A stretch of 56,134 bases of DNA from Bacteroidales bacterium (GTDB lineage Bacteria > Bacteroidota > Bacteroidia > Bacteroidales > UBA3663): NCBI GenBank assembly GCA_017632695.1, contig JAGBQS010000051.1:1-56134 (forward strand), given 5' to 3'. Both the position numbers and the translations under genes were made by a program. Below are positions 1-56,134 of the stretch, piece by piece. The notes under the pieces were generated by a model, which worked only from the letters and a program-made list of their open reading frames with translations, did no database searches and had not been told where the DNA came from. Numbering within the stretch: the first letter of the stretch is position 1; each line of letters begins with the position of its first letter.

Positions 1-1
1 G

Positions 2-403
2 CACAACAGTCAGACGGTTTTGCGTACACGTCCGCTGACTTCCCGATATAAGGCTTTGCTGACCGCTTCGTGGAAATCTCCGCTCGAGTTGTGGCAGGCT
101 GATCTGACCTTTCAATGGACCGGACCCGGAAGGATGCCGGATCCGGCTGTGGGCGACGACGGACAGCCCCTGTGGAACGCCCGATATAAGGCATTCGGAC
201 AGTTGCAGGCTCAGCTAACACGAGAATACCGTTTGTGTTCCGTTTATGTGGGAGGTGAGAATCTGACCGGTTTCCGGCAAAAGAACCCCATTGTGGATGC
301 TGCCAATCCGTATGGTACGCGTTTCGATGCCTCGATGGTCTGGGGACCGACCGATGGCGCTATGTTTTACGCAGGCATCCGCCTGAATCTGGAAAGGTTT
401 TAG
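2..403 (+). CDS. C-terminal fragment of a TonB-dependent outer-membrane receptor (5' end outside the window)
   Basis: The frame is open from position 2. The C-terminal barrel-like sequence is ...VYVGGENLTGFRQKNPIVDAANPYGTRFDASMVWGPTDGAMFYAGIRLNLERF, ending in an aromatic residue. A hairpin terminator follows. Confidence 0.5.
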   Translation, partial: HNSQTVLRTRPLTSRYKALLTASWKSPLELWQADLTFQWTGPGRMPDPAVGDDGQPLWNARYKAFGQLQAQLTREYRLCSVYVGGENLTGFRQKNPIVDAANPYGTRFDASMVWGPTDGAMFYAGIRLNLERF

Positions 404-443
404 GATGTAGAAGGTTCCGGTATATACACGGTTAGAAAGATAT

Positions 444-483
444 AAAGTGGCAGTTTTCTGAAGAATTCTGCCACTTTATTGTT
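444..483 (+). terminator. Rho-independent terminator
   Basis: Stem aagtggcag (444-452) pairs with ctgccactt (467-475). A T-rich tail follows. Confidence 0.6.
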
Positions 484-529
484 TCCTTCCTAATAAAATC
501 CGGGTAATCTGACTATAATGATGTTAGTC

Positions 530-625
530 TCTACCATCAGAATGGTAGAAGAGATGTCTGAAAAATGGCCTCAGTGTGCGATTTCCCAGTTGTGGAAAAG
601 TCCGTAACTTTGCACCGTGAAACAT
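530..625 (+). promoter_or_regulatory. Promoter module copy 1: TCTACCAT/ATGGTAGA hairpin plus TAACTTTG -7 box
   Basis: An 8-bp inverted repeat spans 530-537/542-549. The segment gcgatttccc...gaaaagtccgtaactttgcac carries a TAnnTTTG match at 605-612, about 70 nt upstream of the SusC-like ATG. Confidence 0.5.
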
Positions 626-682
626 TAACAGAAACTGGTGAGAGAATTAACAAAAACTGGAAAAATTATTAAGGTATAGATT

Positions 683-3600
683 ATGGCAAACAAAAAAATT
701 ATTCTCGTTTCGGCTCTTCTTTTAGCCCAGGTGCCGGCTGTGGCAGGTACGGATGGCGATGCGGCAAACCCGACAGCCGGACAGACAATTCCGGAAAGCC
801 CGGAAACGGCTGTTGCACAGCCCCGTAAACAGGAAACTGCCATCCTTGATGGCGTAGTTATTGACCATACAAGCGGCGAGCCGGTTATCGGCGCAAATGT
901 ATATGATCCGACATCGAAAAACGGTGCCGTAACCGATGTTGACGGTAAATTTACGTTGCAGGTATCGGTTCCGACCACAATCCGTGTCAGTTTTATCGGC
1001 TACGAACCCCGTACCCTTTATATAAATAATGAGAGTGCCCGCAAAAAACAGCGCATCGATCTGCTGGAGGAACACAGTGCCCTCGATGAAGTTGTGGTGG
1101 TCGGCTATGGAACACAGCGCCGTACACAGTTGACAGGTTCGGTGGCAACGGTCGGCAAGCAGGTACTTGAAACCAATCTGACTCCTACGCTCGATCAGGC
1201 ACTGGGCGGAACCGTTGCCGGACTGAATATTACGGCAAGCAGCGGTCAGCCGGGCGCAGCATCATCAGTCCGGATACGTGGCGGAAATTCGGTGAATGCC
1301 TCGAACGAGCCGCTGTATGTGATTGACGGATTCATCTATTTCAAGTCGGATGCCGACAATAAGACCGGCATTGATGCCATCGAGTCGAGCCTGTCACCGT
1401 TGCTGACCGTCAACCCGTCGGATATTGAGCGTATCGAGGTGCTCAAGGATGTATCGGCCACGGCGATATATGGCAGTCGTGGTGCTAACGGCGTGATTAT
1501 CGTTACCACCAAAAAAGGCAATCGCGACCGCACCAGTATTCATTACCGCTATTCGGCAGGCTTTGATGTGGTTTCGAAAAAACTGGATCTGATGAATGCC
1601 CGGGAGTTTGCGGCTTACAACAAACAGTATTTCAACAACATCGGCGGATATACCGACAGTGAGATTGCTGCTTTGGGCAAAGGAACCGACTGGCAGGATG
1701 CCTTGCTGCAGACCGGTAGCCATCAGAGTCACGAGTTCAGCGTGACGGGCGGCAACGATAAAACGCGCTATGCCTTTTCGGCCAACTACACTACGCAGGA
1801 CGGTATCATCCTGAATTCCGGTTTCGACCGTTACAATTTTCACCTCAACTTTGAACGCGAGCTGGCCAAAGGTCTGACATTTTCTTCGAACACTACCTTC
1901 GGAAAATCTATTCAGAACGGACTCACTACTACCAGTCAGTCAAACAGTTCCACCTCGCCGTTCGGAAACGGTATCACTAATTCGTTTGTGTATGGCCTGA
2001 TGATGCCCCCAACCGTTTCGGTCTATACCGAAGACGGAGACTACAACTACACAAATCCGTACGAACATGCTTATTTTGCATTGGGAACTACGGCTGCCAA
2101 TCCGGTCAGCGACCTGAACAATTCGGTGGCTGAAAGCATCAATGCCTATGTGTTGGCTAACTATTCGTTACGCTATGTCTGGAAGGAACTGACCTTTAAG
2201 GCTTCGGCAGGCGTGAACCGTGAACGCATTACGCAGAACTATTTCTCGCCTTCCTATACGGCTCTCGGCCTGGCAAGTTCCGGTTTGGTGGGCATAGGCA
2301 ACAAGAGCAACGAGTCGTGGCTGCAGGAATATACCGTAGACTGGAACCACAGTTTTCCGGTTGCGGAACTCTCAGCCTTGGCAGGATATACCCGTCAGGA
2401 TACCCGAAGCAACTGGTTTACCCAGATGGGACGCCTGCTGACCAACGACACAAAGAAACAGTATTCGTTGGCCGATGCCGAAACGCTCGATACGCCTGTG
2501 GCCGACGAAAGCAGTTCGAACCTGAACTCGGTGATAGGACGTGTGAACTATACTTTGCGCGGTCGCTATAATGCAACGGCTACCATTCGCGGAGACCGTT
2601 CAAGCCGTCTGACAGCCGATGGCGGATGGGGCTGGTTCCCGTCGCTGGGCTTTTCGTGGAATGTTTCGGAAGAGGATTTCCTGAAAAATCACCACTCCAT
2701 CAGCAACCTGAAGATACGTCTGTCGGCAGGAACTGTAGGCAATCAGGAAATCGGCGATCTTGACTACGCCTTGCAGTACACGGCAGGCAAGTATGCCGGT
2801 TCTGCCAGCTATTCCATCAGTAATTCAGGAGCCGATTTGAAGTGGGAAACGACAGCTTCGTTCAATGCAGGTTTCGATCTGGGCTTCTTCGATAACCGGC
2901 TGGAATTCGAAGCGGATGCCTATTATAAGAAGACCTCTGACCTGTTGCTGGAAGTACCGCAGGGTATCGGTTCTTCGACGGCTACCCAGATGGAGAACGT
3001 AGGTAACGTAGAGAACCGAGGTGTGGAACTGAGCGTGAGTGCAGACCTGATACGGAACGGAAATCTGCAGTGGAGTGCTTCGGCCAATATTGCCTTCAAC
3101 CGCAACGAGGTTACCAAGACCAGCGGAAGCGATGTGATCAGCGGTGTGCAGAGCCAGATGATTTTGCGCGAAGGAGAGTCGCTGGGCAGTTTCTATGGTT
3201 TGAAGTTCAAGGGTTATGAAAATGGCCAGGCAACATTCGAGGATTACGACGGGAACGGAGCCATTTCGTACAACGACCGTATTGTTTTGGGTAGTATCCA
3301 GCCGGAATTTACCTATGGATTCAGCAGTACGCTTGCCTGGAAGAATCTGGATGCCTATGTGGGCTTTCAGGGTTCGTACGGTAACGAACTCTATAACAGT
3401 ACCGGCCGACTGCTGTCGAGTCCGACCGCATCGTACAATCTGCTGCGTTCAACCAAGGTGACGCAAACACGACCTACCAATTACATCGATTCGCGTTATG
3501 TGGAAGATGCGTCCTATCTGAAACTGAAGAATCTTACTGTAGGTTATACCTTTAAATTACAGGCAGGCCGGACTCCGTTCTCCATACGCGTGTTTGCGCA

Positions 3601-3724
3601 GGCGTCGAACCTGCTGACCATTACCGGTTATTCGGGTTACGACCCGGAGGTATCGGGTGGAACCGATACCAGTGCCTATCCGTCGAGCCGAAGCTTTACG
3701 TTTGGGGCAGGAATCACCTTCTGA
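683..3724 (+). CDS. SusC/RagA-family TonB-dependent outer-membrane transporter
   Basis: 1013 aa with a signal peptide. It has a carboxypeptidase-regulatory-like domain (ILDGVVIDHTSGEPVIGANVY) and plug motifs (VVVVGYGTQRR, IRIRGGNSVNASNEPLYVIDGF, IERIEVLKDVSATAIYGSRGANGVIIVTTKKG). The barrel ends FTFGAGITF. Confidence 0.93.
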   Translation: MANKKIILVSALLLAQVPAVAGTDGDAANPTAGQTIPESPETAVAQPRKQETAILDGVVIDHTSGEPVIGANVYDPTSKNGAVTDVDGKFTLQVSVPTTIRVSFIGYEPRTLYINNESARKKQRIDLLEEHSALDEVVVVGYGTQRRTQLTGSVATVGKQVLETNLTPTLDQALGGTVAGLNITASSGQPGAASSVRIRGGNSVNASNEPLYVIDGFIYFKSDADNKTGIDAIESSLSPLLTVNPSDIERIEVLKDVSATAIYGSRGANGVIIVTTKKGNRDRTSIHYRYSAGFDVVSKKLDLMNAREFAAYNKQYFNNIGGYTDSEIAALGKGTDWQDALLQTGSHQSHEFSVTGGNDKTRYAFSANYTTQDGIILNSGFDRYNFHLNFERELAKGLTFSSNTTFGKSIQNGLTTTSQSNSSTSPFGNGITNSFVYGLMMPPTVSVYTEDGDYNYTNPYEHAYFALGTTAANPVSDLNNSVAESINAYVLANYSLRYVWKELTFKASAGVNRERITQNYFSPSYTALGLASSGLVGIGNKSNESWLQEYTVDWNHSFPVAELSALAGYTRQDTRSNWFTQMGRLLTNDTKKQYSLADAETLDTPVADESSSNLNSVIGRVNYTLRGRYNATATIRGDRSSRLTADGGWGWFPSLGFSWNVSEEDFLKNHHSISNLKIRLSAGTVGNQEIGDLDYALQYTAGKYAGSASYSISNSGADLKWETTASFNAGFDLGFFDNRLEFEADAYYKKTSDLLLEVPQGIGSSTATQMENVGNVENRGVELSVSADLIRNGNLQWSASANIAFNRNEVTKTSGSDVISGVQSQMILREGESLGSFYGLKFKGYENGQATFEDYDGNGAISYNDRIVLGSIQPEFTYGFSSTLAWKNLDAYVGFQGSYGNELYNSTGRLLSSPTASYNLLRSTKVTQTRPTNYIDSRYVEDASYLKLKNLTVGYTFKLQAGRTPFSIRVFAQASNLLTITGYSGYDPEVSGGTDTSAYPSSRSFTFGAGITF

Positions 3725-3774
3725 AATAAGCCGTATACCAGTTTTTGTGTCGAATATGTATAAATTTCGAATGC

Positions 3775-3883
3775 ATGTGGTAGAAGTCGTGAGATTTCTA
3801 CCACATATTTGTTAGATAATATGCCATATCAGGCGGATTTCCTATGTGCGAAAAAGGCCGTACCTTTGCAGTGTCAAATTCGA
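3775..3883 (+). promoter_or_regulatory. Promoter module copy 2: ATGTGGTAGAA/TTCTACCACAT hairpin plus TACCTTTG -7 box
   Basis: An 11-bp inverted repeat spans 3775-3785/3796-3806. The TAnnTTTG match lies at 3861-3868. Positions 3847-3883 are identical to 6667-6703. Confidence 0.55.
3847..3883 (+). repeat. 37-nt exact direct repeat, copy A (tgcgaaaaaggccgtacctttgcagtgtcaaattcga)
   Basis: A base-by-base comparison with 6667-6703 shows no mismatch. Confidence 0.9.
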
Positions 3884-3915
3884 TATAAAAACATTAAAAA
3901 GAAAGGATCGAAAAA

Positions 3916-4458
3916 ATGGAAACAAATCGTGTTATTAAGGTACTGAACAATGGATTCGGTGGAAAATCAGTCCGCACATGGGCTGTTGTCGCAGGTGTTT
4001 TGCTGGGTTCTTTGCTGACGTCATGCTCTGACGATGACGATGTTTCGCCCAGTAGGGAAGTGAAGGTGGTAGAGCTTTCGTCCGATACGTTATCGGCCTC
4101 ATTCTCTTATCTGGATGCCACTTACGAGGCTGTTCTGTTGCAACTTGACGATGTAAAGGTAGGCGTGAATACGGTGTATGCCTATCTGTTGCAGGAAAGT
4201 ACTGACGGTTTGCTGGCTATCGACCGTCCGGAAGACTATTCGATCGGAGTCTATCCTTATATGCCGGGAATGGGACACTCTTCGCCCAACAACGCAGATT
4301 TTGTTTGGGATGCTGAAACGAATGCCTATGTAGGTACACTTAACTTTACCATGTCCGGTTTATGGCAGGTATTCCTCACTATCCGGAAGGGAGAAGAGGT
4401 AGTTGCCGACGAAGTCATCTGGACATTCCAGTTAGGTTCTTCTTCGATGTCTATGTAA
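3916..4458 (+). CDS. Surface lipoprotein of unknown function (possible YtkA/FixH-like Ig-fold with a Met/His motif)
   Basis: 180 aa. The lipobox with acidic tail is LLTSC-SDDDDV. The segment YPYMPGMGHSSPNN...GTLNFTMSGLWQVFLTI resembles small metal-binding beta-sandwich proteins. The family call is tentative. Confidence 0.65.
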   Translation: METNRVIKVLNNGFGGKSVRTWAVVAGVLLGSLLTSCSDDDDVSPSREVKVVELSSDTLSASFSYLDATYEAVLLQLDDVKVGVNTVYAYLLQESTDGLLAIDRPEDYSIGVYPYMPGMGHSSPNNADFVWDAETNAYVGTLNFTMSGLWQVFLTIRKGEEVVADEVIWTFQLGSSSMSM

Positions 4459-4542
4459 GTTCTGTACTAAATTTGTACTTCTCATTTCATTATGGAGTTT
4501 GTGGGATTACTTGATTAAGACTGCTTTGACTTTTCTGTATAC

Positions 4543-6558
4543 ATGTTCGCAAATCTACTTTTCTCCCTTTTATTGGTTGAGTCTGACAGTATCGCCGTTG
4601 AAGGCGGTGCTGTCAGCATTTTCGATAAGACGTTCGATGAGGTTGTGGTGAATGCCGCTGCCGGACAGCAGAAGCAGACAACAGGAAAAGGCGTCGAAAG
4701 TCTGGATGAACATCTGGCCCGACTTCGGCAGGCCGATTTGGTGAAACGCGGAGCCTATGCCAGTGAGGTATCGGTAAACTCGATGCAGACCGAACGCGTA
4801 TCGACGACCATCGACGGTATGAAGATTTTCTGTGCCTGCACCGATCGGATGGATCCCGTTACCTCGTATGTCGAAACCTCGAACCTGAGTCGCATCTTTC
4901 TGAACAGCGGTTTGGGCAACGATCCTCAGGCTACCGGAAATCTGGGAGGCAGCGTCGATCTGAAACTGCGTAAAGCAGGTTTCGATGCAGCGCCCTTCGA
5001 AATGAATGTTCAGACCGGTTTTGAGACCAACGGTTGTTTGCAGTCGTATCTGGCCGATGTGGCTTTGTCGTCCGAAACACGCTACCTGAATACAGGTATA
5101 AGCTTCCGTGATGCCAGGAATTATCAGGCAGGAGGCAACCGGGAAATCGACTTCTCACAGTATCAGAAGTTCAATGTTTTTGCTAATGGCGGCCGGCAAT
5201 GGGGTGATGGCCGGATTGTGGAGTTTTCGGCCATTTACGACCTGGCTACCGATGTGGGTTACCCGTCGCTTACAATGGATGTTAAGAAAGCAGAAGGCCT
5301 GATAACGGCACTCGCTTACCGTCAGGAACACTTCCGGAGTCCGTTGCTGACCCGTTGGGAGAGCAAGGTATACTACAACAACATCCGTCACGAAATGGAC
5401 GATACACACAGGCCCGATGTTGTGATGCACATGGATATGCCCGGGTTGAGCCGGACTTCCGGTCTGTATTCTCTGTTGGCAGGCAGCTGGAAACAGCACC
5501 TCTGGCAACTGAATCTTGACGGCTATCTGAACCGTTCGAGAGCAGAGATGACCATGTATCCGTCTACTTACGGAACGGCTGCCTATAATCCTGCCGACCG
5601 GATGTTTATGCTCACCTGGCCGGATGTACAGACCGGAAATACAGGCTTGTCGGTGTCGGATCAATGGGGAAATTTCCGTCTGACACTGAAGGGCTCTCTG
5701 CAATGGTCGCACATTTCCGATCCTGAAGGACTGGCCACTTTGCAAATCTATTATCCGACTCAGTCTGACCGTCAGTTCCGCCGTGAGGGACGTGTTACGT
5801 TACATTACCGGAAAGACTGGCAAAAGGGAAGCGTGAGTGTCGGAGCTGGCTGGGGATCGCGTACGCCGACTGTTACTGAAGCCTATGGCTATTTCCTTTA
5901 TAATACGTTGGACGGCTACGATTATCTGGGTAATCCGGAACTGAAAAATGAGAAGGCCGTTCAATTCGATTTGTCGGGTTCCTGGTCTCCGGCACCCGAT
6001 TGGGAATTCTCGGCGGACGGTAATCTGTTCCTGTTTGATGATTATATTCAGGGTGGCTTGACCGGCGATGTTTCCGGTTATTCGCCGATGACCATCGGAG
6101 CCTTGGGCGTTAAGCAGTACAGGAATCTCCCATCGGCAACAATTGCAAATCTTTCGTTCGATGCCGACTGGCAACTGAGTAGTGCCTGGCGCTGGCAGAA
6201 CCGCATCGGCTGGTCGTGGGGCAAAGATAACCGGAACCGTTCGCTTCCGCTTATTGCTCCCTTGCAGTTCCGTTCAACCTTGGCATACGAGTGGGGCAGT
6301 TGGGAAGGCAGTGCTTCGGTTATAGGGGCAGCCCGAAAGGAAGATGCAGCCCGTCATCTGGGTGAGCACAGTACCCCCGGTTACGTACTTTATAACTTGC
6401 AGGCCGGCTATCTGGTCCGGTTGGCAGGAAAAGTGAACGTTACGCTGAAGGCAGGGGTGGAGAATGTGCTCGACAAGTACTATACTACCTATGCCAGTTG
6501 GAACGGAATCGGGCAGAAGGGAAGGAACTTTTTTGCTTCACTGCAAGCCTCATTTTGA
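4543..6558 (+). CDS. TonB-dependent receptor (non-SusC type, about 670 aa)
   Basis: Plug region: DLVKRGAYASEVSVNSMQTERVSTTIDGMKIFCACTDRMDPVTSY. A long beta-barrel ends ...GRNFFASLQASF. The N-terminal leader is short and atypical, and an in-frame stop at 4516-4518 prevents extension upstream. Confidence 0.85.
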   Translation: MFANLLFSLLLVESDSIAVEGGAVSIFDKTFDEVVVNAAAGQQKQTTGKGVESLDEHLARLRQADLVKRGAYASEVSVNSMQTERVSTTIDGMKIFCACTDRMDPVTSYVETSNLSRIFLNSGLGNDPQATGNLGGSVDLKLRKAGFDAAPFEMNVQTGFETNGCLQSYLADVALSSETRYLNTGISFRDARNYQAGGNREIDFSQYQKFNVFANGGRQWGDGRIVEFSAIYDLATDVGYPSLTMDVKKAEGLITALAYRQEHFRSPLLTRWESKVYYNNIRHEMDDTHRPDVVMHMDMPGLSRTSGLYSLLAGSWKQHLWQLNLDGYLNRSRAEMTMYPSTYGTAAYNPADRMFMLTWPDVQTGNTGLSVSDQWGNFRLTLKGSLQWSHISDPEGLATLQIYYPTQSDRQFRREGRVTLHYRKDWQKGSVSVGAGWGSRTPTVTEAYGYFLYNTLDGYDYLGNPELKNEKAVQFDLSGSWSPAPDWEFSADGNLFLFDDYIQGGLTGDVSGYSPMTIGALGVKQYRNLPSATIANLSFDADWQLSSAWRWQNRIGWSWGKDNRNRSLPLIAPLQFRSTLAYEWGSWEGSASVIGAARKEDAARHLGEHSTPGYVLYNLQAGYLVRLAGKVNVTLKAGVENVLDKYYTTYASWNGIGQKGRNFFASLQASF

Positions 6559-6614
6559 GCGTTTTTGTCCGTTTTCGACACAAAAATATGGCGTTTGAGG
6601 CAGTTATCCGTTTA

Positions 6615-6703
6615 TTTCTACCAACAATGAGGTAGAAAAGTTGCCACACCGCAGGTATTTCCCAAATGCGAAAAAGGCCGTACCTTTGCAGTGTCAAATT
6701 CGA
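6615..6703 (+). promoter_or_regulatory. Promoter module copy 3: TTTCTACC/GGTAGAAA hairpin plus TACCTTTG -7 box
   Basis: An 8-bp inverted repeat spans 6615-6622/6631-6638. The TAnnTTTG match lies at 6681-6688, and the 37-nt exact repeat at 6667-6703. Confidence 0.55.
6667..6703 (+). repeat. 37-nt exact direct repeat, copy B
   Basis: Identical to 3847-3883. Confidence 0.9.
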
Positions 6704-6844
6704 GGTAGCTGTTTATGATGAACACCCTCTGAAATCCGTTCAGAACACAGCTGTTCAGGCTACCTCGGGTTTGAAACTAGAACATTCAATACATTAATAA
6801 ATATAACAAGAGGATTAACTTACTTAAAAGAAAGGACAAAAGTT

Positions 6845-8491
6845 ATGAAAAAGAATTTCAATGTTATTAAGGCTCTCTTTTGGGCAGCAATTCTGACTGC
6901 CCCGGTTTTCGCTTCGTGCTCGGATGATGATGACAACACCGTCATCGACGAAGAGAATGTAGTTACCGACGATGCTACTGCCATAGCCCTTGCCAACGGT
7001 GCATACGGTCCGTTGCAGCGTCTGTCATCGTCTTTCAGTTTTATCATCGAGTTGCAGTCTGATCAGCTCATATCGTTCGAGGGTGAAGAAGAAGAAGCCG
7101 GCCCGGTCAACAGCCGATTTGAACAGGTTGAGAATACCTGGTATCAGGTCAAGATCTTCAATTATCTCTATACCTCTATTACTAACGATAATACCACCAT
7201 CACCGAGGTAAGCAAGGCTTACAAGAAGGGCAAGGTGTCCGATAATGCCTATAAGGCTGCCGTCGGCAAGGCAAAACTGCTTCGCGGTTTGTCATACCTC
7301 TATCTGGTGCAGCTATGGGGAGAGGTTCCTGTTTTCACTGAAGAGGGCGGCTCGGCTACCATTCGCCAAAGCATCGATGATGTCTATGCCCGGATTGTGG
7401 ACGACCTGACCGATGCCGAGGACCTGCTGTCCGATTATAGCGGCGACCCGATTACGCCATCCAAACAGGCTGCTCAGGCATTGTTGGCACGCGCCTACCT
7501 CAACTGGGGTTACAACCCGCTTTCGCAAAGCCAGGTGGCAGCTATTGCCAATACTCAGACTGACCCGCAGGTGAGCACTGATGCCGCCAAACTGCAGTTG
7601 GCTTATACTTATGCCAAGAAAGTGATTGACAGCGGTAAGCTGGCTTTGGCTTCCGACTTCTCAAAACTCTTCGGCCGTGAGTACGAATCCAATAAACTGG
7701 GGCAGAACGAGCATCTGCTTACCATTCATCACGATGGTGACTCGTATGATGCACAGGGCAACCACCAGACCCACTGCTCATGGACCTATCCTTACCAGAA
7801 CGGACAGAACGGACAGCTCTTCCAGCAGAACCACACTGAGGTGCCGGATGTAGACCTCTACGATGACTGGAAGGCTGCCGAACCCGACGACAAGCGTCTG
7901 GAGAAGACCTACATCATTTCGGCCGTCAATCCGGAGGATCAGTTTACCTATACATACTATGCTCCTTTTTATACACCAATTAACGGTAAGGGCTACGATG
8001 AAAGTTACGAAGACTCGCAGAACAAGGAAATCCTCTACAACTCGGTGGACCGCATTGAGGTTCGCTATGCAGAAGTGCTCCTAACGGCTGCCGAAGCCCT
8101 CGTCCAGTTGAACCGCAATGCAGAAGCTGCCACGTATTTCAACCAGCTCCGCCAGCGTGCAGGTGTTGCTTCGAAGTCTGCTCCTTCGTTTGCTGATATC
8201 AAGGCTGAATGGACCTATGAGTTCACCTACGAGCAGAAGTCGCTCCTGAACCATTACCGTTGGAAGGATCTTATTGCCAATGTGCAGAATGTGGCTACTT
8301 ATACGCACTTCGATCAGGCTCAGGTGCAGGCCGATTCCGAGGCATATCCATTGGCTGCTGCTTACTGGCAGAAGGTTTACAATCATCTGCATGCCAAGTA
8401 TGATAACGTTCGCGGCAAGCACTATCGCCAGCCAATCCCGCTGGGCCTCACTGGCGAGGTACTGGGCATCGAACAGAACCCTGGATATTAA
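6845..8491 (+). CDS. SusD/RagB-family nutrient-binding surface lipoprotein
   Basis: 548 aa with lipobox VFASC-SDDDDN. TPR-like helical segments are typical of SusD (AKLLRGLSYLYLVQLWGEVPV, RAYLNW, EVRYAEVLLTAAEALVQLNRNAEAATYFNQLRQRAG). Confidence 0.92.
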   Translation: MKKNFNVIKALFWAAILTAPVFASCSDDDDNTVIDEENVVTDDATAIALANGAYGPLQRLSSSFSFIIELQSDQLISFEGEEEEAGPVNSRFEQVENTWYQVKIFNYLYTSITNDNTTITEVSKAYKKGKVSDNAYKAAVGKAKLLRGLSYLYLVQLWGEVPVFTEEGGSATIRQSIDDVYARIVDDLTDAEDLLSDYSGDPITPSKQAAQALLARAYLNWGYNPLSQSQVAAIANTQTDPQVSTDAAKLQLAYTYAKKVIDSGKLALASDFSKLFGREYESNKLGQNEHLLTIHHDGDSYDAQGNHQTHCSWTYPYQNGQNGQLFQQNHTEVPDVDLYDDWKAAEPDDKRLEKTYIISAVNPEDQFTYTYYAPFYTPINGKGYDESYEDSQNKEILYNSVDRIEVRYAEVLLTAAEALVQLNRNAEAATYFNQLRQRAGVASKSAPSFADIKAEWTYEFTYEQKSLLNHYRWKDLIANVQNVATYTHFDQAQVQADSEAYPLAAAYWQKVYNHLHAKYDNVRGKHYRQPIPLGLTGEVLGIEQNPGY

Positions 8492-8508
8492 CCCTTTGCC
8501 TATACAAG

Positions 8509-8553
8509 TGATGCAGGATGGGGAGAAGCCTATTCTGCATCATCGTTTTTTTT
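8509..8553 (+). terminator. Rho-independent terminator
   Basis: Stem tgatgcag(g)at pairs with at(t)ctgcatca. A run of 8 T at 8546-8553 follows. Confidence 0.6.
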
Positions 8554-8629
8554 CGTACTTTATTTTCCCTGTAGGAAAATATTTTGTACAGAAGGGCGTT
8601 ATTATAATAAAGTCGATACAAAACTGATT

Positions 8630-9898
8630 ATGCATTTTCCGAAACTTTTGCGCAAATCTGCCAGCAACCAGCTCCTGCTATGGGGTGGAGCCTTGCTTGT
8701 CGGATCATTGTTGGGTTGTCTCAACCAGCCTTGGCTCAACAGTGGCTTCGATTTTGTGGCTTCCGTCTTTACCCGACTGTTCCAGTTTGTAGCGGTTCCT
8801 ACTATTGCATTGGCTGTCATCACCACGCTGTCGTCATTGGGCGAGCAACATAAGATGGGCAGGGTCTTTCTGCATACGCTGACGTTCACGCTGCTTACCA
8901 CTGTTTGTGCCGCAGGTGTGGGTCTGGGACTGTTTCTTTGGGTTCGTCCTGCTAATCTTCCTACCGATGTGGTGGCTTCTTTGGCCCAGTCGGCCGATGC
9001 GTTACCCGATGTTGCCAAGGCATCGTACTACGATCATATCCTGTCGGTAATACCCAACAATATTCTGTATCCGTTCCTGTCGGCTAATGTGCTCAGTATT
9101 CTCATCGTGGCATCAGCTATGGGTCTCACAATTGCTTATCTGCGTCGGAAAGCTGATGCTGAGCACCAGGTGAACGAACCCGTTGAAACGGTCCTGAAGG
9201 TAATTGTGGGTCTTCAGGAGCTGTTATTTGCCATGATCCGGGCTTTGGTAAAGGTACTGCCTGTCGGCATTGTGGCTTTTGCCGGTCAGTTGGTGGCTCA
9301 GGTTGAGGGCGGTATCATAGTCGGCTCGTTGGGAACCTATACTTTGGTTATATTGGCGGCTAATCTGTTGCAGTTCTTCGTAGTCCTGCCCTTGTTCCTG
9401 CTTGTACGCGGACTTAACCCATGGCGGGTACTCAGGGCAATGACGCCCGCAGTACTGATGGCGTTGTTCACCAAGAGTTCGGCTGCCACGCTGCCAGTTA
9501 CCATCCGGTCGGCCGAAGAGAGGTTAGGGGTGAACCGTTCCGTATCGCGATTCGTACTTCCCATTTGCTGCACGGTTAACATGAACGGCTGTGCTACCTT
9601 TATATTGGTCACCTCGCTTTATGTGATGCAGAACGGCGGGACGGAACTGAGTATTGGCTCCATGATTCTGTGGCTGCTCATATCTGTCATTTCGGCGGTT
9701 GGAAATGCCGGCGTGCCGATGGGCTGCTATTTCCTGACCCTTTCGCTCATGGCTGGCATCCAGTCGCCGGCATTGGGTATCATGGGCATTATTCTGCCGA
9801 TCTTTACGGTTATCGATATGATCGAGACGGCTGAGAATGTGTGGAGTGACAGCTGTGTCTGTGCCATTGTTGACAAGCAGACAAAGAATTCAAAATAA
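8630..9898 (+). CDS. Dicarboxylate/amino acid:cation symporter (DAACS family)
   Basis: 422 aa polytopic membrane protein. Family motifs are TKSSAATLPVT, TVNMNGCA, VGNAGVPMG and DMIETAENVWSD. Confidence 0.9.
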   Translation: MHFPKLLRKSASNQLLLWGGALLVGSLLGCLNQPWLNSGFDFVASVFTRLFQFVAVPTIALAVITTLSSLGEQHKMGRVFLHTLTFTLLTTVCAAGVGLGLFLWVRPANLPTDVVASLAQSADALPDVAKASYYDHILSVIPNNILYPFLSANVLSILIVASAMGLTIAYLRRKADAEHQVNEPVETVLKVIVGLQELLFAMIRALVKVLPVGIVAFAGQLVAQVEGGIIVGSLGTYTLVILAANLLQFFVVLPLFLLVRGLNPWRVLRAMTPAVLMALFTKSSAATLPVTIRSAEERLGVNRSVSRFVLPICCTVNMNGCATFILVTSLYVMQNGGTELSIGSMILWLLISVISAVGNAGVPMGCYFLTLSLMAGIQSPALGIMGIILPIFTVIDMIETAENVWSDSCVCAIVDKQTKNSK

Positions 9899-9922
9899 GT
9901 TAAGACGTAATTATTTGAATGT

Positions 9923-10240
9923 ATGAAAAAGATCATCCTCCTGGCCGTATTTGGCTTGTTGGCAACCGGTTCGTGGGCAGAAAACCTTCAGAAAGTTGTT
10001 TTTACTTCCGAACCGAAGATGGTTTGCCAGAACTGCGAGAATAACATCAAGAAGACAGCCCGCTTTGTGAAGGGCACCAAACTGATTGAGACTTCGCTGG
10101 CTGATCAGACCATCACCATTATATACGATGCCGATAAGGCCAAGCCAGCCGACTACGAAAAGGCTCTGCTTCGCATCAAACGCCAGCTGAAGGTGGTACA
10201 GGATCCGGTGCCCTATAAGGCTGATACTCCAAAACAGTAA
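9923..10240 (+). CDS. Secreted heavy-metal-associated (HMA) domain protein
   Basis: 105 aa. A signal peptide (MKKIILLAVFGLLATGSWA) is followed by the metal-binding motif MVCQNCENNIKK in a ferredoxin-like fold length. Confidence 0.8.
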   Translation: MKKIILLAVFGLLATGSWAENLQKVVFTSEPKMVCQNCENNIKKTARFVKGTKLIETSLADQTITIIYDADKAKPADYEKALLRIKRQLKVVQDPVPYKADTPKQ

Positions 10241-10252
10241 AGGCTGCGAATG

Positions 10253-10300
10253 AAATTACCCTGCCGCAAGTGAAACGATCCATTTGCTGCAGGGTAATTT
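10253..10300. terminator. Bidirectional hairpin terminator between convergent genes
   Basis: A 12-bp stem pairs aaattaccctgc (10253-10264) with gcagggtaattt (10289-10300). A/T runs flank it on both sides. Confidence 0.7.
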
Positions 10301-10351
10301 AGGATGCTCCATAAGGAGTATTAGCTGATAATCTGTATCAGCAGAGAACCA

Positions 10352-11422
10352 TTAATCGAAGATAGCCTTTGAAGCGTTGACACCGCCAATGTCACTGTAG
10401 CTGACCCAGCTGCTGCCTTTGCGGTCGGTTACATACAGGACAGAGTTGGTATAGTAGTCGGAGGTGCCGACGAAGATTTCTCCGTTCTTGGGATTAACGG
10501 CAAACAGGTAGAGGCTGATGTCGGAGAGCTTAGCCGAGATAGTATCGTTGGCAAAGACGGGCTCAGAGCTGACTGCCTTCTTCTGGAGGTCATACTTAAA
10601 GAACGAAGTCTCGTAGGTGTAAGTGGGGTAGTCAGGCACGCAGTTGGCGAAATATACATACTTGCCATCGGCAGAAAGAGTCATGTGGCTTGCTTCTTCA
10701 ACAGTTTCGACCTGGAAACGGTTGTTGACATCGATGCTCGAGATGGTGGAGATAGCCGACGAATAATCCGATGTGTAGGCTGTAGTCTTGACCAGCACTT
10801 TGCCGGTTCCGGTAGCCAGCAGGGTAGAGGGGTTGTTGGGGACGGTAACATCCTGCACAGCCTCGAAAGTAGTCAGATCAATAACCGTAACGGTATTGCC
10901 ATAGCCATAATCGGAGTTGGCTGCCAAAAGATAATTGCCCTCGATGGCAAGACCTTCGGTATAAGAGCCGACTCCTACTTCAGCCTGCAGGGAAAGATCG
11001 GTGAGCGAGAGCTTGAGCACCTTGCTCTGGTAAGTGGAAACATAGAGATACTTGCCATCGGAAGCCAGATAGCGTGGCTGGTTGACGGTCTGGCGGCACT
11101 CTTCCTTGAAGGTGTCTTCGTTAAGTTTGCAGACGTAGTTCGAACCATGGACACTTACATAATAAGTGTCTTTGACCTCGATAATGTCCTGACCCGTATC
11201 GCCCATATACTGGCCGTTGGCCTGGTAATAGACATCGGCGTTGATTTCACCTTTACGGAACTCGGTCAGATCCGAATTGTTGTGTCCGTAACTGCCTTCG
11301 TAGAGAATGACGGCTTCGGACTTAGGGGTGTAATCACCGTTTTTTACAGATACTTCATCATCGTCGCTACAAGAAGCGAACAGGCAAGCAAAGATGCTTA
11401 CGAATAAAGAAAGTTTCTTCAT
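10352..11422 (-). CDS. BtuG-like / YncE-like beta-propeller surface lipoprotein
   Basis: 356 aa with lipobox LFASC-SDDDEV. Repeated blade-like segments are present (YYVSVHGSNYV, KYLYVSTYQSKV, GNYLLAANSDYG, GKYVYFAN, GEIFVGTSDYY). It lies immediately downstream of a cobalamin-riboswitch-controlled TBDR. Confidence 0.7.
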   Translation of the reverse strand: MKKLSLFVSIFACLFASCSDDDEVSVKNGDYTPKSEAVILYEGSYGHNNSDLTEFRKGEINADVYYQANGQYMGDTGQDIIEVKDTYYVSVHGSNYVCKLNEDTFKEECRQTVNQPRYLASDGKYLYVSTYQSKVLKLSLTDLSLQAEVGVGSYTEGLAIEGNYLLAANSDYGYGNTVTVIDLTTFEAVQDVTVPNNPSTLLATGTGKVLVKTTAYTSDYSSAISTISSIDVNNRFQVETVEEASHMTLSADGKYVYFANCVPDYPTYTYETSFFKYDLQKKAVSSEPVFANDTISAKLSDISLYLFAVNPKNGEIFVGTSDYYTNSVLYVTDRKGSSWVSYSDIGGVNASKAIFD

Positions 11423-11474
11423 TGTTTTGTTTTTTGATTGGGTTGTTAATAATATGGTTTGTTAAAACATGTTT

Positions 11475-13430
11475 CTAATGCCTGATTCTTACAGATATCC
11501 GATACTGTCTGCCCGGCATGGGATAGTATTGGATGAGCGAGTACTGCTCGTCCGTAAGATTCTGTACCGTAGCCTGCAACTCCAGCCACTTCCAGTTGCG
11601 TGATACAGAGATGCTGTGTTCGCTGAAAGGTTCCAGCCGATACCGGAAGGTGTTCATGGTGGAGCTGTAACGTTCGGAGGTCCATTGTGCTGAATACCCC
11701 ACGTTCAGCCAAGGGGTCCGGATGATAAGCATGCCATTGGCAGTGTGGCGGGGCATATAGGGCAGAGGCTTCCGATAAGTGTTAGGGTTTTGCGGATTGT
11801 CGAGGTTGCGTGTGTCTTGCAACTGGTAGTTGGCCGACAGTTCCATCGGGCAATGAGGAACCGGAAACAAAATATGAGTGGAAACTTCGATTCCCTGACT
11901 TACCGCTTCGCCCAGATTGCCTACTTTCCAGGCAAACGCTGTCGGAAAGGCGATGAGTTTGTCTTTAACGCGATAGTGGTAAACATCGGCTGTTGCCGAC
12001 ATCCGTATTTGCCGCAGGGAGCCGGAGTATGTGAGGCCGATATTATGCTCGCGAGCTTTTTCCGGATTGAGGTTATGGTTGCCAAGCACATAGTAATAAG
12101 TCTCGTTGAAGGTAGGGAGACGGAATGCCACTCTCGACATCCACCTTAACCGCACGTCGTGGTCGGGATTGCTCCAAAGCGGAACCGAGGCAGCAATGGT
12201 TGGTGACCAGGCGCTATGGTTCCGATTCTCTTCGGAACTGATAGTGTAAAGCAGTCCGCCCTGAATCTGATATTTCCGATAGGAAGCATCTGTTCGGAGA
12301 ACACCATAGTGGGTGGTTCTCTGTACGCTATGGGCAGTACTCAGATTACTGTGAAGAGAAGCAAGAAGCACGTCGTAGAGCAGACTGAAGCGTACCCGGA
12401 TTGGACCCGCCTCCAAACTTTTCATGGCACCTGCGGATCCGTAATATTCGTTTTGCCGATAGTTGTAGACGTGCTGTACGGATGCAGTTTCGGTGGGTTG
12501 TTGCTGTCCGTCGTTGTAATGCGTCATGGCGTGGTTATATTTGGTACGGATTACCAAAGTCCAATGTCTGCTGAATTCCCGCTGGTACTTTGCCTGAAGA
12601 AGCCCGTTTGCCTCGCGCATGTGCTCGTGCGTTTCATAATTATATAGCACAACACTACCTGGCAGACGGCGGTCATTGAAATACCCGGCTCCTTTTATCT
12701 GCCAGCATCCCTTATGATAATTCAATTCCGTGTTCAGGTCGTCCACACGTCCGTTGTGCCTGCGTTCATTCAGTTTTTTGTCGCCGTTATTAAGCGTGAA
12801 GGGATAGTTCCCGTCGGTATGCCGATAGTTGGTATGGGCTGAAAGTCCGTTCTTCCATGCAAAGGAAGTCATCGCATTCAGGGTATTCCACGAACCGTAA
12901 GATGCACAGAACAGGTTACTGCTTTGTGATGTGAGAGAAATAAGTCCGCTATAACAGTCGACGGCTGCCGGTGTAAGCAGATCGGAAGAGGTGCCGATTC
13001 CCAATCGGATTTCGCTGAGTTGCTGGCTTCCGAAGCGGGCAACGTCGATCTGTCCTGCCTGTGCGTTGCTGACAGGGATTCCATCGTACAAAACACCTGT
13101 ATGCGTGGCACCCAGATTGCGAATGGATACCGTCTTCATACCGCCCAGTCCTCCATAGTCCTTTACCGAAATGCCGTTCATGAGTTTCAGGGCTTCGCCA
13201 ACTTCCGTGATGCCGAGACGCTGAAGGGCTTCGGAGTGGAGGCTTTGCTGGGGAGTAGCTGTTGTTGTGCTGGTGCGTACAACTGTTGCCGTGGCCTCGA
13301 CAGAGGTCTCGGATAGGGTTCGTGTAGAGATACTATCGGTCGCAACGCCCATAGTGAGCGCAGCAAACACAAGTAGCAGCATAGAGCAGAATTGTGTTAA
13401 CTGATTAAACGGCGTCCGTCCTCCGTACAT
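11475..13430 (-). CDS. TonB-dependent receptor, cobalamin-regulated (BtuB-like)
   Basis: 651 aa. The plug is GEALKLMNGISVKDYGGLGGMKTVSIRNLGATHTGVLYDGIPVSN. The barrel ends YRISVRIRH. A B12 riboswitch sits in the 5' leader. Confidence 0.85.
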   Translation of the reverse strand: MYGGRTPFNQLTQFCSMLLLVFAALTMGVATDSISTRTLSETSVEATATVVRTSTTTATPQQSLHSEALQRLGITEVGEALKLMNGISVKDYGGLGGMKTVSIRNLGATHTGVLYDGIPVSNAQAGQIDVARFGSQQLSEIRLGIGTSSDLLTPAAVDCYSGLISLTSQSSNLFCASYGSWNTLNAMTSFAWKNGLSAHTNYRHTDGNYPFTLNNGDKKLNERRHNGRVDDLNTELNYHKGCWQIKGAGYFNDRRLPGSVVLYNYETHEHMREANGLLQAKYQREFSRHWTLVIRTKYNHAMTHYNDGQQQPTETASVQHVYNYRQNEYYGSAGAMKSLEAGPIRVRFSLLYDVLLASLHSNLSTAHSVQRTTHYGVLRTDASYRKYQIQGGLLYTISSEENRNHSAWSPTIAASVPLWSNPDHDVRLRWMSRVAFRLPTFNETYYYVLGNHNLNPEKAREHNIGLTYSGSLRQIRMSATADVYHYRVKDKLIAFPTAFAWKVGNLGEAVSQGIEVSTHILFPVPHCPMELSANYQLQDTRNLDNPQNPNTYRKPLPYMPRHTANGMLIIRTPWLNVGYSAQWTSERYSSTMNTFRYRLEPFSEHSISVSRNWKWLELQATVQNLTDEQYSLIQYYPMPGRQYRISVRIRH

Positions 13431-13439
13431 CGCGGAGTC

Positions 13440-13620
13440 TTGGTCACGGACACTGTGCAGCAGGTCTTCCGGCTAAGGCGACATTCAGAATGCTTCGCGG
13501 CCTTCCCATCCGTTAACAAAGATAGTGGCGTAGTGCGAAACAGTCGCTTACGGCTGCGGGACAGCTCCAGATTCTGACTGGATTCCCTTTTGAGCAAGCT
13601 TGGTTAGGACTTGCACTGCA
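13440..13620 (-). promoter_or_regulatory. Cobalamin (B12) riboswitch
   Basis: The minus-strand RNA contains AAAAGGGAAUCCAGUCAGAAUCUGGAGCUGUCCCGCAGCCGUAAG (core, plus-strand about 13536-13591). It also contains the B12 box AGCCGGAAGACCUGCUG (plus-strand about 13458-13474), just upstream of the receptor ATG. Confidence 0.85.
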
Positions 13621-13630
13621 ACAGTATTTA

Positions 13631-14344
13631 TTATGTTGAGGTAACGGCCAGAATGCCGTTGCCAATACCCCAAACTGCAATGATGAACATAATGACAGCT
13701 ATGGAGCGGTTGATGACCATGAGGGTGCGCAGTTTGAAATGATTGCGTACCTTATTGATTATCCAGGTGATGAGTAGCCACCAGCAGATAGCACCGGCAG
13801 CTATACTCACAAAGAAAAGCAGGTAAATGCCCCAACGCTCATCGCCCGCAACGAAAATAAAGCCGGCTCTTGAAAATAGCATCAGGTAGAAGAAAACGAT
13901 AGCCGGATTGCTGACAGTCAGTCCAAAACCCGAAAAGAAGAATTTCAGGACACTCCAGCCAGGTACTTTGCTTACCTTACGAACCTCAGAAGCCGAAAGC
14001 AGGGGCCCTTTGTTGGGTTCCTTGCTGTTCAGCGCTGAGGCCGGATTGCTTTGCCATAGGTAAATGCCATAGCCACCAATCAGGATGCCGCCGGCAAAAA
14101 GCAGCAGTGTCTGGTGATCATCAATCCAACTGACAACAAGGCTGACGGCAAAAGTCGACAGTAACGCATAGAACAGGTCGCTGAGTACCGCTCCCATGCC
14201 AGTAAACAAACCGGGAAGCCAGCCTCTATTGAGCGTGCGCTGAATGACCAGAATACCGGTCGGTCCCATAGGTGCCGAAACCAGAATTCCGAACATCATT
14301 CCCCAAAGAAGGGTGAATATTGCCGTCGCAAACAGTTGCTCCAT
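13631..14344 (-). CDS. LysE/RhtB-family amino-acid exporter
   Basis: 237 aa with about 6 TM segments. The N-terminal family signature is FGILVSAPMGPTGILVIQRTLNRGWLPGLFTGMGAVLSDLFY. Confidence 0.88.
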   Translation of the reverse strand: MEQLFATAIFTLLWGMMFGILVSAPMGPTGILVIQRTLNRGWLPGLFTGMGAVLSDLFYALLSTFAVSLVVSWIDDHQTLLLFAGGILIGGYGIYLWQSNPASALNSKEPNKGPLLSASEVRKVSKVPGWSVLKFFFSGFGLTVSNPAIVFFYLMLFSRAGFIFVAGDERWGIYLLFFVSIAAGAICWWLLITWIINKVRNHFKLRTLMVINRSIAVIMFIIAVWGIGNGILAVTST

Positions 14345-14390
14345 TGCCGTATTTAGGTTACTTTTATGCCTTTATTACATGAAATATGGG

Positions 14391-14398
14391 CAAAGATA
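14391..14398 (-). promoter_or_regulatory. -7 promoter box (TATCTTTG on the minus strand) for the LysE-family gene
   Basis: TAnnTTTG match about 47 nt upstream of the ATG at 14344. Confidence 0.45.
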
Positions 14399-14442
14399 GC
14401 AATTATTTTTGTTTTTTGTACATTTATTTGAAAAAAAATAGT

Positions 14443-14450
14443 TATTTTTG
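14443..14450 (+). promoter_or_regulatory. -7 promoter box (TATTTTTG) for purL
   Basis: TAnnTTTG match about 72 nt upstream of the ATG at 14522. Confidence 0.45.
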
Positions 14451-14521
14451 CCGCGTAATTAGGAATTTCACCCTTTTTGCACCCGAAAACTGACATTTTA
14501 AATTAAATTGATTCATTAGAA

Positions 14522-17500
14522 ATGGTTTTTTTCTTCAAACAGCCGTCTGAGACAGTGCTTGCTGTGGCTGTCAATCATCAACTCGATGCCGAGGAGACTA
14601 ATCGCCTGTGTTGGCTCTTTAGTGGTGCCACGCTTCTGACTACCGACTCTCTGAAAGGTTGGTATGTGGGACCACGTCGTGAAATGATTACTCCATGGAG
14701 TACAAATGCTGTCGAGATTACTCAGAATATGGGGCTTGGCGGCATTGCGCGTATTGAGGAGTACTTCCCGGTAAAGGGCCCGGATGCGACTTATGACCCT
14801 ATGCTGCAGCGTCTGTACGATGGAGTCGGTCAGGATTGCTTCACCATCGACAAGCAGCCGGATCCTATCGTGTATATTGAAAATCTGGAGGAGTACAACA
14901 AGAAGGAAGGCTTGGCTCTTTCGCCTGAAGAAATTGACTATTTGAACAACGTTGCCAAACGGGTGGGCCGTCCGCTTACCGATAGCGAGGTATTCGGTTT
15001 CAGTCAGGTTAATTCGGAGCATTGCCGTCACAAGATTTTCGGAGGTACTTTTATTATCGATGGCGAGGAGAAGCCTTCGAGCCTCTTCAGTCTCATCAAG
15101 CTTACTTCGAAGGAGCATCCCGGTGCGCTGGTGAGCGCTTATAAGGACAATGTCGCCTTCAATCGCGGACCAGTCATTGAACAGTTTGCTCCGGCAGATC
15201 CGACTACAGCCTCTGAATTTGAGGTGAAGGACTTTGAATCTGTTATTTCGCTGAAAGCCGAGACCCACAACTTCCCAACTACAGTAGAACCATTCAATGG
15301 CGCTGCTACAGGTACGGGTGGTGAAATCCGTGACCGAATGGGTGGCGGAAAGGCTTCAATGCCGATTGCAGGTACGGCTGTCTATATTACCAGCTATCCG
15401 CGCAACGATGAGGAAAAGACTTGGGAAAACGGAATGCAGGAACGTCCGTGGCTGTACCAGACACCGGAACAGGTGCTGATTAAGGCGTCGAATGGCGCTT
15501 CGGACTTCGGTAACAAATTCGGACAGCCGCTGATTTGCGGTTCATTGCTGACATACGAATTCCAGAGCGACGAGAATGTTCCCAATGCTCCTAAATACGG
15601 ATTCGATAAGGTTATCATGCTGGCAGGAGGCGTTGGCTACGGCAAGTTGCGCGATGCTCTGAAAGGTGAACCGGAGCCGGGTGAAAAGGTCATCCTGATT
15701 GGCGGTGACAACTATCGTATCGGTATGGGTGGCGGTGCAGTTTCGTCGGTAAATACCGGTAAGTATGCATCGGGCATCGAACTGAATGCCGTGCAGCGCG
15801 CCAACCCTGAGATGCAGAAGCGTGCATACAATGTGGTACGTGCTTTGGGCGAGAGCGACAACAATCCGATTGTTTCGATTCACGACCATGGTGCAGGCGG
15901 ACACATCAACTGCCTGTCTGAGCTGATCGATGCTACGGGCGGAAAGATCTGGATGGACAAGTTGCCTATTGGCGATCCGACCTTGAGCGCCAAGGAAATT
16001 GCCGGCAACGAGAGTCAGGAACGTATGGGCTTCCTGGTTAAGGATGAAGCTATCGACTACTGCCGAAAGATTGCTGAGCGTGAACGTTCGCCATTCTATG
16101 TGATCGGTGAAGCTACGAACGATATGCGCTTCTGTTTTGAGGAGGCCGATGGAACCAAACCGATTGACTTGAGTTTGGCAGATATGTTCGGACATGCTCC
16201 GAAGACTTATATGCGCGACACAACCGTTGAGCATAAGTACCAGCCTGTTTCGGCCGATGTCAAGGACTTGCAGAAGTACATCCGCAATGTGCTGCGCCTG
16301 GAGTCGGTGGCTTGTAAGGACTGGCTGACTAACAAAGTGGACCGATCCGTAACCGGTAAGGTGGCACGTCAGCAGTGTCAGGGAGTCATTCAGTTGCCAC
16401 TCAGCGATTGCGGTGTTGTTGCCCTCGACTACCGCGGAAAGTCCGGTATCGCCACTTCTATCGGACATGCTCCTGCTGTGGCTTTGGCCGATGCTCCTGC
16501 CGGATCTGTAATGGCTATTGCCGAGGCGCTGACTAATCTGGTTTTCGCACCGATTAAGGACGGAATTCAGGGCGTTTCTTTGAGCGCCAACTGGATGTGG
16601 CCATGCCGTAATGCAGGTGAGGATGCCCGTCTGTACAGCGCTGTAGAGGCTGCCTCAGATTTTGCTATCGCACTCAACCTGAACATCCCTACGGGAAAGG
16701 ATTCCCTTTCGATGACCCAGCAGTATAATAAACCGGACGGAACCAGCGAGAAGGTAATCAGCCCCGGAACTGTTATTATCAGTGGCGGTGCAGAGGTAAC
16801 GGATGTCCGTAAGGTGGTTAGCCCGGTAGTTCAGCTTGATCATAGTTCTGTGCTTTATTATGTCGACGTCTCGTTCTGCGAGCATCGCTTAGGCGGTTCT
16901 GCTTTGGCACAGACAGAAAACAAGGTGGGCGACAGTGTTCCGACCGTCGAGAACCCTGAATATTTTGCAGATGCTTTCGATGCCGTTCAGGACGCTATCA
17001 AGTCTGATTTGGTTCTGGCTGGACATGATATCTCGGCAGGAGGTATGCTGACAACCTTGCTTGAGATGTGTTTCGCCAATACAGAAGGCGGTCTGCGAAT
17101 CAACCTGAGTGAACTGGCAGAGAAGGATATCGTCAAGATTCTGTTTGCTGAGAATCCAGGTGTTATCTTGCAGGTAAAGGATACCAAGTCTTTCGAGAAA
17201 CTCATGAACAAGGCAGGCGTGGCTATTGCCAAGATCGGTTATCCTTGTCAGGAGCGGACTGTTAATATCCGCAAGGACAATTTCTCGGAGGATTTCGATA
17301 TCGATACTCTTCGCGACGTTTGGTATGAATCTTCATACTTGCTTGATCGCAAGCAGAGTGGTGAGGTTAAGGCCAAAGAGCGTTTCGAAAATTATAAGAA
17401 ACAGCCTCTGTATTATATCTGGCCAAAGGATTTTACCGGTAAGTTCAGTCAGTATGGAATCGATCCGAACCGCCGTCATAAGACGGGTGTGAAGGCTGCC

Positions 17501-18286
17501 ATTATCCGAGAGAAAGGCGTGAACTCTGAGCGGGAGATGGCATATTCGATGTATCTGGCAGGATTCGATGTGAAGGATGTGCATATTACGGACTTGATTT
17601 CGGGTCGGGAAGATTTGTCGGATGTTAACCTGATTGTGTTCTGCGGCGGTTTCTCGAACTCAGACGTATTGGGTTCGGCAAAGGGTTGGGCTGCCGGCTT
17701 CTTGTATAACGAGAAGGCTCGTAAGGCACTGCAGAACTTCTATGCACGTCCCGACACATTGTCTTTGGGTATCTGTAACGGATGTCAGCTGATGATTGAA
17801 CTGGGCTTGGTCGGCTCAAACCTTGATGCCAAATGCCCGGACCTGTTGACGGCGGCTCAGAATCCGGATCGTGTTCACATGCTCCACAACGACAGCCATA
17901 AGTTTGAATCGAACTTCGTCAATGTTCGCATCCCGAAAAACGACAGCGTAATGCTTGGTTCTTTAAGCGGTGCCCGTATCGGTATTTGGACGGCTCATGG
18001 TGAAGGAAAGTTCGGCTTGCCTGCAGGTAAGACTCCCGATGACTACAAGGTGGTAGCTAAATATGGTTACACGAATTATCCGGCTAATCCGAATGGTTCG
18101 ATTGACGGATTGGCTGGCATCTGTTCGGTAGATGGCCGACATCTGGCAATGATGCCGCATCCGGAGCGAGCCATGTTCCCGTGGCAGTGCGGCTATTATC
18201 CGCAAGACCATCAGGGCGATGATGTTACGCCGTGGATTGAAATCTTTGTAAATGCGCGTAAGTGGGTTATGAAGAATAAAAAATAG
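14522..18286 (+). CDS. purL: Phosphoribosylformylglycinamidine (FGAM) synthase, single-chain large form
   Basis: 1254 aa. Motifs are ETHNFPTTVEPFNGAATGTGGEIRD, HDHGAGGHINCLSEL, the C-terminal glutaminase domain GICNGCQLM and MMPHPER. Confidence 0.97.
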   Translation: MVFFFKQPSETVLAVAVNHQLDAEETNRLCWLFSGATLLTTDSLKGWYVGPRREMITPWSTNAVEITQNMGLGGIARIEEYFPVKGPDATYDPMLQRLYDGVGQDCFTIDKQPDPIVYIENLEEYNKKEGLALSPEEIDYLNNVAKRVGRPLTDSEVFGFSQVNSEHCRHKIFGGTFIIDGEEKPSSLFSLIKLTSKEHPGALVSAYKDNVAFNRGPVIEQFAPADPTTASEFEVKDFESVISLKAETHNFPTTVEPFNGAATGTGGEIRDRMGGGKASMPIAGTAVYITSYPRNDEEKTWENGMQERPWLYQTPEQVLIKASNGASDFGNKFGQPLICGSLLTYEFQSDENVPNAPKYGFDKVIMLAGGVGYGKLRDALKGEPEPGEKVILIGGDNYRIGMGGGAVSSVNTGKYASGIELNAVQRANPEMQKRAYNVVRALGESDNNPIVSIHDHGAGGHINCLSELIDATGGKIWMDKLPIGDPTLSAKEIAGNESQERMGFLVKDEAIDYCRKIAERERSPFYVIGEATNDMRFCFEEADGTKPIDLSLADMFGHAPKTYMRDTTVEHKYQPVSADVKDLQKYIRNVLRLESVACKDWLTNKVDRSVTGKVARQQCQGVIQLPLSDCGVVALDYRGKSGIATSIGHAPAVALADAPAGSVMAIAEALTNLVFAPIKDGIQGVSLSANWMWPCRNAGEDARLYSAVEAASDFAIALNLNIPTGKDSLSMTQQYNKPDGTSEKVISPGTVIISGGAEVTDVRKVVSPVVQLDHSSVLYYVDVSFCEHRLGGSALAQTENKVGDSVPTVENPEYFADAFDAVQDAIKSDLVLAGHDISAGGMLTTLLEMCFANTEGGLRINLSELAEKDIVKILFAENPGVILQVKDTKSFEKLMNKAGVAIAKIGYPCQERTVNIRKDNFSEDFDIDTLRDVWYESSYLLDRKQSGEVKAKERFENYKKQPLYYIWPKDFTGKFSQYGIDPNRRHKTGVKAAIIREKGVNSEREMAYSMYLAGFDVKDVHITDLISGREDLSDVNLIVFCGGFSNSDVLGSAKGWAAGFLYNEKARKALQNFYARPDTLSLGICNGCQLMIELGLVGSNLDAKCPDLLTAAQNPDRVHMLHNDSHKFESNFVNVRIPKNDSVMLGSLSGARIGIWTAHGEGKFGLPAGKTPDDYKVVAKYGYTNYPANPNGSIDGLAGICSVDGRHLAMMPHPERAMFPWQCGYYPQDHQGDDVTPWIEIFVNARKWVMKNKK

Positions 18287-18341
18287 GTTCTTTGTTCACT
18301 TAAGTCGCTCACAGAACGGCATATCAATCCGCCTAAATACT

Positions 18342-19835
18342 ATGCTTATGAAAACCATTTTGAAACTTAAATACATGTTCTCTGTGCTGGCTCTTTGGGC
18401 TGGCATGGGGAACATGCTATATGCACAGACGGATCTTGATCGCCTGAAACAGCAGTTCGAAGATCAGGCTTCGGAAGATGTGAATGCTTTTGAGGCGTTC
18501 AGCGATTCCGCCCGTCAAGCTTATTTTGACTATGTCCGCCAACAGCAGCAAGACTACGAAATGTTCGTAGACGAAGTGAAGGACGTTTGGGGTAGTGATT
18601 CCATCGTTGACAATACAAAGACCAAGTGGGTTGAGTATGGAAATGATTATCGTAGCCGTAGTGTTGTTGATTTCGAGAATGGAACGATTGAGGTCGAAGT
18701 AGCCGTTGACGAGGATGCTGATGAAGAAGAGGTGCAGCAGCAGCTTTCAGAGGCGGTAGCTCGTCTGCTTGACAGCCGCGGTAGTACGAATCCCAATCAT
18801 TCTTCGGTTGATTTCTCTCAGCCGGTGAGTCAGCAGCCTATTTTGAAGGGGCTGGTTGATTTGAGCCCGTATAATTTCAATGGTGAGATAGACTGGAAGA
18901 GCCCCTTGAAGCAGGAGAACGAGATGACAGAGCGTCAGATTCGGCGCAGATTGCCTGTCCAGGCTAAGTCGAGAACGGATTCTCTGAATGTACGAAAGGG
19001 TGGCGCTGTTGCTCCACCAGCACCCCGTTCGGGCAAGACAATGGCGGAAAAGGTCAAGGAAGATGAGGCCAGACGCGTAGCCGAGGCTGCTGCCCAGCAG
19101 GCTTCAGGCCGTAATTCGCGTTCATCGGGGACAACTAACCCCCAATCGGCTAAGAGTTCCTCAGCAGAAATCCTGATTACCAAGGAGGAGGCAGCTGCCA
19201 GCATAGTGCAGAGTTCGAAGAAATCCACATCGACCGTAAAGGGCAAGGATGGCAAGACTAGAAAGACTGCTACCGTAAAGATGGCAATGGCCACCGAGAG
19301 TCTATCTAAACGTGCCGAACAATTCAAGGATCTGGTGCAGGAATTCAGCAAGACGTTCCAAATAGAAGAGCCGCTTATTTATGCTATTATGGAACAGGAG
19401 TCGAGCTTCAATCCCGAAGCCAAGAGTTGGGTGCCTGCATATGGACTTATGCAATTGGTTCCGACGTCCGGTGGTGCCGATGCCTATCGTTTTGTGTATA
19501 AAAAGCAATATGCACCAACAAGCAGTTACCTGTATGTGCCGCGAAATAATGTAGAATTGGGTACCGCCTATTTGCGAGTGCTGATGAATCAGTTCTCGAA
19601 GGTAAAAGATGAAGGTTGCCGCCGTCTGTGTGTCATTGCCAGCTACAACACAGGAGCGGGAAATGTGAGCAGGGCCTTTATCGGTTCTACCAAACTTTCG
19701 AAGGCATTTGACAAGATTAACGAAATGACATACGACCAGCTTTATAATTACCTGACGCATAATCTCAATACCGATGAGGCTCGTAATTATGTAAGCGGAG
19801 TTTCAAGACGTAGGGAAAAGTATATAAAAAAATAA
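18342..19835 (+). CDS. Membrane-bound lytic murein transglycosylase (MltC-like, SLT domain)
   Basis: 497 aa with a signal peptide. The catalytic region is PLIYAIMEQESSFNPEAKSWVPAYGLMQLVP...IASYNTGAGNVSRAF. A long low-complexity linker occupies the middle. Confidence 0.85.
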   Translation: MLMKTILKLKYMFSVLALWAGMGNMLYAQTDLDRLKQQFEDQASEDVNAFEAFSDSARQAYFDYVRQQQQDYEMFVDEVKDVWGSDSIVDNTKTKWVEYGNDYRSRSVVDFENGTIEVEVAVDEDADEEEVQQQLSEAVARLLDSRGSTNPNHSSVDFSQPVSQQPILKGLVDLSPYNFNGEIDWKSPLKQENEMTERQIRRRLPVQAKSRTDSLNVRKGGAVAPPAPRSGKTMAEKVKEDEARRVAEAAAQQASGRNSRSSGTTNPQSAKSSSAEILITKEEAAASIVQSSKKSTSTVKGKDGKTRKTATVKMAMATESLSKRAEQFKDLVQEFSKTFQIEEPLIYAIMEQESSFNPEAKSWVPAYGLMQLVPTSGGADAYRFVYKKQYAPTSSYLYVPRNNVELGTAYLRVLMNQFSKVKDEGCRRLCVIASYNTGAGNVSRAFIGSTKLSKAFDKINEMTYDQLYNYLTHNLNTDEARNYVSGVSRRREKYIKK

Positions 19836-19902
19836 AATGCTTTCTCAGACCTGTTACCCTTACACCCTTCAAAAAACCTTATAACCTCAAAACCTCAAAA
19901 CT

Positions 19903-21828
19903 ATGTATTGTCCAGAATGTGGAACCAAAATAGATGATGATTGTCGGTTTTGTCCGGAATGCGGTACGCAAATTGTATCGGATGAGGAGGAAACGGCAGT
20001 TCAACCTTCGCAACCAGTGGCTGCTACCCCCCAGGCTACAGATACGGCTCCTTTTGCAAACCCTTCGGCTAATGTGGAGGAAGATATTACAGAGCCGGAT
20101 CCAGTAGAACCACAAGACGGTAAGGAAGATCCGCTTCCGGAACCTGTCTGCTGGGGTTTGATACTGACCAATGTGAAACTGTTGGCCCTGAAGTTTAATG
20201 TGACGGAAGACCAGCTGTTGGGGGTGTTCAAGCAGTTTATACATTATAAGCGTACCATTGGCATCAGCTACCAACTCATCGATGCAGGTAACTATACCTA
20301 TCATAAGCACGGCTTTTTCAGCAAGCCTAAAACAGTGAGCCTGACGGCCAATGATTCATGGTCGGACTATGGAGCTTTGCTTATGGATATGCATGAGTAT
20401 GAGGTGTCAAAGAAACTGCCGGAATCGCAATATCTGTTTATTGTGGGATCGGAGGATATAGTTCCTATGCCTGCCATCCGTACTTATTTGAGCAAGGAGG
20501 TGGAGAAGGACCGAACCATCGATACGGATCTCCTGTATGCGTATCCTTATGGCCCGGAGATGTTGCAAAAACTGGAAACGCTTGATATCTATCGTTATGA
20601 GGCATTGTTCTATGTAGGACGTTTGCCACTGGCTACGGATGCTACAGTTGAAGATTTGGTATCATACCTGAATCGCGACATAGCTTGTCAGGAAGGAATT
20701 CCGGTAGACGAGATGTATGCCCATTGCGATATGAACTGGAAGAATACGACGGCTCATGAGGTAAAGGTGATTCGCGAGCAGCGTCTGTTCCCGGTTTGGA
20801 AGGTCCAGTTCCCACAAAATTCGTACTACAATGATTTGTTCCTTTCTCCCCCATTGAGATTTGATACGGATAATAAGGAGTTCATGACTCAGAGATTCTT
20901 TAACATTGATGCCAATCTCTTCCTGTTTAATCTGCATGGCTGTCCGACGGCACATGTAGGACATTATAGTGCCAGTTATCCGAACCATAAGGATTGGGTA
21001 GATGCAGTACATCCAAAGTTCGTACAGCAATGTAAATACCCAAACATTATGGTAAGTCAGGCTTGCTATGGCGGACGTTTTATTGGCGAAAAGAAAGATA
21101 CCAGTATGATTATGTCGGCTCTCAGTAACCAGACTTTGGCTTTTGTTGCCTCATCGCGTTCAGCTTGGGGTAGCGTGGATTGTCAGGGAAGTACTCCGGA
21201 TAACGCTCCGATGGCATTCAGCGATGTGTTGGCCAGTTATTTCTTACAGCAAGTGCTGATGGGTATGAGTGTCGGTATGGCTTTCTTCAATACCCGCAGT
21301 TACGTGTTCCAGTACAGAGGAGACGGCAATCCTCAAGATGCCGTCACTATAGCGGAGTTCAACTTGTTTGGTGATCCGACCTTGTTTGGCAATACTGATG
21401 TGGATATTCAGGACAAAGCTCAGACTACGGCTGGAGCAAAAGTTTCGCGTCCTTTAGGAACCAATCAGAAGTCGGCATCCAAAATAGCCTCGGCCAGAAC
21501 CGCCTTTTCTGGAGGAAACAAGGCTCCATTAGCTAAGCCAGACCAGAAATTGGGTGTTAAGACTGAGGTGCTGCAAAGTAAGGCTGCCGGAGGACAGCAG
21601 AGTCTGCTTGATCAGGTTCGCAGTCAGGTGGATGCAAATATGATTGCTATCTGCAAGACGATGGGCCAGCATCTTTATGCTCAATATGGCATAGAGGCAC
21701 GGGAACCAAGCTGTGTTTTGCGCGATACATATCCGGACGGACATCGGGAAATTAAGGCGATGTATGACGATATGATGGTTTCGGCTGATGAACACGGAAA
21801 AGTGCTCGAGGTTTCGGCACTGAAATAA
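19903..21828 (+). CDS. Zinc-ribbon protein fused to a gingipain/caspase-like (clan CD, peptidase C25-like) domain; no signal peptide
   Basis: 641 aa starting MYCPECGTKIDDDCRFCPECG. The C25-like motif order is YLFIVGSEDIVPMP, DTDLLYAYP, YVGRLP, FLFNLHGCP (His345, nt 20935-20937), MVSQACYGGRF (Cys388, nt 21064-21066) and FNLFGDPTLF. Confidence 0.7.
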   Translation: MYCPECGTKIDDDCRFCPECGTQIVSDEEETAVQPSQPVAATPQATDTAPFANPSANVEEDITEPDPVEPQDGKEDPLPEPVCWGLILTNVKLLALKFNVTEDQLLGVFKQFIHYKRTIGISYQLIDAGNYTYHKHGFFSKPKTVSLTANDSWSDYGALLMDMHEYEVSKKLPESQYLFIVGSEDIVPMPAIRTYLSKEVEKDRTIDTDLLYAYPYGPEMLQKLETLDIYRYEALFYVGRLPLATDATVEDLVSYLNRDIACQEGIPVDEMYAHCDMNWKNTTAHEVKVIREQRLFPVWKVQFPQNSYYNDLFLSPPLRFDTDNKEFMTQRFFNIDANLFLFNLHGCPTAHVGHYSASYPNHKDWVDAVHPKFVQQCKYPNIMVSQACYGGRFIGEKKDTSMIMSALSNQTLAFVASSRSAWGSVDCQGSTPDNAPMAFSDVLASYFLQQVLMGMSVGMAFFNTRSYVFQYRGDGNPQDAVTIAEFNLFGDPTLFGNTDVDIQDKAQTTAGAKVSRPLGTNQKSASKIASARTAFSGGNKAPLAKPDQKLGVKTEVLQSKAAGGQQSLLDQVRSQVDANMIAICKTMGQHLYAQYGIEAREPSCVLRDTYPDGHREIKAMYDDMMVSADEHGKVLEVSALK

Positions 21829-21888
21829 CCCGTTTTGGGTAATACATACAACAAACAATGAATATTATTAACTATTAAATACTAGACT

Positions 21889-23508
21889 ATGGAAAATTGT
21901 CCTAAATGTGGTGCTCCATTGAAGCCCAACGCCAAGTTTTGTACAAAATGCGGATTCAAGATTGCCCAGCAGGAACCGGCTCCGGATCCAACTTCTGCTG
22001 CTTCGGCCAATACTGCAACAGAAGATGTTGCGGTTAATGATTCGCAGCGTATATACTGGAATATTCAGCCAGGTCAGGTTGCCCGTGTAATCAGTCAGGC
22101 AGAATTAGAGAAATATAGTAAGGTGAGAGGTGTAATGATCACCGAAGGAACAACTGCTTATATACGAGCCAATGGTGTGACTGTGGCGTCTTTGAGCGGC
22201 GGCGTTTACGATTTGGTTGATGAGAATTACAAACCGTTGCAGGCAGCTATCCAGAATGCATCTGAAAGTGTCGGCAATGCAGCAAGCGGAGCGTGGAACT
22301 TCGTGCTTAACCTGTTTAAAAAGAAACCGGATGGTCAAGCCAAAGCAGAGCCTACCGAATTGGAGCGACATCAGGAGGAACAGAAGAATCTGCACCAATT
22401 GGCCCGTAGCGGCGCATCGTTTGAAATCATCATTCTTGTTGATAAGGGCTTCCCGCTCTTGGTGGGTGCCAAACAGGAGCAGTTAGATGATTACAAGACT
22501 TTCAAGCCAATGTCGATAAAAACCCGTTATCTGGAAATGAAAATGGGCTTGAATGCCTATTTCCGTATCACCCAACCAGAGGTGTTTATCCGTCATTTCC
22601 TGACTTCAACAAAGGTGCTGAATACTGCCCAGATTCTTGACGAAATTTGCAATCCGATTCGTGTTGCCATGCAAGAAGCTTTGGAGGATAAGGAATGGGA
22701 CGGAACCCAGTTGCCGGATGCTTTGCGCCGTTCTCTGAAAGATGTATTGAATCAACTCGATCTCTTTGGCTTGAGCATACTCCGTATTGTTGAGATATCG
22801 AGCAGCAACGAGGATTTGGAACGCTTCTCTCAGTTAAGTCGCGAGATGTATCTCTCGGAAAAGGAGCTTGATTATCTGCGTCGTTCCAATGATTTCAAGA
22901 ATCGTTTGGCAGATGTAACCAATGCACAGCGTCTGACTGAAGCTCGTACACAAGCCGAATTGGATCAGCAGTTAGATGCCATCAATCGGGATAATCTGTT
23001 GCGGGCAGACGAAATGGAGGCACTCAAGGCTCAGTTGACAACCAATGCCCAGCAGCGGGAACAGGCTTTGCGTATGATGCGCTTAAAGGATGACGAGGAG
23101 TATGAGCGGATCCGTACGCAGGGACAATTGGACCGCCAGCGTGCAGCAGCAGAACAGCAACTTGAACTGCAGCGCAAAAAACAGGAACTGGAATTCCAGC
23201 AGATGCAGCGAGAAGAAGAACTGAAAGCTCAGAAACGCAAACAGCAGTTCGAAATGTTCCAGCAGATGACTGCATCCCAGCATCAGCATGAAGAGGAAAT
23301 GGAACGCATGAGAGCTCAGAATAATGCCGATCACGAACGCGAAAAGGCAGAGCGTGAAAAGGAATTCTCGGAGCGTATTCAAGCGCAGCAACAGACATCT
23401 AATGACCAGATGTTCCAGTTGTTACAGACGATGATCCAGAGCAATGGAACAGCGCCTGTCGTCCCTAATCCAAATGGGCAAGGAAATAATAATTCCGGAA
23501 ACAAATAA
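21889..23508 (+). CDS. Zinc-ribbon protein with an SPFH/band-7-like (YdjI / virion-core-like) domain and a long Q/E/R-rich coiled coil
   Basis: 539 aa starting MENCPKCGAPLKPNAKFCTKCG. SPFH-like segments are TEGTTAYIRANGVTVASLSGGVYDL, MGLNAYFRITQPEVFIRHFL and FGLSILRIVEISS. Residues about 330-510 are heptad-like and rich in Q/E/R/K. Confidence 0.62.
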   Translation: MENCPKCGAPLKPNAKFCTKCGFKIAQQEPAPDPTSAASANTATEDVAVNDSQRIYWNIQPGQVARVISQAELEKYSKVRGVMITEGTTAYIRANGVTVASLSGGVYDLVDENYKPLQAAIQNASESVGNAASGAWNFVLNLFKKKPDGQAKAEPTELERHQEEQKNLHQLARSGASFEIIILVDKGFPLLVGAKQEQLDDYKTFKPMSIKTRYLEMKMGLNAYFRITQPEVFIRHFLTSTKVLNTAQILDEICNPIRVAMQEALEDKEWDGTQLPDALRRSLKDVLNQLDLFGLSILRIVEISSSNEDLERFSQLSREMYLSEKELDYLRRSNDFKNRLADVTNAQRLTEARTQAELDQQLDAINRDNLLRADEMEALKAQLTTNAQQREQALRMMRLKDDEEYERIRTQGQLDRQRAAAEQQLELQRKKQELEFQQMQREEELKAQKRKQQFEMFQQMTASQHQHEEEMERMRAQNNADHEREKAEREKEFSERIQAQQQTSNDQMFQLLQTMIQSNGTAPVVPNPNGQGNNNSGNK

Positions 23509-23544
23509 TTAAGATAGCATCGTAATCAGTAAAAACAATCAAAT

Positions 23545-24606
23545 ATGGAACGTGTAAAAAATTGTCCTGAATGTGGCGAACCTATTGGTCCAGATGAGAA
23601 CATTTGTCCGGTTTGCCAATACGAACTCACACCGGAAGAGCAAGGGTTGGATCCTCAGCCGGATACTTCAGAAATGCCGGCTGCACCAGAGGCACCCGCT
23701 TTTGATATGCCGGAAGCTCCGACTATGTCTGATTTCAATCCTTTTGAATCCACAGGAAATACAAAACCCGGCGGATCTGCCAACGGAGGTGAAACAACTA
23801 TCATGAGTACAGGATCTGTTGACAACAGCAGCCATGTTTCAAATAGTGATTCGCACAATACAAATGTAGTTGACAACAGTCAGACTTCCAATACGGTTAA
23901 TAATACCAGCAACAGTGTGACCAATAATCAGACTACCAATGTCTTTATCATTGGAGGTGGCGATGCGCCTGTGCCTCAAGGCCTGGATCCGAATACGGCA
24001 GCTGCTATTGCTCAGGCTCAGCAGACTAAGAAACCTCGGAAGCCGAATGTATCAGCTGAATCTGATGATACCTCCGCATCTGGGGCCAAAGGTGTCGGCT
24101 CGATATCAGGAGGCCCGGCTTTCCAGCCGCAACCCGCAAAAAAAGGCAGCGGAGGCGGATTAGGAGTCGGTCTGATTGCCGGGATTGTAGCGGGTATTCT
24201 GGTTATTGCAGGTATTGCCTATCTGTTTTCTGGAAACGGGTCGGATGTGCAGAGTCCGGTTCCTCAGTCTACTCAAGATGTCGTTACTCAGCCAGCGTCA
24301 CAGCCGGACGTTCAGCCAGTTGTTCAGCCGGTAACAGAGAAACCATCTGTTAATGTTGTTCAAGAGGCTCCAGCGACGGAGAAACCTGCTGTTCAAGTCC
24401 AAGAACCTGCACCTGTTGTTGTGGACGAAGACTTCGAACTGGGAATGAAGGCTTTCGATGCAAACGACGGTTTGACAGCTTTGAAATATTTCGAAGCATC
24501 GTATGCCAAGGGTAATCAACAGGCTAAGCGAATGTTATATACCATTTATAAAAATGGATGCGGGTCTGTGGCTAAGAATGAATTGAAAGCAGAAGATTAC
24601 GAGTAA
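23545..24606 (+). CDS. Bitopic membrane protein: N-terminal zinc ribbon, N/S/T-rich region, one TM helix, Pro/Gln-rich spacer, C-terminal Sel1-like repeat
   Basis: 353 aa. Zinc ribbon: NCPECGEPIGPDENICPVCQ. TM helix GLGVGLIAGIVAGILVIAGIAYLF is preceded by KK. C-terminal repeat: GLTALKYFEASYAKGNQQAKRMLYTIYKNG. Confidence 0.62.
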   Translation: MERVKNCPECGEPIGPDENICPVCQYELTPEEQGLDPQPDTSEMPAAPEAPAFDMPEAPTMSDFNPFESTGNTKPGGSANGGETTIMSTGSVDNSSHVSNSDSHNTNVVDNSQTSNTVNNTSNSVTNNQTTNVFIIGGGDAPVPQGLDPNTAAAIAQAQQTKKPRKPNVSAESDDTSASGAKGVGSISGGPAFQPQPAKKGSGGGLGVGLIAGIVAGILVIAGIAYLFSGNGSDVQSPVPQSTQDVVTQPASQPDVQPVVQPVTEKPSVNVVQEAPATEKPAVQVQEPAPVVVDEDFELGMKAFDANDGLTALKYFEASYAKGNQQAKRMLYTIYKNGCGSVAKNELKAEDYE

Positions 24607-24645
24607 CCTTTATACATTATTAATATATAGAACATAAAAACTAAT

Positions 24646-25626
24646 ATGAAAAGGCTTTTTTTATTTCTATTGACGATAAGTACAACGGTGAGTGTCATGA
24701 TGGCAGCCTCAACACCAGTCATGTATGTTGAGTATTTCTTGACGGCCCATGAAAATTATTTGCCATATATAGAAGAGGTGCGCAGTGCAGTAATGGATGG
24801 CATTGGTCTGACGCAACGTTTTACGTTGGTCGATGTTTCTTCGCAGCAATCTTTGCAAATTGAGGAAAGCCGTCGTTCAAGTCTTTCGAATATGCCGGAT
24901 TCATTGTCTCGAAACGGCATTATGAAGCAGTTAGGTGCCAACTACATTCTTTCCGGGCATCTGCATACCTTAAGTTGCGATGAGTCTTCGTTTGGCGAGG
25001 ATGTTATTGGTTATATGGCTACCATTTCGCTTACACTGAAGATTATTGATACCAGCAATGGAGCGACTGTGGCACTTGAAGATATCAAGTTCCTGGGTCA
25101 GCATGGCGGTTATGGCAAGAATCCGAACGATGCTGTAACAAGCCTCATGAAACATGTTCAGAAAGCCATGCCTCCTTTCATCAATGCCGGATTCCCTGTG
25201 GAAGGTGTGGTTGTTGATACAGACTATACCATTAAAAAAGAAGAGATGACTTCTTGCTATGTTACGATGGGCAAGGAACACGGTATGTTCGAAGGGTTGC
25301 GTCTGAATGCCTATGAAACTAAGTTCATTGCAGGAGAAAAGGTATTCAAGTCGAGAGCCACGCTTGTTGTAATTGAGGTCGTGAGTGACCGTCTTTGCCG
25401 CTGTAAAGTGGATCAAGGCAATGAATTTCTCGCTACTGCAATGAAGGCATACAAGAAACTGGCAGCCGTAGATCCGGATAATGCCCAGCCAATTGTGGTC
25501 CGTCCTTCAGTGAAGGAGTATGTGCCAGACAACTCGAAGGCTTTGAATAAGGCGCGTGTCGGAGCCGGAAGCAGGGCTATCTACAATATCCTGAAAGAAG
25601 CTTCGCAGGATAACAGTAAAAAATAA
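24646..25626 (+). CDS. Secreted protein with a CsgG/LpoB-like (TolB-N-like) module plus a C-terminal beta domain
   Basis: 326 aa with a signal peptide. Pattern: VMYVEYF...EEVRSAVMDGIGLTQRFTLVD...MKQLGANYILSGHLHTLS...ATISLTLKIIDTSNGATVAL. Confidence 0.55.
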   Translation: MKRLFLFLLTISTTVSVMMAASTPVMYVEYFLTAHENYLPYIEEVRSAVMDGIGLTQRFTLVDVSSQQSLQIEESRRSSLSNMPDSLSRNGIMKQLGANYILSGHLHTLSCDESSFGEDVIGYMATISLTLKIIDTSNGATVALEDIKFLGQHGGYGKNPNDAVTSLMKHVQKAMPPFINAGFPVEGVVVDTDYTIKKEEMTSCYVTMGKEHGMFEGLRLNAYETKFIAGEKVFKSRATLVVIEVVSDRLCRCKVDQGNEFLATAMKAYKKLAAVDPDNAQPIVVRPSVKEYVPDNSKALNKARVGAGSRAIYNILKEASQDNSKK

Positions 25627-26951
25627 TGACTAAAATTTGTCAGACTATGAGACTTTTGAATTTTATGCAGCGGTGTTTGCTGCCGGCTATGCTTTCATTC
25701 TTTTTGTTGGGAACAGCCAAAGCCGAAAACTATTTGCAGATAGTTACCCTGAAAAATACGCAGGGTGCTGCTGCTACCTTCGAATCGAAGGGTATTCATT
25801 CTGAAAAGAAACAGGTGATAGGTAATGCTACCCGTTCAGTTTTCTATACTTTGTTTTATGTAGGTGTTGAGGGCGTCAACAACGGTCAACCATTGGTGGT
25901 GAACGAGAAGAAAGCCTATACCGATCAGTTCATTTCTGATAACGGCGACTATTGTATGTATTATGTTGTCGATCGTGTTGAATTGAGTGCACCCAAAAAG
26001 GAGGGAGGAAAGTATCGTGGTAATTATGCTATTCAGATTAATCTGAAGAAGTTGCTCTCTGATTTGGAGAAAAATGGTATTTTTCAGTCTTCCAATGCCG
26101 GTTCCAAAGACAATGTCGCAGCAGAGGATGTGCGTTCGGCTGATAACTTGATAACTCCTACGGTTATTGTGGTGCCTTATAAGAAAGAGGGAGAATCGTA
26201 TAGTGCCATTCTGCAGTCGGATGCTGATCGCCGAATCGCGGTTGCTAGGGTTCAGGACGGTTTTGAGTCCCGTAATATTACAACGGTCGATCTTGAAGCA
26301 AAGATTTCGGCTGTACAGCGGCGCAATGCTTATGAAAAGAATAGTGGCGCTGCAGACAGTAATGACAAGCAACTGCTTTTGACTTCAGGTGCCGATGTCT
26401 ATGTAACAGTAGATATCAACAAGGAAACCACTGCGGCTGGTTCTCGCGTCTCATTGTCGATGAAGGCTTATGAAACGGCCTCAGGCAGTGTGTTGGCATC
26501 GAAGGTTGCTACTCCTGTCCGATATTATCAGACTACAGCTACAGATGCTCTCTGTAACTATGCGATTTCCGATGCTTTGCAGCCGTTCCTGGATGATATC
26601 TGTAAGAATTTCCGTCCTGCAAGCGGAACCAAAGTTGTTCTTCAGTTTGCTATAGATAGCAGTTCATCGGCAACCATGAACGATCCGATGGGTAAAAATA
26701 ACTATTCTTTTAGTAATATAGTCCGTCAGTGGGTACGTAAAAACAGTTATCAGGGCAAATATCATCTGCAGGGAGTTATGGACGAGAGCATGATTTTTGA
26801 TTATGTCACTATTCCTCCGAAGGATGAAGATGGTCTGCGCATGGATGCTGCTCAATTTGCTTTCTTGTTGGAACAGTATTTGAAAGAGACAGAAGGTATC
26901 AGTTGCAGCAGTCGCGTGGATGGTAATAATATCTTGTTTACGATTTTTTAA
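25626..26951 (+). CDS. Secreted protein of unknown function with a central CsgG/LpoB-like module
   Basis: 441 aa with a signal peptide ending GTAKA-EN. Its start overlaps the upstream stop (TAATG). Pattern: PTVIVVPYKKEG...RIAVARVQDGFESRNITTVD...SGADVYVTVDINKE...VSLSMKAYETASGSVLAS. Confidence 0.5.
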   Translation: MTKICQTMRLLNFMQRCLLPAMLSFFLLGTAKAENYLQIVTLKNTQGAAATFESKGIHSEKKQVIGNATRSVFYTLFYVGVEGVNNGQPLVVNEKKAYTDQFISDNGDYCMYYVVDRVELSAPKKEGGKYRGNYAIQINLKKLLSDLEKNGIFQSSNAGSKDNVAAEDVRSADNLITPTVIVVPYKKEGESYSAILQSDADRRIAVARVQDGFESRNITTVDLEAKISAVQRRNAYEKNSGAADSNDKQLLLTSGADVYVTVDINKETTAAGSRVSLSMKAYETASGSVLASKVATPVRYYQTTATDALCNYAISDALQPFLDDICKNFRPASGTKVVLQFAIDSSSSATMNDPMGKNNYSFSNIVRQWVRKNSYQGKYHLQGVMDESMIFDYVTIPPKDEDGLRMDAAQFAFLLEQYLKETEGISCSSRVDGNNILFTIF

Positions 26952-26962
26952 ATAATTGAATC

Positions 26963-33938: not shown

Positions 33939-36785
33939 ATGAAACTTGAAGGAAAGGCGAATCTTCGCAGTATGTTCCTGAGGTCAGTTCCGGCGGCAGC
34001 TTTGCTCCTTATCGGGGCAGGCAGTTGTTCTGATGACTTCGATTCATACTACGAACGTCCAAGTTGGCTGGAAAAACCAGCCTCAGAAGTGCTCTCTTCA
34101 CGAGGTGATTGCGAGCAGTATCTGAAACTTGTTGAGAAGACCCTTTATTCGAAGCAGTTGGAAGGATCGGGAAGTTATACCTTCTTTGTACCTACCGATG
34201 AAGCATTCAATGACTTCTTCTCCAACAACGAGTATGGCTGGCGATCGGTCGAGGATATTCCAGAAACCGATGCTGCAAACATTGTTTCGTATCTGATGCT
34301 CTATAATCAGTATCTTTGCGATTCCTTGGGTAATTATCATCCTACTACCAGCGAGCATCCCGAAGGAAGTGCTTTGAAGCATCAGACGCCTTCTTACCAG
34401 ATTCTTTCAAAAGAATACTATCAGGGTGATTCGGTTTATGCATACGATTATACGGGAAATTGGACAGAAACGTGGCACAATTACCGATATTTGCCGACCA
34501 TTTCCAATTCTTATCGGAAATCAAATCTGAAAGAATCGGATTATGGACTGATGTTCCCAGGTCGTACATTCTCAACATATGGAAATGTGGTAGATGCCCA
34601 GATTCTTGAATATACAAGCGGATCAGCCGACCTTTATTGTGAGAATGGAGTTGTTCATCTGATTAACAAAGTTGTGCTTCCGCTTAAGAATCTGGATGAC
34701 ATGATTACATCTTATCCGGAGTCCTCTACACTTCCGTCTTCTGCCCAAAATGGAGCATGGTCGGTGCTGAAGAAAACTTTGAATCATCGTATGGGTTCCG
34801 GAGACTATCAATTCTTAAGCTATACCGAATCGACGAATGCAACGCATTATTTCGAGAAAATGTATCCCAATACAAATCTCGACAATCTGCGTTTGCGTTT
34901 GTACAAAACCACTACTAATCCCTTTGCCCTGAATCTTGAGGCTTATACCGGAAGTGTGGATGGTGACGATACCTATAATTCAGGTGTAACATTCTTTGTT
35001 CCTACCCAGGAAGCACTCGAAAACTATATCGAAAACCGAATCCTTTCTTATGTTGATCATGCTGGCTGGAATACCGACCAGACATCGTTCGATAAAGCAT
35101 TTAATTCGGTAGCCGAAAATGTTCTTCCGACATTGTGGGGCAATTTGCAGGCTAACGGTATAATTTGGCCTTCTCAGTTCGCTACAGCTCACAATTCGCT
35201 TGGATATAATGAGTTTATCGACAGTAACGATTCTCTGACGTACAATTATTCAAAGAATGTCCAATCGTCCGGATTCGCTTCGAACGGTATGTATCATATT
35301 ATAGATTATGTACCAAAGACAGGTGCTTTCGAGGGAGTTGGCAGCCGTTTTGTGCTTGATCCTTCTTATGGAGTTGCAAACCTGACGTATTCCGAAACTT
35401 ATGCCAATTCTATTTATAGTCACATGTTATATTCACGTCTTTCGGGATATCCGCAAGTGAATTTCACTTTGATTCTGAACAGCGATAAGAATCTGGATTT
35501 GTGGTCGGGCGTCAACTATAACTCTGCCAATTCGGCTTATAGTGACCGGTATGATGCTACTGTTAGCACCAGTTCAACCTCTGCCAATACGGCAATTAAT
35601 GAGATGTCTCAGCGTAGCTTCATCGAACGGGATACGATTGATGCTCTTGATTTGGGCAAAGACGTGTTCGATGGTGCTTATGGTGGTTGGGGGTTCACCT
35701 CTAATTTCTTTGGCGATGTAATCCGTTATAAGAAGATTGATGGAACCGATAAGATTATGGTTCAGTCAATTTGGTCGATTGTGAATGATCCGACAGAAAC
35801 TCCTCTTTGGAATGCAACTGCAAACAGCAACGTTCCGGCTGGAATGCAGGCTTCGGAGCCAATGTCTGATTTTTATACAACTGTCGTTGAAGACGAATAT
35901 GCCGGGTATGTCAATGGTAAGGTATATAGAGTGGAAGAAGGTAGTGTCCCGCTTTCTTACGGCTATCTTGCCGGGACATACAATGGAATTAACGGTAGGA
36001 CATACCAGGATGATGATTACTACGGTATCAAGGCATATCTGGAATGGTATCTGCGTTGCGATTCTGCCCGTTATGCCCAAAATCCGTCGCTGCCTGCTAA
36101 TATGCGCCATTCTTTGTTCAAGGAGTATTGGGACTTTGCCTTCAATCGTGGTACCTACACCAATACGGTTGCGCGTTGGCGACAGGTGCCGGTAGCCACA
36201 TCTTTGCCAGAGTTTGGAACTAGCCGGTATACGATTCTGGTTCCGACAGACGAGGCGTTGGAGTTTGCTATATCAAAAGGTTATCTGAAAACCTGTAATG
36301 ATATGGCAACACTTAATCGACAGAACAAGGCTTTGAACTATCGTGATACCGTGTGCGCTTTTCTGAAAGCCTATCTGACCGTTACCGATGTTTATCCGGA
36401 CGATGGTGCTGCATATTTCTATAGCACCAATACGTGGGATTGCCCGTCGGTGAATCTGGTTAATGAATATCAGATTGGTACGTCCTACCAGCCGGTTTCC
36501 GACGAATATGAAGATTTCATGTCGGGAACCCAGCGTTTGTATATCCGAGTTTCGAAGACTGGCGAGAATCACAATCTTCGTTTCCTCGGGCGAGATTATG
36601 AAACCGGTAGATTTACCGCCTATCGTGCTATCAACGCTTCCAGTGAAGCAACTGATGAACATCCGTTCGACAATCAGGTGGTACGAGGCTTGGGCCAGAG
36701 CAACATTATTTGTCCTCGGGGTATCATTCATAGTTTGAATGGATACATCTTCTATAAGTTTGTTAGTAAAGAGTCACAACAGTAA
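33939..36785 (+). CDS. Multi-fasciclin (FAS1) domain surface lipoprotein
   Basis: 948 aa with lipobox GAGSC-SDDFDS. Three FAS1 H1-like motifs (YTFFVPTDEAFNDF, VTFFVPTQEALENYI, YTILVPTDEALEFAI) have matching H2-like motifs (NGVVHLINKVVLP, NGMYHIIDYVP, RGIIHSLNGYI). Confidence 0.8.
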   Translation: MKLEGKANLRSMFLRSVPAAALLLIGAGSCSDDFDSYYERPSWLEKPASEVLSSRGDCEQYLKLVEKTLYSKQLEGSGSYTFFVPTDEAFNDFFSNNEYGWRSVEDIPETDAANIVSYLMLYNQYLCDSLGNYHPTTSEHPEGSALKHQTPSYQILSKEYYQGDSVYAYDYTGNWTETWHNYRYLPTISNSYRKSNLKESDYGLMFPGRTFSTYGNVVDAQILEYTSGSADLYCENGVVHLINKVVLPLKNLDDMITSYPESSTLPSSAQNGAWSVLKKTLNHRMGSGDYQFLSYTESTNATHYFEKMYPNTNLDNLRLRLYKTTTNPFALNLEAYTGSVDGDDTYNSGVTFFVPTQEALENYIENRILSYVDHAGWNTDQTSFDKAFNSVAENVLPTLWGNLQANGIIWPSQFATAHNSLGYNEFIDSNDSLTYNYSKNVQSSGFASNGMYHIIDYVPKTGAFEGVGSRFVLDPSYGVANLTYSETYANSIYSHMLYSRLSGYPQVNFTLILNSDKNLDLWSGVNYNSANSAYSDRYDATVSTSSTSANTAINEMSQRSFIERDTIDALDLGKDVFDGAYGGWGFTSNFFGDVIRYKKIDGTDKIMVQSIWSIVNDPTETPLWNATANSNVPAGMQASEPMSDFYTTVVEDEYAGYVNGKVYRVEEGSVPLSYGYLAGTYNGINGRTYQDDDYYGIKAYLEWYLRCDSARYAQNPSLPANMRHSLFKEYWDFAFNRGTYTNTVARWRQVPVATSLPEFGTSRYTILVPTDEALEFAISKGYLKTCNDMATLNRQNKALNYRDTVCAFLKAYLTVTDVYPDDGAAYFYSTNTWDCPSVNLVNEYQIGTSYQPVSDEYEDFMSGTQRLYIRVSKTGENHNLRFLGRDYETGRFTAYRAINASSEATDEHPFDNQVVRGLGQSNIICPRGIIHSLNGYIFYKFVSKESQQ

Positions 36786-39700
36786 TGATTAAAACAGGAA
36801 ACAAAATGAAAACATTCACCAGAATCTTACTGTTCATACTTTTGAGCACTTTGTCTCTGCCGGCTATGGCACAGAAGACAATGATTCGAGGTACCATTAT
36901 GGATGGAACCTTCGACGAACCAATGGCTGGTGCCAACGTTGTATGGCAGAATAAGGACGGGCGAATCCTTACAGGAGCGCAAACCGACTTTAACGGTAAT
37001 TTCTCTTTGGCCGAAATGATACGTCCGGGCGATGTCCTGATTATTTCGTTTACGGGTTATAAGAAACAGACAATCTCAATTACTGCTTCCCAAACGGTCT
37101 ATAATGTAACGTTGGTAGAGGAGAACGTCCAGTTGAAGGATGTTGAAGTTACAGCCGTTCGTCGTCAGAATTCCGGTATGATGTCGATCGCAGAACGCGA
37201 TCTTACGACATCTGCCAAGAAAATCGATATGGCAGAACTTGAGGATCTGGCGGTAGCCGATGCTACTGATGCCCTTCAGGGTCGTGTAGCAGGTGTTGAT
37301 ATGGTCGCAACCTCTGGTGCCCCAGGTTCGGGTATGTCTATACGCGTGCGCGGTACCACTTCTATTAACGGTTCGTCTGAGCCGCTTGTTGTTGTCGACG
37401 GATTCCCATACGAAACCACGATTGACGATGATTTCGATTTCTCGACAGCCGATGAGGACGATTATGCAACCATGTTGAATATCGCACCTGATGATATCAA
37501 GGAGATTACGGTATTGAAAGATGCGGCTGCAACTGCAATCTATGGTTCTAAAGGTGCTAACGGCGTGCTTTTGATTACAACCAAGCGCGGTGCAGTAAGC
37601 AAACCGACAATCACCTATTCGTTCAAGGGCTCCATTACCACTCCGGGCGATGGTATTCCTATGCTGAATGGTGAGGAATACACCAACCTCATTATGGAGG
37701 AACTCTTCAATGCCGGCCGTGTATTCAATCCTCAGACCTATCCGCAGTTGGCCAACGATGGTAACAATCTTTACAATTATTACAACTATGGACAAAATAC
37801 CAATTGGTATAAGGAACTGACCCAAACCGGATTTGTTCAGGATCACTCCATCTCTATTTCGGGCGGTTCGCAGAAAGCTATGTACCGAGCTTCGTTTAAC
37901 TATTACGATAGCAAGGGTACTACCATAGGAGAGGGCTACCGCCGTTTGTCAAGCCGTGTGAATATCGACTATAACATTTCGGAAAAGTTGAAATTCTCGG
38001 CGTCGATGTCATATACCAACAGTAACACCGACAGAAACTATGTTACGGCTCTCAACAAGAACTACAACGTATTGTCGCAGGCATTTAACCGCGCTCCGAA
38101 CATGGGCGTTTACGAATATGACGAAGTAGGCAACCTGACCAATAATTATTTCACCCCTGCTACCGATTTGTCCGGAAGCTATTGGAACGGAGCTGTTACA
38201 AGTCCTTATAACCCGGTTGTTATGGCCAACGAAGGTTATTACAAGACTCGCGGCAATCGTGTTATTCCGAATCTTTCTTTGCAATACCGGCCGTTGACCT
38301 GGCTCCGCTATCAGTTAGAAGTAGGTTTGGATATTAATAACGAGAAGCAGAACGCATTCGTTCCACAGTCTGCAACAGGTCGTCCTTGGACTGAATCGAC
38401 CGTGAATGTAGCCTTGGACAAGGATAACGAGTCTTTTGCATTTCAGACATATAATAAGTTGTTCTTTACCCCCGACTTGGGCGAAAATCAGAACCTGCAG
38501 ATTGTGCTTGGTTTGAATACGTCCGATTCTCGTACTAAGAACCTTGCTGTTGGTACCAGCAATACGGCTTCTGTAGAATTGACCGACCCGTCGAACGGTG
38601 GTACGGTTGCCAACTCGACCACTTTCGGTTCGTCTTCAAGTGAAGTCCGTTCGGTGAATACCTTCGGACAGGTACAGTATTCTTTGCATGACCGGTATAT
38701 TTTTGGTGCCGCCCTGAGTTATGAAGGATCTTCAAAGTTCGGCGACGGTAACCGATGGGCATTGTTCCCGTCTGTATCTGGCCGTTGGCGTATTTCCGGA
38801 GAGCCGTTCATGAAAGATTTGGCAGAAAAGACTAAGCTCTCTGAATTCTCTTTACGATTCAGCTACGGTGAATCTGGTTCGTCCAGAGCGTTGGGCAACT
38901 ATGCATCGCAAGCAACTTACAATACCTATGCATACACTTATCTGAAACAGCAAGGTACTTATCAGACTGGTCTGGAGTTGAGTCAGTTGAAATGGGAGAG
39001 AACCAAGTCTTTCAATACAGGTGTCGATCTGGGCTTTATCGAAAATCGCATCAATGCCCACTTCGAGTGGTATTTCAAGAGTTCTGCCGATCTGGTTGTC
39101 AAGTCAAGGTTGATTCCAACCTCTACCGGTTTTGCCAATGCAGCATATCTGAATTATGCAGGTATGCAGAACAAGGGTTGGGAACTTGATTTCGATTTTG
39201 TTCCTTACCGTACTAAAGATTGGAATATCAAGGTTTCGGCAAACTTCGCCCGTAATGAAAACGAGCTGAAGGACGATCTGGAAACGTCAGGATCGTGGAC
39301 TTCCAATACCATCTCGGGTTATTATCCAACCCTTTTGGTTAAGGGACAGCCTTTAGGTTCATTCTATGGATACATTTACGAAGGCGTTTATCTGAACGAC
39401 GAACAGACGATTGCGGTTGATGCCAACGGTAACAAGATCATGACCTACAAGGATGGTAAGTTGCAATATGTACACATGCGTTTCAACTATACCAACGACA
39501 ACAGCTACACCTTCAAGGCTGGTGATGCAAAATATAAGGATGTGAACCACGATGGTAACATCAACGAGCAGGATGTTGTTTATCTCGGTAATGGTATGCC
39601 GTTGTTTACGGGCGGTTTCGGTATCAATGTCAAGTACAAGCAATGGACGCTGAATACCTTCTTCAACTTCCGTTACGGCAATGACATTGTCAATATTGCC

Positions 39701-40126
39701 AAGGCTTCTATGGAATCGATGCATTCTTTCAACAATCAGTCGACTTCCGTTCTGCGTCGGTGGAGACATGAGTATACCAACGAACAGATTGAGAATGGAG
39801 AAGTGCCGAGCGGTCTGCTGCCACGTGCTTACTATGGTTGGAATGCAACTTATAACTCTTTGGCATCAAGCCGGTATGTTGAGGACGGTTCGTTCCTGCG
39901 CTTCAAAACTGCCACACTCAGTTATTCGTTCCCGAAGAACCTGCTGAAGGGCACTTTTGTGAGCGATGCGAAGATTTATGTTCAGATGCAGAACATTTAT
40001 TGCTGGACAAAGTATACGGGTATGGATCCGGAAGTCTCGATTTCGAACGCCCAGAATCCGGGTTACGATACATCGAATACACCGCGTCCTCATGAGTATA
40101 CTCTTGGTATCAACGTCAAATTCTAA
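36785..40126 (+). CDS. SusC/RagA-family TonB-dependent transporter
   Basis: Motifs IRGTIMDGTFDEPMAGANVV, IRVRGTTSINGSSEPLVVVDGF and IKEITVLKDAAATAIYGSKGANGVLLITTKRG; the protein ends YTLGINVKF. The start is either 36785 (TAATG overlap) or, more likely, MKTFTRILL at 36806. Confidence 0.92.
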   Translation: MIKTGNKMKTFTRILLFILLSTLSLPAMAQKTMIRGTIMDGTFDEPMAGANVVWQNKDGRILTGAQTDFNGNFSLAEMIRPGDVLIISFTGYKKQTISITASQTVYNVTLVEENVQLKDVEVTAVRRQNSGMMSIAERDLTTSAKKIDMAELEDLAVADATDALQGRVAGVDMVATSGAPGSGMSIRVRGTTSINGSSEPLVVVDGFPYETTIDDDFDFSTADEDDYATMLNIAPDDIKEITVLKDAAATAIYGSKGANGVLLITTKRGAVSKPTITYSFKGSITTPGDGIPMLNGEEYTNLIMEELFNAGRVFNPQTYPQLANDGNNLYNYYNYGQNTNWYKELTQTGFVQDHSISISGGSQKAMYRASFNYYDSKGTTIGEGYRRLSSRVNIDYNISEKLKFSASMSYTNSNTDRNYVTALNKNYNVLSQAFNRAPNMGVYEYDEVGNLTNNYFTPATDLSGSYWNGAVTSPYNPVVMANEGYYKTRGNRVIPNLSLQYRPLTWLRYQLEVGLDINNEKQNAFVPQSATGRPWTESTVNVALDKDNESFAFQTYNKLFFTPDLGENQNLQIVLGLNTSDSRTKNLAVGTSNTASVELTDPSNGGTVANSTTFGSSSSEVRSVNTFGQVQYSLHDRYIFGAALSYEGSSKFGDGNRWALFPSVSGRWRISGEPFMKDLAEKTKLSEFSLRFSYGESGSSRALGNYASQATYNTYAYTYLKQQGTYQTGLELSQLKWERTKSFNTGVDLGFIENRINAHFEWYFKSSADLVVKSRLIPTSTGFANAAYLNYAGMQNKGWELDFDFVPYRTKDWNIKVSANFARNENELKDDLETSGSWTSNTISGYYPTLLVKGQPLGSFYGYIYEGVYLNDEQTIAVDANGNKIMTYKDGKLQYVHMRFNYTNDNSYTFKAGDAKYKDVNHDGNINEQDVVYLGNGMPLFTGGFGINVKYKQWTLNTFFNFRYGNDIVNIAKASMESMHSFNNQSTSVLRRWRHEYTNEQIENGEVPSGLLPRAYYGWNATYNSLASSRYVEDGSFLRFKTATLSYSFPKNLLKGTFVSDAKIYVQMQNIYCWTKYTGMDPEVSISNAQNPGYDTSNTPRPHEYTLGINVKF

Positions 40127-40131
40127 GCATT

Positions 40132-41898
40132 ATGATTATGAAATCAAAGATATATAAAATAGCTTCCGTTGCTCTTCTGGGCAGTTCGATGTTGATGTCC
40201 ACTTCTTGCAATGACTGGTTGGGCCTGTCACCGGAAAGCAGCGTTACTGCCACCGATTATTGGAAGACAGAATCGGATGTGGCAAGTGCCATGACAGGCA
40301 TCTACTGCTCGTGGGTCAATGCAACGAACCGCATCTTCATGCACGGTGAGATGCGTGCAGATTATCTGGCGCCGTATAATACAAACGATGCCTACACCAA
40401 TATCCGCGAGTGTAACATTGCCAGCACCAATACCTGGGTGGCTTGGCAGGCATACTACACGGTAATCAATAACTGTAACCTGTTGCTCGAAAAGTCCGAC
40501 GAGGCTCTGGCAGCCGATGCTTCGTTCAGCGCTACGGCTTGTGAACAGTATAAAGCGGCTGCCACAACGGTTCGCGCGCTGATGTATTTCTATTTGATTC
40601 GTGTCTACAAGGATGTGCCATATGTAACATGGGCATATTTCAGCGACGAAACGAATCGCAATTGCGCAGTTACCAAGCAGGCTGAGATTTTGGATGATCT
40701 GATCAGTCAGTTGGAGAAAATCGAAGCTGCCGGTTCGCTCCCTTATTCATACAGCAGTACGAATGTAGCGGCTAATAAGGGACAGGTTACCATGTATTTC
40801 CTGAAGACCCTTTTGGCCGATATGTATCGCTGGCAAGGTGCTTTGGCTACAGATAAAACTAAGTCGCAGACTGCTTACCAGAAGTGTGTCGACGAGTGTA
40901 ATTCGATTATTGCAAGCGGACAGTACACACTGATTCCGATTACCAAGCAGTTGCCGGCTGAGGCAGGTGTTGACCTGGAGGATGTCAGCAGCATGTTGTA
41001 TCAGGATCAGTTCTATCTGACAACTTCTGCCTCCGTGCAGGAAATGTTCAATGCTATCTATGTGACAGGTAACAGTAGCGAGAGTATTTTCGAACTGCAG
41101 ATTGATACCTATAGTGCAACTCCGTTCTATTCGATGCTGATTGCTTCCAACCGGCCTTATGTACCTAATTCCGATTTGCTGGACGAAAGTGTCTTCCTTG
41201 ACAGCGAGAAACTTCTGGGCAAGGTGAACGGATACGAAGATGTTCGCCGCTTGCTTAACAATCAGGGTAATGGCGGTTACTGCTGGAAGTATGCGGGTAT
41301 GGACATGAATGCTACTGTCTATTCGGCTGCATCTGAGTTCGAAAAGAATATCATGGTTTATCGTCTGGCAGAGGTTTATCTGATGAAGGCTGAGGCTTTG
41401 GTTCAGTTGGCTTGGGCTAACGACGAAGATCCTGCCCTCTTGTTGGAGGCATACAAGGCTGTATTCAAGGTTCGCGATCGTGCTTCGGCTGTTGAGACTA
41501 CCGATGTGACTGTTAATAATGCAGCATTCCAGGATGTATATTGGAATGAGCTTCGTAACGATCAGGATTTTACCATCGCCAAGGGTGATTTGACGTGTCA
41601 GTCAATGGAGCAGTTCGTTCTCGATGAGGAGGGACGTGAAATGGCATTCGAGGGTCGCCGATGGTTCGATGTTCTTCGTACCGCAGCGCGCAATTCGTAT
41701 GGAAAAGGCAGCTGCACCGGTGGCGGTATCAGCTATCTTCTGAACATCGTTACCTCTGCTACGACAATCACAAAGGCTTCGAGTGTGCGTTCGCGTTATA
41801 GTAATTATTACGAGTGCCATTACTTGCCCTATCCCAGGAACGATGTTAAGATGAATGCGTTGCTTGATCAGAAATCTGATTGGGAGATGGCAGAATAA
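40132..41898 (+). CDS. SusD/RagB-family surface lipoprotein
   Basis: 588 aa with lipobox MSTSC-NDW. SusD-like helices: VRALMYFYLIRVYKDVPYV, YRLAEVYLMKAEALVQL, EMAFEGRRWFDVLR. Confidence 0.9.
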   Translation: MIMKSKIYKIASVALLGSSMLMSTSCNDWLGLSPESSVTATDYWKTESDVASAMTGIYCSWVNATNRIFMHGEMRADYLAPYNTNDAYTNIRECNIASTNTWVAWQAYYTVINNCNLLLEKSDEALAADASFSATACEQYKAAATTVRALMYFYLIRVYKDVPYVTWAYFSDETNRNCAVTKQAEILDDLISQLEKIEAAGSLPYSYSSTNVAANKGQVTMYFLKTLLADMYRWQGALATDKTKSQTAYQKCVDECNSIIASGQYTLIPITKQLPAEAGVDLEDVSSMLYQDQFYLTTSASVQEMFNAIYVTGNSSESIFELQIDTYSATPFYSMLIASNRPYVPNSDLLDESVFLDSEKLLGKVNGYEDVRRLLNNQGNGGYCWKYAGMDMNATVYSAASEFEKNIMVYRLAEVYLMKAEALVQLAWANDEDPALLLEAYKAVFKVRDRASAVETTDVTVNNAAFQDVYWNELRNDQDFTIAKGDLTCQSMEQFVLDEEGREMAFEGRRWFDVLRTAARNSYGKGSCTGGGISYLLNIVTSATTITKASSVRSRYSNYYECHYLPYPRNDVKMNALLDQKSDWEMAE

Positions 41899-41915
41899 GT
41901 TAAGAGCTAGAATGT

Positions 41916-44036
41916 ATGACAGAACTGAAATCAAAATCTTTTACAGCAATGAAAAGGAATTTCATTAAATATATAATGTGTGCCTCGGTTGCAACTTCGA
42001 TGTTGGGATTCGTTTCATGCGATGACAATATGGAAGGTACCGACTGGGTGGCAAACAGCGCATTGCAGCTCGATGAATATATGGCAGCCAACGACTCGAC
42101 CTTGGGTCTATTCCTGGATATTGTCGATCATGCAGACATGCGTGGTATGGTGCATGCTTACGGACACTATACACTGTTTGTCCCGACAAACGAAGCAGTT
42201 TGCGAGTATTTGGGTGTTTCCGATGCCGTAGCTGCCGAAAATGCTATTCAGCAGCTTTCGTCCGACAGTGCCCGAAACATAGTTTGCTATCACATGTTGG
42301 AGGATACGCTTCATACCACCGATATGATTGATACTCGTCTGACGTATCCGAACATGTCGCAGGATTATCTGACATCTTCCTATGCAACCGGTTCGTATGT
42401 CATCAATCGTAATGCATTGATTACCGCTGGCGATATATCAACCGGTAATGGAGTGCTGCATGTCATTGATCATGTTTTGCACCGTCCGACTTATAGCGTC
42501 AAGGATGTTTTCACAAACATCGGTCTGTATGACTCAGAAGCAAAGGGTTATTCCATCATGACTGAAATCATGAAGGAGATTCTCGATTCTCTGGATCTTA
42601 AGTTGGAGGATATCGTTGGAACCGGGACAAAACTGACCTTCATGGTACAGCCGGATTCGGTGATGCAGGCGGAGAAGTTGACGACTCTTGATTTGGTTAA
42701 GGAACGCTTGGAGTTCTATAACACCAAGAATTACACCACCGAGACTTTGCTGAAGAACTGGATCGGTTATCATTTCATCAATGGCCGCTATTTCAAGGCC
42801 GACCTTACCAAGGGTCAGATGAACACTTTCACTTCGTTCCCTAAGACCGACAAAACCACTTCCGGTCAGGATACCATCATCAATGTGTCGAAGGTGATTA
42901 CTATTTCCTCCATTGGCGAGAAGATTTTCCTGAACCGTTACGAGTCGTTAGGCGAGAACGGTATTGAAGTTTCAACTATCGGTAATATGGTCGATTTCAC
43001 CTGTTCTAATGGTGTGATCCAGTCGTTGAATGGTGAGTTGGAGGTGATTGAACGTGCAGCTACCCGTATCAATTGGGATATGGCGGATCAGCCGGAAATC
43101 CGTTCCAACAAGGGATATCAGAAGGCAGGAACCACGCTCTATTTCTATTCAACCCTTTCGGCCGATGCCTCTTATTCTATTCCTACTGCCAACAGTGCAG
43201 GTTATGTTCCTACCGATCTTTCCATGATGAGCTGGTCGGGAAAGAACACTCCTAATGTGGAGTATAACTGTTCGTTTGTGCCGAAGTTAGGCGACATCAA
43301 CTTTGATGGGCACAATGTCCCAGAGTTTGTATATGGCGATAAACTGAACTTCCGAATGGCAACTCATGTGATGCAGTATCTGGAGATTCAGACTCCAACG
43401 CTGGTTGAGGGTAAGTACAAGGTTTGGCTGCGTTGGCGTCCTACCTACAAGAACTCAACAGGCGAAGGCTCTGTTAAGGTTTCGTTCCTGCAATCCGGTC
43501 AGGAAGATCAGGTGTTCGGAACTGCTGTATTGTCACAGATGGGCGCTGGTTCGTCAAGCCGCAACGACGATGAGCAGCAGTCGGCTAAGGGTTATTATCA
43601 GCCTCAGGCATACTTGCCATCCATGAAGTTTATGAATTGTCTTTTGCTGGCCACCATCGATGTGAAGTCGGAGGGCAGTCATGTACTACGACTGGAGGCA
43701 CTTGACGATAACAATGCCGGCTCCGGTGCTCGTGCCCAGTGGTTCGACATGCTCTACTTTATCCCAGTGGCCGATGATCAGGTGTATCCGCGTGTCATGA
43801 TTGACGGAAACGACGCCCGAATCTATCGCTATGATCGCGACGAGAACGGAGCCCTCAAGAAGGATGAAACCCGATATATTGATATCACCGGTTTTAATGC
43901 GAATTATCGTACCCATATCTTCCCGGGCGGTCAGTGTCCGGTTGTTGCCGGTACAGCCAATCCGGGAGAATGTCCTCAGACTTGGTGCATTAATCATGAT
44001 GATGATAAGTTTGATGCTTCTGGTAATCTAAAATAA
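41916..44036 (+). CDS. Fasciclin (FAS1) domain surface lipoprotein
   Basis: 706 aa with lipobox GFVSC-DDNMEG. Motifs: YTLFVPTNEAVCEYL, GNGVLHVIDHVLHRP and SNGVIQSLNGEL. The start may be MKRNF at 41949. Confidence 0.8.
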   Translation: MTELKSKSFTAMKRNFIKYIMCASVATSMLGFVSCDDNMEGTDWVANSALQLDEYMAANDSTLGLFLDIVDHADMRGMVHAYGHYTLFVPTNEAVCEYLGVSDAVAAENAIQQLSSDSARNIVCYHMLEDTLHTTDMIDTRLTYPNMSQDYLTSSYATGSYVINRNALITAGDISTGNGVLHVIDHVLHRPTYSVKDVFTNIGLYDSEAKGYSIMTEIMKEILDSLDLKLEDIVGTGTKLTFMVQPDSVMQAEKLTTLDLVKERLEFYNTKNYTTETLLKNWIGYHFINGRYFKADLTKGQMNTFTSFPKTDKTTSGQDTIINVSKVITISSIGEKIFLNRYESLGENGIEVSTIGNMVDFTCSNGVIQSLNGELEVIERAATRINWDMADQPEIRSNKGYQKAGTTLYFYSTLSADASYSIPTANSAGYVPTDLSMMSWSGKNTPNVEYNCSFVPKLGDINFDGHNVPEFVYGDKLNFRMATHVMQYLEIQTPTLVEGKYKVWLRWRPTYKNSTGEGSVKVSFLQSGQEDQVFGTAVLSQMGAGSSSRNDDEQQSAKGYYQPQAYLPSMKFMNCLLLATIDVKSEGSHVLRLEALDDNNAGSGARAQWFDMLYFIPVADDQVYPRVMIDGNDARIYRYDRDENGALKKDETRYIDITGFNANYRTHIFPGGQCPVVAGTANPGECPQTWCINHDDDKFDASGNLK

Positions 44037-44049
44037 TTAAATCACGACT

Positions 44050-46071
44050 ATGAATATATTCATGAAACATTTCAAAAGCATCGCTTTGAGCGTAATCGTT
44101 GTTGCGGGCTTCAGCTCGTGCAGCGATACCTGGGAGGCCGATAGCGTTTCAGGAAGCAAGTCGAAGGACTTGTGGACAGTCATATCCCAGCAACCTGAGC
44201 TGAGCGATTTTGCTGCAGTTCTTCAACAGGGAGGCTATGATCAGTTGCTTGAATCGGATGGACTGTTTACGGTTCTGGCTCCGACCAATTCTGCCATGAG
44301 TGCGGTTCCAGATGCTGACAAAGCGTCTGTCCCAGCTGCTCACATCATCTTATTGGAGTTTAACAAGAGTCGGCTTGATACGATGACAACGGTTGTTGCC
44401 TATAATGGAAAGCAGACTCCTATTGCCGATATTCAACTGCAAACTACCGAGATTATCTGCCGTAATGGTATTCTGCGCTTTGCCGATGCAGCCATCGGAC
44501 ACCGTCTGAACATCTTCGAGCAGTTGTGCCAGCTCAAAGATCAGTATGAGATGGCAAAATTCATTGTTGAGCAGGGTGATTCCATAATGGACATGACTCA
44601 AAGTGTTCAGATTGCCATCGATCCGGACAACAATCCGATTTACGATACGGTTATGATTTATGCAAATCCGATTCTGGATGCCGTTCCTATCAATGACAAC
44701 GAGTCAACGGTAAATCTCGTATTGTTGGCCGATTCCACTTTTGAACGCCTTTCGGCACTCTACTGGAATTACTTCAAACAGAACAACGGGTTACACCCGG
44801 AGCCTGATTATGTAGGTTATAAGATTGATACCGCAGCTACAACTATAGCAGCCCGGACGGCTTTGGTAACCGATTTGGTTTTCAATGCCGAAAATTCAAA
44901 GCCGGGCGAGACCTATTTTACGTCTACTTCGGATGTCCGGGTTAAGATGAAAAGCGGTATTGCCGAGACAATTGATCTTTGCAATGGTAAGGTCTATGTT
45001 GCTGGCGACGTTCATATTCATATGGCAGGCAATAAGATCAAGTCTGTTTATGTGGAAGGCGAAGACTATCAGAGTCATTCCAGTGAATATATCTTTACCC
45101 GAGTGAATATCAATGCCCGCGGTCAGCGTGACGTTGTACTGTGCGGTACCGATACTTTGAGACCCTATTGGCGCTATGTTCTTGATGGCGAGGGCAACAT
45201 TACTTCCGATACCGAACAGGTGTTTAAGCGGACAACCCGTTACGGCTATTATGGAACCTCGTTTGGCAGCAATACCTATCCTCAGGTGAACAATACCCGA
45301 GGCGGTTCATATCTTGGCTATACGGCTCCGCTGTATTCGTGTGATTATAAGATTTATATGCGATCGGTTGATGATCGTCCGACGCATGTGAACCCGGATA
45401 CGCTCAGTGTTGAATATGATAAGTATCTGGCAGATGCCAACTGGCCGTGCGGAGGAGTGATCCGAAACTATCAGAAGTTGTATCTGTCGCAGCCTGGTGA
45501 TAATCAGATTTCGTATGTTGATGATTATGCCAATAGTGACTTCCTCATCAATTACAGTTACAGTAATTATTTCCAGCCGCTACAGCGTCAGTATGCCTGC
45601 ATGGTACCGTTTGATCCTACCGTTTTTGAAGAAGGTGAATTTGAAACGGCTTCAGCCTCCCGTTTGGAGGAACTGTTGGGCGCAACCAACAACTTCAAGC
45701 ATTTGGGCATCAATGCCGGTTATGGGGTTGATGATCCGAATTGTGAATTCCCGCTTATCTGGTGCCAGACTCCTAATCAGGCTGTTATGACACCTGAAGC
45801 CAGAACAGAAGGCAAACTGTACTATAGCGGCGTGACCGGAATCTGTCCGAATAACGAGAATACCTATCTGGCCAATGGCCGTCCGAACCGCATCCGCAAG
45901 GATGTCTTCCGCTGTTTCTATCAGGGTGATGCCTGCTTATTTGTTACGAGTGGCGTTTTCAATATTTCGAATACGGCCAATCCGAGTGTCGGTTCTATCC
46001 AGCCACATGGTTCCATTTATTTGGATTATATCCATGTCGAACCGGTAATTGAAGAAGATGATGAAGAATAA
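44050..46071 (+). CDS. Fasciclin (FAS1) domain surface lipoprotein
   Basis: 673 aa with lipobox GFSSC-SDTWEA. Motifs: FTVLAPTNSAMSAV and CRNGILRFADAAI. The rest is a large beta-rich region. Confidence 0.75.
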   Translation: MNIFMKHFKSIALSVIVVAGFSSCSDTWEADSVSGSKSKDLWTVISQQPELSDFAAVLQQGGYDQLLESDGLFTVLAPTNSAMSAVPDADKASVPAAHIILLEFNKSRLDTMTTVVAYNGKQTPIADIQLQTTEIICRNGILRFADAAIGHRLNIFEQLCQLKDQYEMAKFIVEQGDSIMDMTQSVQIAIDPDNNPIYDTVMIYANPILDAVPINDNESTVNLVLLADSTFERLSALYWNYFKQNNGLHPEPDYVGYKIDTAATTIAARTALVTDLVFNAENSKPGETYFTSTSDVRVKMKSGIAETIDLCNGKVYVAGDVHIHMAGNKIKSVYVEGEDYQSHSSEYIFTRVNINARGQRDVVLCGTDTLRPYWRYVLDGEGNITSDTEQVFKRTTRYGYYGTSFGSNTYPQVNNTRGGSYLGYTAPLYSCDYKIYMRSVDDRPTHVNPDTLSVEYDKYLADANWPCGGVIRNYQKLYLSQPGDNQISYVDDYANSDFLINYSYSNYFQPLQRQYACMVPFDPTVFEEGEFETASASRLEELLGATNNFKHLGINAGYGVDDPNCEFPLIWCQTPNQAVMTPEARTEGKLYYSGVTGICPNNENTYLANGRPNRIRKDVFRCFYQGDACLFVTSGVFNISNTANPSVGSIQPHGSIYLDYIHVEPVIEEDDEE

Positions 46072-49000
46072 GTTAATGACAGTCCTGATTATGAAGAAAG
46101 CATATATTTTGTTTCTGTTAGCAGGTCTGACCTGTTCTTCGGTATCTTTGGCGCAGACAGAGCAGAGACCCGTCTCTGCTGCCAAGGCTGCAGAAATTCC
46201 TTCTAAGACGGTAACGGGTAAAGTGGTGCTCGATGCTACCGGCGAACCTCTGGCAGGTATTTCCCTGCAGGTAGTAGGCGCCCGATTCTCGGCTATGACC
46301 GGTGAGGACGGAACCTTTTCTATCAAGGTGCCCGTTGATGCCAACGGCAAGGCGCTTTCTATGATAGCCGTTAGCGGTCCTACAACAGAGGACATCATGA
46401 TTCCAGTGCGCGATTTGGAGGAACTGAATGTCCGACTGATGTACAAGGGCTATAATTCCGTTACAAACAAGAAGATTGCCTCGCCGTTGGGTCAGAAAGA
46501 GATTACTACCTCTTCGTCGGCCATCTCTGTTATCGATGTCGATAACTCGCTTTCCGTGAAAGGTGCTCCCGAGGCTCTTTTGCAAGGACAGTCAGCTGGT
46601 ATGAACGTTCTGTTCCGTTCCGGCACCGATTGGAGCGGAGCCAACCTTTTGCTTCGTGGTTTCAACTCTCTTTATGCTAATAATAGTCCGCTGTTGGTCA
46701 TCGATGGCCTGATTGTCGAGAATCAGGAGTTCGGTGTATCTCTCATCGAAGGTCAGATATCTACACCGCTGGGTTGTATCGATGTCAAGGATATCGATCA
46801 GATTGTGGTTCTGAAGGATGCTTCGAGCATTTACGGCGTAAAGGGTGCCAACGGTGCCATTCTGATCCAGACCAAGCGTACAGAAGATATTTCTACACAC
46901 GTCGATGTGTCGGCCTTCTGGGGCCTGAATATGCAGCCAAAGAAGTATCCGATGCTTGGTGCTGCTGATGCTAAGCGTTATCTGACAGAGTTGGCACAGA
47001 CTTCCGGTCTGACAGCTAATCAGGTAAATACTCTTTCCTGGGTCAATGCAGCAAAGCCTCAGCAGAACCCGGATGGCAGTTGGAAGTATGGTGATTATTA
47101 CAAGTACAACCAGAATACCGATTGGCAGGATGAAATTTTCCAGACAGGTTTCAAACAGCAGTATTCCCTGAGTGTCAGCGGTGGCGATGAGACAGCTGTC
47201 TATGGTGTTTCGTTAGGCTTTCAGAACAAGGACGGACTCATCAAGGGTACTGACTTCCAGCGTTTCAATGCGCGTCTGAACGCTGCCATCAACTTTACGA
47301 ACAGCATTCGCTTCAATACCAGCATGAGCTTTATTTATGGTTCTAAGAACTTGTCGAACGAAGGCTCTGCCAGCAACGTCAATCCGATTTATACCGCTTT
47401 GGTGAAGGCTCCTTTCACGGCAATTCATAGCGTGGACGAGTATAACATGTTCTCTCCGTCTTACGAGGATGTGGATGCTTTGGGAGCCGCCAATCCAGCT
47501 GTAGTTACCAACGATGTGGTCAGCGAGAATTCATTCTACCGCTTCATGGGTAGTTACACCTTGGAGGCCGACCTTTGGAAAGGGTGGAAGATTGCTACCA
47601 TCTTCGGTTTGGATTATAATAAGGAACGAGAGGTGGTTTTCTATCCGACCAGCGGAATTCCTTATCCCAATCTGCCGAATGCTGAGGTAACCAACCAGCA
47701 GATGCATCGCGTGGAACGACTCTATTCAATCAGCGACGAAACACGTCTTACCTATAGCAACTCGTGGGGCGATCATAAATTCGATGGTGCATTAGGCTTC
47801 CGTTACTATAACAATAGGGCCGAAGACGATTTCGGACATGGTTACAACTCGGCAAGCAATTATTATCAGACCATCGGTAACGGCGATAGCGAGCTTTATC
47901 AGAACGGTGGTGCCTTGGGTAATTGGAATTGGCTTTCGTTTTACTTAAATGCCGATTACGCTTTCAAGAACCGCTATTTTGTCGATGTGACGGTTTCGTC
48001 CGACGCATCAAGCCGATATGGCGAAGATGTTTCAGCTTTGCAGGTATATCCCGGCATCAATGCAGCCTGGCTGATTTCGAACGAAGCCTGGATGAAGGGT
48101 GCAGATTGGAACTCATACCTGAAGTTGCGTGCAGGCTTCAATATGTCTGGCAATGACGATATCGGTAACTATGTATCCCGTCGCTACTACATTACCCAGT
48201 CGTTCCTGAACAACAACGGTCTGGTTCGTGGCGGCATAATGAATCAGGACATCAAGCCGGAACGGGTACAGAAGGTAAATGTCGGCATCGATGCCGCTTT
48301 CCTGAACGAACGTCTTACGGTTTCTGTTGATGCATACCACAGCCGGACTACCGATCTGTTGCTTTACAGCAATGCTTATTCGCTTAGCGGACACAAGTCG
48401 TATGTCAGCAATGGAGGCGAACTGACCAATACAGGCGTTGAACTGGCACTGGGCGGACGGGTTATGAACAAGAAAGCCTTCTCCTGGGATCTGAATCTCA
48501 CCTTGGCTCATAACAGGAACGAGGTTCAGAAACTGGATTGCGGCAGTATCCGCACCTCAATAGGAGAGGGAACCGTGTTGACTTCTGTCGGTTCCGCTAT
48601 TGGCGTGTTCTATGGTTATCAGACCAGAGGCATTTACAGTACTTCAGCCGAAGCAAATGCTGACGGTTTGGGTACGATGGTGGGTTCCGTCCGCAAGCCA
48701 TTCGAGGCTGGAGATGTCCGTTTCATCGATCAGGATGGAAATAAACTCATCGACGAGATTGATATGGTCAAGATTGGCGATCCGAATCCGGATCTTTTCG
48801 GCGGACTGCTTTCGGTAATGCGTTATCGTCGTTTTACCCTTACGGCTCAGTTCAACTTCTCGTTGGGCAACGATGTCTATAACTACACCCGTTCTCAGCT
48901 CGAGAATATGTCAGCCTATACCAATCAGACCAAGAACGTGCTGAACCGTTGGCGTACTGAGGGAGACAAGGCTTCTATGCCTCGTGCCACCTATGGCGAT

Positions 49001-49282
49001 CCTTTGGGCAACAGCCGTTTCTCTGATCGTTGGATTGAGGATGGTTCATATCTGAAACTCAAGGAACTTTCCTTGTCTTACGACTTCAATATCAAGAGTT
49101 CGTACATTACGGGTCTGACAGTGTTCGGTACGTGCGAGAATCTCTTCACACTTACCAAGTACAATGGTTATGATCCGGAGATAGTCAGCTCTTCGTCTAA
49201 CAATCCGTTGTATCAGGGTGTCGATGCCTTTTCTACACCTACTGCCCGAACCTTCTATATTGGACTTAAACTTGGCTTGTAA
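46049..49282 (+). CDS. SusC/RagA-family TonB-dependent transporter
   Basis: Motifs VTGKVVLDATGEPLAGISLQV, LLLRGFNSLYANNSPLLVIDGL and IDQIVVLKDASSIYGVKGANGAILIQTKR; the protein ends TFYIGLKLGL. The likely true start is MKKAYILFLL at 46091, which removes the 23-nt overlap. Confidence 0.9.
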   Translation: MKKMMKNKLMTVLIMKKAYILFLLAGLTCSSVSLAQTEQRPVSAAKAAEIPSKTVTGKVVLDATGEPLAGISLQVVGARFSAMTGEDGTFSIKVPVDANGKALSMIAVSGPTTEDIMIPVRDLEELNVRLMYKGYNSVTNKKIASPLGQKEITTSSSAISVIDVDNSLSVKGAPEALLQGQSAGMNVLFRSGTDWSGANLLLRGFNSLYANNSPLLVIDGLIVENQEFGVSLIEGQISTPLGCIDVKDIDQIVVLKDASSIYGVKGANGAILIQTKRTEDISTHVDVSAFWGLNMQPKKYPMLGAADAKRYLTELAQTSGLTANQVNTLSWVNAAKPQQNPDGSWKYGDYYKYNQNTDWQDEIFQTGFKQQYSLSVSGGDETAVYGVSLGFQNKDGLIKGTDFQRFNARLNAAINFTNSIRFNTSMSFIYGSKNLSNEGSASNVNPIYTALVKAPFTAIHSVDEYNMFSPSYEDVDALGAANPAVVTNDVVSENSFYRFMGSYTLEADLWKGWKIATIFGLDYNKEREVVFYPTSGIPYPNLPNAEVTNQQMHRVERLYSISDETRLTYSNSWGDHKFDGALGFRYYNNRAEDDFGHGYNSASNYYQTIGNGDSELYQNGGALGNWNWLSFYLNADYAFKNRYFVDVTVSSDASSRYGEDVSALQVYPGINAAWLISNEAWMKGADWNSYLKLRAGFNMSGNDDIGNYVSRRYYITQSFLNNNGLVRGGIMNQDIKPERVQKVNVGIDAAFLNERLTVSVDAYHSRTTDLLLYSNAYSLSGHKSYVSNGGELTNTGVELALGGRVMNKKAFSWDLNLTLAHNRNEVQKLDCGSIRTSIGEGTVLTSVGSAIGVFYGYQTRGIYSTSAEANADGLGTMVGSVRKPFEAGDVRFIDQDGNKLIDEIDMVKIGDPNPDLFGGLLSVMRYRRFTLTAQFNFSLGNDVYNYTRSQLENMSAYTNQTKNVLNRWRTEGDKASMPRATYGDPLGNSRFSDRWIEDGSYLKLKELSLSYDFNIKSSYITGLTVFGTCENLFTLTKYNGYDPEIVSSSSNNPLYQGVDAFSTPTARTFYIGLKLGL

Positions 49283-49284
49283 TT

Positions 49285-51234
49285 ATGAAAAAGTATAATG
49301 TTTTATTTTTGATTGCTGGTCTGTTTGCGCTGAACAGCTGTGTGGATGCCGACATCGACGATGCTCTCGAGTATGAGGACACCTACACAAATATGGAAGA
49401 TGCAGACAAGCACATTCTGGGTGTTTACAGCAAGTTTATGGAACTGGCTGAACAGATGGTGGTCCTGAACGAGTTGCGTGCCGACCTGATGACTATTACA
49501 GACAATTCCAACACCTATTTGCAGGAAGTGGATGCCAATGTGGACAATGCCGATAATCCCTATCTGCAACCCACTAAGTATTATGCAGTCATAAACGAGT
49601 GCAACGATTGTCTTGATAACTTCGACAAGATGCTGGTACGTCATGACCTGACCGAAGATGAATATGCCGAACGTTATTCTGATATTGCCGCACTGCGTAC
49701 CTATGTGTACCTGCAGGCTGCTGTACAGTTCGGAAAGATTCCATACATCACCAAGCCTATCGTAACTGTTAAGGATATGAACGAGGCCTATGCTTCGGCT
49801 CCACGCTATGGCCTCGATGAGCTGCTTCCCAAGCTGATTGCTACGATGGAATCTCTGCCTTTCATGAATCCGTATGAGGAGTCTCCATTGGTCATCAATA
49901 CGGTTTCCGGTTCGTCATCAAAAACTACCGTCGATGGTCAGCTTCTCTATTTCTATTTCATTCATAAGAAACTGCTGTTAGCCGACCTTTATTTGTGGAA
50001 TAACCAGTATCGAGAAGCAGCCACATTGTATAAAGAGTTCCTTGATCAGGACTCCAAGCTGGCCGAAACCAACAATTATCTCCGTTACAAGTGTACCTCA
50101 TCGGGAACCATTTCAACCGAAGGTGCATACGGCAACTATTATCAGGCTTACTTCTTGCGCTACAACGATGCTAACGTGAATGCCAACTTCACTTCGTGGC
50201 CCAACATGTTCAGCGATCTGATGTCGACCAAGGCGGCCGATGCCGAATGGATCTGGACGATTACTTTCCCGTCGGGCGACGAGCCTGCTTATCCGTTCGT
50301 TGATCTCTTTGCTTCGACTTCCGATGGCGGCAGTTACCAGTTGCGTCCTTCATCTGCCTGCATCTATAACTACAACCGCAGTGATCTGCTTCGTACTAAC
50401 GATGCACCTTATGATCCGCGAGGAGAGGGGGCAACCTTCAACGAGAATAATGCCAACAGTGATACCGTCTGTGCCAAGTATCTCGGTCTGTTCGATCCTT
50501 CCCAGTCCTACGTGCAGGAAGGCCGCTGGTGGCTCTATCGTTCCGCAATGGTTCTGCTCCGTTTTGCAGAATGTATGAACCGTTTGGGCTATCCGGAATT
50601 TGCCTGGAATTTCGTTACCAAAGGCATTGCCGGCACATACGGCACTTCCTATCCTTCGGGCATCACACTGAACGGCAAGACTGACGAGTACGGCGTGCTG
50701 CTGCCTACGTCCAATCCGGCTTACTTCCGCGGCCAGGGACAGATTCTTGATGTGTTATACCCTATTACCATGGGTATTACCGACAACGAGGCCGATTCTG
50801 CCCTCTTGTATTTCGATTCCCGATTCTATTCGTCGGCATCGTCTAATCCGTTCGATGGCTATTCTGTTCGTGGCGGTTGGCGAGAGAACCGCGGTCTGCG
50901 TGTGGGTCGCCAGTGTATGAGTTATTACGATAACCTTGATGCCGACCTTGCGGGCCGCTATGCCGACCTTTCGGATTGCCCGACCAAACAGGATTCTATC
51001 TATCTGGTGGAGAAACTGATTATGGATGAGGCGTCACGCGAACTGGCTCACGAGGGTAACCGCTTCCCGGACTTGATTCGTGCTGCCCGCCGTATGGATG
51101 CCCAGGGTAATGACGGAATGTCTGGCGGAGCTTATCTGCAGGCACTTATTAACCGCAAGAACCAGGGACGAAACAACGTTTTGGGTAATGCAGACTACAC
51201 TTCTTCGGACAACTGGTACCTGAAGTGGCATTAA
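49285..51234 (+). CDS. SusD/RagB-family surface lipoprotein
   Basis: 649 aa with lipobox ALNSC-VDADID. SusD-like helices: IAALRTYVYLQAAVQFGKIPYI, WLYRSAMVLLRFAECMNRLG, ELAHEGNRFPDLIR. Confidence 0.88.
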   Translation: MKKYNVLFLIAGLFALNSCVDADIDDALEYEDTYTNMEDADKHILGVYSKFMELAEQMVVLNELRADLMTITDNSNTYLQEVDANVDNADNPYLQPTKYYAVINECNDCLDNFDKMLVRHDLTEDEYAERYSDIAALRTYVYLQAAVQFGKIPYITKPIVTVKDMNEAYASAPRYGLDELLPKLIATMESLPFMNPYEESPLVINTVSGSSSKTTVDGQLLYFYFIHKKLLLADLYLWNNQYREAATLYKEFLDQDSKLAETNNYLRYKCTSSGTISTEGAYGNYYQAYFLRYNDANVNANFTSWPNMFSDLMSTKAADAEWIWTITFPSGDEPAYPFVDLFASTSDGGSYQLRPSSACIYNYNRSDLLRTNDAPYDPRGEGATFNENNANSDTVCAKYLGLFDPSQSYVQEGRWWLYRSAMVLLRFAECMNRLGYPEFAWNFVTKGIAGTYGTSYPSGITLNGKTDEYGVLLPTSNPAYFRGQGQILDVLYPITMGITDNEADSALLYFDSRFYSSASSNPFDGYSVRGGWRENRGLRVGRQCMSYYDNLDADLAGRYADLSDCPTKQDSIYLVEKLIMDEASRELAHEGNRFPDLIRAARRMDAQGNDGMSGGAYLQALINRKNQGRNNVLGNADYTSSDNWYLKWH

Positions 51235-51319
51235 TCTGAACGTCTGAAATTATATTTAGGCTGCCTTTTCTAACATTCTTATTTTTTGTGGATTCTCGCC
51301 CGTCATTGGGCATAAATAG

Positions 51320-51351
51320 AAAACCCCAGGGATCAGATCTCTGGGGTTTTT
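51320..51351. terminator. Bidirectional hairpin terminator
   Basis: Stem aaaaccccag (51320-51329) pairs with ctggggtttt (51341-51350), between convergent genes. Confidence 0.75.
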
Positions 51352-51368
51352 GCTGCTGAACGTTAGTC

Positions 51369-51980
51369 TCAGTATTTCAGGCCCTCCACATGAATGGCTT
51401 TGGGACGAGCCGGGCAATAGAATTCGCATGCGCCGCAGCCGATGCACTGTGAGATGCGGATTTTCGGAATCTTATGCCCGTTAAATTCCTGAACGGAAAT
51501 GGCGTGGGTGGGGCAGTGACGGATGCAGGCATTACAGTCAACGTCATCTGTTTGTGTAACGCAGGTCAGACGGTTGAAGGTTGCCCAACCTAAACGGTCG
51601 TCAGCTTTTTCGGCCAGGGAACGGAGGTTGATGGCTCCTGTAGGACAAACTTCGGCGCAGCGGTTACAGTAGCGCAGACACCAGCCGTTCTCGAAACTGA
51701 CAGCAGGAGCGCCCTTTCCGAGTGGTCCTAATTCGTCTTCCTCGGCTGGATGCAGAATGTGCTGCGGACAGACTTCTATGCACTTCCCGCATCGTGTACA
51801 TTTATTTAAGAATGTTTCACGGTCAACGGTACAGGGCGGCATGATGCCGGTATAGCGGGCAGCAGCAGGGCTGCCGTCGGGCATGGTTCTGGAGAACTTC
51901 CTTTCAAGTTCTGTCCCTCCCTGGGTGAGCACCTGCACGGTTCCGTCGGACGAATAAACGGTATCTTTGATTTCTTTCAT
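51369..51980 (-). CDS. Poly-ferredoxin-like 4Fe-4S cluster protein
   Basis: Four Cys clusters: CTRCGKCIEVCP, CNRCAEVCP, CNACIRHCP and CIGCGACEFYCP. The start is set at MKEIKD (51980), 2 nt after the upstream stop, rather than the overlapping 52013. Confidence 0.8.
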   Translation of the reverse strand: MKEIKDTVYSSDGTVQVLTQGGTELERKFSRTMPDGSPAAARYTGIMPPCTVDRETFLNKCTRCGKCIEVCPQHILHPAEEDELGPLGKGAPAVSFENGWCLRYCNRCAEVCPTGAINLRSLAEKADDRLGWATFNRLTCVTQTDDVDCNACIRHCPTHAISVQEFNGHKIPKIRISQCIGCGACEFYCPARPKAIHVEGLKY

Positions 51981-51982
51981 GA

Positions 51983-52474
51983 CTATAAGGATTGGTAAAC
52001 GCCTTTGTCGCAAAGCCGGTCATAAAGATCTTCCTGAACTCGAACAACCAGGTTCTCGATTTGCCGGAGGTTTTGGGGAATGGGCAGATGTTTGGGACAA
52101 GAGCCCGAGCACAAGTTACAGCCGATGCAACGGTCGGCTTGTGCCAGTCTGGGTACCTGACGGTTCAGCGTTCGGATGAAATTCTCTCCTTCCCGTGCAT
52201 ATTGCTTGCTGCCTTGCTGGCGAGGGTCGGGCAGTACGCCTTCCCGGCATGCCTGATTATAGACACGGATGTTCTGGCGGATGTCAACCCCATACGGACA
52301 GGTTACGCACTGCGGGCAATCATCGCAGGGAATGAGCAATCCGGACTGATCCGCCTGCTTATGAGGAGCTGCTGGGGAACAGCTCATCGGCAACGATGCC
52401 AAAACGCCCAAACCCAGAATACCTAATCCGATTCTGGAAAGAGCTTCACGTCGGGTAATTGATTCTTTATCCAT
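51983..52474 (-). CDS. Twin-arginine (Tat) signal Fe-S protein
   Basis: 163 aa. Tat motif and hydrophobic region: SITRREALSRIGLGILGLGVLASLPMSC. Cys clusters: CDDCPQCVTCP and CIGCNLCSGSCP. Confidence 0.75.
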   Translation of the reverse strand: MDKESITRREALSRIGLGILGLGVLASLPMSCSPAAPHKQADQSGLLIPCDDCPQCVTCPYGVDIRQNIRVYNQACREGVLPDPRQQGSKQYAREGENFIRTLNRQVPRLAQADRCIGCNLCSGSCPKHLPIPQNLRQIENLVVRVQEDLYDRLCDKGVYQSL

Positions 52475-52601
52475 GCTGCAAAGGTATGCGTTTTTTTGAT
52501 TGTTTCCAAATTTAGTTGTGCTTTAGATGGAATAATTGTTACTATATATGGAGATTATTCCTTTTTTTATATATAAAACTTGGCAGTTTCTGCATAAATG
52601 C

Positions 52602-52609
52602 GTACCTTT
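52602..52609 (+). promoter_or_regulatory. -7 promoter box (TACCTTTG) for the PL11 gene
   Basis: TAnnTTTG match about 70 nt upstream of the ATG at 52680. Confidence 0.5.
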
Positions 52610-52679
52610 GCATCGGCAAACAACGTAACTTCGGGAATAACTAACCGTGTAATAATAATCGCAATAAATATTTAGCCTT

Positions 52680-55600
52680 ATGAAGAAAAACCTACTCTTT
52701 GCCTCCCTGTTCCTTTTGAGTATGGGTACAGTTTGGGCACAGCGCCAGATGGAGACTCTCGATCGCGGTTTGGTAGCTGTTAAGGTCTCGAACGGAGTGT
52801 ATACCTCCTGGCGTATTCCGGGTGATGAATACTATGGCGTCAGGTACAATCTGTACCGCGATGGTAACCTTGTGGCTGAAAACCTGACTGTTTCCAACTA
52901 TCTGGATGCAAGCGGAACCGCCTCGAATGTCTACACTGTGGCTCCGGTCGTTGACGGAAAGGTAGGCGAGAAGTGTACTGCAGCATCGGTATGGAATAAC
53001 CAGTATCTGCAAATCGATCTTCAGCCGGTCATCAATCCCAAGACGGGTCGTGACGTAACTTCTGTAATGAGCATTACCGATGGAACGGTTGCCGATCTGG
53101 ACGGAGACGGGCAGTATGAGCTTGTCATCGAACGCCAGAATACCGATGTGACTGTTGGCAACGACTCGGCTTACACCCGTTTCGAAGCCTATGAGTTCGA
53201 CGGAACCAAGCTTTGGGAAGTGAATCTGGGACCGAACATGCGTGACGGTAACGGTTCGGAGAATGCCTGCTTTGCTTTCGACTTTGACGAGGACGGCAAG
53301 GCTGAGATTATTTTCCGTGGTGGTGATGGTACGATCCTGCCGGACGGAACTGTTTTGGGTAATGCCAACGTGAATTACCGAACGGATTATTCGAGTACGC
53401 AGACCTTTATGGAGCAGGGCGACGAGTTTATTGTCCTGCTTGACGGCTATACAGGTCAGACGCTCGATTATCAGAAGTTTGATTCCAATGACGGAGGCTA
53501 CAACAAGACAACCAATAATAAGACTCCTCCATCGGGTGTATACGAACCGGGTACTTCGGCCCCGGGCAACAACCTGGCCCGTCGTTCAGTGGCTTTCTGG
53601 TACGAAGGCAATTCGAAGAGCGATGGCGGTCACCGTGCCACGAAGTTCTATTTCGGTGCTCCTTATTTAGACGGGCGTCATCCGTCTGTTTATCTGGGTC
53701 GTGGCTGTTACACCAATTATCATGCCGCTACTTGGGATGTGATCAATAAGAAACTCGTCTTGAAATGGGCCTGTGCCGTCGATGATCCTTCGTCTGTTTT
53801 TTACGGACAGGGTTATCATAACTTTACCATTGCCGATATAGATCAGGACGGACGCGATGAAATCTGTCACGGAAACATGGTGGTCGACGAATACGGCAAG
53901 TTCCATTCAAGTACCGGTCTGGGTCACGGCGATGCTCAGCACTATAGCGATTTGGATCCGTTCCGCGACGGCTTGGAAGGCTTCCGCTGTCTGGAAGATA
54001 ATCCTGGCGCCGTATATGTGGACGCTAACTCAAATGAGATTCTGTTCCGATGGAAGCGAGGTAATGACTGTGGCCGATGCATGGCCGGAAACTTTACGGA
54101 TACCTATCCGGGAGCAGAACTTTGGACCGTCGACGGCAAGCTTTGGTCGGCTTCCACATCCCGTGATGCTGAGGCAACTGTAGCTTCATCGGCACCTGGC
54201 GTCACTATGAATGCCCGCATTTTCTGGGATGGCGACATTCTGGAAGAATCGATGGATTATGTATCCGTTTCGAACTATCAGGGCTACGATATGAGTGTCC
54301 GCAAGTGGGGCGGTAAGGTGCTTTTCACCACTTCTGGCTGTCTGACTATTAACTCCACCAAGGGTAACCCTTGTGCTCAGGCTGATATTTTCGGCGATTG
54401 GCGTGAAGAATTCATTCTGCCGACAACCAACAACCGTTCTGTCCGCATTTTCACTACTACCGACCCGACTGAGTTCCGTAACTATACGCTGATGCACGAT
54501 CCGCAATACCGTCAGGCTGTTTACTGGCAGTCAACAGGCTATAACCAGCCGCATCACGTAAGTTACTTCCTGGGCAATCTGGAGGGTATTCTTTTGCCTC
54601 CGCCACCATCCGTAACCAATGGCAAGGAGATGCTTGGAACTTCACTCAGCGCCGCTACGAACGGTCAATTCGTATTAGGTTGTGAGACCTCGAATACGAC
54701 TGTTTCAGCCTCAGGAAACATTTCCCCCGCCTATCTGCAGATCAATTCTCCTGCCGATTACACTATTTCGGGTGGCGAGTTTACAGGTACTACAACCCTT
54801 TTGAAACAGGGTCTTGGTGCGCTGACTCTTACGGGCGGTACATATAATCAGACGGGAAATACCGAAGTATGGTACGGAACGCTGAACCTCAGTTCTGCCT
54901 ATACTTCATCGCCTGTAGTCATGAAGCGCTTCTCGAAAGTGAACAGCAATGCTTCGTTGGGTAACGTTTCCATGGAATACGGTTCGACACTTTATCCGGG
55001 CAATGCCGGAACAGTCGGCACATTATCGGCCAAGAAAGTTGAGATGCTGGGTGGAGCTGTCCTGGAGTTCGATATTCAGAATGACGGAACGGCTTTCGAC
55101 CAGTTGACTGTGGATTCCTTAATCCTGGGTGAGGCTAACTGTATCGGAGCTACTCCGACATTCTATATCCGTCGTACAGCTTCGGGCGCATTGGCAGCAG
55201 GTGAATATACGCTTGTCAAAGCCAACAAGGCCATTAAGGGCGATGTTTCGGCTATCACGTTGAATGGACTGAAAGGTCTTTCGGCATCGCTTAAGCAAAA
55301 CGGAAACAGCATTGTGCTGGTTGTTGAGAGCATGCGCGTGGCTACCGATATCGTTTATAGCGGTTCCGGCGATTGGGATCTGAACAAATCGGAATCGTTC
55401 CTGATTGACGATCAGCCGGTATCGTTTGTTACGGGCGACCGTGTTACTATCGATGCCTCGAAGGCAAATGTAACCATTACTATTGCCGAAGATGTGGAAC
55501 CGGGTAGTCTGACAATCATGGGTACCTATAATGTGAACATCAAGGGTACCGGCCGTATTGGCGGTAGCGGTAAACTGATTAAGAAGGGTACGGGTATCCT

Positions 55601-56134
55601 GACAATTGCTAATGTCAACAACTTTACCGGAGGTGCCTTCATTCAGGAGGGAACCGTAAAGGTATCGTCGATGGCTGACTTGCAGAACGATGGACCTCTG
55701 GGTGCCTATTCGCCTGATGTGGTTAAGATTACTGTAGAGACGGGTGCCCGTCTTTGGGGCCTTACCGGTATTACAAACCCGAATGCTATTGCATTAGGCG
55801 ATTCTTCGATGATTTATACGCAAGGGGACTGGATTCAGCAAGGACCTCTTTCGGGAGGCAAGCTGGTGAAGCAGGGCAATGGAACGATGAGTTTCGAAAC
55901 GACTCCTACGGCTTCGGTTGTCGAAATTCAAGCCGGAACATTCCAAACCAATTCGACTGTCAATAACTGCTTAGGCAATAAGGTGATTCTGCGTGGCGGA
56001 ACTTTAACCTTCGATGACAGTTCCTATTCGTATGGCAGTCAGCGAGCCGAATGGTTCGTACCGGAGGGTTGCTCTGCTACGGTTAACCTGGACCGCCGAT
56101 GCGACTACTACAACAAGCTGACAGGTAGCGGTAC
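52680..56134 (+). CDS. Rhamnogalacturonan lyase (PL11, YesW-like beta-propeller) with C-terminal autotransporter-associated beta-strand repeats; 3' end outside the window
   Basis: This ORF is not in the supplied track because it has no stop in the window. I translated the frame by hand and it stays open to 56134. N-terminus: MKKNLLFASLFLLSMGTVWAQRQMETLDRGLVAVKVSNGVYTSWRIPGDE. Propeller motifs: VADLDGDGQYELV, FDFDEDGKAEII, IADIDQDGRDEI, ADIFGDWREEFILPT, MHDPQYRQAVYWQSTGYNQPHHVSYFLG. Repeats follow, such as GKLIKKGTGILTIANVNNFTGGAFIQEGTVKV. Confidence 0.85.
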   Translation, partial: MKKNLLFASLFLLSMGTVWAQRQMETLDRGLVAVKVSNGVYTSWRIPGDEYYGVRYNLYRDGNLVAENLTVSNYLDASGTASNVYTVAPVVDGKVGEKCTAASVWNNQYLQIDLQPVINPKTGRDVTSVMSITDGTVADLDGDGQYELVIERQNTDVTVGNDSAYTRFEAYEFDGTKLWEVNLGPNMRDGNGSENACFAFDFDEDGKAEIIFRGGDGTILPDGTVLGNANVNYRTDYSSTQTFMEQGDEFIVLLDGYTGQTLDYQKFDSNDGGYNKTTNNKTPPSGVYEPGTSAPGNNLARRSVAFWYEGNSKSDGGHRATKFYFGAPYLDGRHPSVYLGRGCYTNYHAATWDVINKKLVLKWACAVDDPSSVFYGQGYHNFTIADIDQDGRDEICHGNMVVDEYGKFHSSTGLGHGDAQHYSDLDPFRDGLEGFRCLEDNPGAVYVDANSNEILFRWKRGNDCGRCMAGNFTDTYPGAELWTVDGKLWSASTSRDAEATVASSAPGVTMNARIFWDGDILEESMDYVSVSNYQGYDMSVRKWGGKVLFTTSGCLTINSTKGNPCAQADIFGDWREEFILPTTNNRSVRIFTTTDPTEFRNYTLMHDPQYRQAVYWQSTGYNQPHHVSYFLGNLEGILLPPPPSVTNGKEMLGTSLSAATNGQFVLGCETSNTTVSASGNISPAYLQINSPADYTISGGEFTGTTTLLKQGLGALTLTGGTYNQTGNTEVWYGTLNLSSAYTSSPVVMKRFSKVNSNASLGNVSMEYGSTLYPGNAGTVGTLSAKKVEMLGGAVLEFDIQNDGTAFDQLTVDSLILGEANCIGATPTFYIRRTASGALAAGEYTLVKANKAIKGDVSAITLNGLKGLSASLKQNGNSIVLVVESMRVATDIVYSGSGDWDLNKSESFLIDDQPVSFVTGDRVTIDASKANVTITIAEDVEPGSLTIMGTYNVNIKGTGRIGGSGKLIKKGTGILTIANVNNFTGGAFIQEGTVKVSSMADLQNDGPLGAYSPDVVKITVETGARLWGLTGITNPNAIALGDSSMIYTQGDWIQQGPLSGGKLVKQGNGTMSFETTPTASVVEIQAGTFQTNSTVNNCLGNKVILRGGTLTFDDSSYSYGSQRAEWFVPEGCSATVNLDRRCDYYNKLTGSG

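Follow-up and report, generated by a model that had tools for sequence, protein, structure and literature searches.

A zinc-ribbon C25-family cysteine peptidase linked to an SPFH-protein gene in Bacteroidales and other phyla: a candidate protease-scaffold module

The window, i.e. the whole stretch of 56,134 nt that was analysed, is part of an ordinary Bacteroidales chromosome carrying purL, SusC/D and TonB receptor genes. The gene of interest (nt 19903–21828, plus strand, as are all genes and domains given with coordinates below) starts with ATG and codes for a 641-aa protein. From the ORF, a match to Pfam PF01364, an AF2 model and Foldseek searches we characterized this protein as a zinc-ribbon-tethered cysteine peptidase of the C25 (gingipain) family, clan CD. 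It begins with a zinc ribbon (residues 2–23, CPECG...FCPECG; nt 19906–19971; Pfam Zn_Ribbon_1, E=9.6e-8), continues with an acidic, Pro-rich linker judged disordered by pLDDT and composition (residues 24–82; nt 19972–20148) and with the C25 catalytic domain (residues 83–497; nt 20149–21393; delimited by Pfam, pLDDT and the gingipain fold match), and ends in a conserved alpha/beta domain (residues 553–641; nt 21559–21825) recognized by secondary structure, pLDDT and invariant residues. On re-reading of the ORF, all six motifs quoted in the original prediction were found where it had placed them: YLFIVGSEDIVPMP (residues 177–190), DTDLLYAYP (207–215), YVGRLP (237–242), FNLHG (342–346), SQACYGG (385–391) and LFGDPTLF (488–495). 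The same was true of the codons of the two residues predicted as catalytic by conservation, CAT of His345 in the NLHG motif (nt 20935–20937) and TGC of Cys388 in the [QE]ACYG motif (nt 21064–21066).

The match to Peptidase_C25 (PF01364; E=1.2e-10, 41.6 bits against a gathering cut-off of 23) is near full length, with residues 101–494 aligned to profile positions 5–372 of 374; a precomputed match to the same profile is present in most of the homologues. In the comparison with C25, C11, C13, C14 and CHAT that had been suggested for this protein, C25 alone was matched; for the others there was no profile match in Pfam or NCBIfam at E≤10. The AF2 model (pLDDT 84.3, pTM 0.82; catalytic domain mostly at pLDDT >90) had its best Foldseek matches among the gingipains Kgp and RgpB (6i9a, 1cvr, 4rbm, 4ief; E 1e-10 to 5e-10), with target-length-normalized TM-scores of 0.50–0.59 and Foldseek identity of 11–12%. 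A second tier was formed by CHAT/Csx29, separase and caspases (E 1e-6 to 1e-3). Direct comparison with the PDB, both by phmmer and by a 64-sequence profile, returned zinc-ribbon matches only; kinship to the solved gingipains is visible solely via the Pfam profile and the fold.

Residues H345, G346, C388, G390, N487, G490 and P492 are conserved in 66/66 homologues from four phyla, a set which includes Flavobacterium, Treponema, Verrucomicrobiaceae and Marinimicrobia; His345 is also invariant in A1 and A2. In the model, the pair H345-G346 comes directly after strand 339–343 and the pair A387-C388 directly after strand 381–385. This order, with His-Gly and Ala-Cys following hydrophobic strands, is common to the protein and to the gingipains RgpB and Kgp of Porphyromonas gingivalis (MEROPS C25), which are of the same family by profile and the nearest in fold. 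Thus, the protein is a member of clan CD, family C25, with its His/Cys dyad intact; in all these respects (membership, fold and conservation of both residues) the original prediction was borne out. Since the dyad and the five other residues are kept in all 66 homologues, we expect that the protein is probably enzymatically active. One C25 relative (P0381) is fused to an AAA+ ATPase.

The two ends of the protein differ from those of known gingipains. A CxxC...CxxC pattern occurs within the first 60 aa in 58 of the 66 homologues; the linker that follows, rich in P, E, A and D and with pLDDT <50 over residues 28–72, is highly variable in length between them. The C-terminal part, described earlier as an unrelated tail of about 140 aa, turned out to be something else, a short low-confidence linker (residues 505–522, AF2) followed by a family-specific alpha/beta domain. 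This domain is made of a strand (553–559), a helix (568–593) and four strands (604–640), modelled at pLDDT of about 84–91 in most blocks and of 53–69 over residues 561–600; ten of its residues (S567, L569, R573, V576, L591, Y592, R600, G613, Y621 and G632) are invariant in the family. Searches of Pfam with the fragment and with 16 aligned homologues, as well as a profile search of the PDB, gave nothing significant for it; a single weak match to YusW (PepSY-like, E=0.015) was not taken as evidence.

Gingipains have a signal peptide, an N-terminal prodomain and a T9SS C-terminal domain (CTD), while the protein described here lacks all three and carries instead the zinc ribbon with its disordered linker and the helix-plus-sheet C-terminal domain. 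No T9SS C-terminal domain or Por_Secre_tail was found by Pfam and NCBIfam at E≤10, and no signal peptide or transmembrane (TM) segment by hydropathy; where a secreted gingipain or PorU would be expected to start with a hydrophobic segment, there is the zinc ribbon. The highest 19-residue Kyte-Doolittle mean, 1.39, is reached at residues 82–100; this stretch was ruled out as a TM anchor, as it has N and K inside and is a folded strand/helix at pLDDT 97–98. Because a stop codon is found in frame 7 codons before the ATG, an N-terminal extension is impossible; together with the start M[FY]CPECG shared by homologues, this rules out a cryptic signal peptide revealed by a corrected start. Among the 66 homologues no N-terminal signal peptide or TM segment was seen, the few hydrophobic stretches being internal. 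The absence of secretion signals noted in the original prediction is confirmed by these observations, and the intracellular action deduced from it is supported, in that the protein is probably located inside the cell.

The next gene (nt 21889–23508) codes for a 539-aa protein with a zinc ribbon, a beta-rich N-domain, an SPFH domain and a coiled coil, with no TM segment (AF2, Foldseek). In the AF2 model (pLDDT 75) the coiled-coil region extends over ~190 residues as helices 324–365 and 373–517. Foldseek matches, with E from 1e-5 to 1e-3, were to HflK/C (7vhq, 9cz2, 9paw), stomatin (4fvj), QmcA (8z5g) and flotillin (9bq2), and structures of HflK/C-FtsH (7vhq, 9cz2, 7wi3) were among them. It is on the predicted structure that the protein is assigned to the SPFH proteins; Pfam gave no match to Band_7 or Band_7_1. 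This protein, too, lacks export signals.

Of the 58 loci at which the genes of both the C25 and the SPFH protein were recovered, 54 have them side by side on one strand, and these loci belong to four phyla. Intergenic distances range from −20 to 135 bp, many being 2–30 bp or overlaps; moreover, N-terminal zinc ribbons of one type are common to the two proteins. The SPFH-like and bitopic neighbours had been named in the original prediction as possible partners of the protease, which proved a good lead given the tight linkage of the SPFH gene across phyla. This linkage itself had been missed earlier. Gene linkage alone is silent on which of the two proteins would regulate the other.

Upstream of the protease gene, at a distance of 67 bp, lies a gene of an MltC-like lytic transglycosylase (nt 18342–19835; Pfam SLT and MltC_N; NCBIfam MltC with E=9e-54, below the equivalog cut-off); mltC is immediately 5′ of the C25 gene in many Bacteroidales loci. 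Downstream of the SPFH gene, a third zinc-ribbon protein of 353 aa is encoded (nt 23545–24606). By Pfam, hydropathy and synteny, it consists of a zinc ribbon, a low-complexity linker, one TM segment (201–232), a Pro-rich spacer and a short Sel1-like tail; KK precedes the TM segment, consistent with N-in topology. A match of this bitopic protein to NCBIfam GltJ (20.5 bits against a cut-off of 450, in the low-complexity/TM region) was discarded. The third zinc-ribbon family is next in order at 38 loci; outside Bacteroidales its members carry variable C-terminal repeats (LRR, TPR, Sel1 or beta-helix), are duplicated at some loci and, read by eye and not computed, appear to be TM-less. In most loci a small conserved protein is also encoded beside the C25-SPFH pair; this fourth gene is absent from the window and from the closest relative, L001. 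Four exported or lipoprotein-like genes follow (LpoB-like, DUF6175, LPP20 and a small lipoprotein; nt 24646–28906; Pfam, N-terminal signal-like sequences, synteny). This block is co-conserved with the cluster in Bacteroidales, either 5′ or 3′ of the core. In B. hominis, Alistipes and other phyla it is lacking or lies far away; in many lineages the C25-SPFH pair is present with no lipoprotein genes at all. Scans of the cluster for sigma-70 promoters and for terminators stayed at background level and are uninformative for Bacteroidota; the only strong terminator was at 30704–30731, after a MATE gene.

Association of SPFH proteins with proteases is an established theme (HflK/C-FtsH, stomatin-STOPP, prohibitin-AAA). 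We are inclined to think that the C25 protein is the proteolytic subunit of a conserved membrane-proximal SPFH-protease module, whose scaffold confines or gates the protease. The enzyme would be an active clan-CD endopeptidase working in the cytoplasm, not a secreted one, its catalytic domain tethered by the zinc ribbon through a flexible linker of ~55 residues and its C-terminal alpha/beta domain packed onto the catalytic domain. The TM-less SPFH/coiled-coil protein encoded directly 3′ would be an obligate partner and, like other SPFH proteins, probably oligomerizes into a ring or dome at the inner membrane, on the cytoplasmic side; its association with the membrane is suggested only by analogy. 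The third protein may serve as membrane anchor and periplasmic contact, being bitopic here with the Sel1-like tail in the periplasm, and the N-terminal zinc ribbons may gather all three proteins in one complex. In such a complex the protease would be confined or gated by its scaffold much as FtsH is by HflK/C, or STOPP/NfeD by stomatin, and one could speculate that the state of the envelope triggers cleavage of a client protein or of a partner, either in the tail of the SPFH protein or in the anchor's cytoplasmic linker. The link to the envelope is proposed because, in Bacteroidales, the cluster is conserved together with mltC and the four exported or lipoprotein-like genes. As other lineages lack the lipoprotein block or have it far from the core, this link may reflect lineage-specific synteny; likewise, outside Bacteroidales a third protein that is TM-less and repeat-bearing looks more like a cytoplasmic sensor than like an envelope anchor.

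The known SPFH-protease pairs, HflK/C-FtsH and stomatin-STOPP/NfeD (PH1511/PH1510), likewise consist of an SPFH/coiled-coil scaffold and a protease, and here the two genes are tightly linked. The protease, however, is a clan-CD cysteine peptidase in place of an AAA+ metalloprotease (FtsH) or a Ser-Lys protease (STOPP). Also, unlike HflK/C or stomatin, the SPFH protein has a zinc ribbon and no TM segment or hairpin; the putative complex would be expected on the cytoplasmic side. A precedent for recruitment of a soluble SPFH protein by integral membrane partners from the same operon is found in Bacillus subtilis, where YdjI/SamI is brought to the membrane by YdjG and YdjH (PMC8581546; bioRxiv 10.64898/2026.02.06.704340). 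The B. subtilis module, SamGHI, is a membrane-stress module with envelope-stress and cell-wall phenotypes; in contrast to the arrangement described here, it works with PspA and has no protease, while the PspA gene is absent from our locus. The SPFH protein of the window has no Pfam Band_7/Band_7_1 match, which gives no support to orthology with YdjI.

The original prediction regarded the protease as a likely effector or activator of a conflict system, a role for which no positive evidence emerged. In an anti-phage module of the abortive-infection type, an invader would be sensed by the repeat-bearing zinc-ribbon protein and the C25 protein would be effector or activator, with the SPFH protein serving at the membrane as effector or scaffold. 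Conflict-system clan-CD proteases (CHAT/Csx29 of Craspase, caspase-like gasdermin activators) and separase have the fold in common with our protein and are intracellular and partner-regulated; CHAT/Csx29, separase and caspases are its next structural relatives after the gingipains. The variable repeats and duplicated copies of the third component make a pattern typical of sensor diversification, and the zinc ribbon, common to all components, could be a small adaptor-like domain. The nearest fold, however, is that of gingipains, with no CHAT or C14 profile match and no CRISPR, gasdermin or NTPase partner; none of the 8 cluster proteins matched PADLOC-DB v2 at E≤0.1; the cluster encodes no gasdermin, nuclease, TIR or other effector of the toxin type, and the window has no mobile-element or defence genes. 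Furthermore, the mltC neighbour is kept in many loci of different Bacteroidales groups, with purL nearby in four, which suggests vertical inheritance and not a shuffling island. We consider a conflict system unlikely.

Even less probable, in our view, is a transpeptidase, ligase or self-processing enzyme as opposed to a degradative endopeptidase; the partner that it modifies or conjugates could be, for instance, the tail of the SPFH protein or the small fourth protein. PorU, the C25-family sortase-like transpeptidase of the T9SS, and the ligating legumains of clan CD provide precedents, the dyad is strictly conserved, and the small protein accompanies the pair in most loci. This protein is not an obligatory substrate, since the window and L001 do without it; no ubiquitin-like or sorting-signal motif was identified, and hydrolysis and transpeptidation look alike in sequence. 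We give very little credence to non-classical export, with the protease acting in the periplasm or outer membrane on co-encoded lipoproteins or peptidoglycan-linked proteins. To our knowledge, all characterized C25 enzymes are extracytoplasmic, and mltC with the four exported or lipoprotein-like genes is co-conserved in Bacteroidales; yet neither the protease nor its SPFH partner has export signals, the Cys4 zinc ribbon is expected to require a reducing cytoplasm, and many lineages have the pair without the lipoproteins. Just as improbable is a stand-alone cytoplasmic housekeeping protease whose gene lies next to that of the SPFH protein for no functional reason. In its favour, a representative search found no C25-SPFH fusion among 144 C25 relatives (P0241–P0384). 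On the other hand, same-strand adjacency in 54 of 58 loci across four phyla far exceeds what would be left over from synteny decay, and the N-terminal zinc ribbons of the two proteins match in type.

The findings point to a protease-scaffold module not described earlier, and away from both a secreted virulence factor and any known anti-phage system; within the library searched there was no paper on DUF6175, on C25 combined with a zinc ribbon or on SPFH combined with gingipains. We propose, more tentatively and with some doubt, that this is a phylum-spanning module of three to four genes (zinc-ribbon C25, zinc-ribbon SPFH, small beta protein, zinc-ribbon repeat/TM protein), in which an SPFH cage at the cytoplasmic face may house a gingipain-type protease and relay envelope or invader signals by regulated proteolysis; it could make a third, mechanistically distinct class of SPFH-protease systems, present in major gut commensals such as the Bacteroides fragilis group. 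Family C25 is known chiefly for the gingipains, which are secreted virulence proteases, and for PorU, the sortase of the T9SS; a conserved intracellular branch would broaden the supposed roles of the family. The linkage to SPFH genes would represent a cysteine-protease version of the SPFH scaffold-protease association and offer a simple bacterial system for studying how SPFH proteins gate proteolysis. If the module senses the state of the envelope, it could affect tolerance of commensals to bile, antibiotics or phages. Abundant gut and rumen Bacteroidales have it, among them Butyricimonas, Odoribacter, Alistipes, B. cellulolyticus and, from the B. fragilis group, B. hominis; some of the hosts are cultured and maybe genetically tractable, so that the hypothesis should be testable.

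The ORF at 19903–21828 (+) was confirmed as real, with an ATG start and 641 codons; every motif named in the original prediction was found in its place at both residue and nucleotide level, with His345 encoded by CAT (nt 20935–20937) and Cys388 by TGC (nt 21064–21066). Pfam Peptidase_C25 matched the protein with E=1.2e-10 and 41.6 bits (gathering cut-off 23); as this match was well above the cut-off and formed one unbroken stretch (residues 101–494 against profile positions 5–372 of 374), the resemblance to C25 did not arise by chance. Zn_Ribbon_1 covered residues 2–23, while models of CHAT, caspase, C11, C13 and the T9SS tail gave no match even at E≤10. By every criterion that could be tested, the protein belongs to family C25; it differs from the canonical secreted gingipain/PorU type in lacking the features that define it. 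Direct sequence searches of PDB recovered no gingipain, therefore the protein is placed in a distant branch of C25.

The AlphaFold2 model, built from an alignment of 64 sequences, was confident (mean pLDDT 84.3, pTM 0.82), with disorder limited to the linker 28–72 and the loop 505–522. Foldseek against PDB ranked gingipains at the top (Kgp 6i9a and 4rbm, RgpB 1cvr and 4ief; E from 1e-10 to 5e-10, TM-score 0.50–0.59 normalised by target length), followed by Csx29/CHAT, separases and caspases; this ranking and the Pfam match bear out the proposed C25/clan CD membership. In the model His345 directly follows strand 339–343 and Cys388 directly follows strand 381–385, a predicted placement that is the clan CD arrangement. 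The C-terminal tail, thought earlier to be unrelated, proved to be a conserved domain after a short disordered loop (strand 553–559, long helix 568–593, four strands 604–640) with eleven family-invariant positions; it matched nothing in Pfam, nor in PDB by sequence. The high pTM suggests that this domain packs on the catalytic domain, which it may stabilise or inhibit, or that it may serve in docking a partner while so packed.

A word-indexed search yielded 327 relatives, nearly all with 35–43% identity and 96–100% query coverage, which NCBI calls either ‘zinc-ribbon domain-containing protein’ or ‘C25 family cysteine peptidase’. When 1.84 billion representatives were scanned exhaustively with HMMER, 622 clusters passed E≤1e-3 and 97 passed E≤1e-30. 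Among 66 homologues taken from genome loci, including those of Flavobacterium, Treponema, Spirochaetales, Verrucomicrobiaceae and Marinimicrobia, the catalytic H345 and C388 were conserved in 66/66, and G346, G390, N487, G490 and P492 were likewise kept in 100%. Given this conservation, the enzymes are very probably active. Several relatives were longer: in P0381 (1114 aa) an AAA+ ATPase is fused N-terminally to the C25 domain, and relatives of ∼800–870 aa (P0322, P0324, P0326, P0331; loci L049, L052, L057) carry a 260–350 aa extension before it; by eye, the N-termini of the L049 and L052 members appear charged and helix-like. The ORF of Bacteroides hominis (L030:9995–11647, 550 aa) encodes the zinc ribbon; the NCBI records of this orthologue, WP_186993034.1 (494 aa) and WP_222618901.1 (498 aa), start at internal Met codons and have lost it, probably because the start site is annotated wrongly in some family members.

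Neither a signal peptide nor a TM segment was found in the window protein; its top hydrophobic 19-mer (1.39) is part of a strand and helix that are well folded in the model. A stop codon lies in frame 7 codons 5′ of the ATG and excludes a longer N-terminus, and a cryptic signal peptide revealed by a corrected start is thus ruled out. No N-terminal hydrophobic segment was seen across the 66 homologues, 58 of which start with a CxxC...CxxC ribbon. Hydropathy, Pfam and the upstream stop agree with the original prediction of a zinc ribbon start with no signal peptide and no T9SS C-terminal domain. As export signals and a longer start are absent, most homologues start with the ribbon and one relative is fused to AAA+, a cytoplasmic location follows as a straightforward inference from sequence.

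The gene directly downstream (21889–23508) encodes an N-terminal zinc ribbon, beyond which Pfam found nothing. For its product AlphaFold (pLDDT 75) predicts a beta-rich N-domain, an SPFH domain and a coiled-coil region of ∼190 residues (helices 324–365 and 373–517); Foldseek matched the model to HflK/C, stomatin, QmcA, flotillin and major vault protein. No TM segment was found. We scanned one genome per species, obtaining 80 loci, with neighbours called by tblastn and ORF analysis. Where both genes were recovered, the SPFH gene directly adjoined C25 on the same strand in 54/58 loci, with gaps of −20 to 135 bp (often 2–30 bp), in Bacteroidales, Flavobacterium, Treponema, Spirochaetales, Verrucomicrobiaceae and Marinimicrobia. 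In L049, L052 and L057 it lies 3–3.7 kb upstream of C25, not adjacent. The SPFH homologues (P0139–P0239) fall into classes of ∼510–550, 640 and 740–850 aa; in the long ones the N-terminal ribbon is duplicated and further zinc ribbons are present at the C-terminus, and the window protein is a short form with one N-terminal ribbon. In alignment A3 a nearly invariant Asp, D46, precedes the first strand of the folded N-domain by ∼8 residues, within the pattern ‘..D[LVM]xxxxxxR[IV]YW’ of an otherwise hypervariable linker; this residue may cap the domain or mark a processing site.

The third protein (23545–24606) is bitopic, with a zinc ribbon, a low-complexity linker, one TM segment after KK and a predicted periplasmic Sel1-like tail. 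A syntenic third gene was recognisable in 38 other loci by its module of zinc ribbon(s), ‘GDKNxIxGxVIG..GNATI.K.EDxTK’ and a CxxC...CxxC knuckle (e.g. L042:14857–19699, L054:3344–5809, L058:2417–5269, L062:13299–16070, L047:8344–10986, L030:14149–15435), sometimes in two copies; an HMM of this module matches these 38 loci and misses the window's protein, in which the module is degenerate. The C-terminal ends vary: Sel1 (×12), TPR, BspA-type LRR or pectin-lyase-like beta-helix, with TM plus Sel1 in Bacteroides. Tblastn with four small-protein queries located a fourth, small protein in 44 loci, mostly between the SPFH and third genes (among L002–L060, e.g. L030:13884–14168, L042:14117–14845, L054:9749–10147); it has ∼75–94 aa, is beta-rich, carries the motif ‘G(T/H)V...K..GSKSEG’ and has no Pfam match. 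Its gene is absent from the window (gap 23509–23544) and from the nearest relative, L001, and was lost in this lineage.

In Bacteroidales an MltC-like lytic transglycosylase gene is usually upstream of the core, which is accompanied by a block of four genes for exported or lipoprotein-like products (LpoB-like, DUF6175, LPP20, small lipoprotein; window 24646–28906, also L004–L061). Depending on the lineage, this block follows the core or precedes it (the latter e.g. in Cryptobacteroides L027, L034, L044, L061); the literature searched made no mention of DUF6175. From purL to the MATE transporter all window genes are co-directional with gaps ≤67 bp, and a strong terminator occurs only after the MATE gene. 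The closest locus, from a goat-reticulum Bacteroidales MAG, has a C25 protein 80% identical. Otherwise the window has the content of an ordinary chromosome (SusC/D pairs, TonB receptors, purL, dicarboxylate symporter, DprA, pectate lyase), with no mobile or defence genes.

We consider it likely that the gene encodes an active intracellular C25 peptidase whose function is coupled to the SPFH gene. The protein combines a gingipain-family fold, in which the dyad is invariant, with an N-terminal zinc-ribbon tether and carries no export signals; the TM-less SPFH/coiled-coil protein carries the same kind of ribbon, the tight linkage of the two genes spans phyla, and a third ribbon protein is predicted to span the membrane in the window lineage. 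We propose that the three ribbons gather the proteins on the cytoplasmic side of the inner membrane, where the SPFH protein would oligomerise like its relatives and confine or gate the protease, by analogy with HflK/C–FtsH and stomatin–STOPP. Its recruitment by partners would have a precedent in YdjI/SamI, a soluble SPFH protein taken to the membrane by YdjG/H (PMC8581546; bioRxiv 10.64898/2026.02.06.704340). The protease may cleave the SPFH tail and the long cytoplasmic linker of the anchor protein, both of them candidate substrates. For Bacteroidales, envelope state is the suggested input, to judge from the periplasmic tail, from mltC and from the lipoprotein block, a part less certain than the coupling; the whole package of ribbon assembly, SPFH gating and envelope input has, in our judgement, slightly better than even chances.

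That the C25–SPFH adjacency carries no meaning is unlikely given linkage in 54 of 58 loci, and non-classical export is equally counted as unlikely on the absent export signals and ribbon-start homologues. The cluster may still be a conflict system, as the original prediction had it, mainly because the variable repeat ends of the third component in other phyla look sensor-like; however, PADLOC was negative for the cluster proteins (n=8), the cluster contains no toxic effector and housekeeping synteny is conserved, all of which speak against such a role. PorU is a C25 sortase, a precedent within the family by which the window protein may act as a transpeptidase or ligase, roles that sequence does not separate from hydrolysis.

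The literature searched held no paper on this C25 branch or on C25–SPFH pairing, and database naming goes no further than ‘C25 family cysteine peptidase’. Cellular location and architecture would be new for C25, and the protease class for SPFH–protease pairs; the proposed coupling is of interest because it is directly testable in cultured gut Bacteroidales.

Elsewhere in the window, a 671-aa ORF (4543–6558) with no Pfam match at E≤1e-4 lies between YtkA-like and SusD-like genes. At 33939–51234 (+) two SusC/SusD-like pairs lie interspersed among genes for three large proteins with fasciclin domains (948, 706 and 673 aa); such a content is unusual for a polysaccharide-utilisation-type locus.
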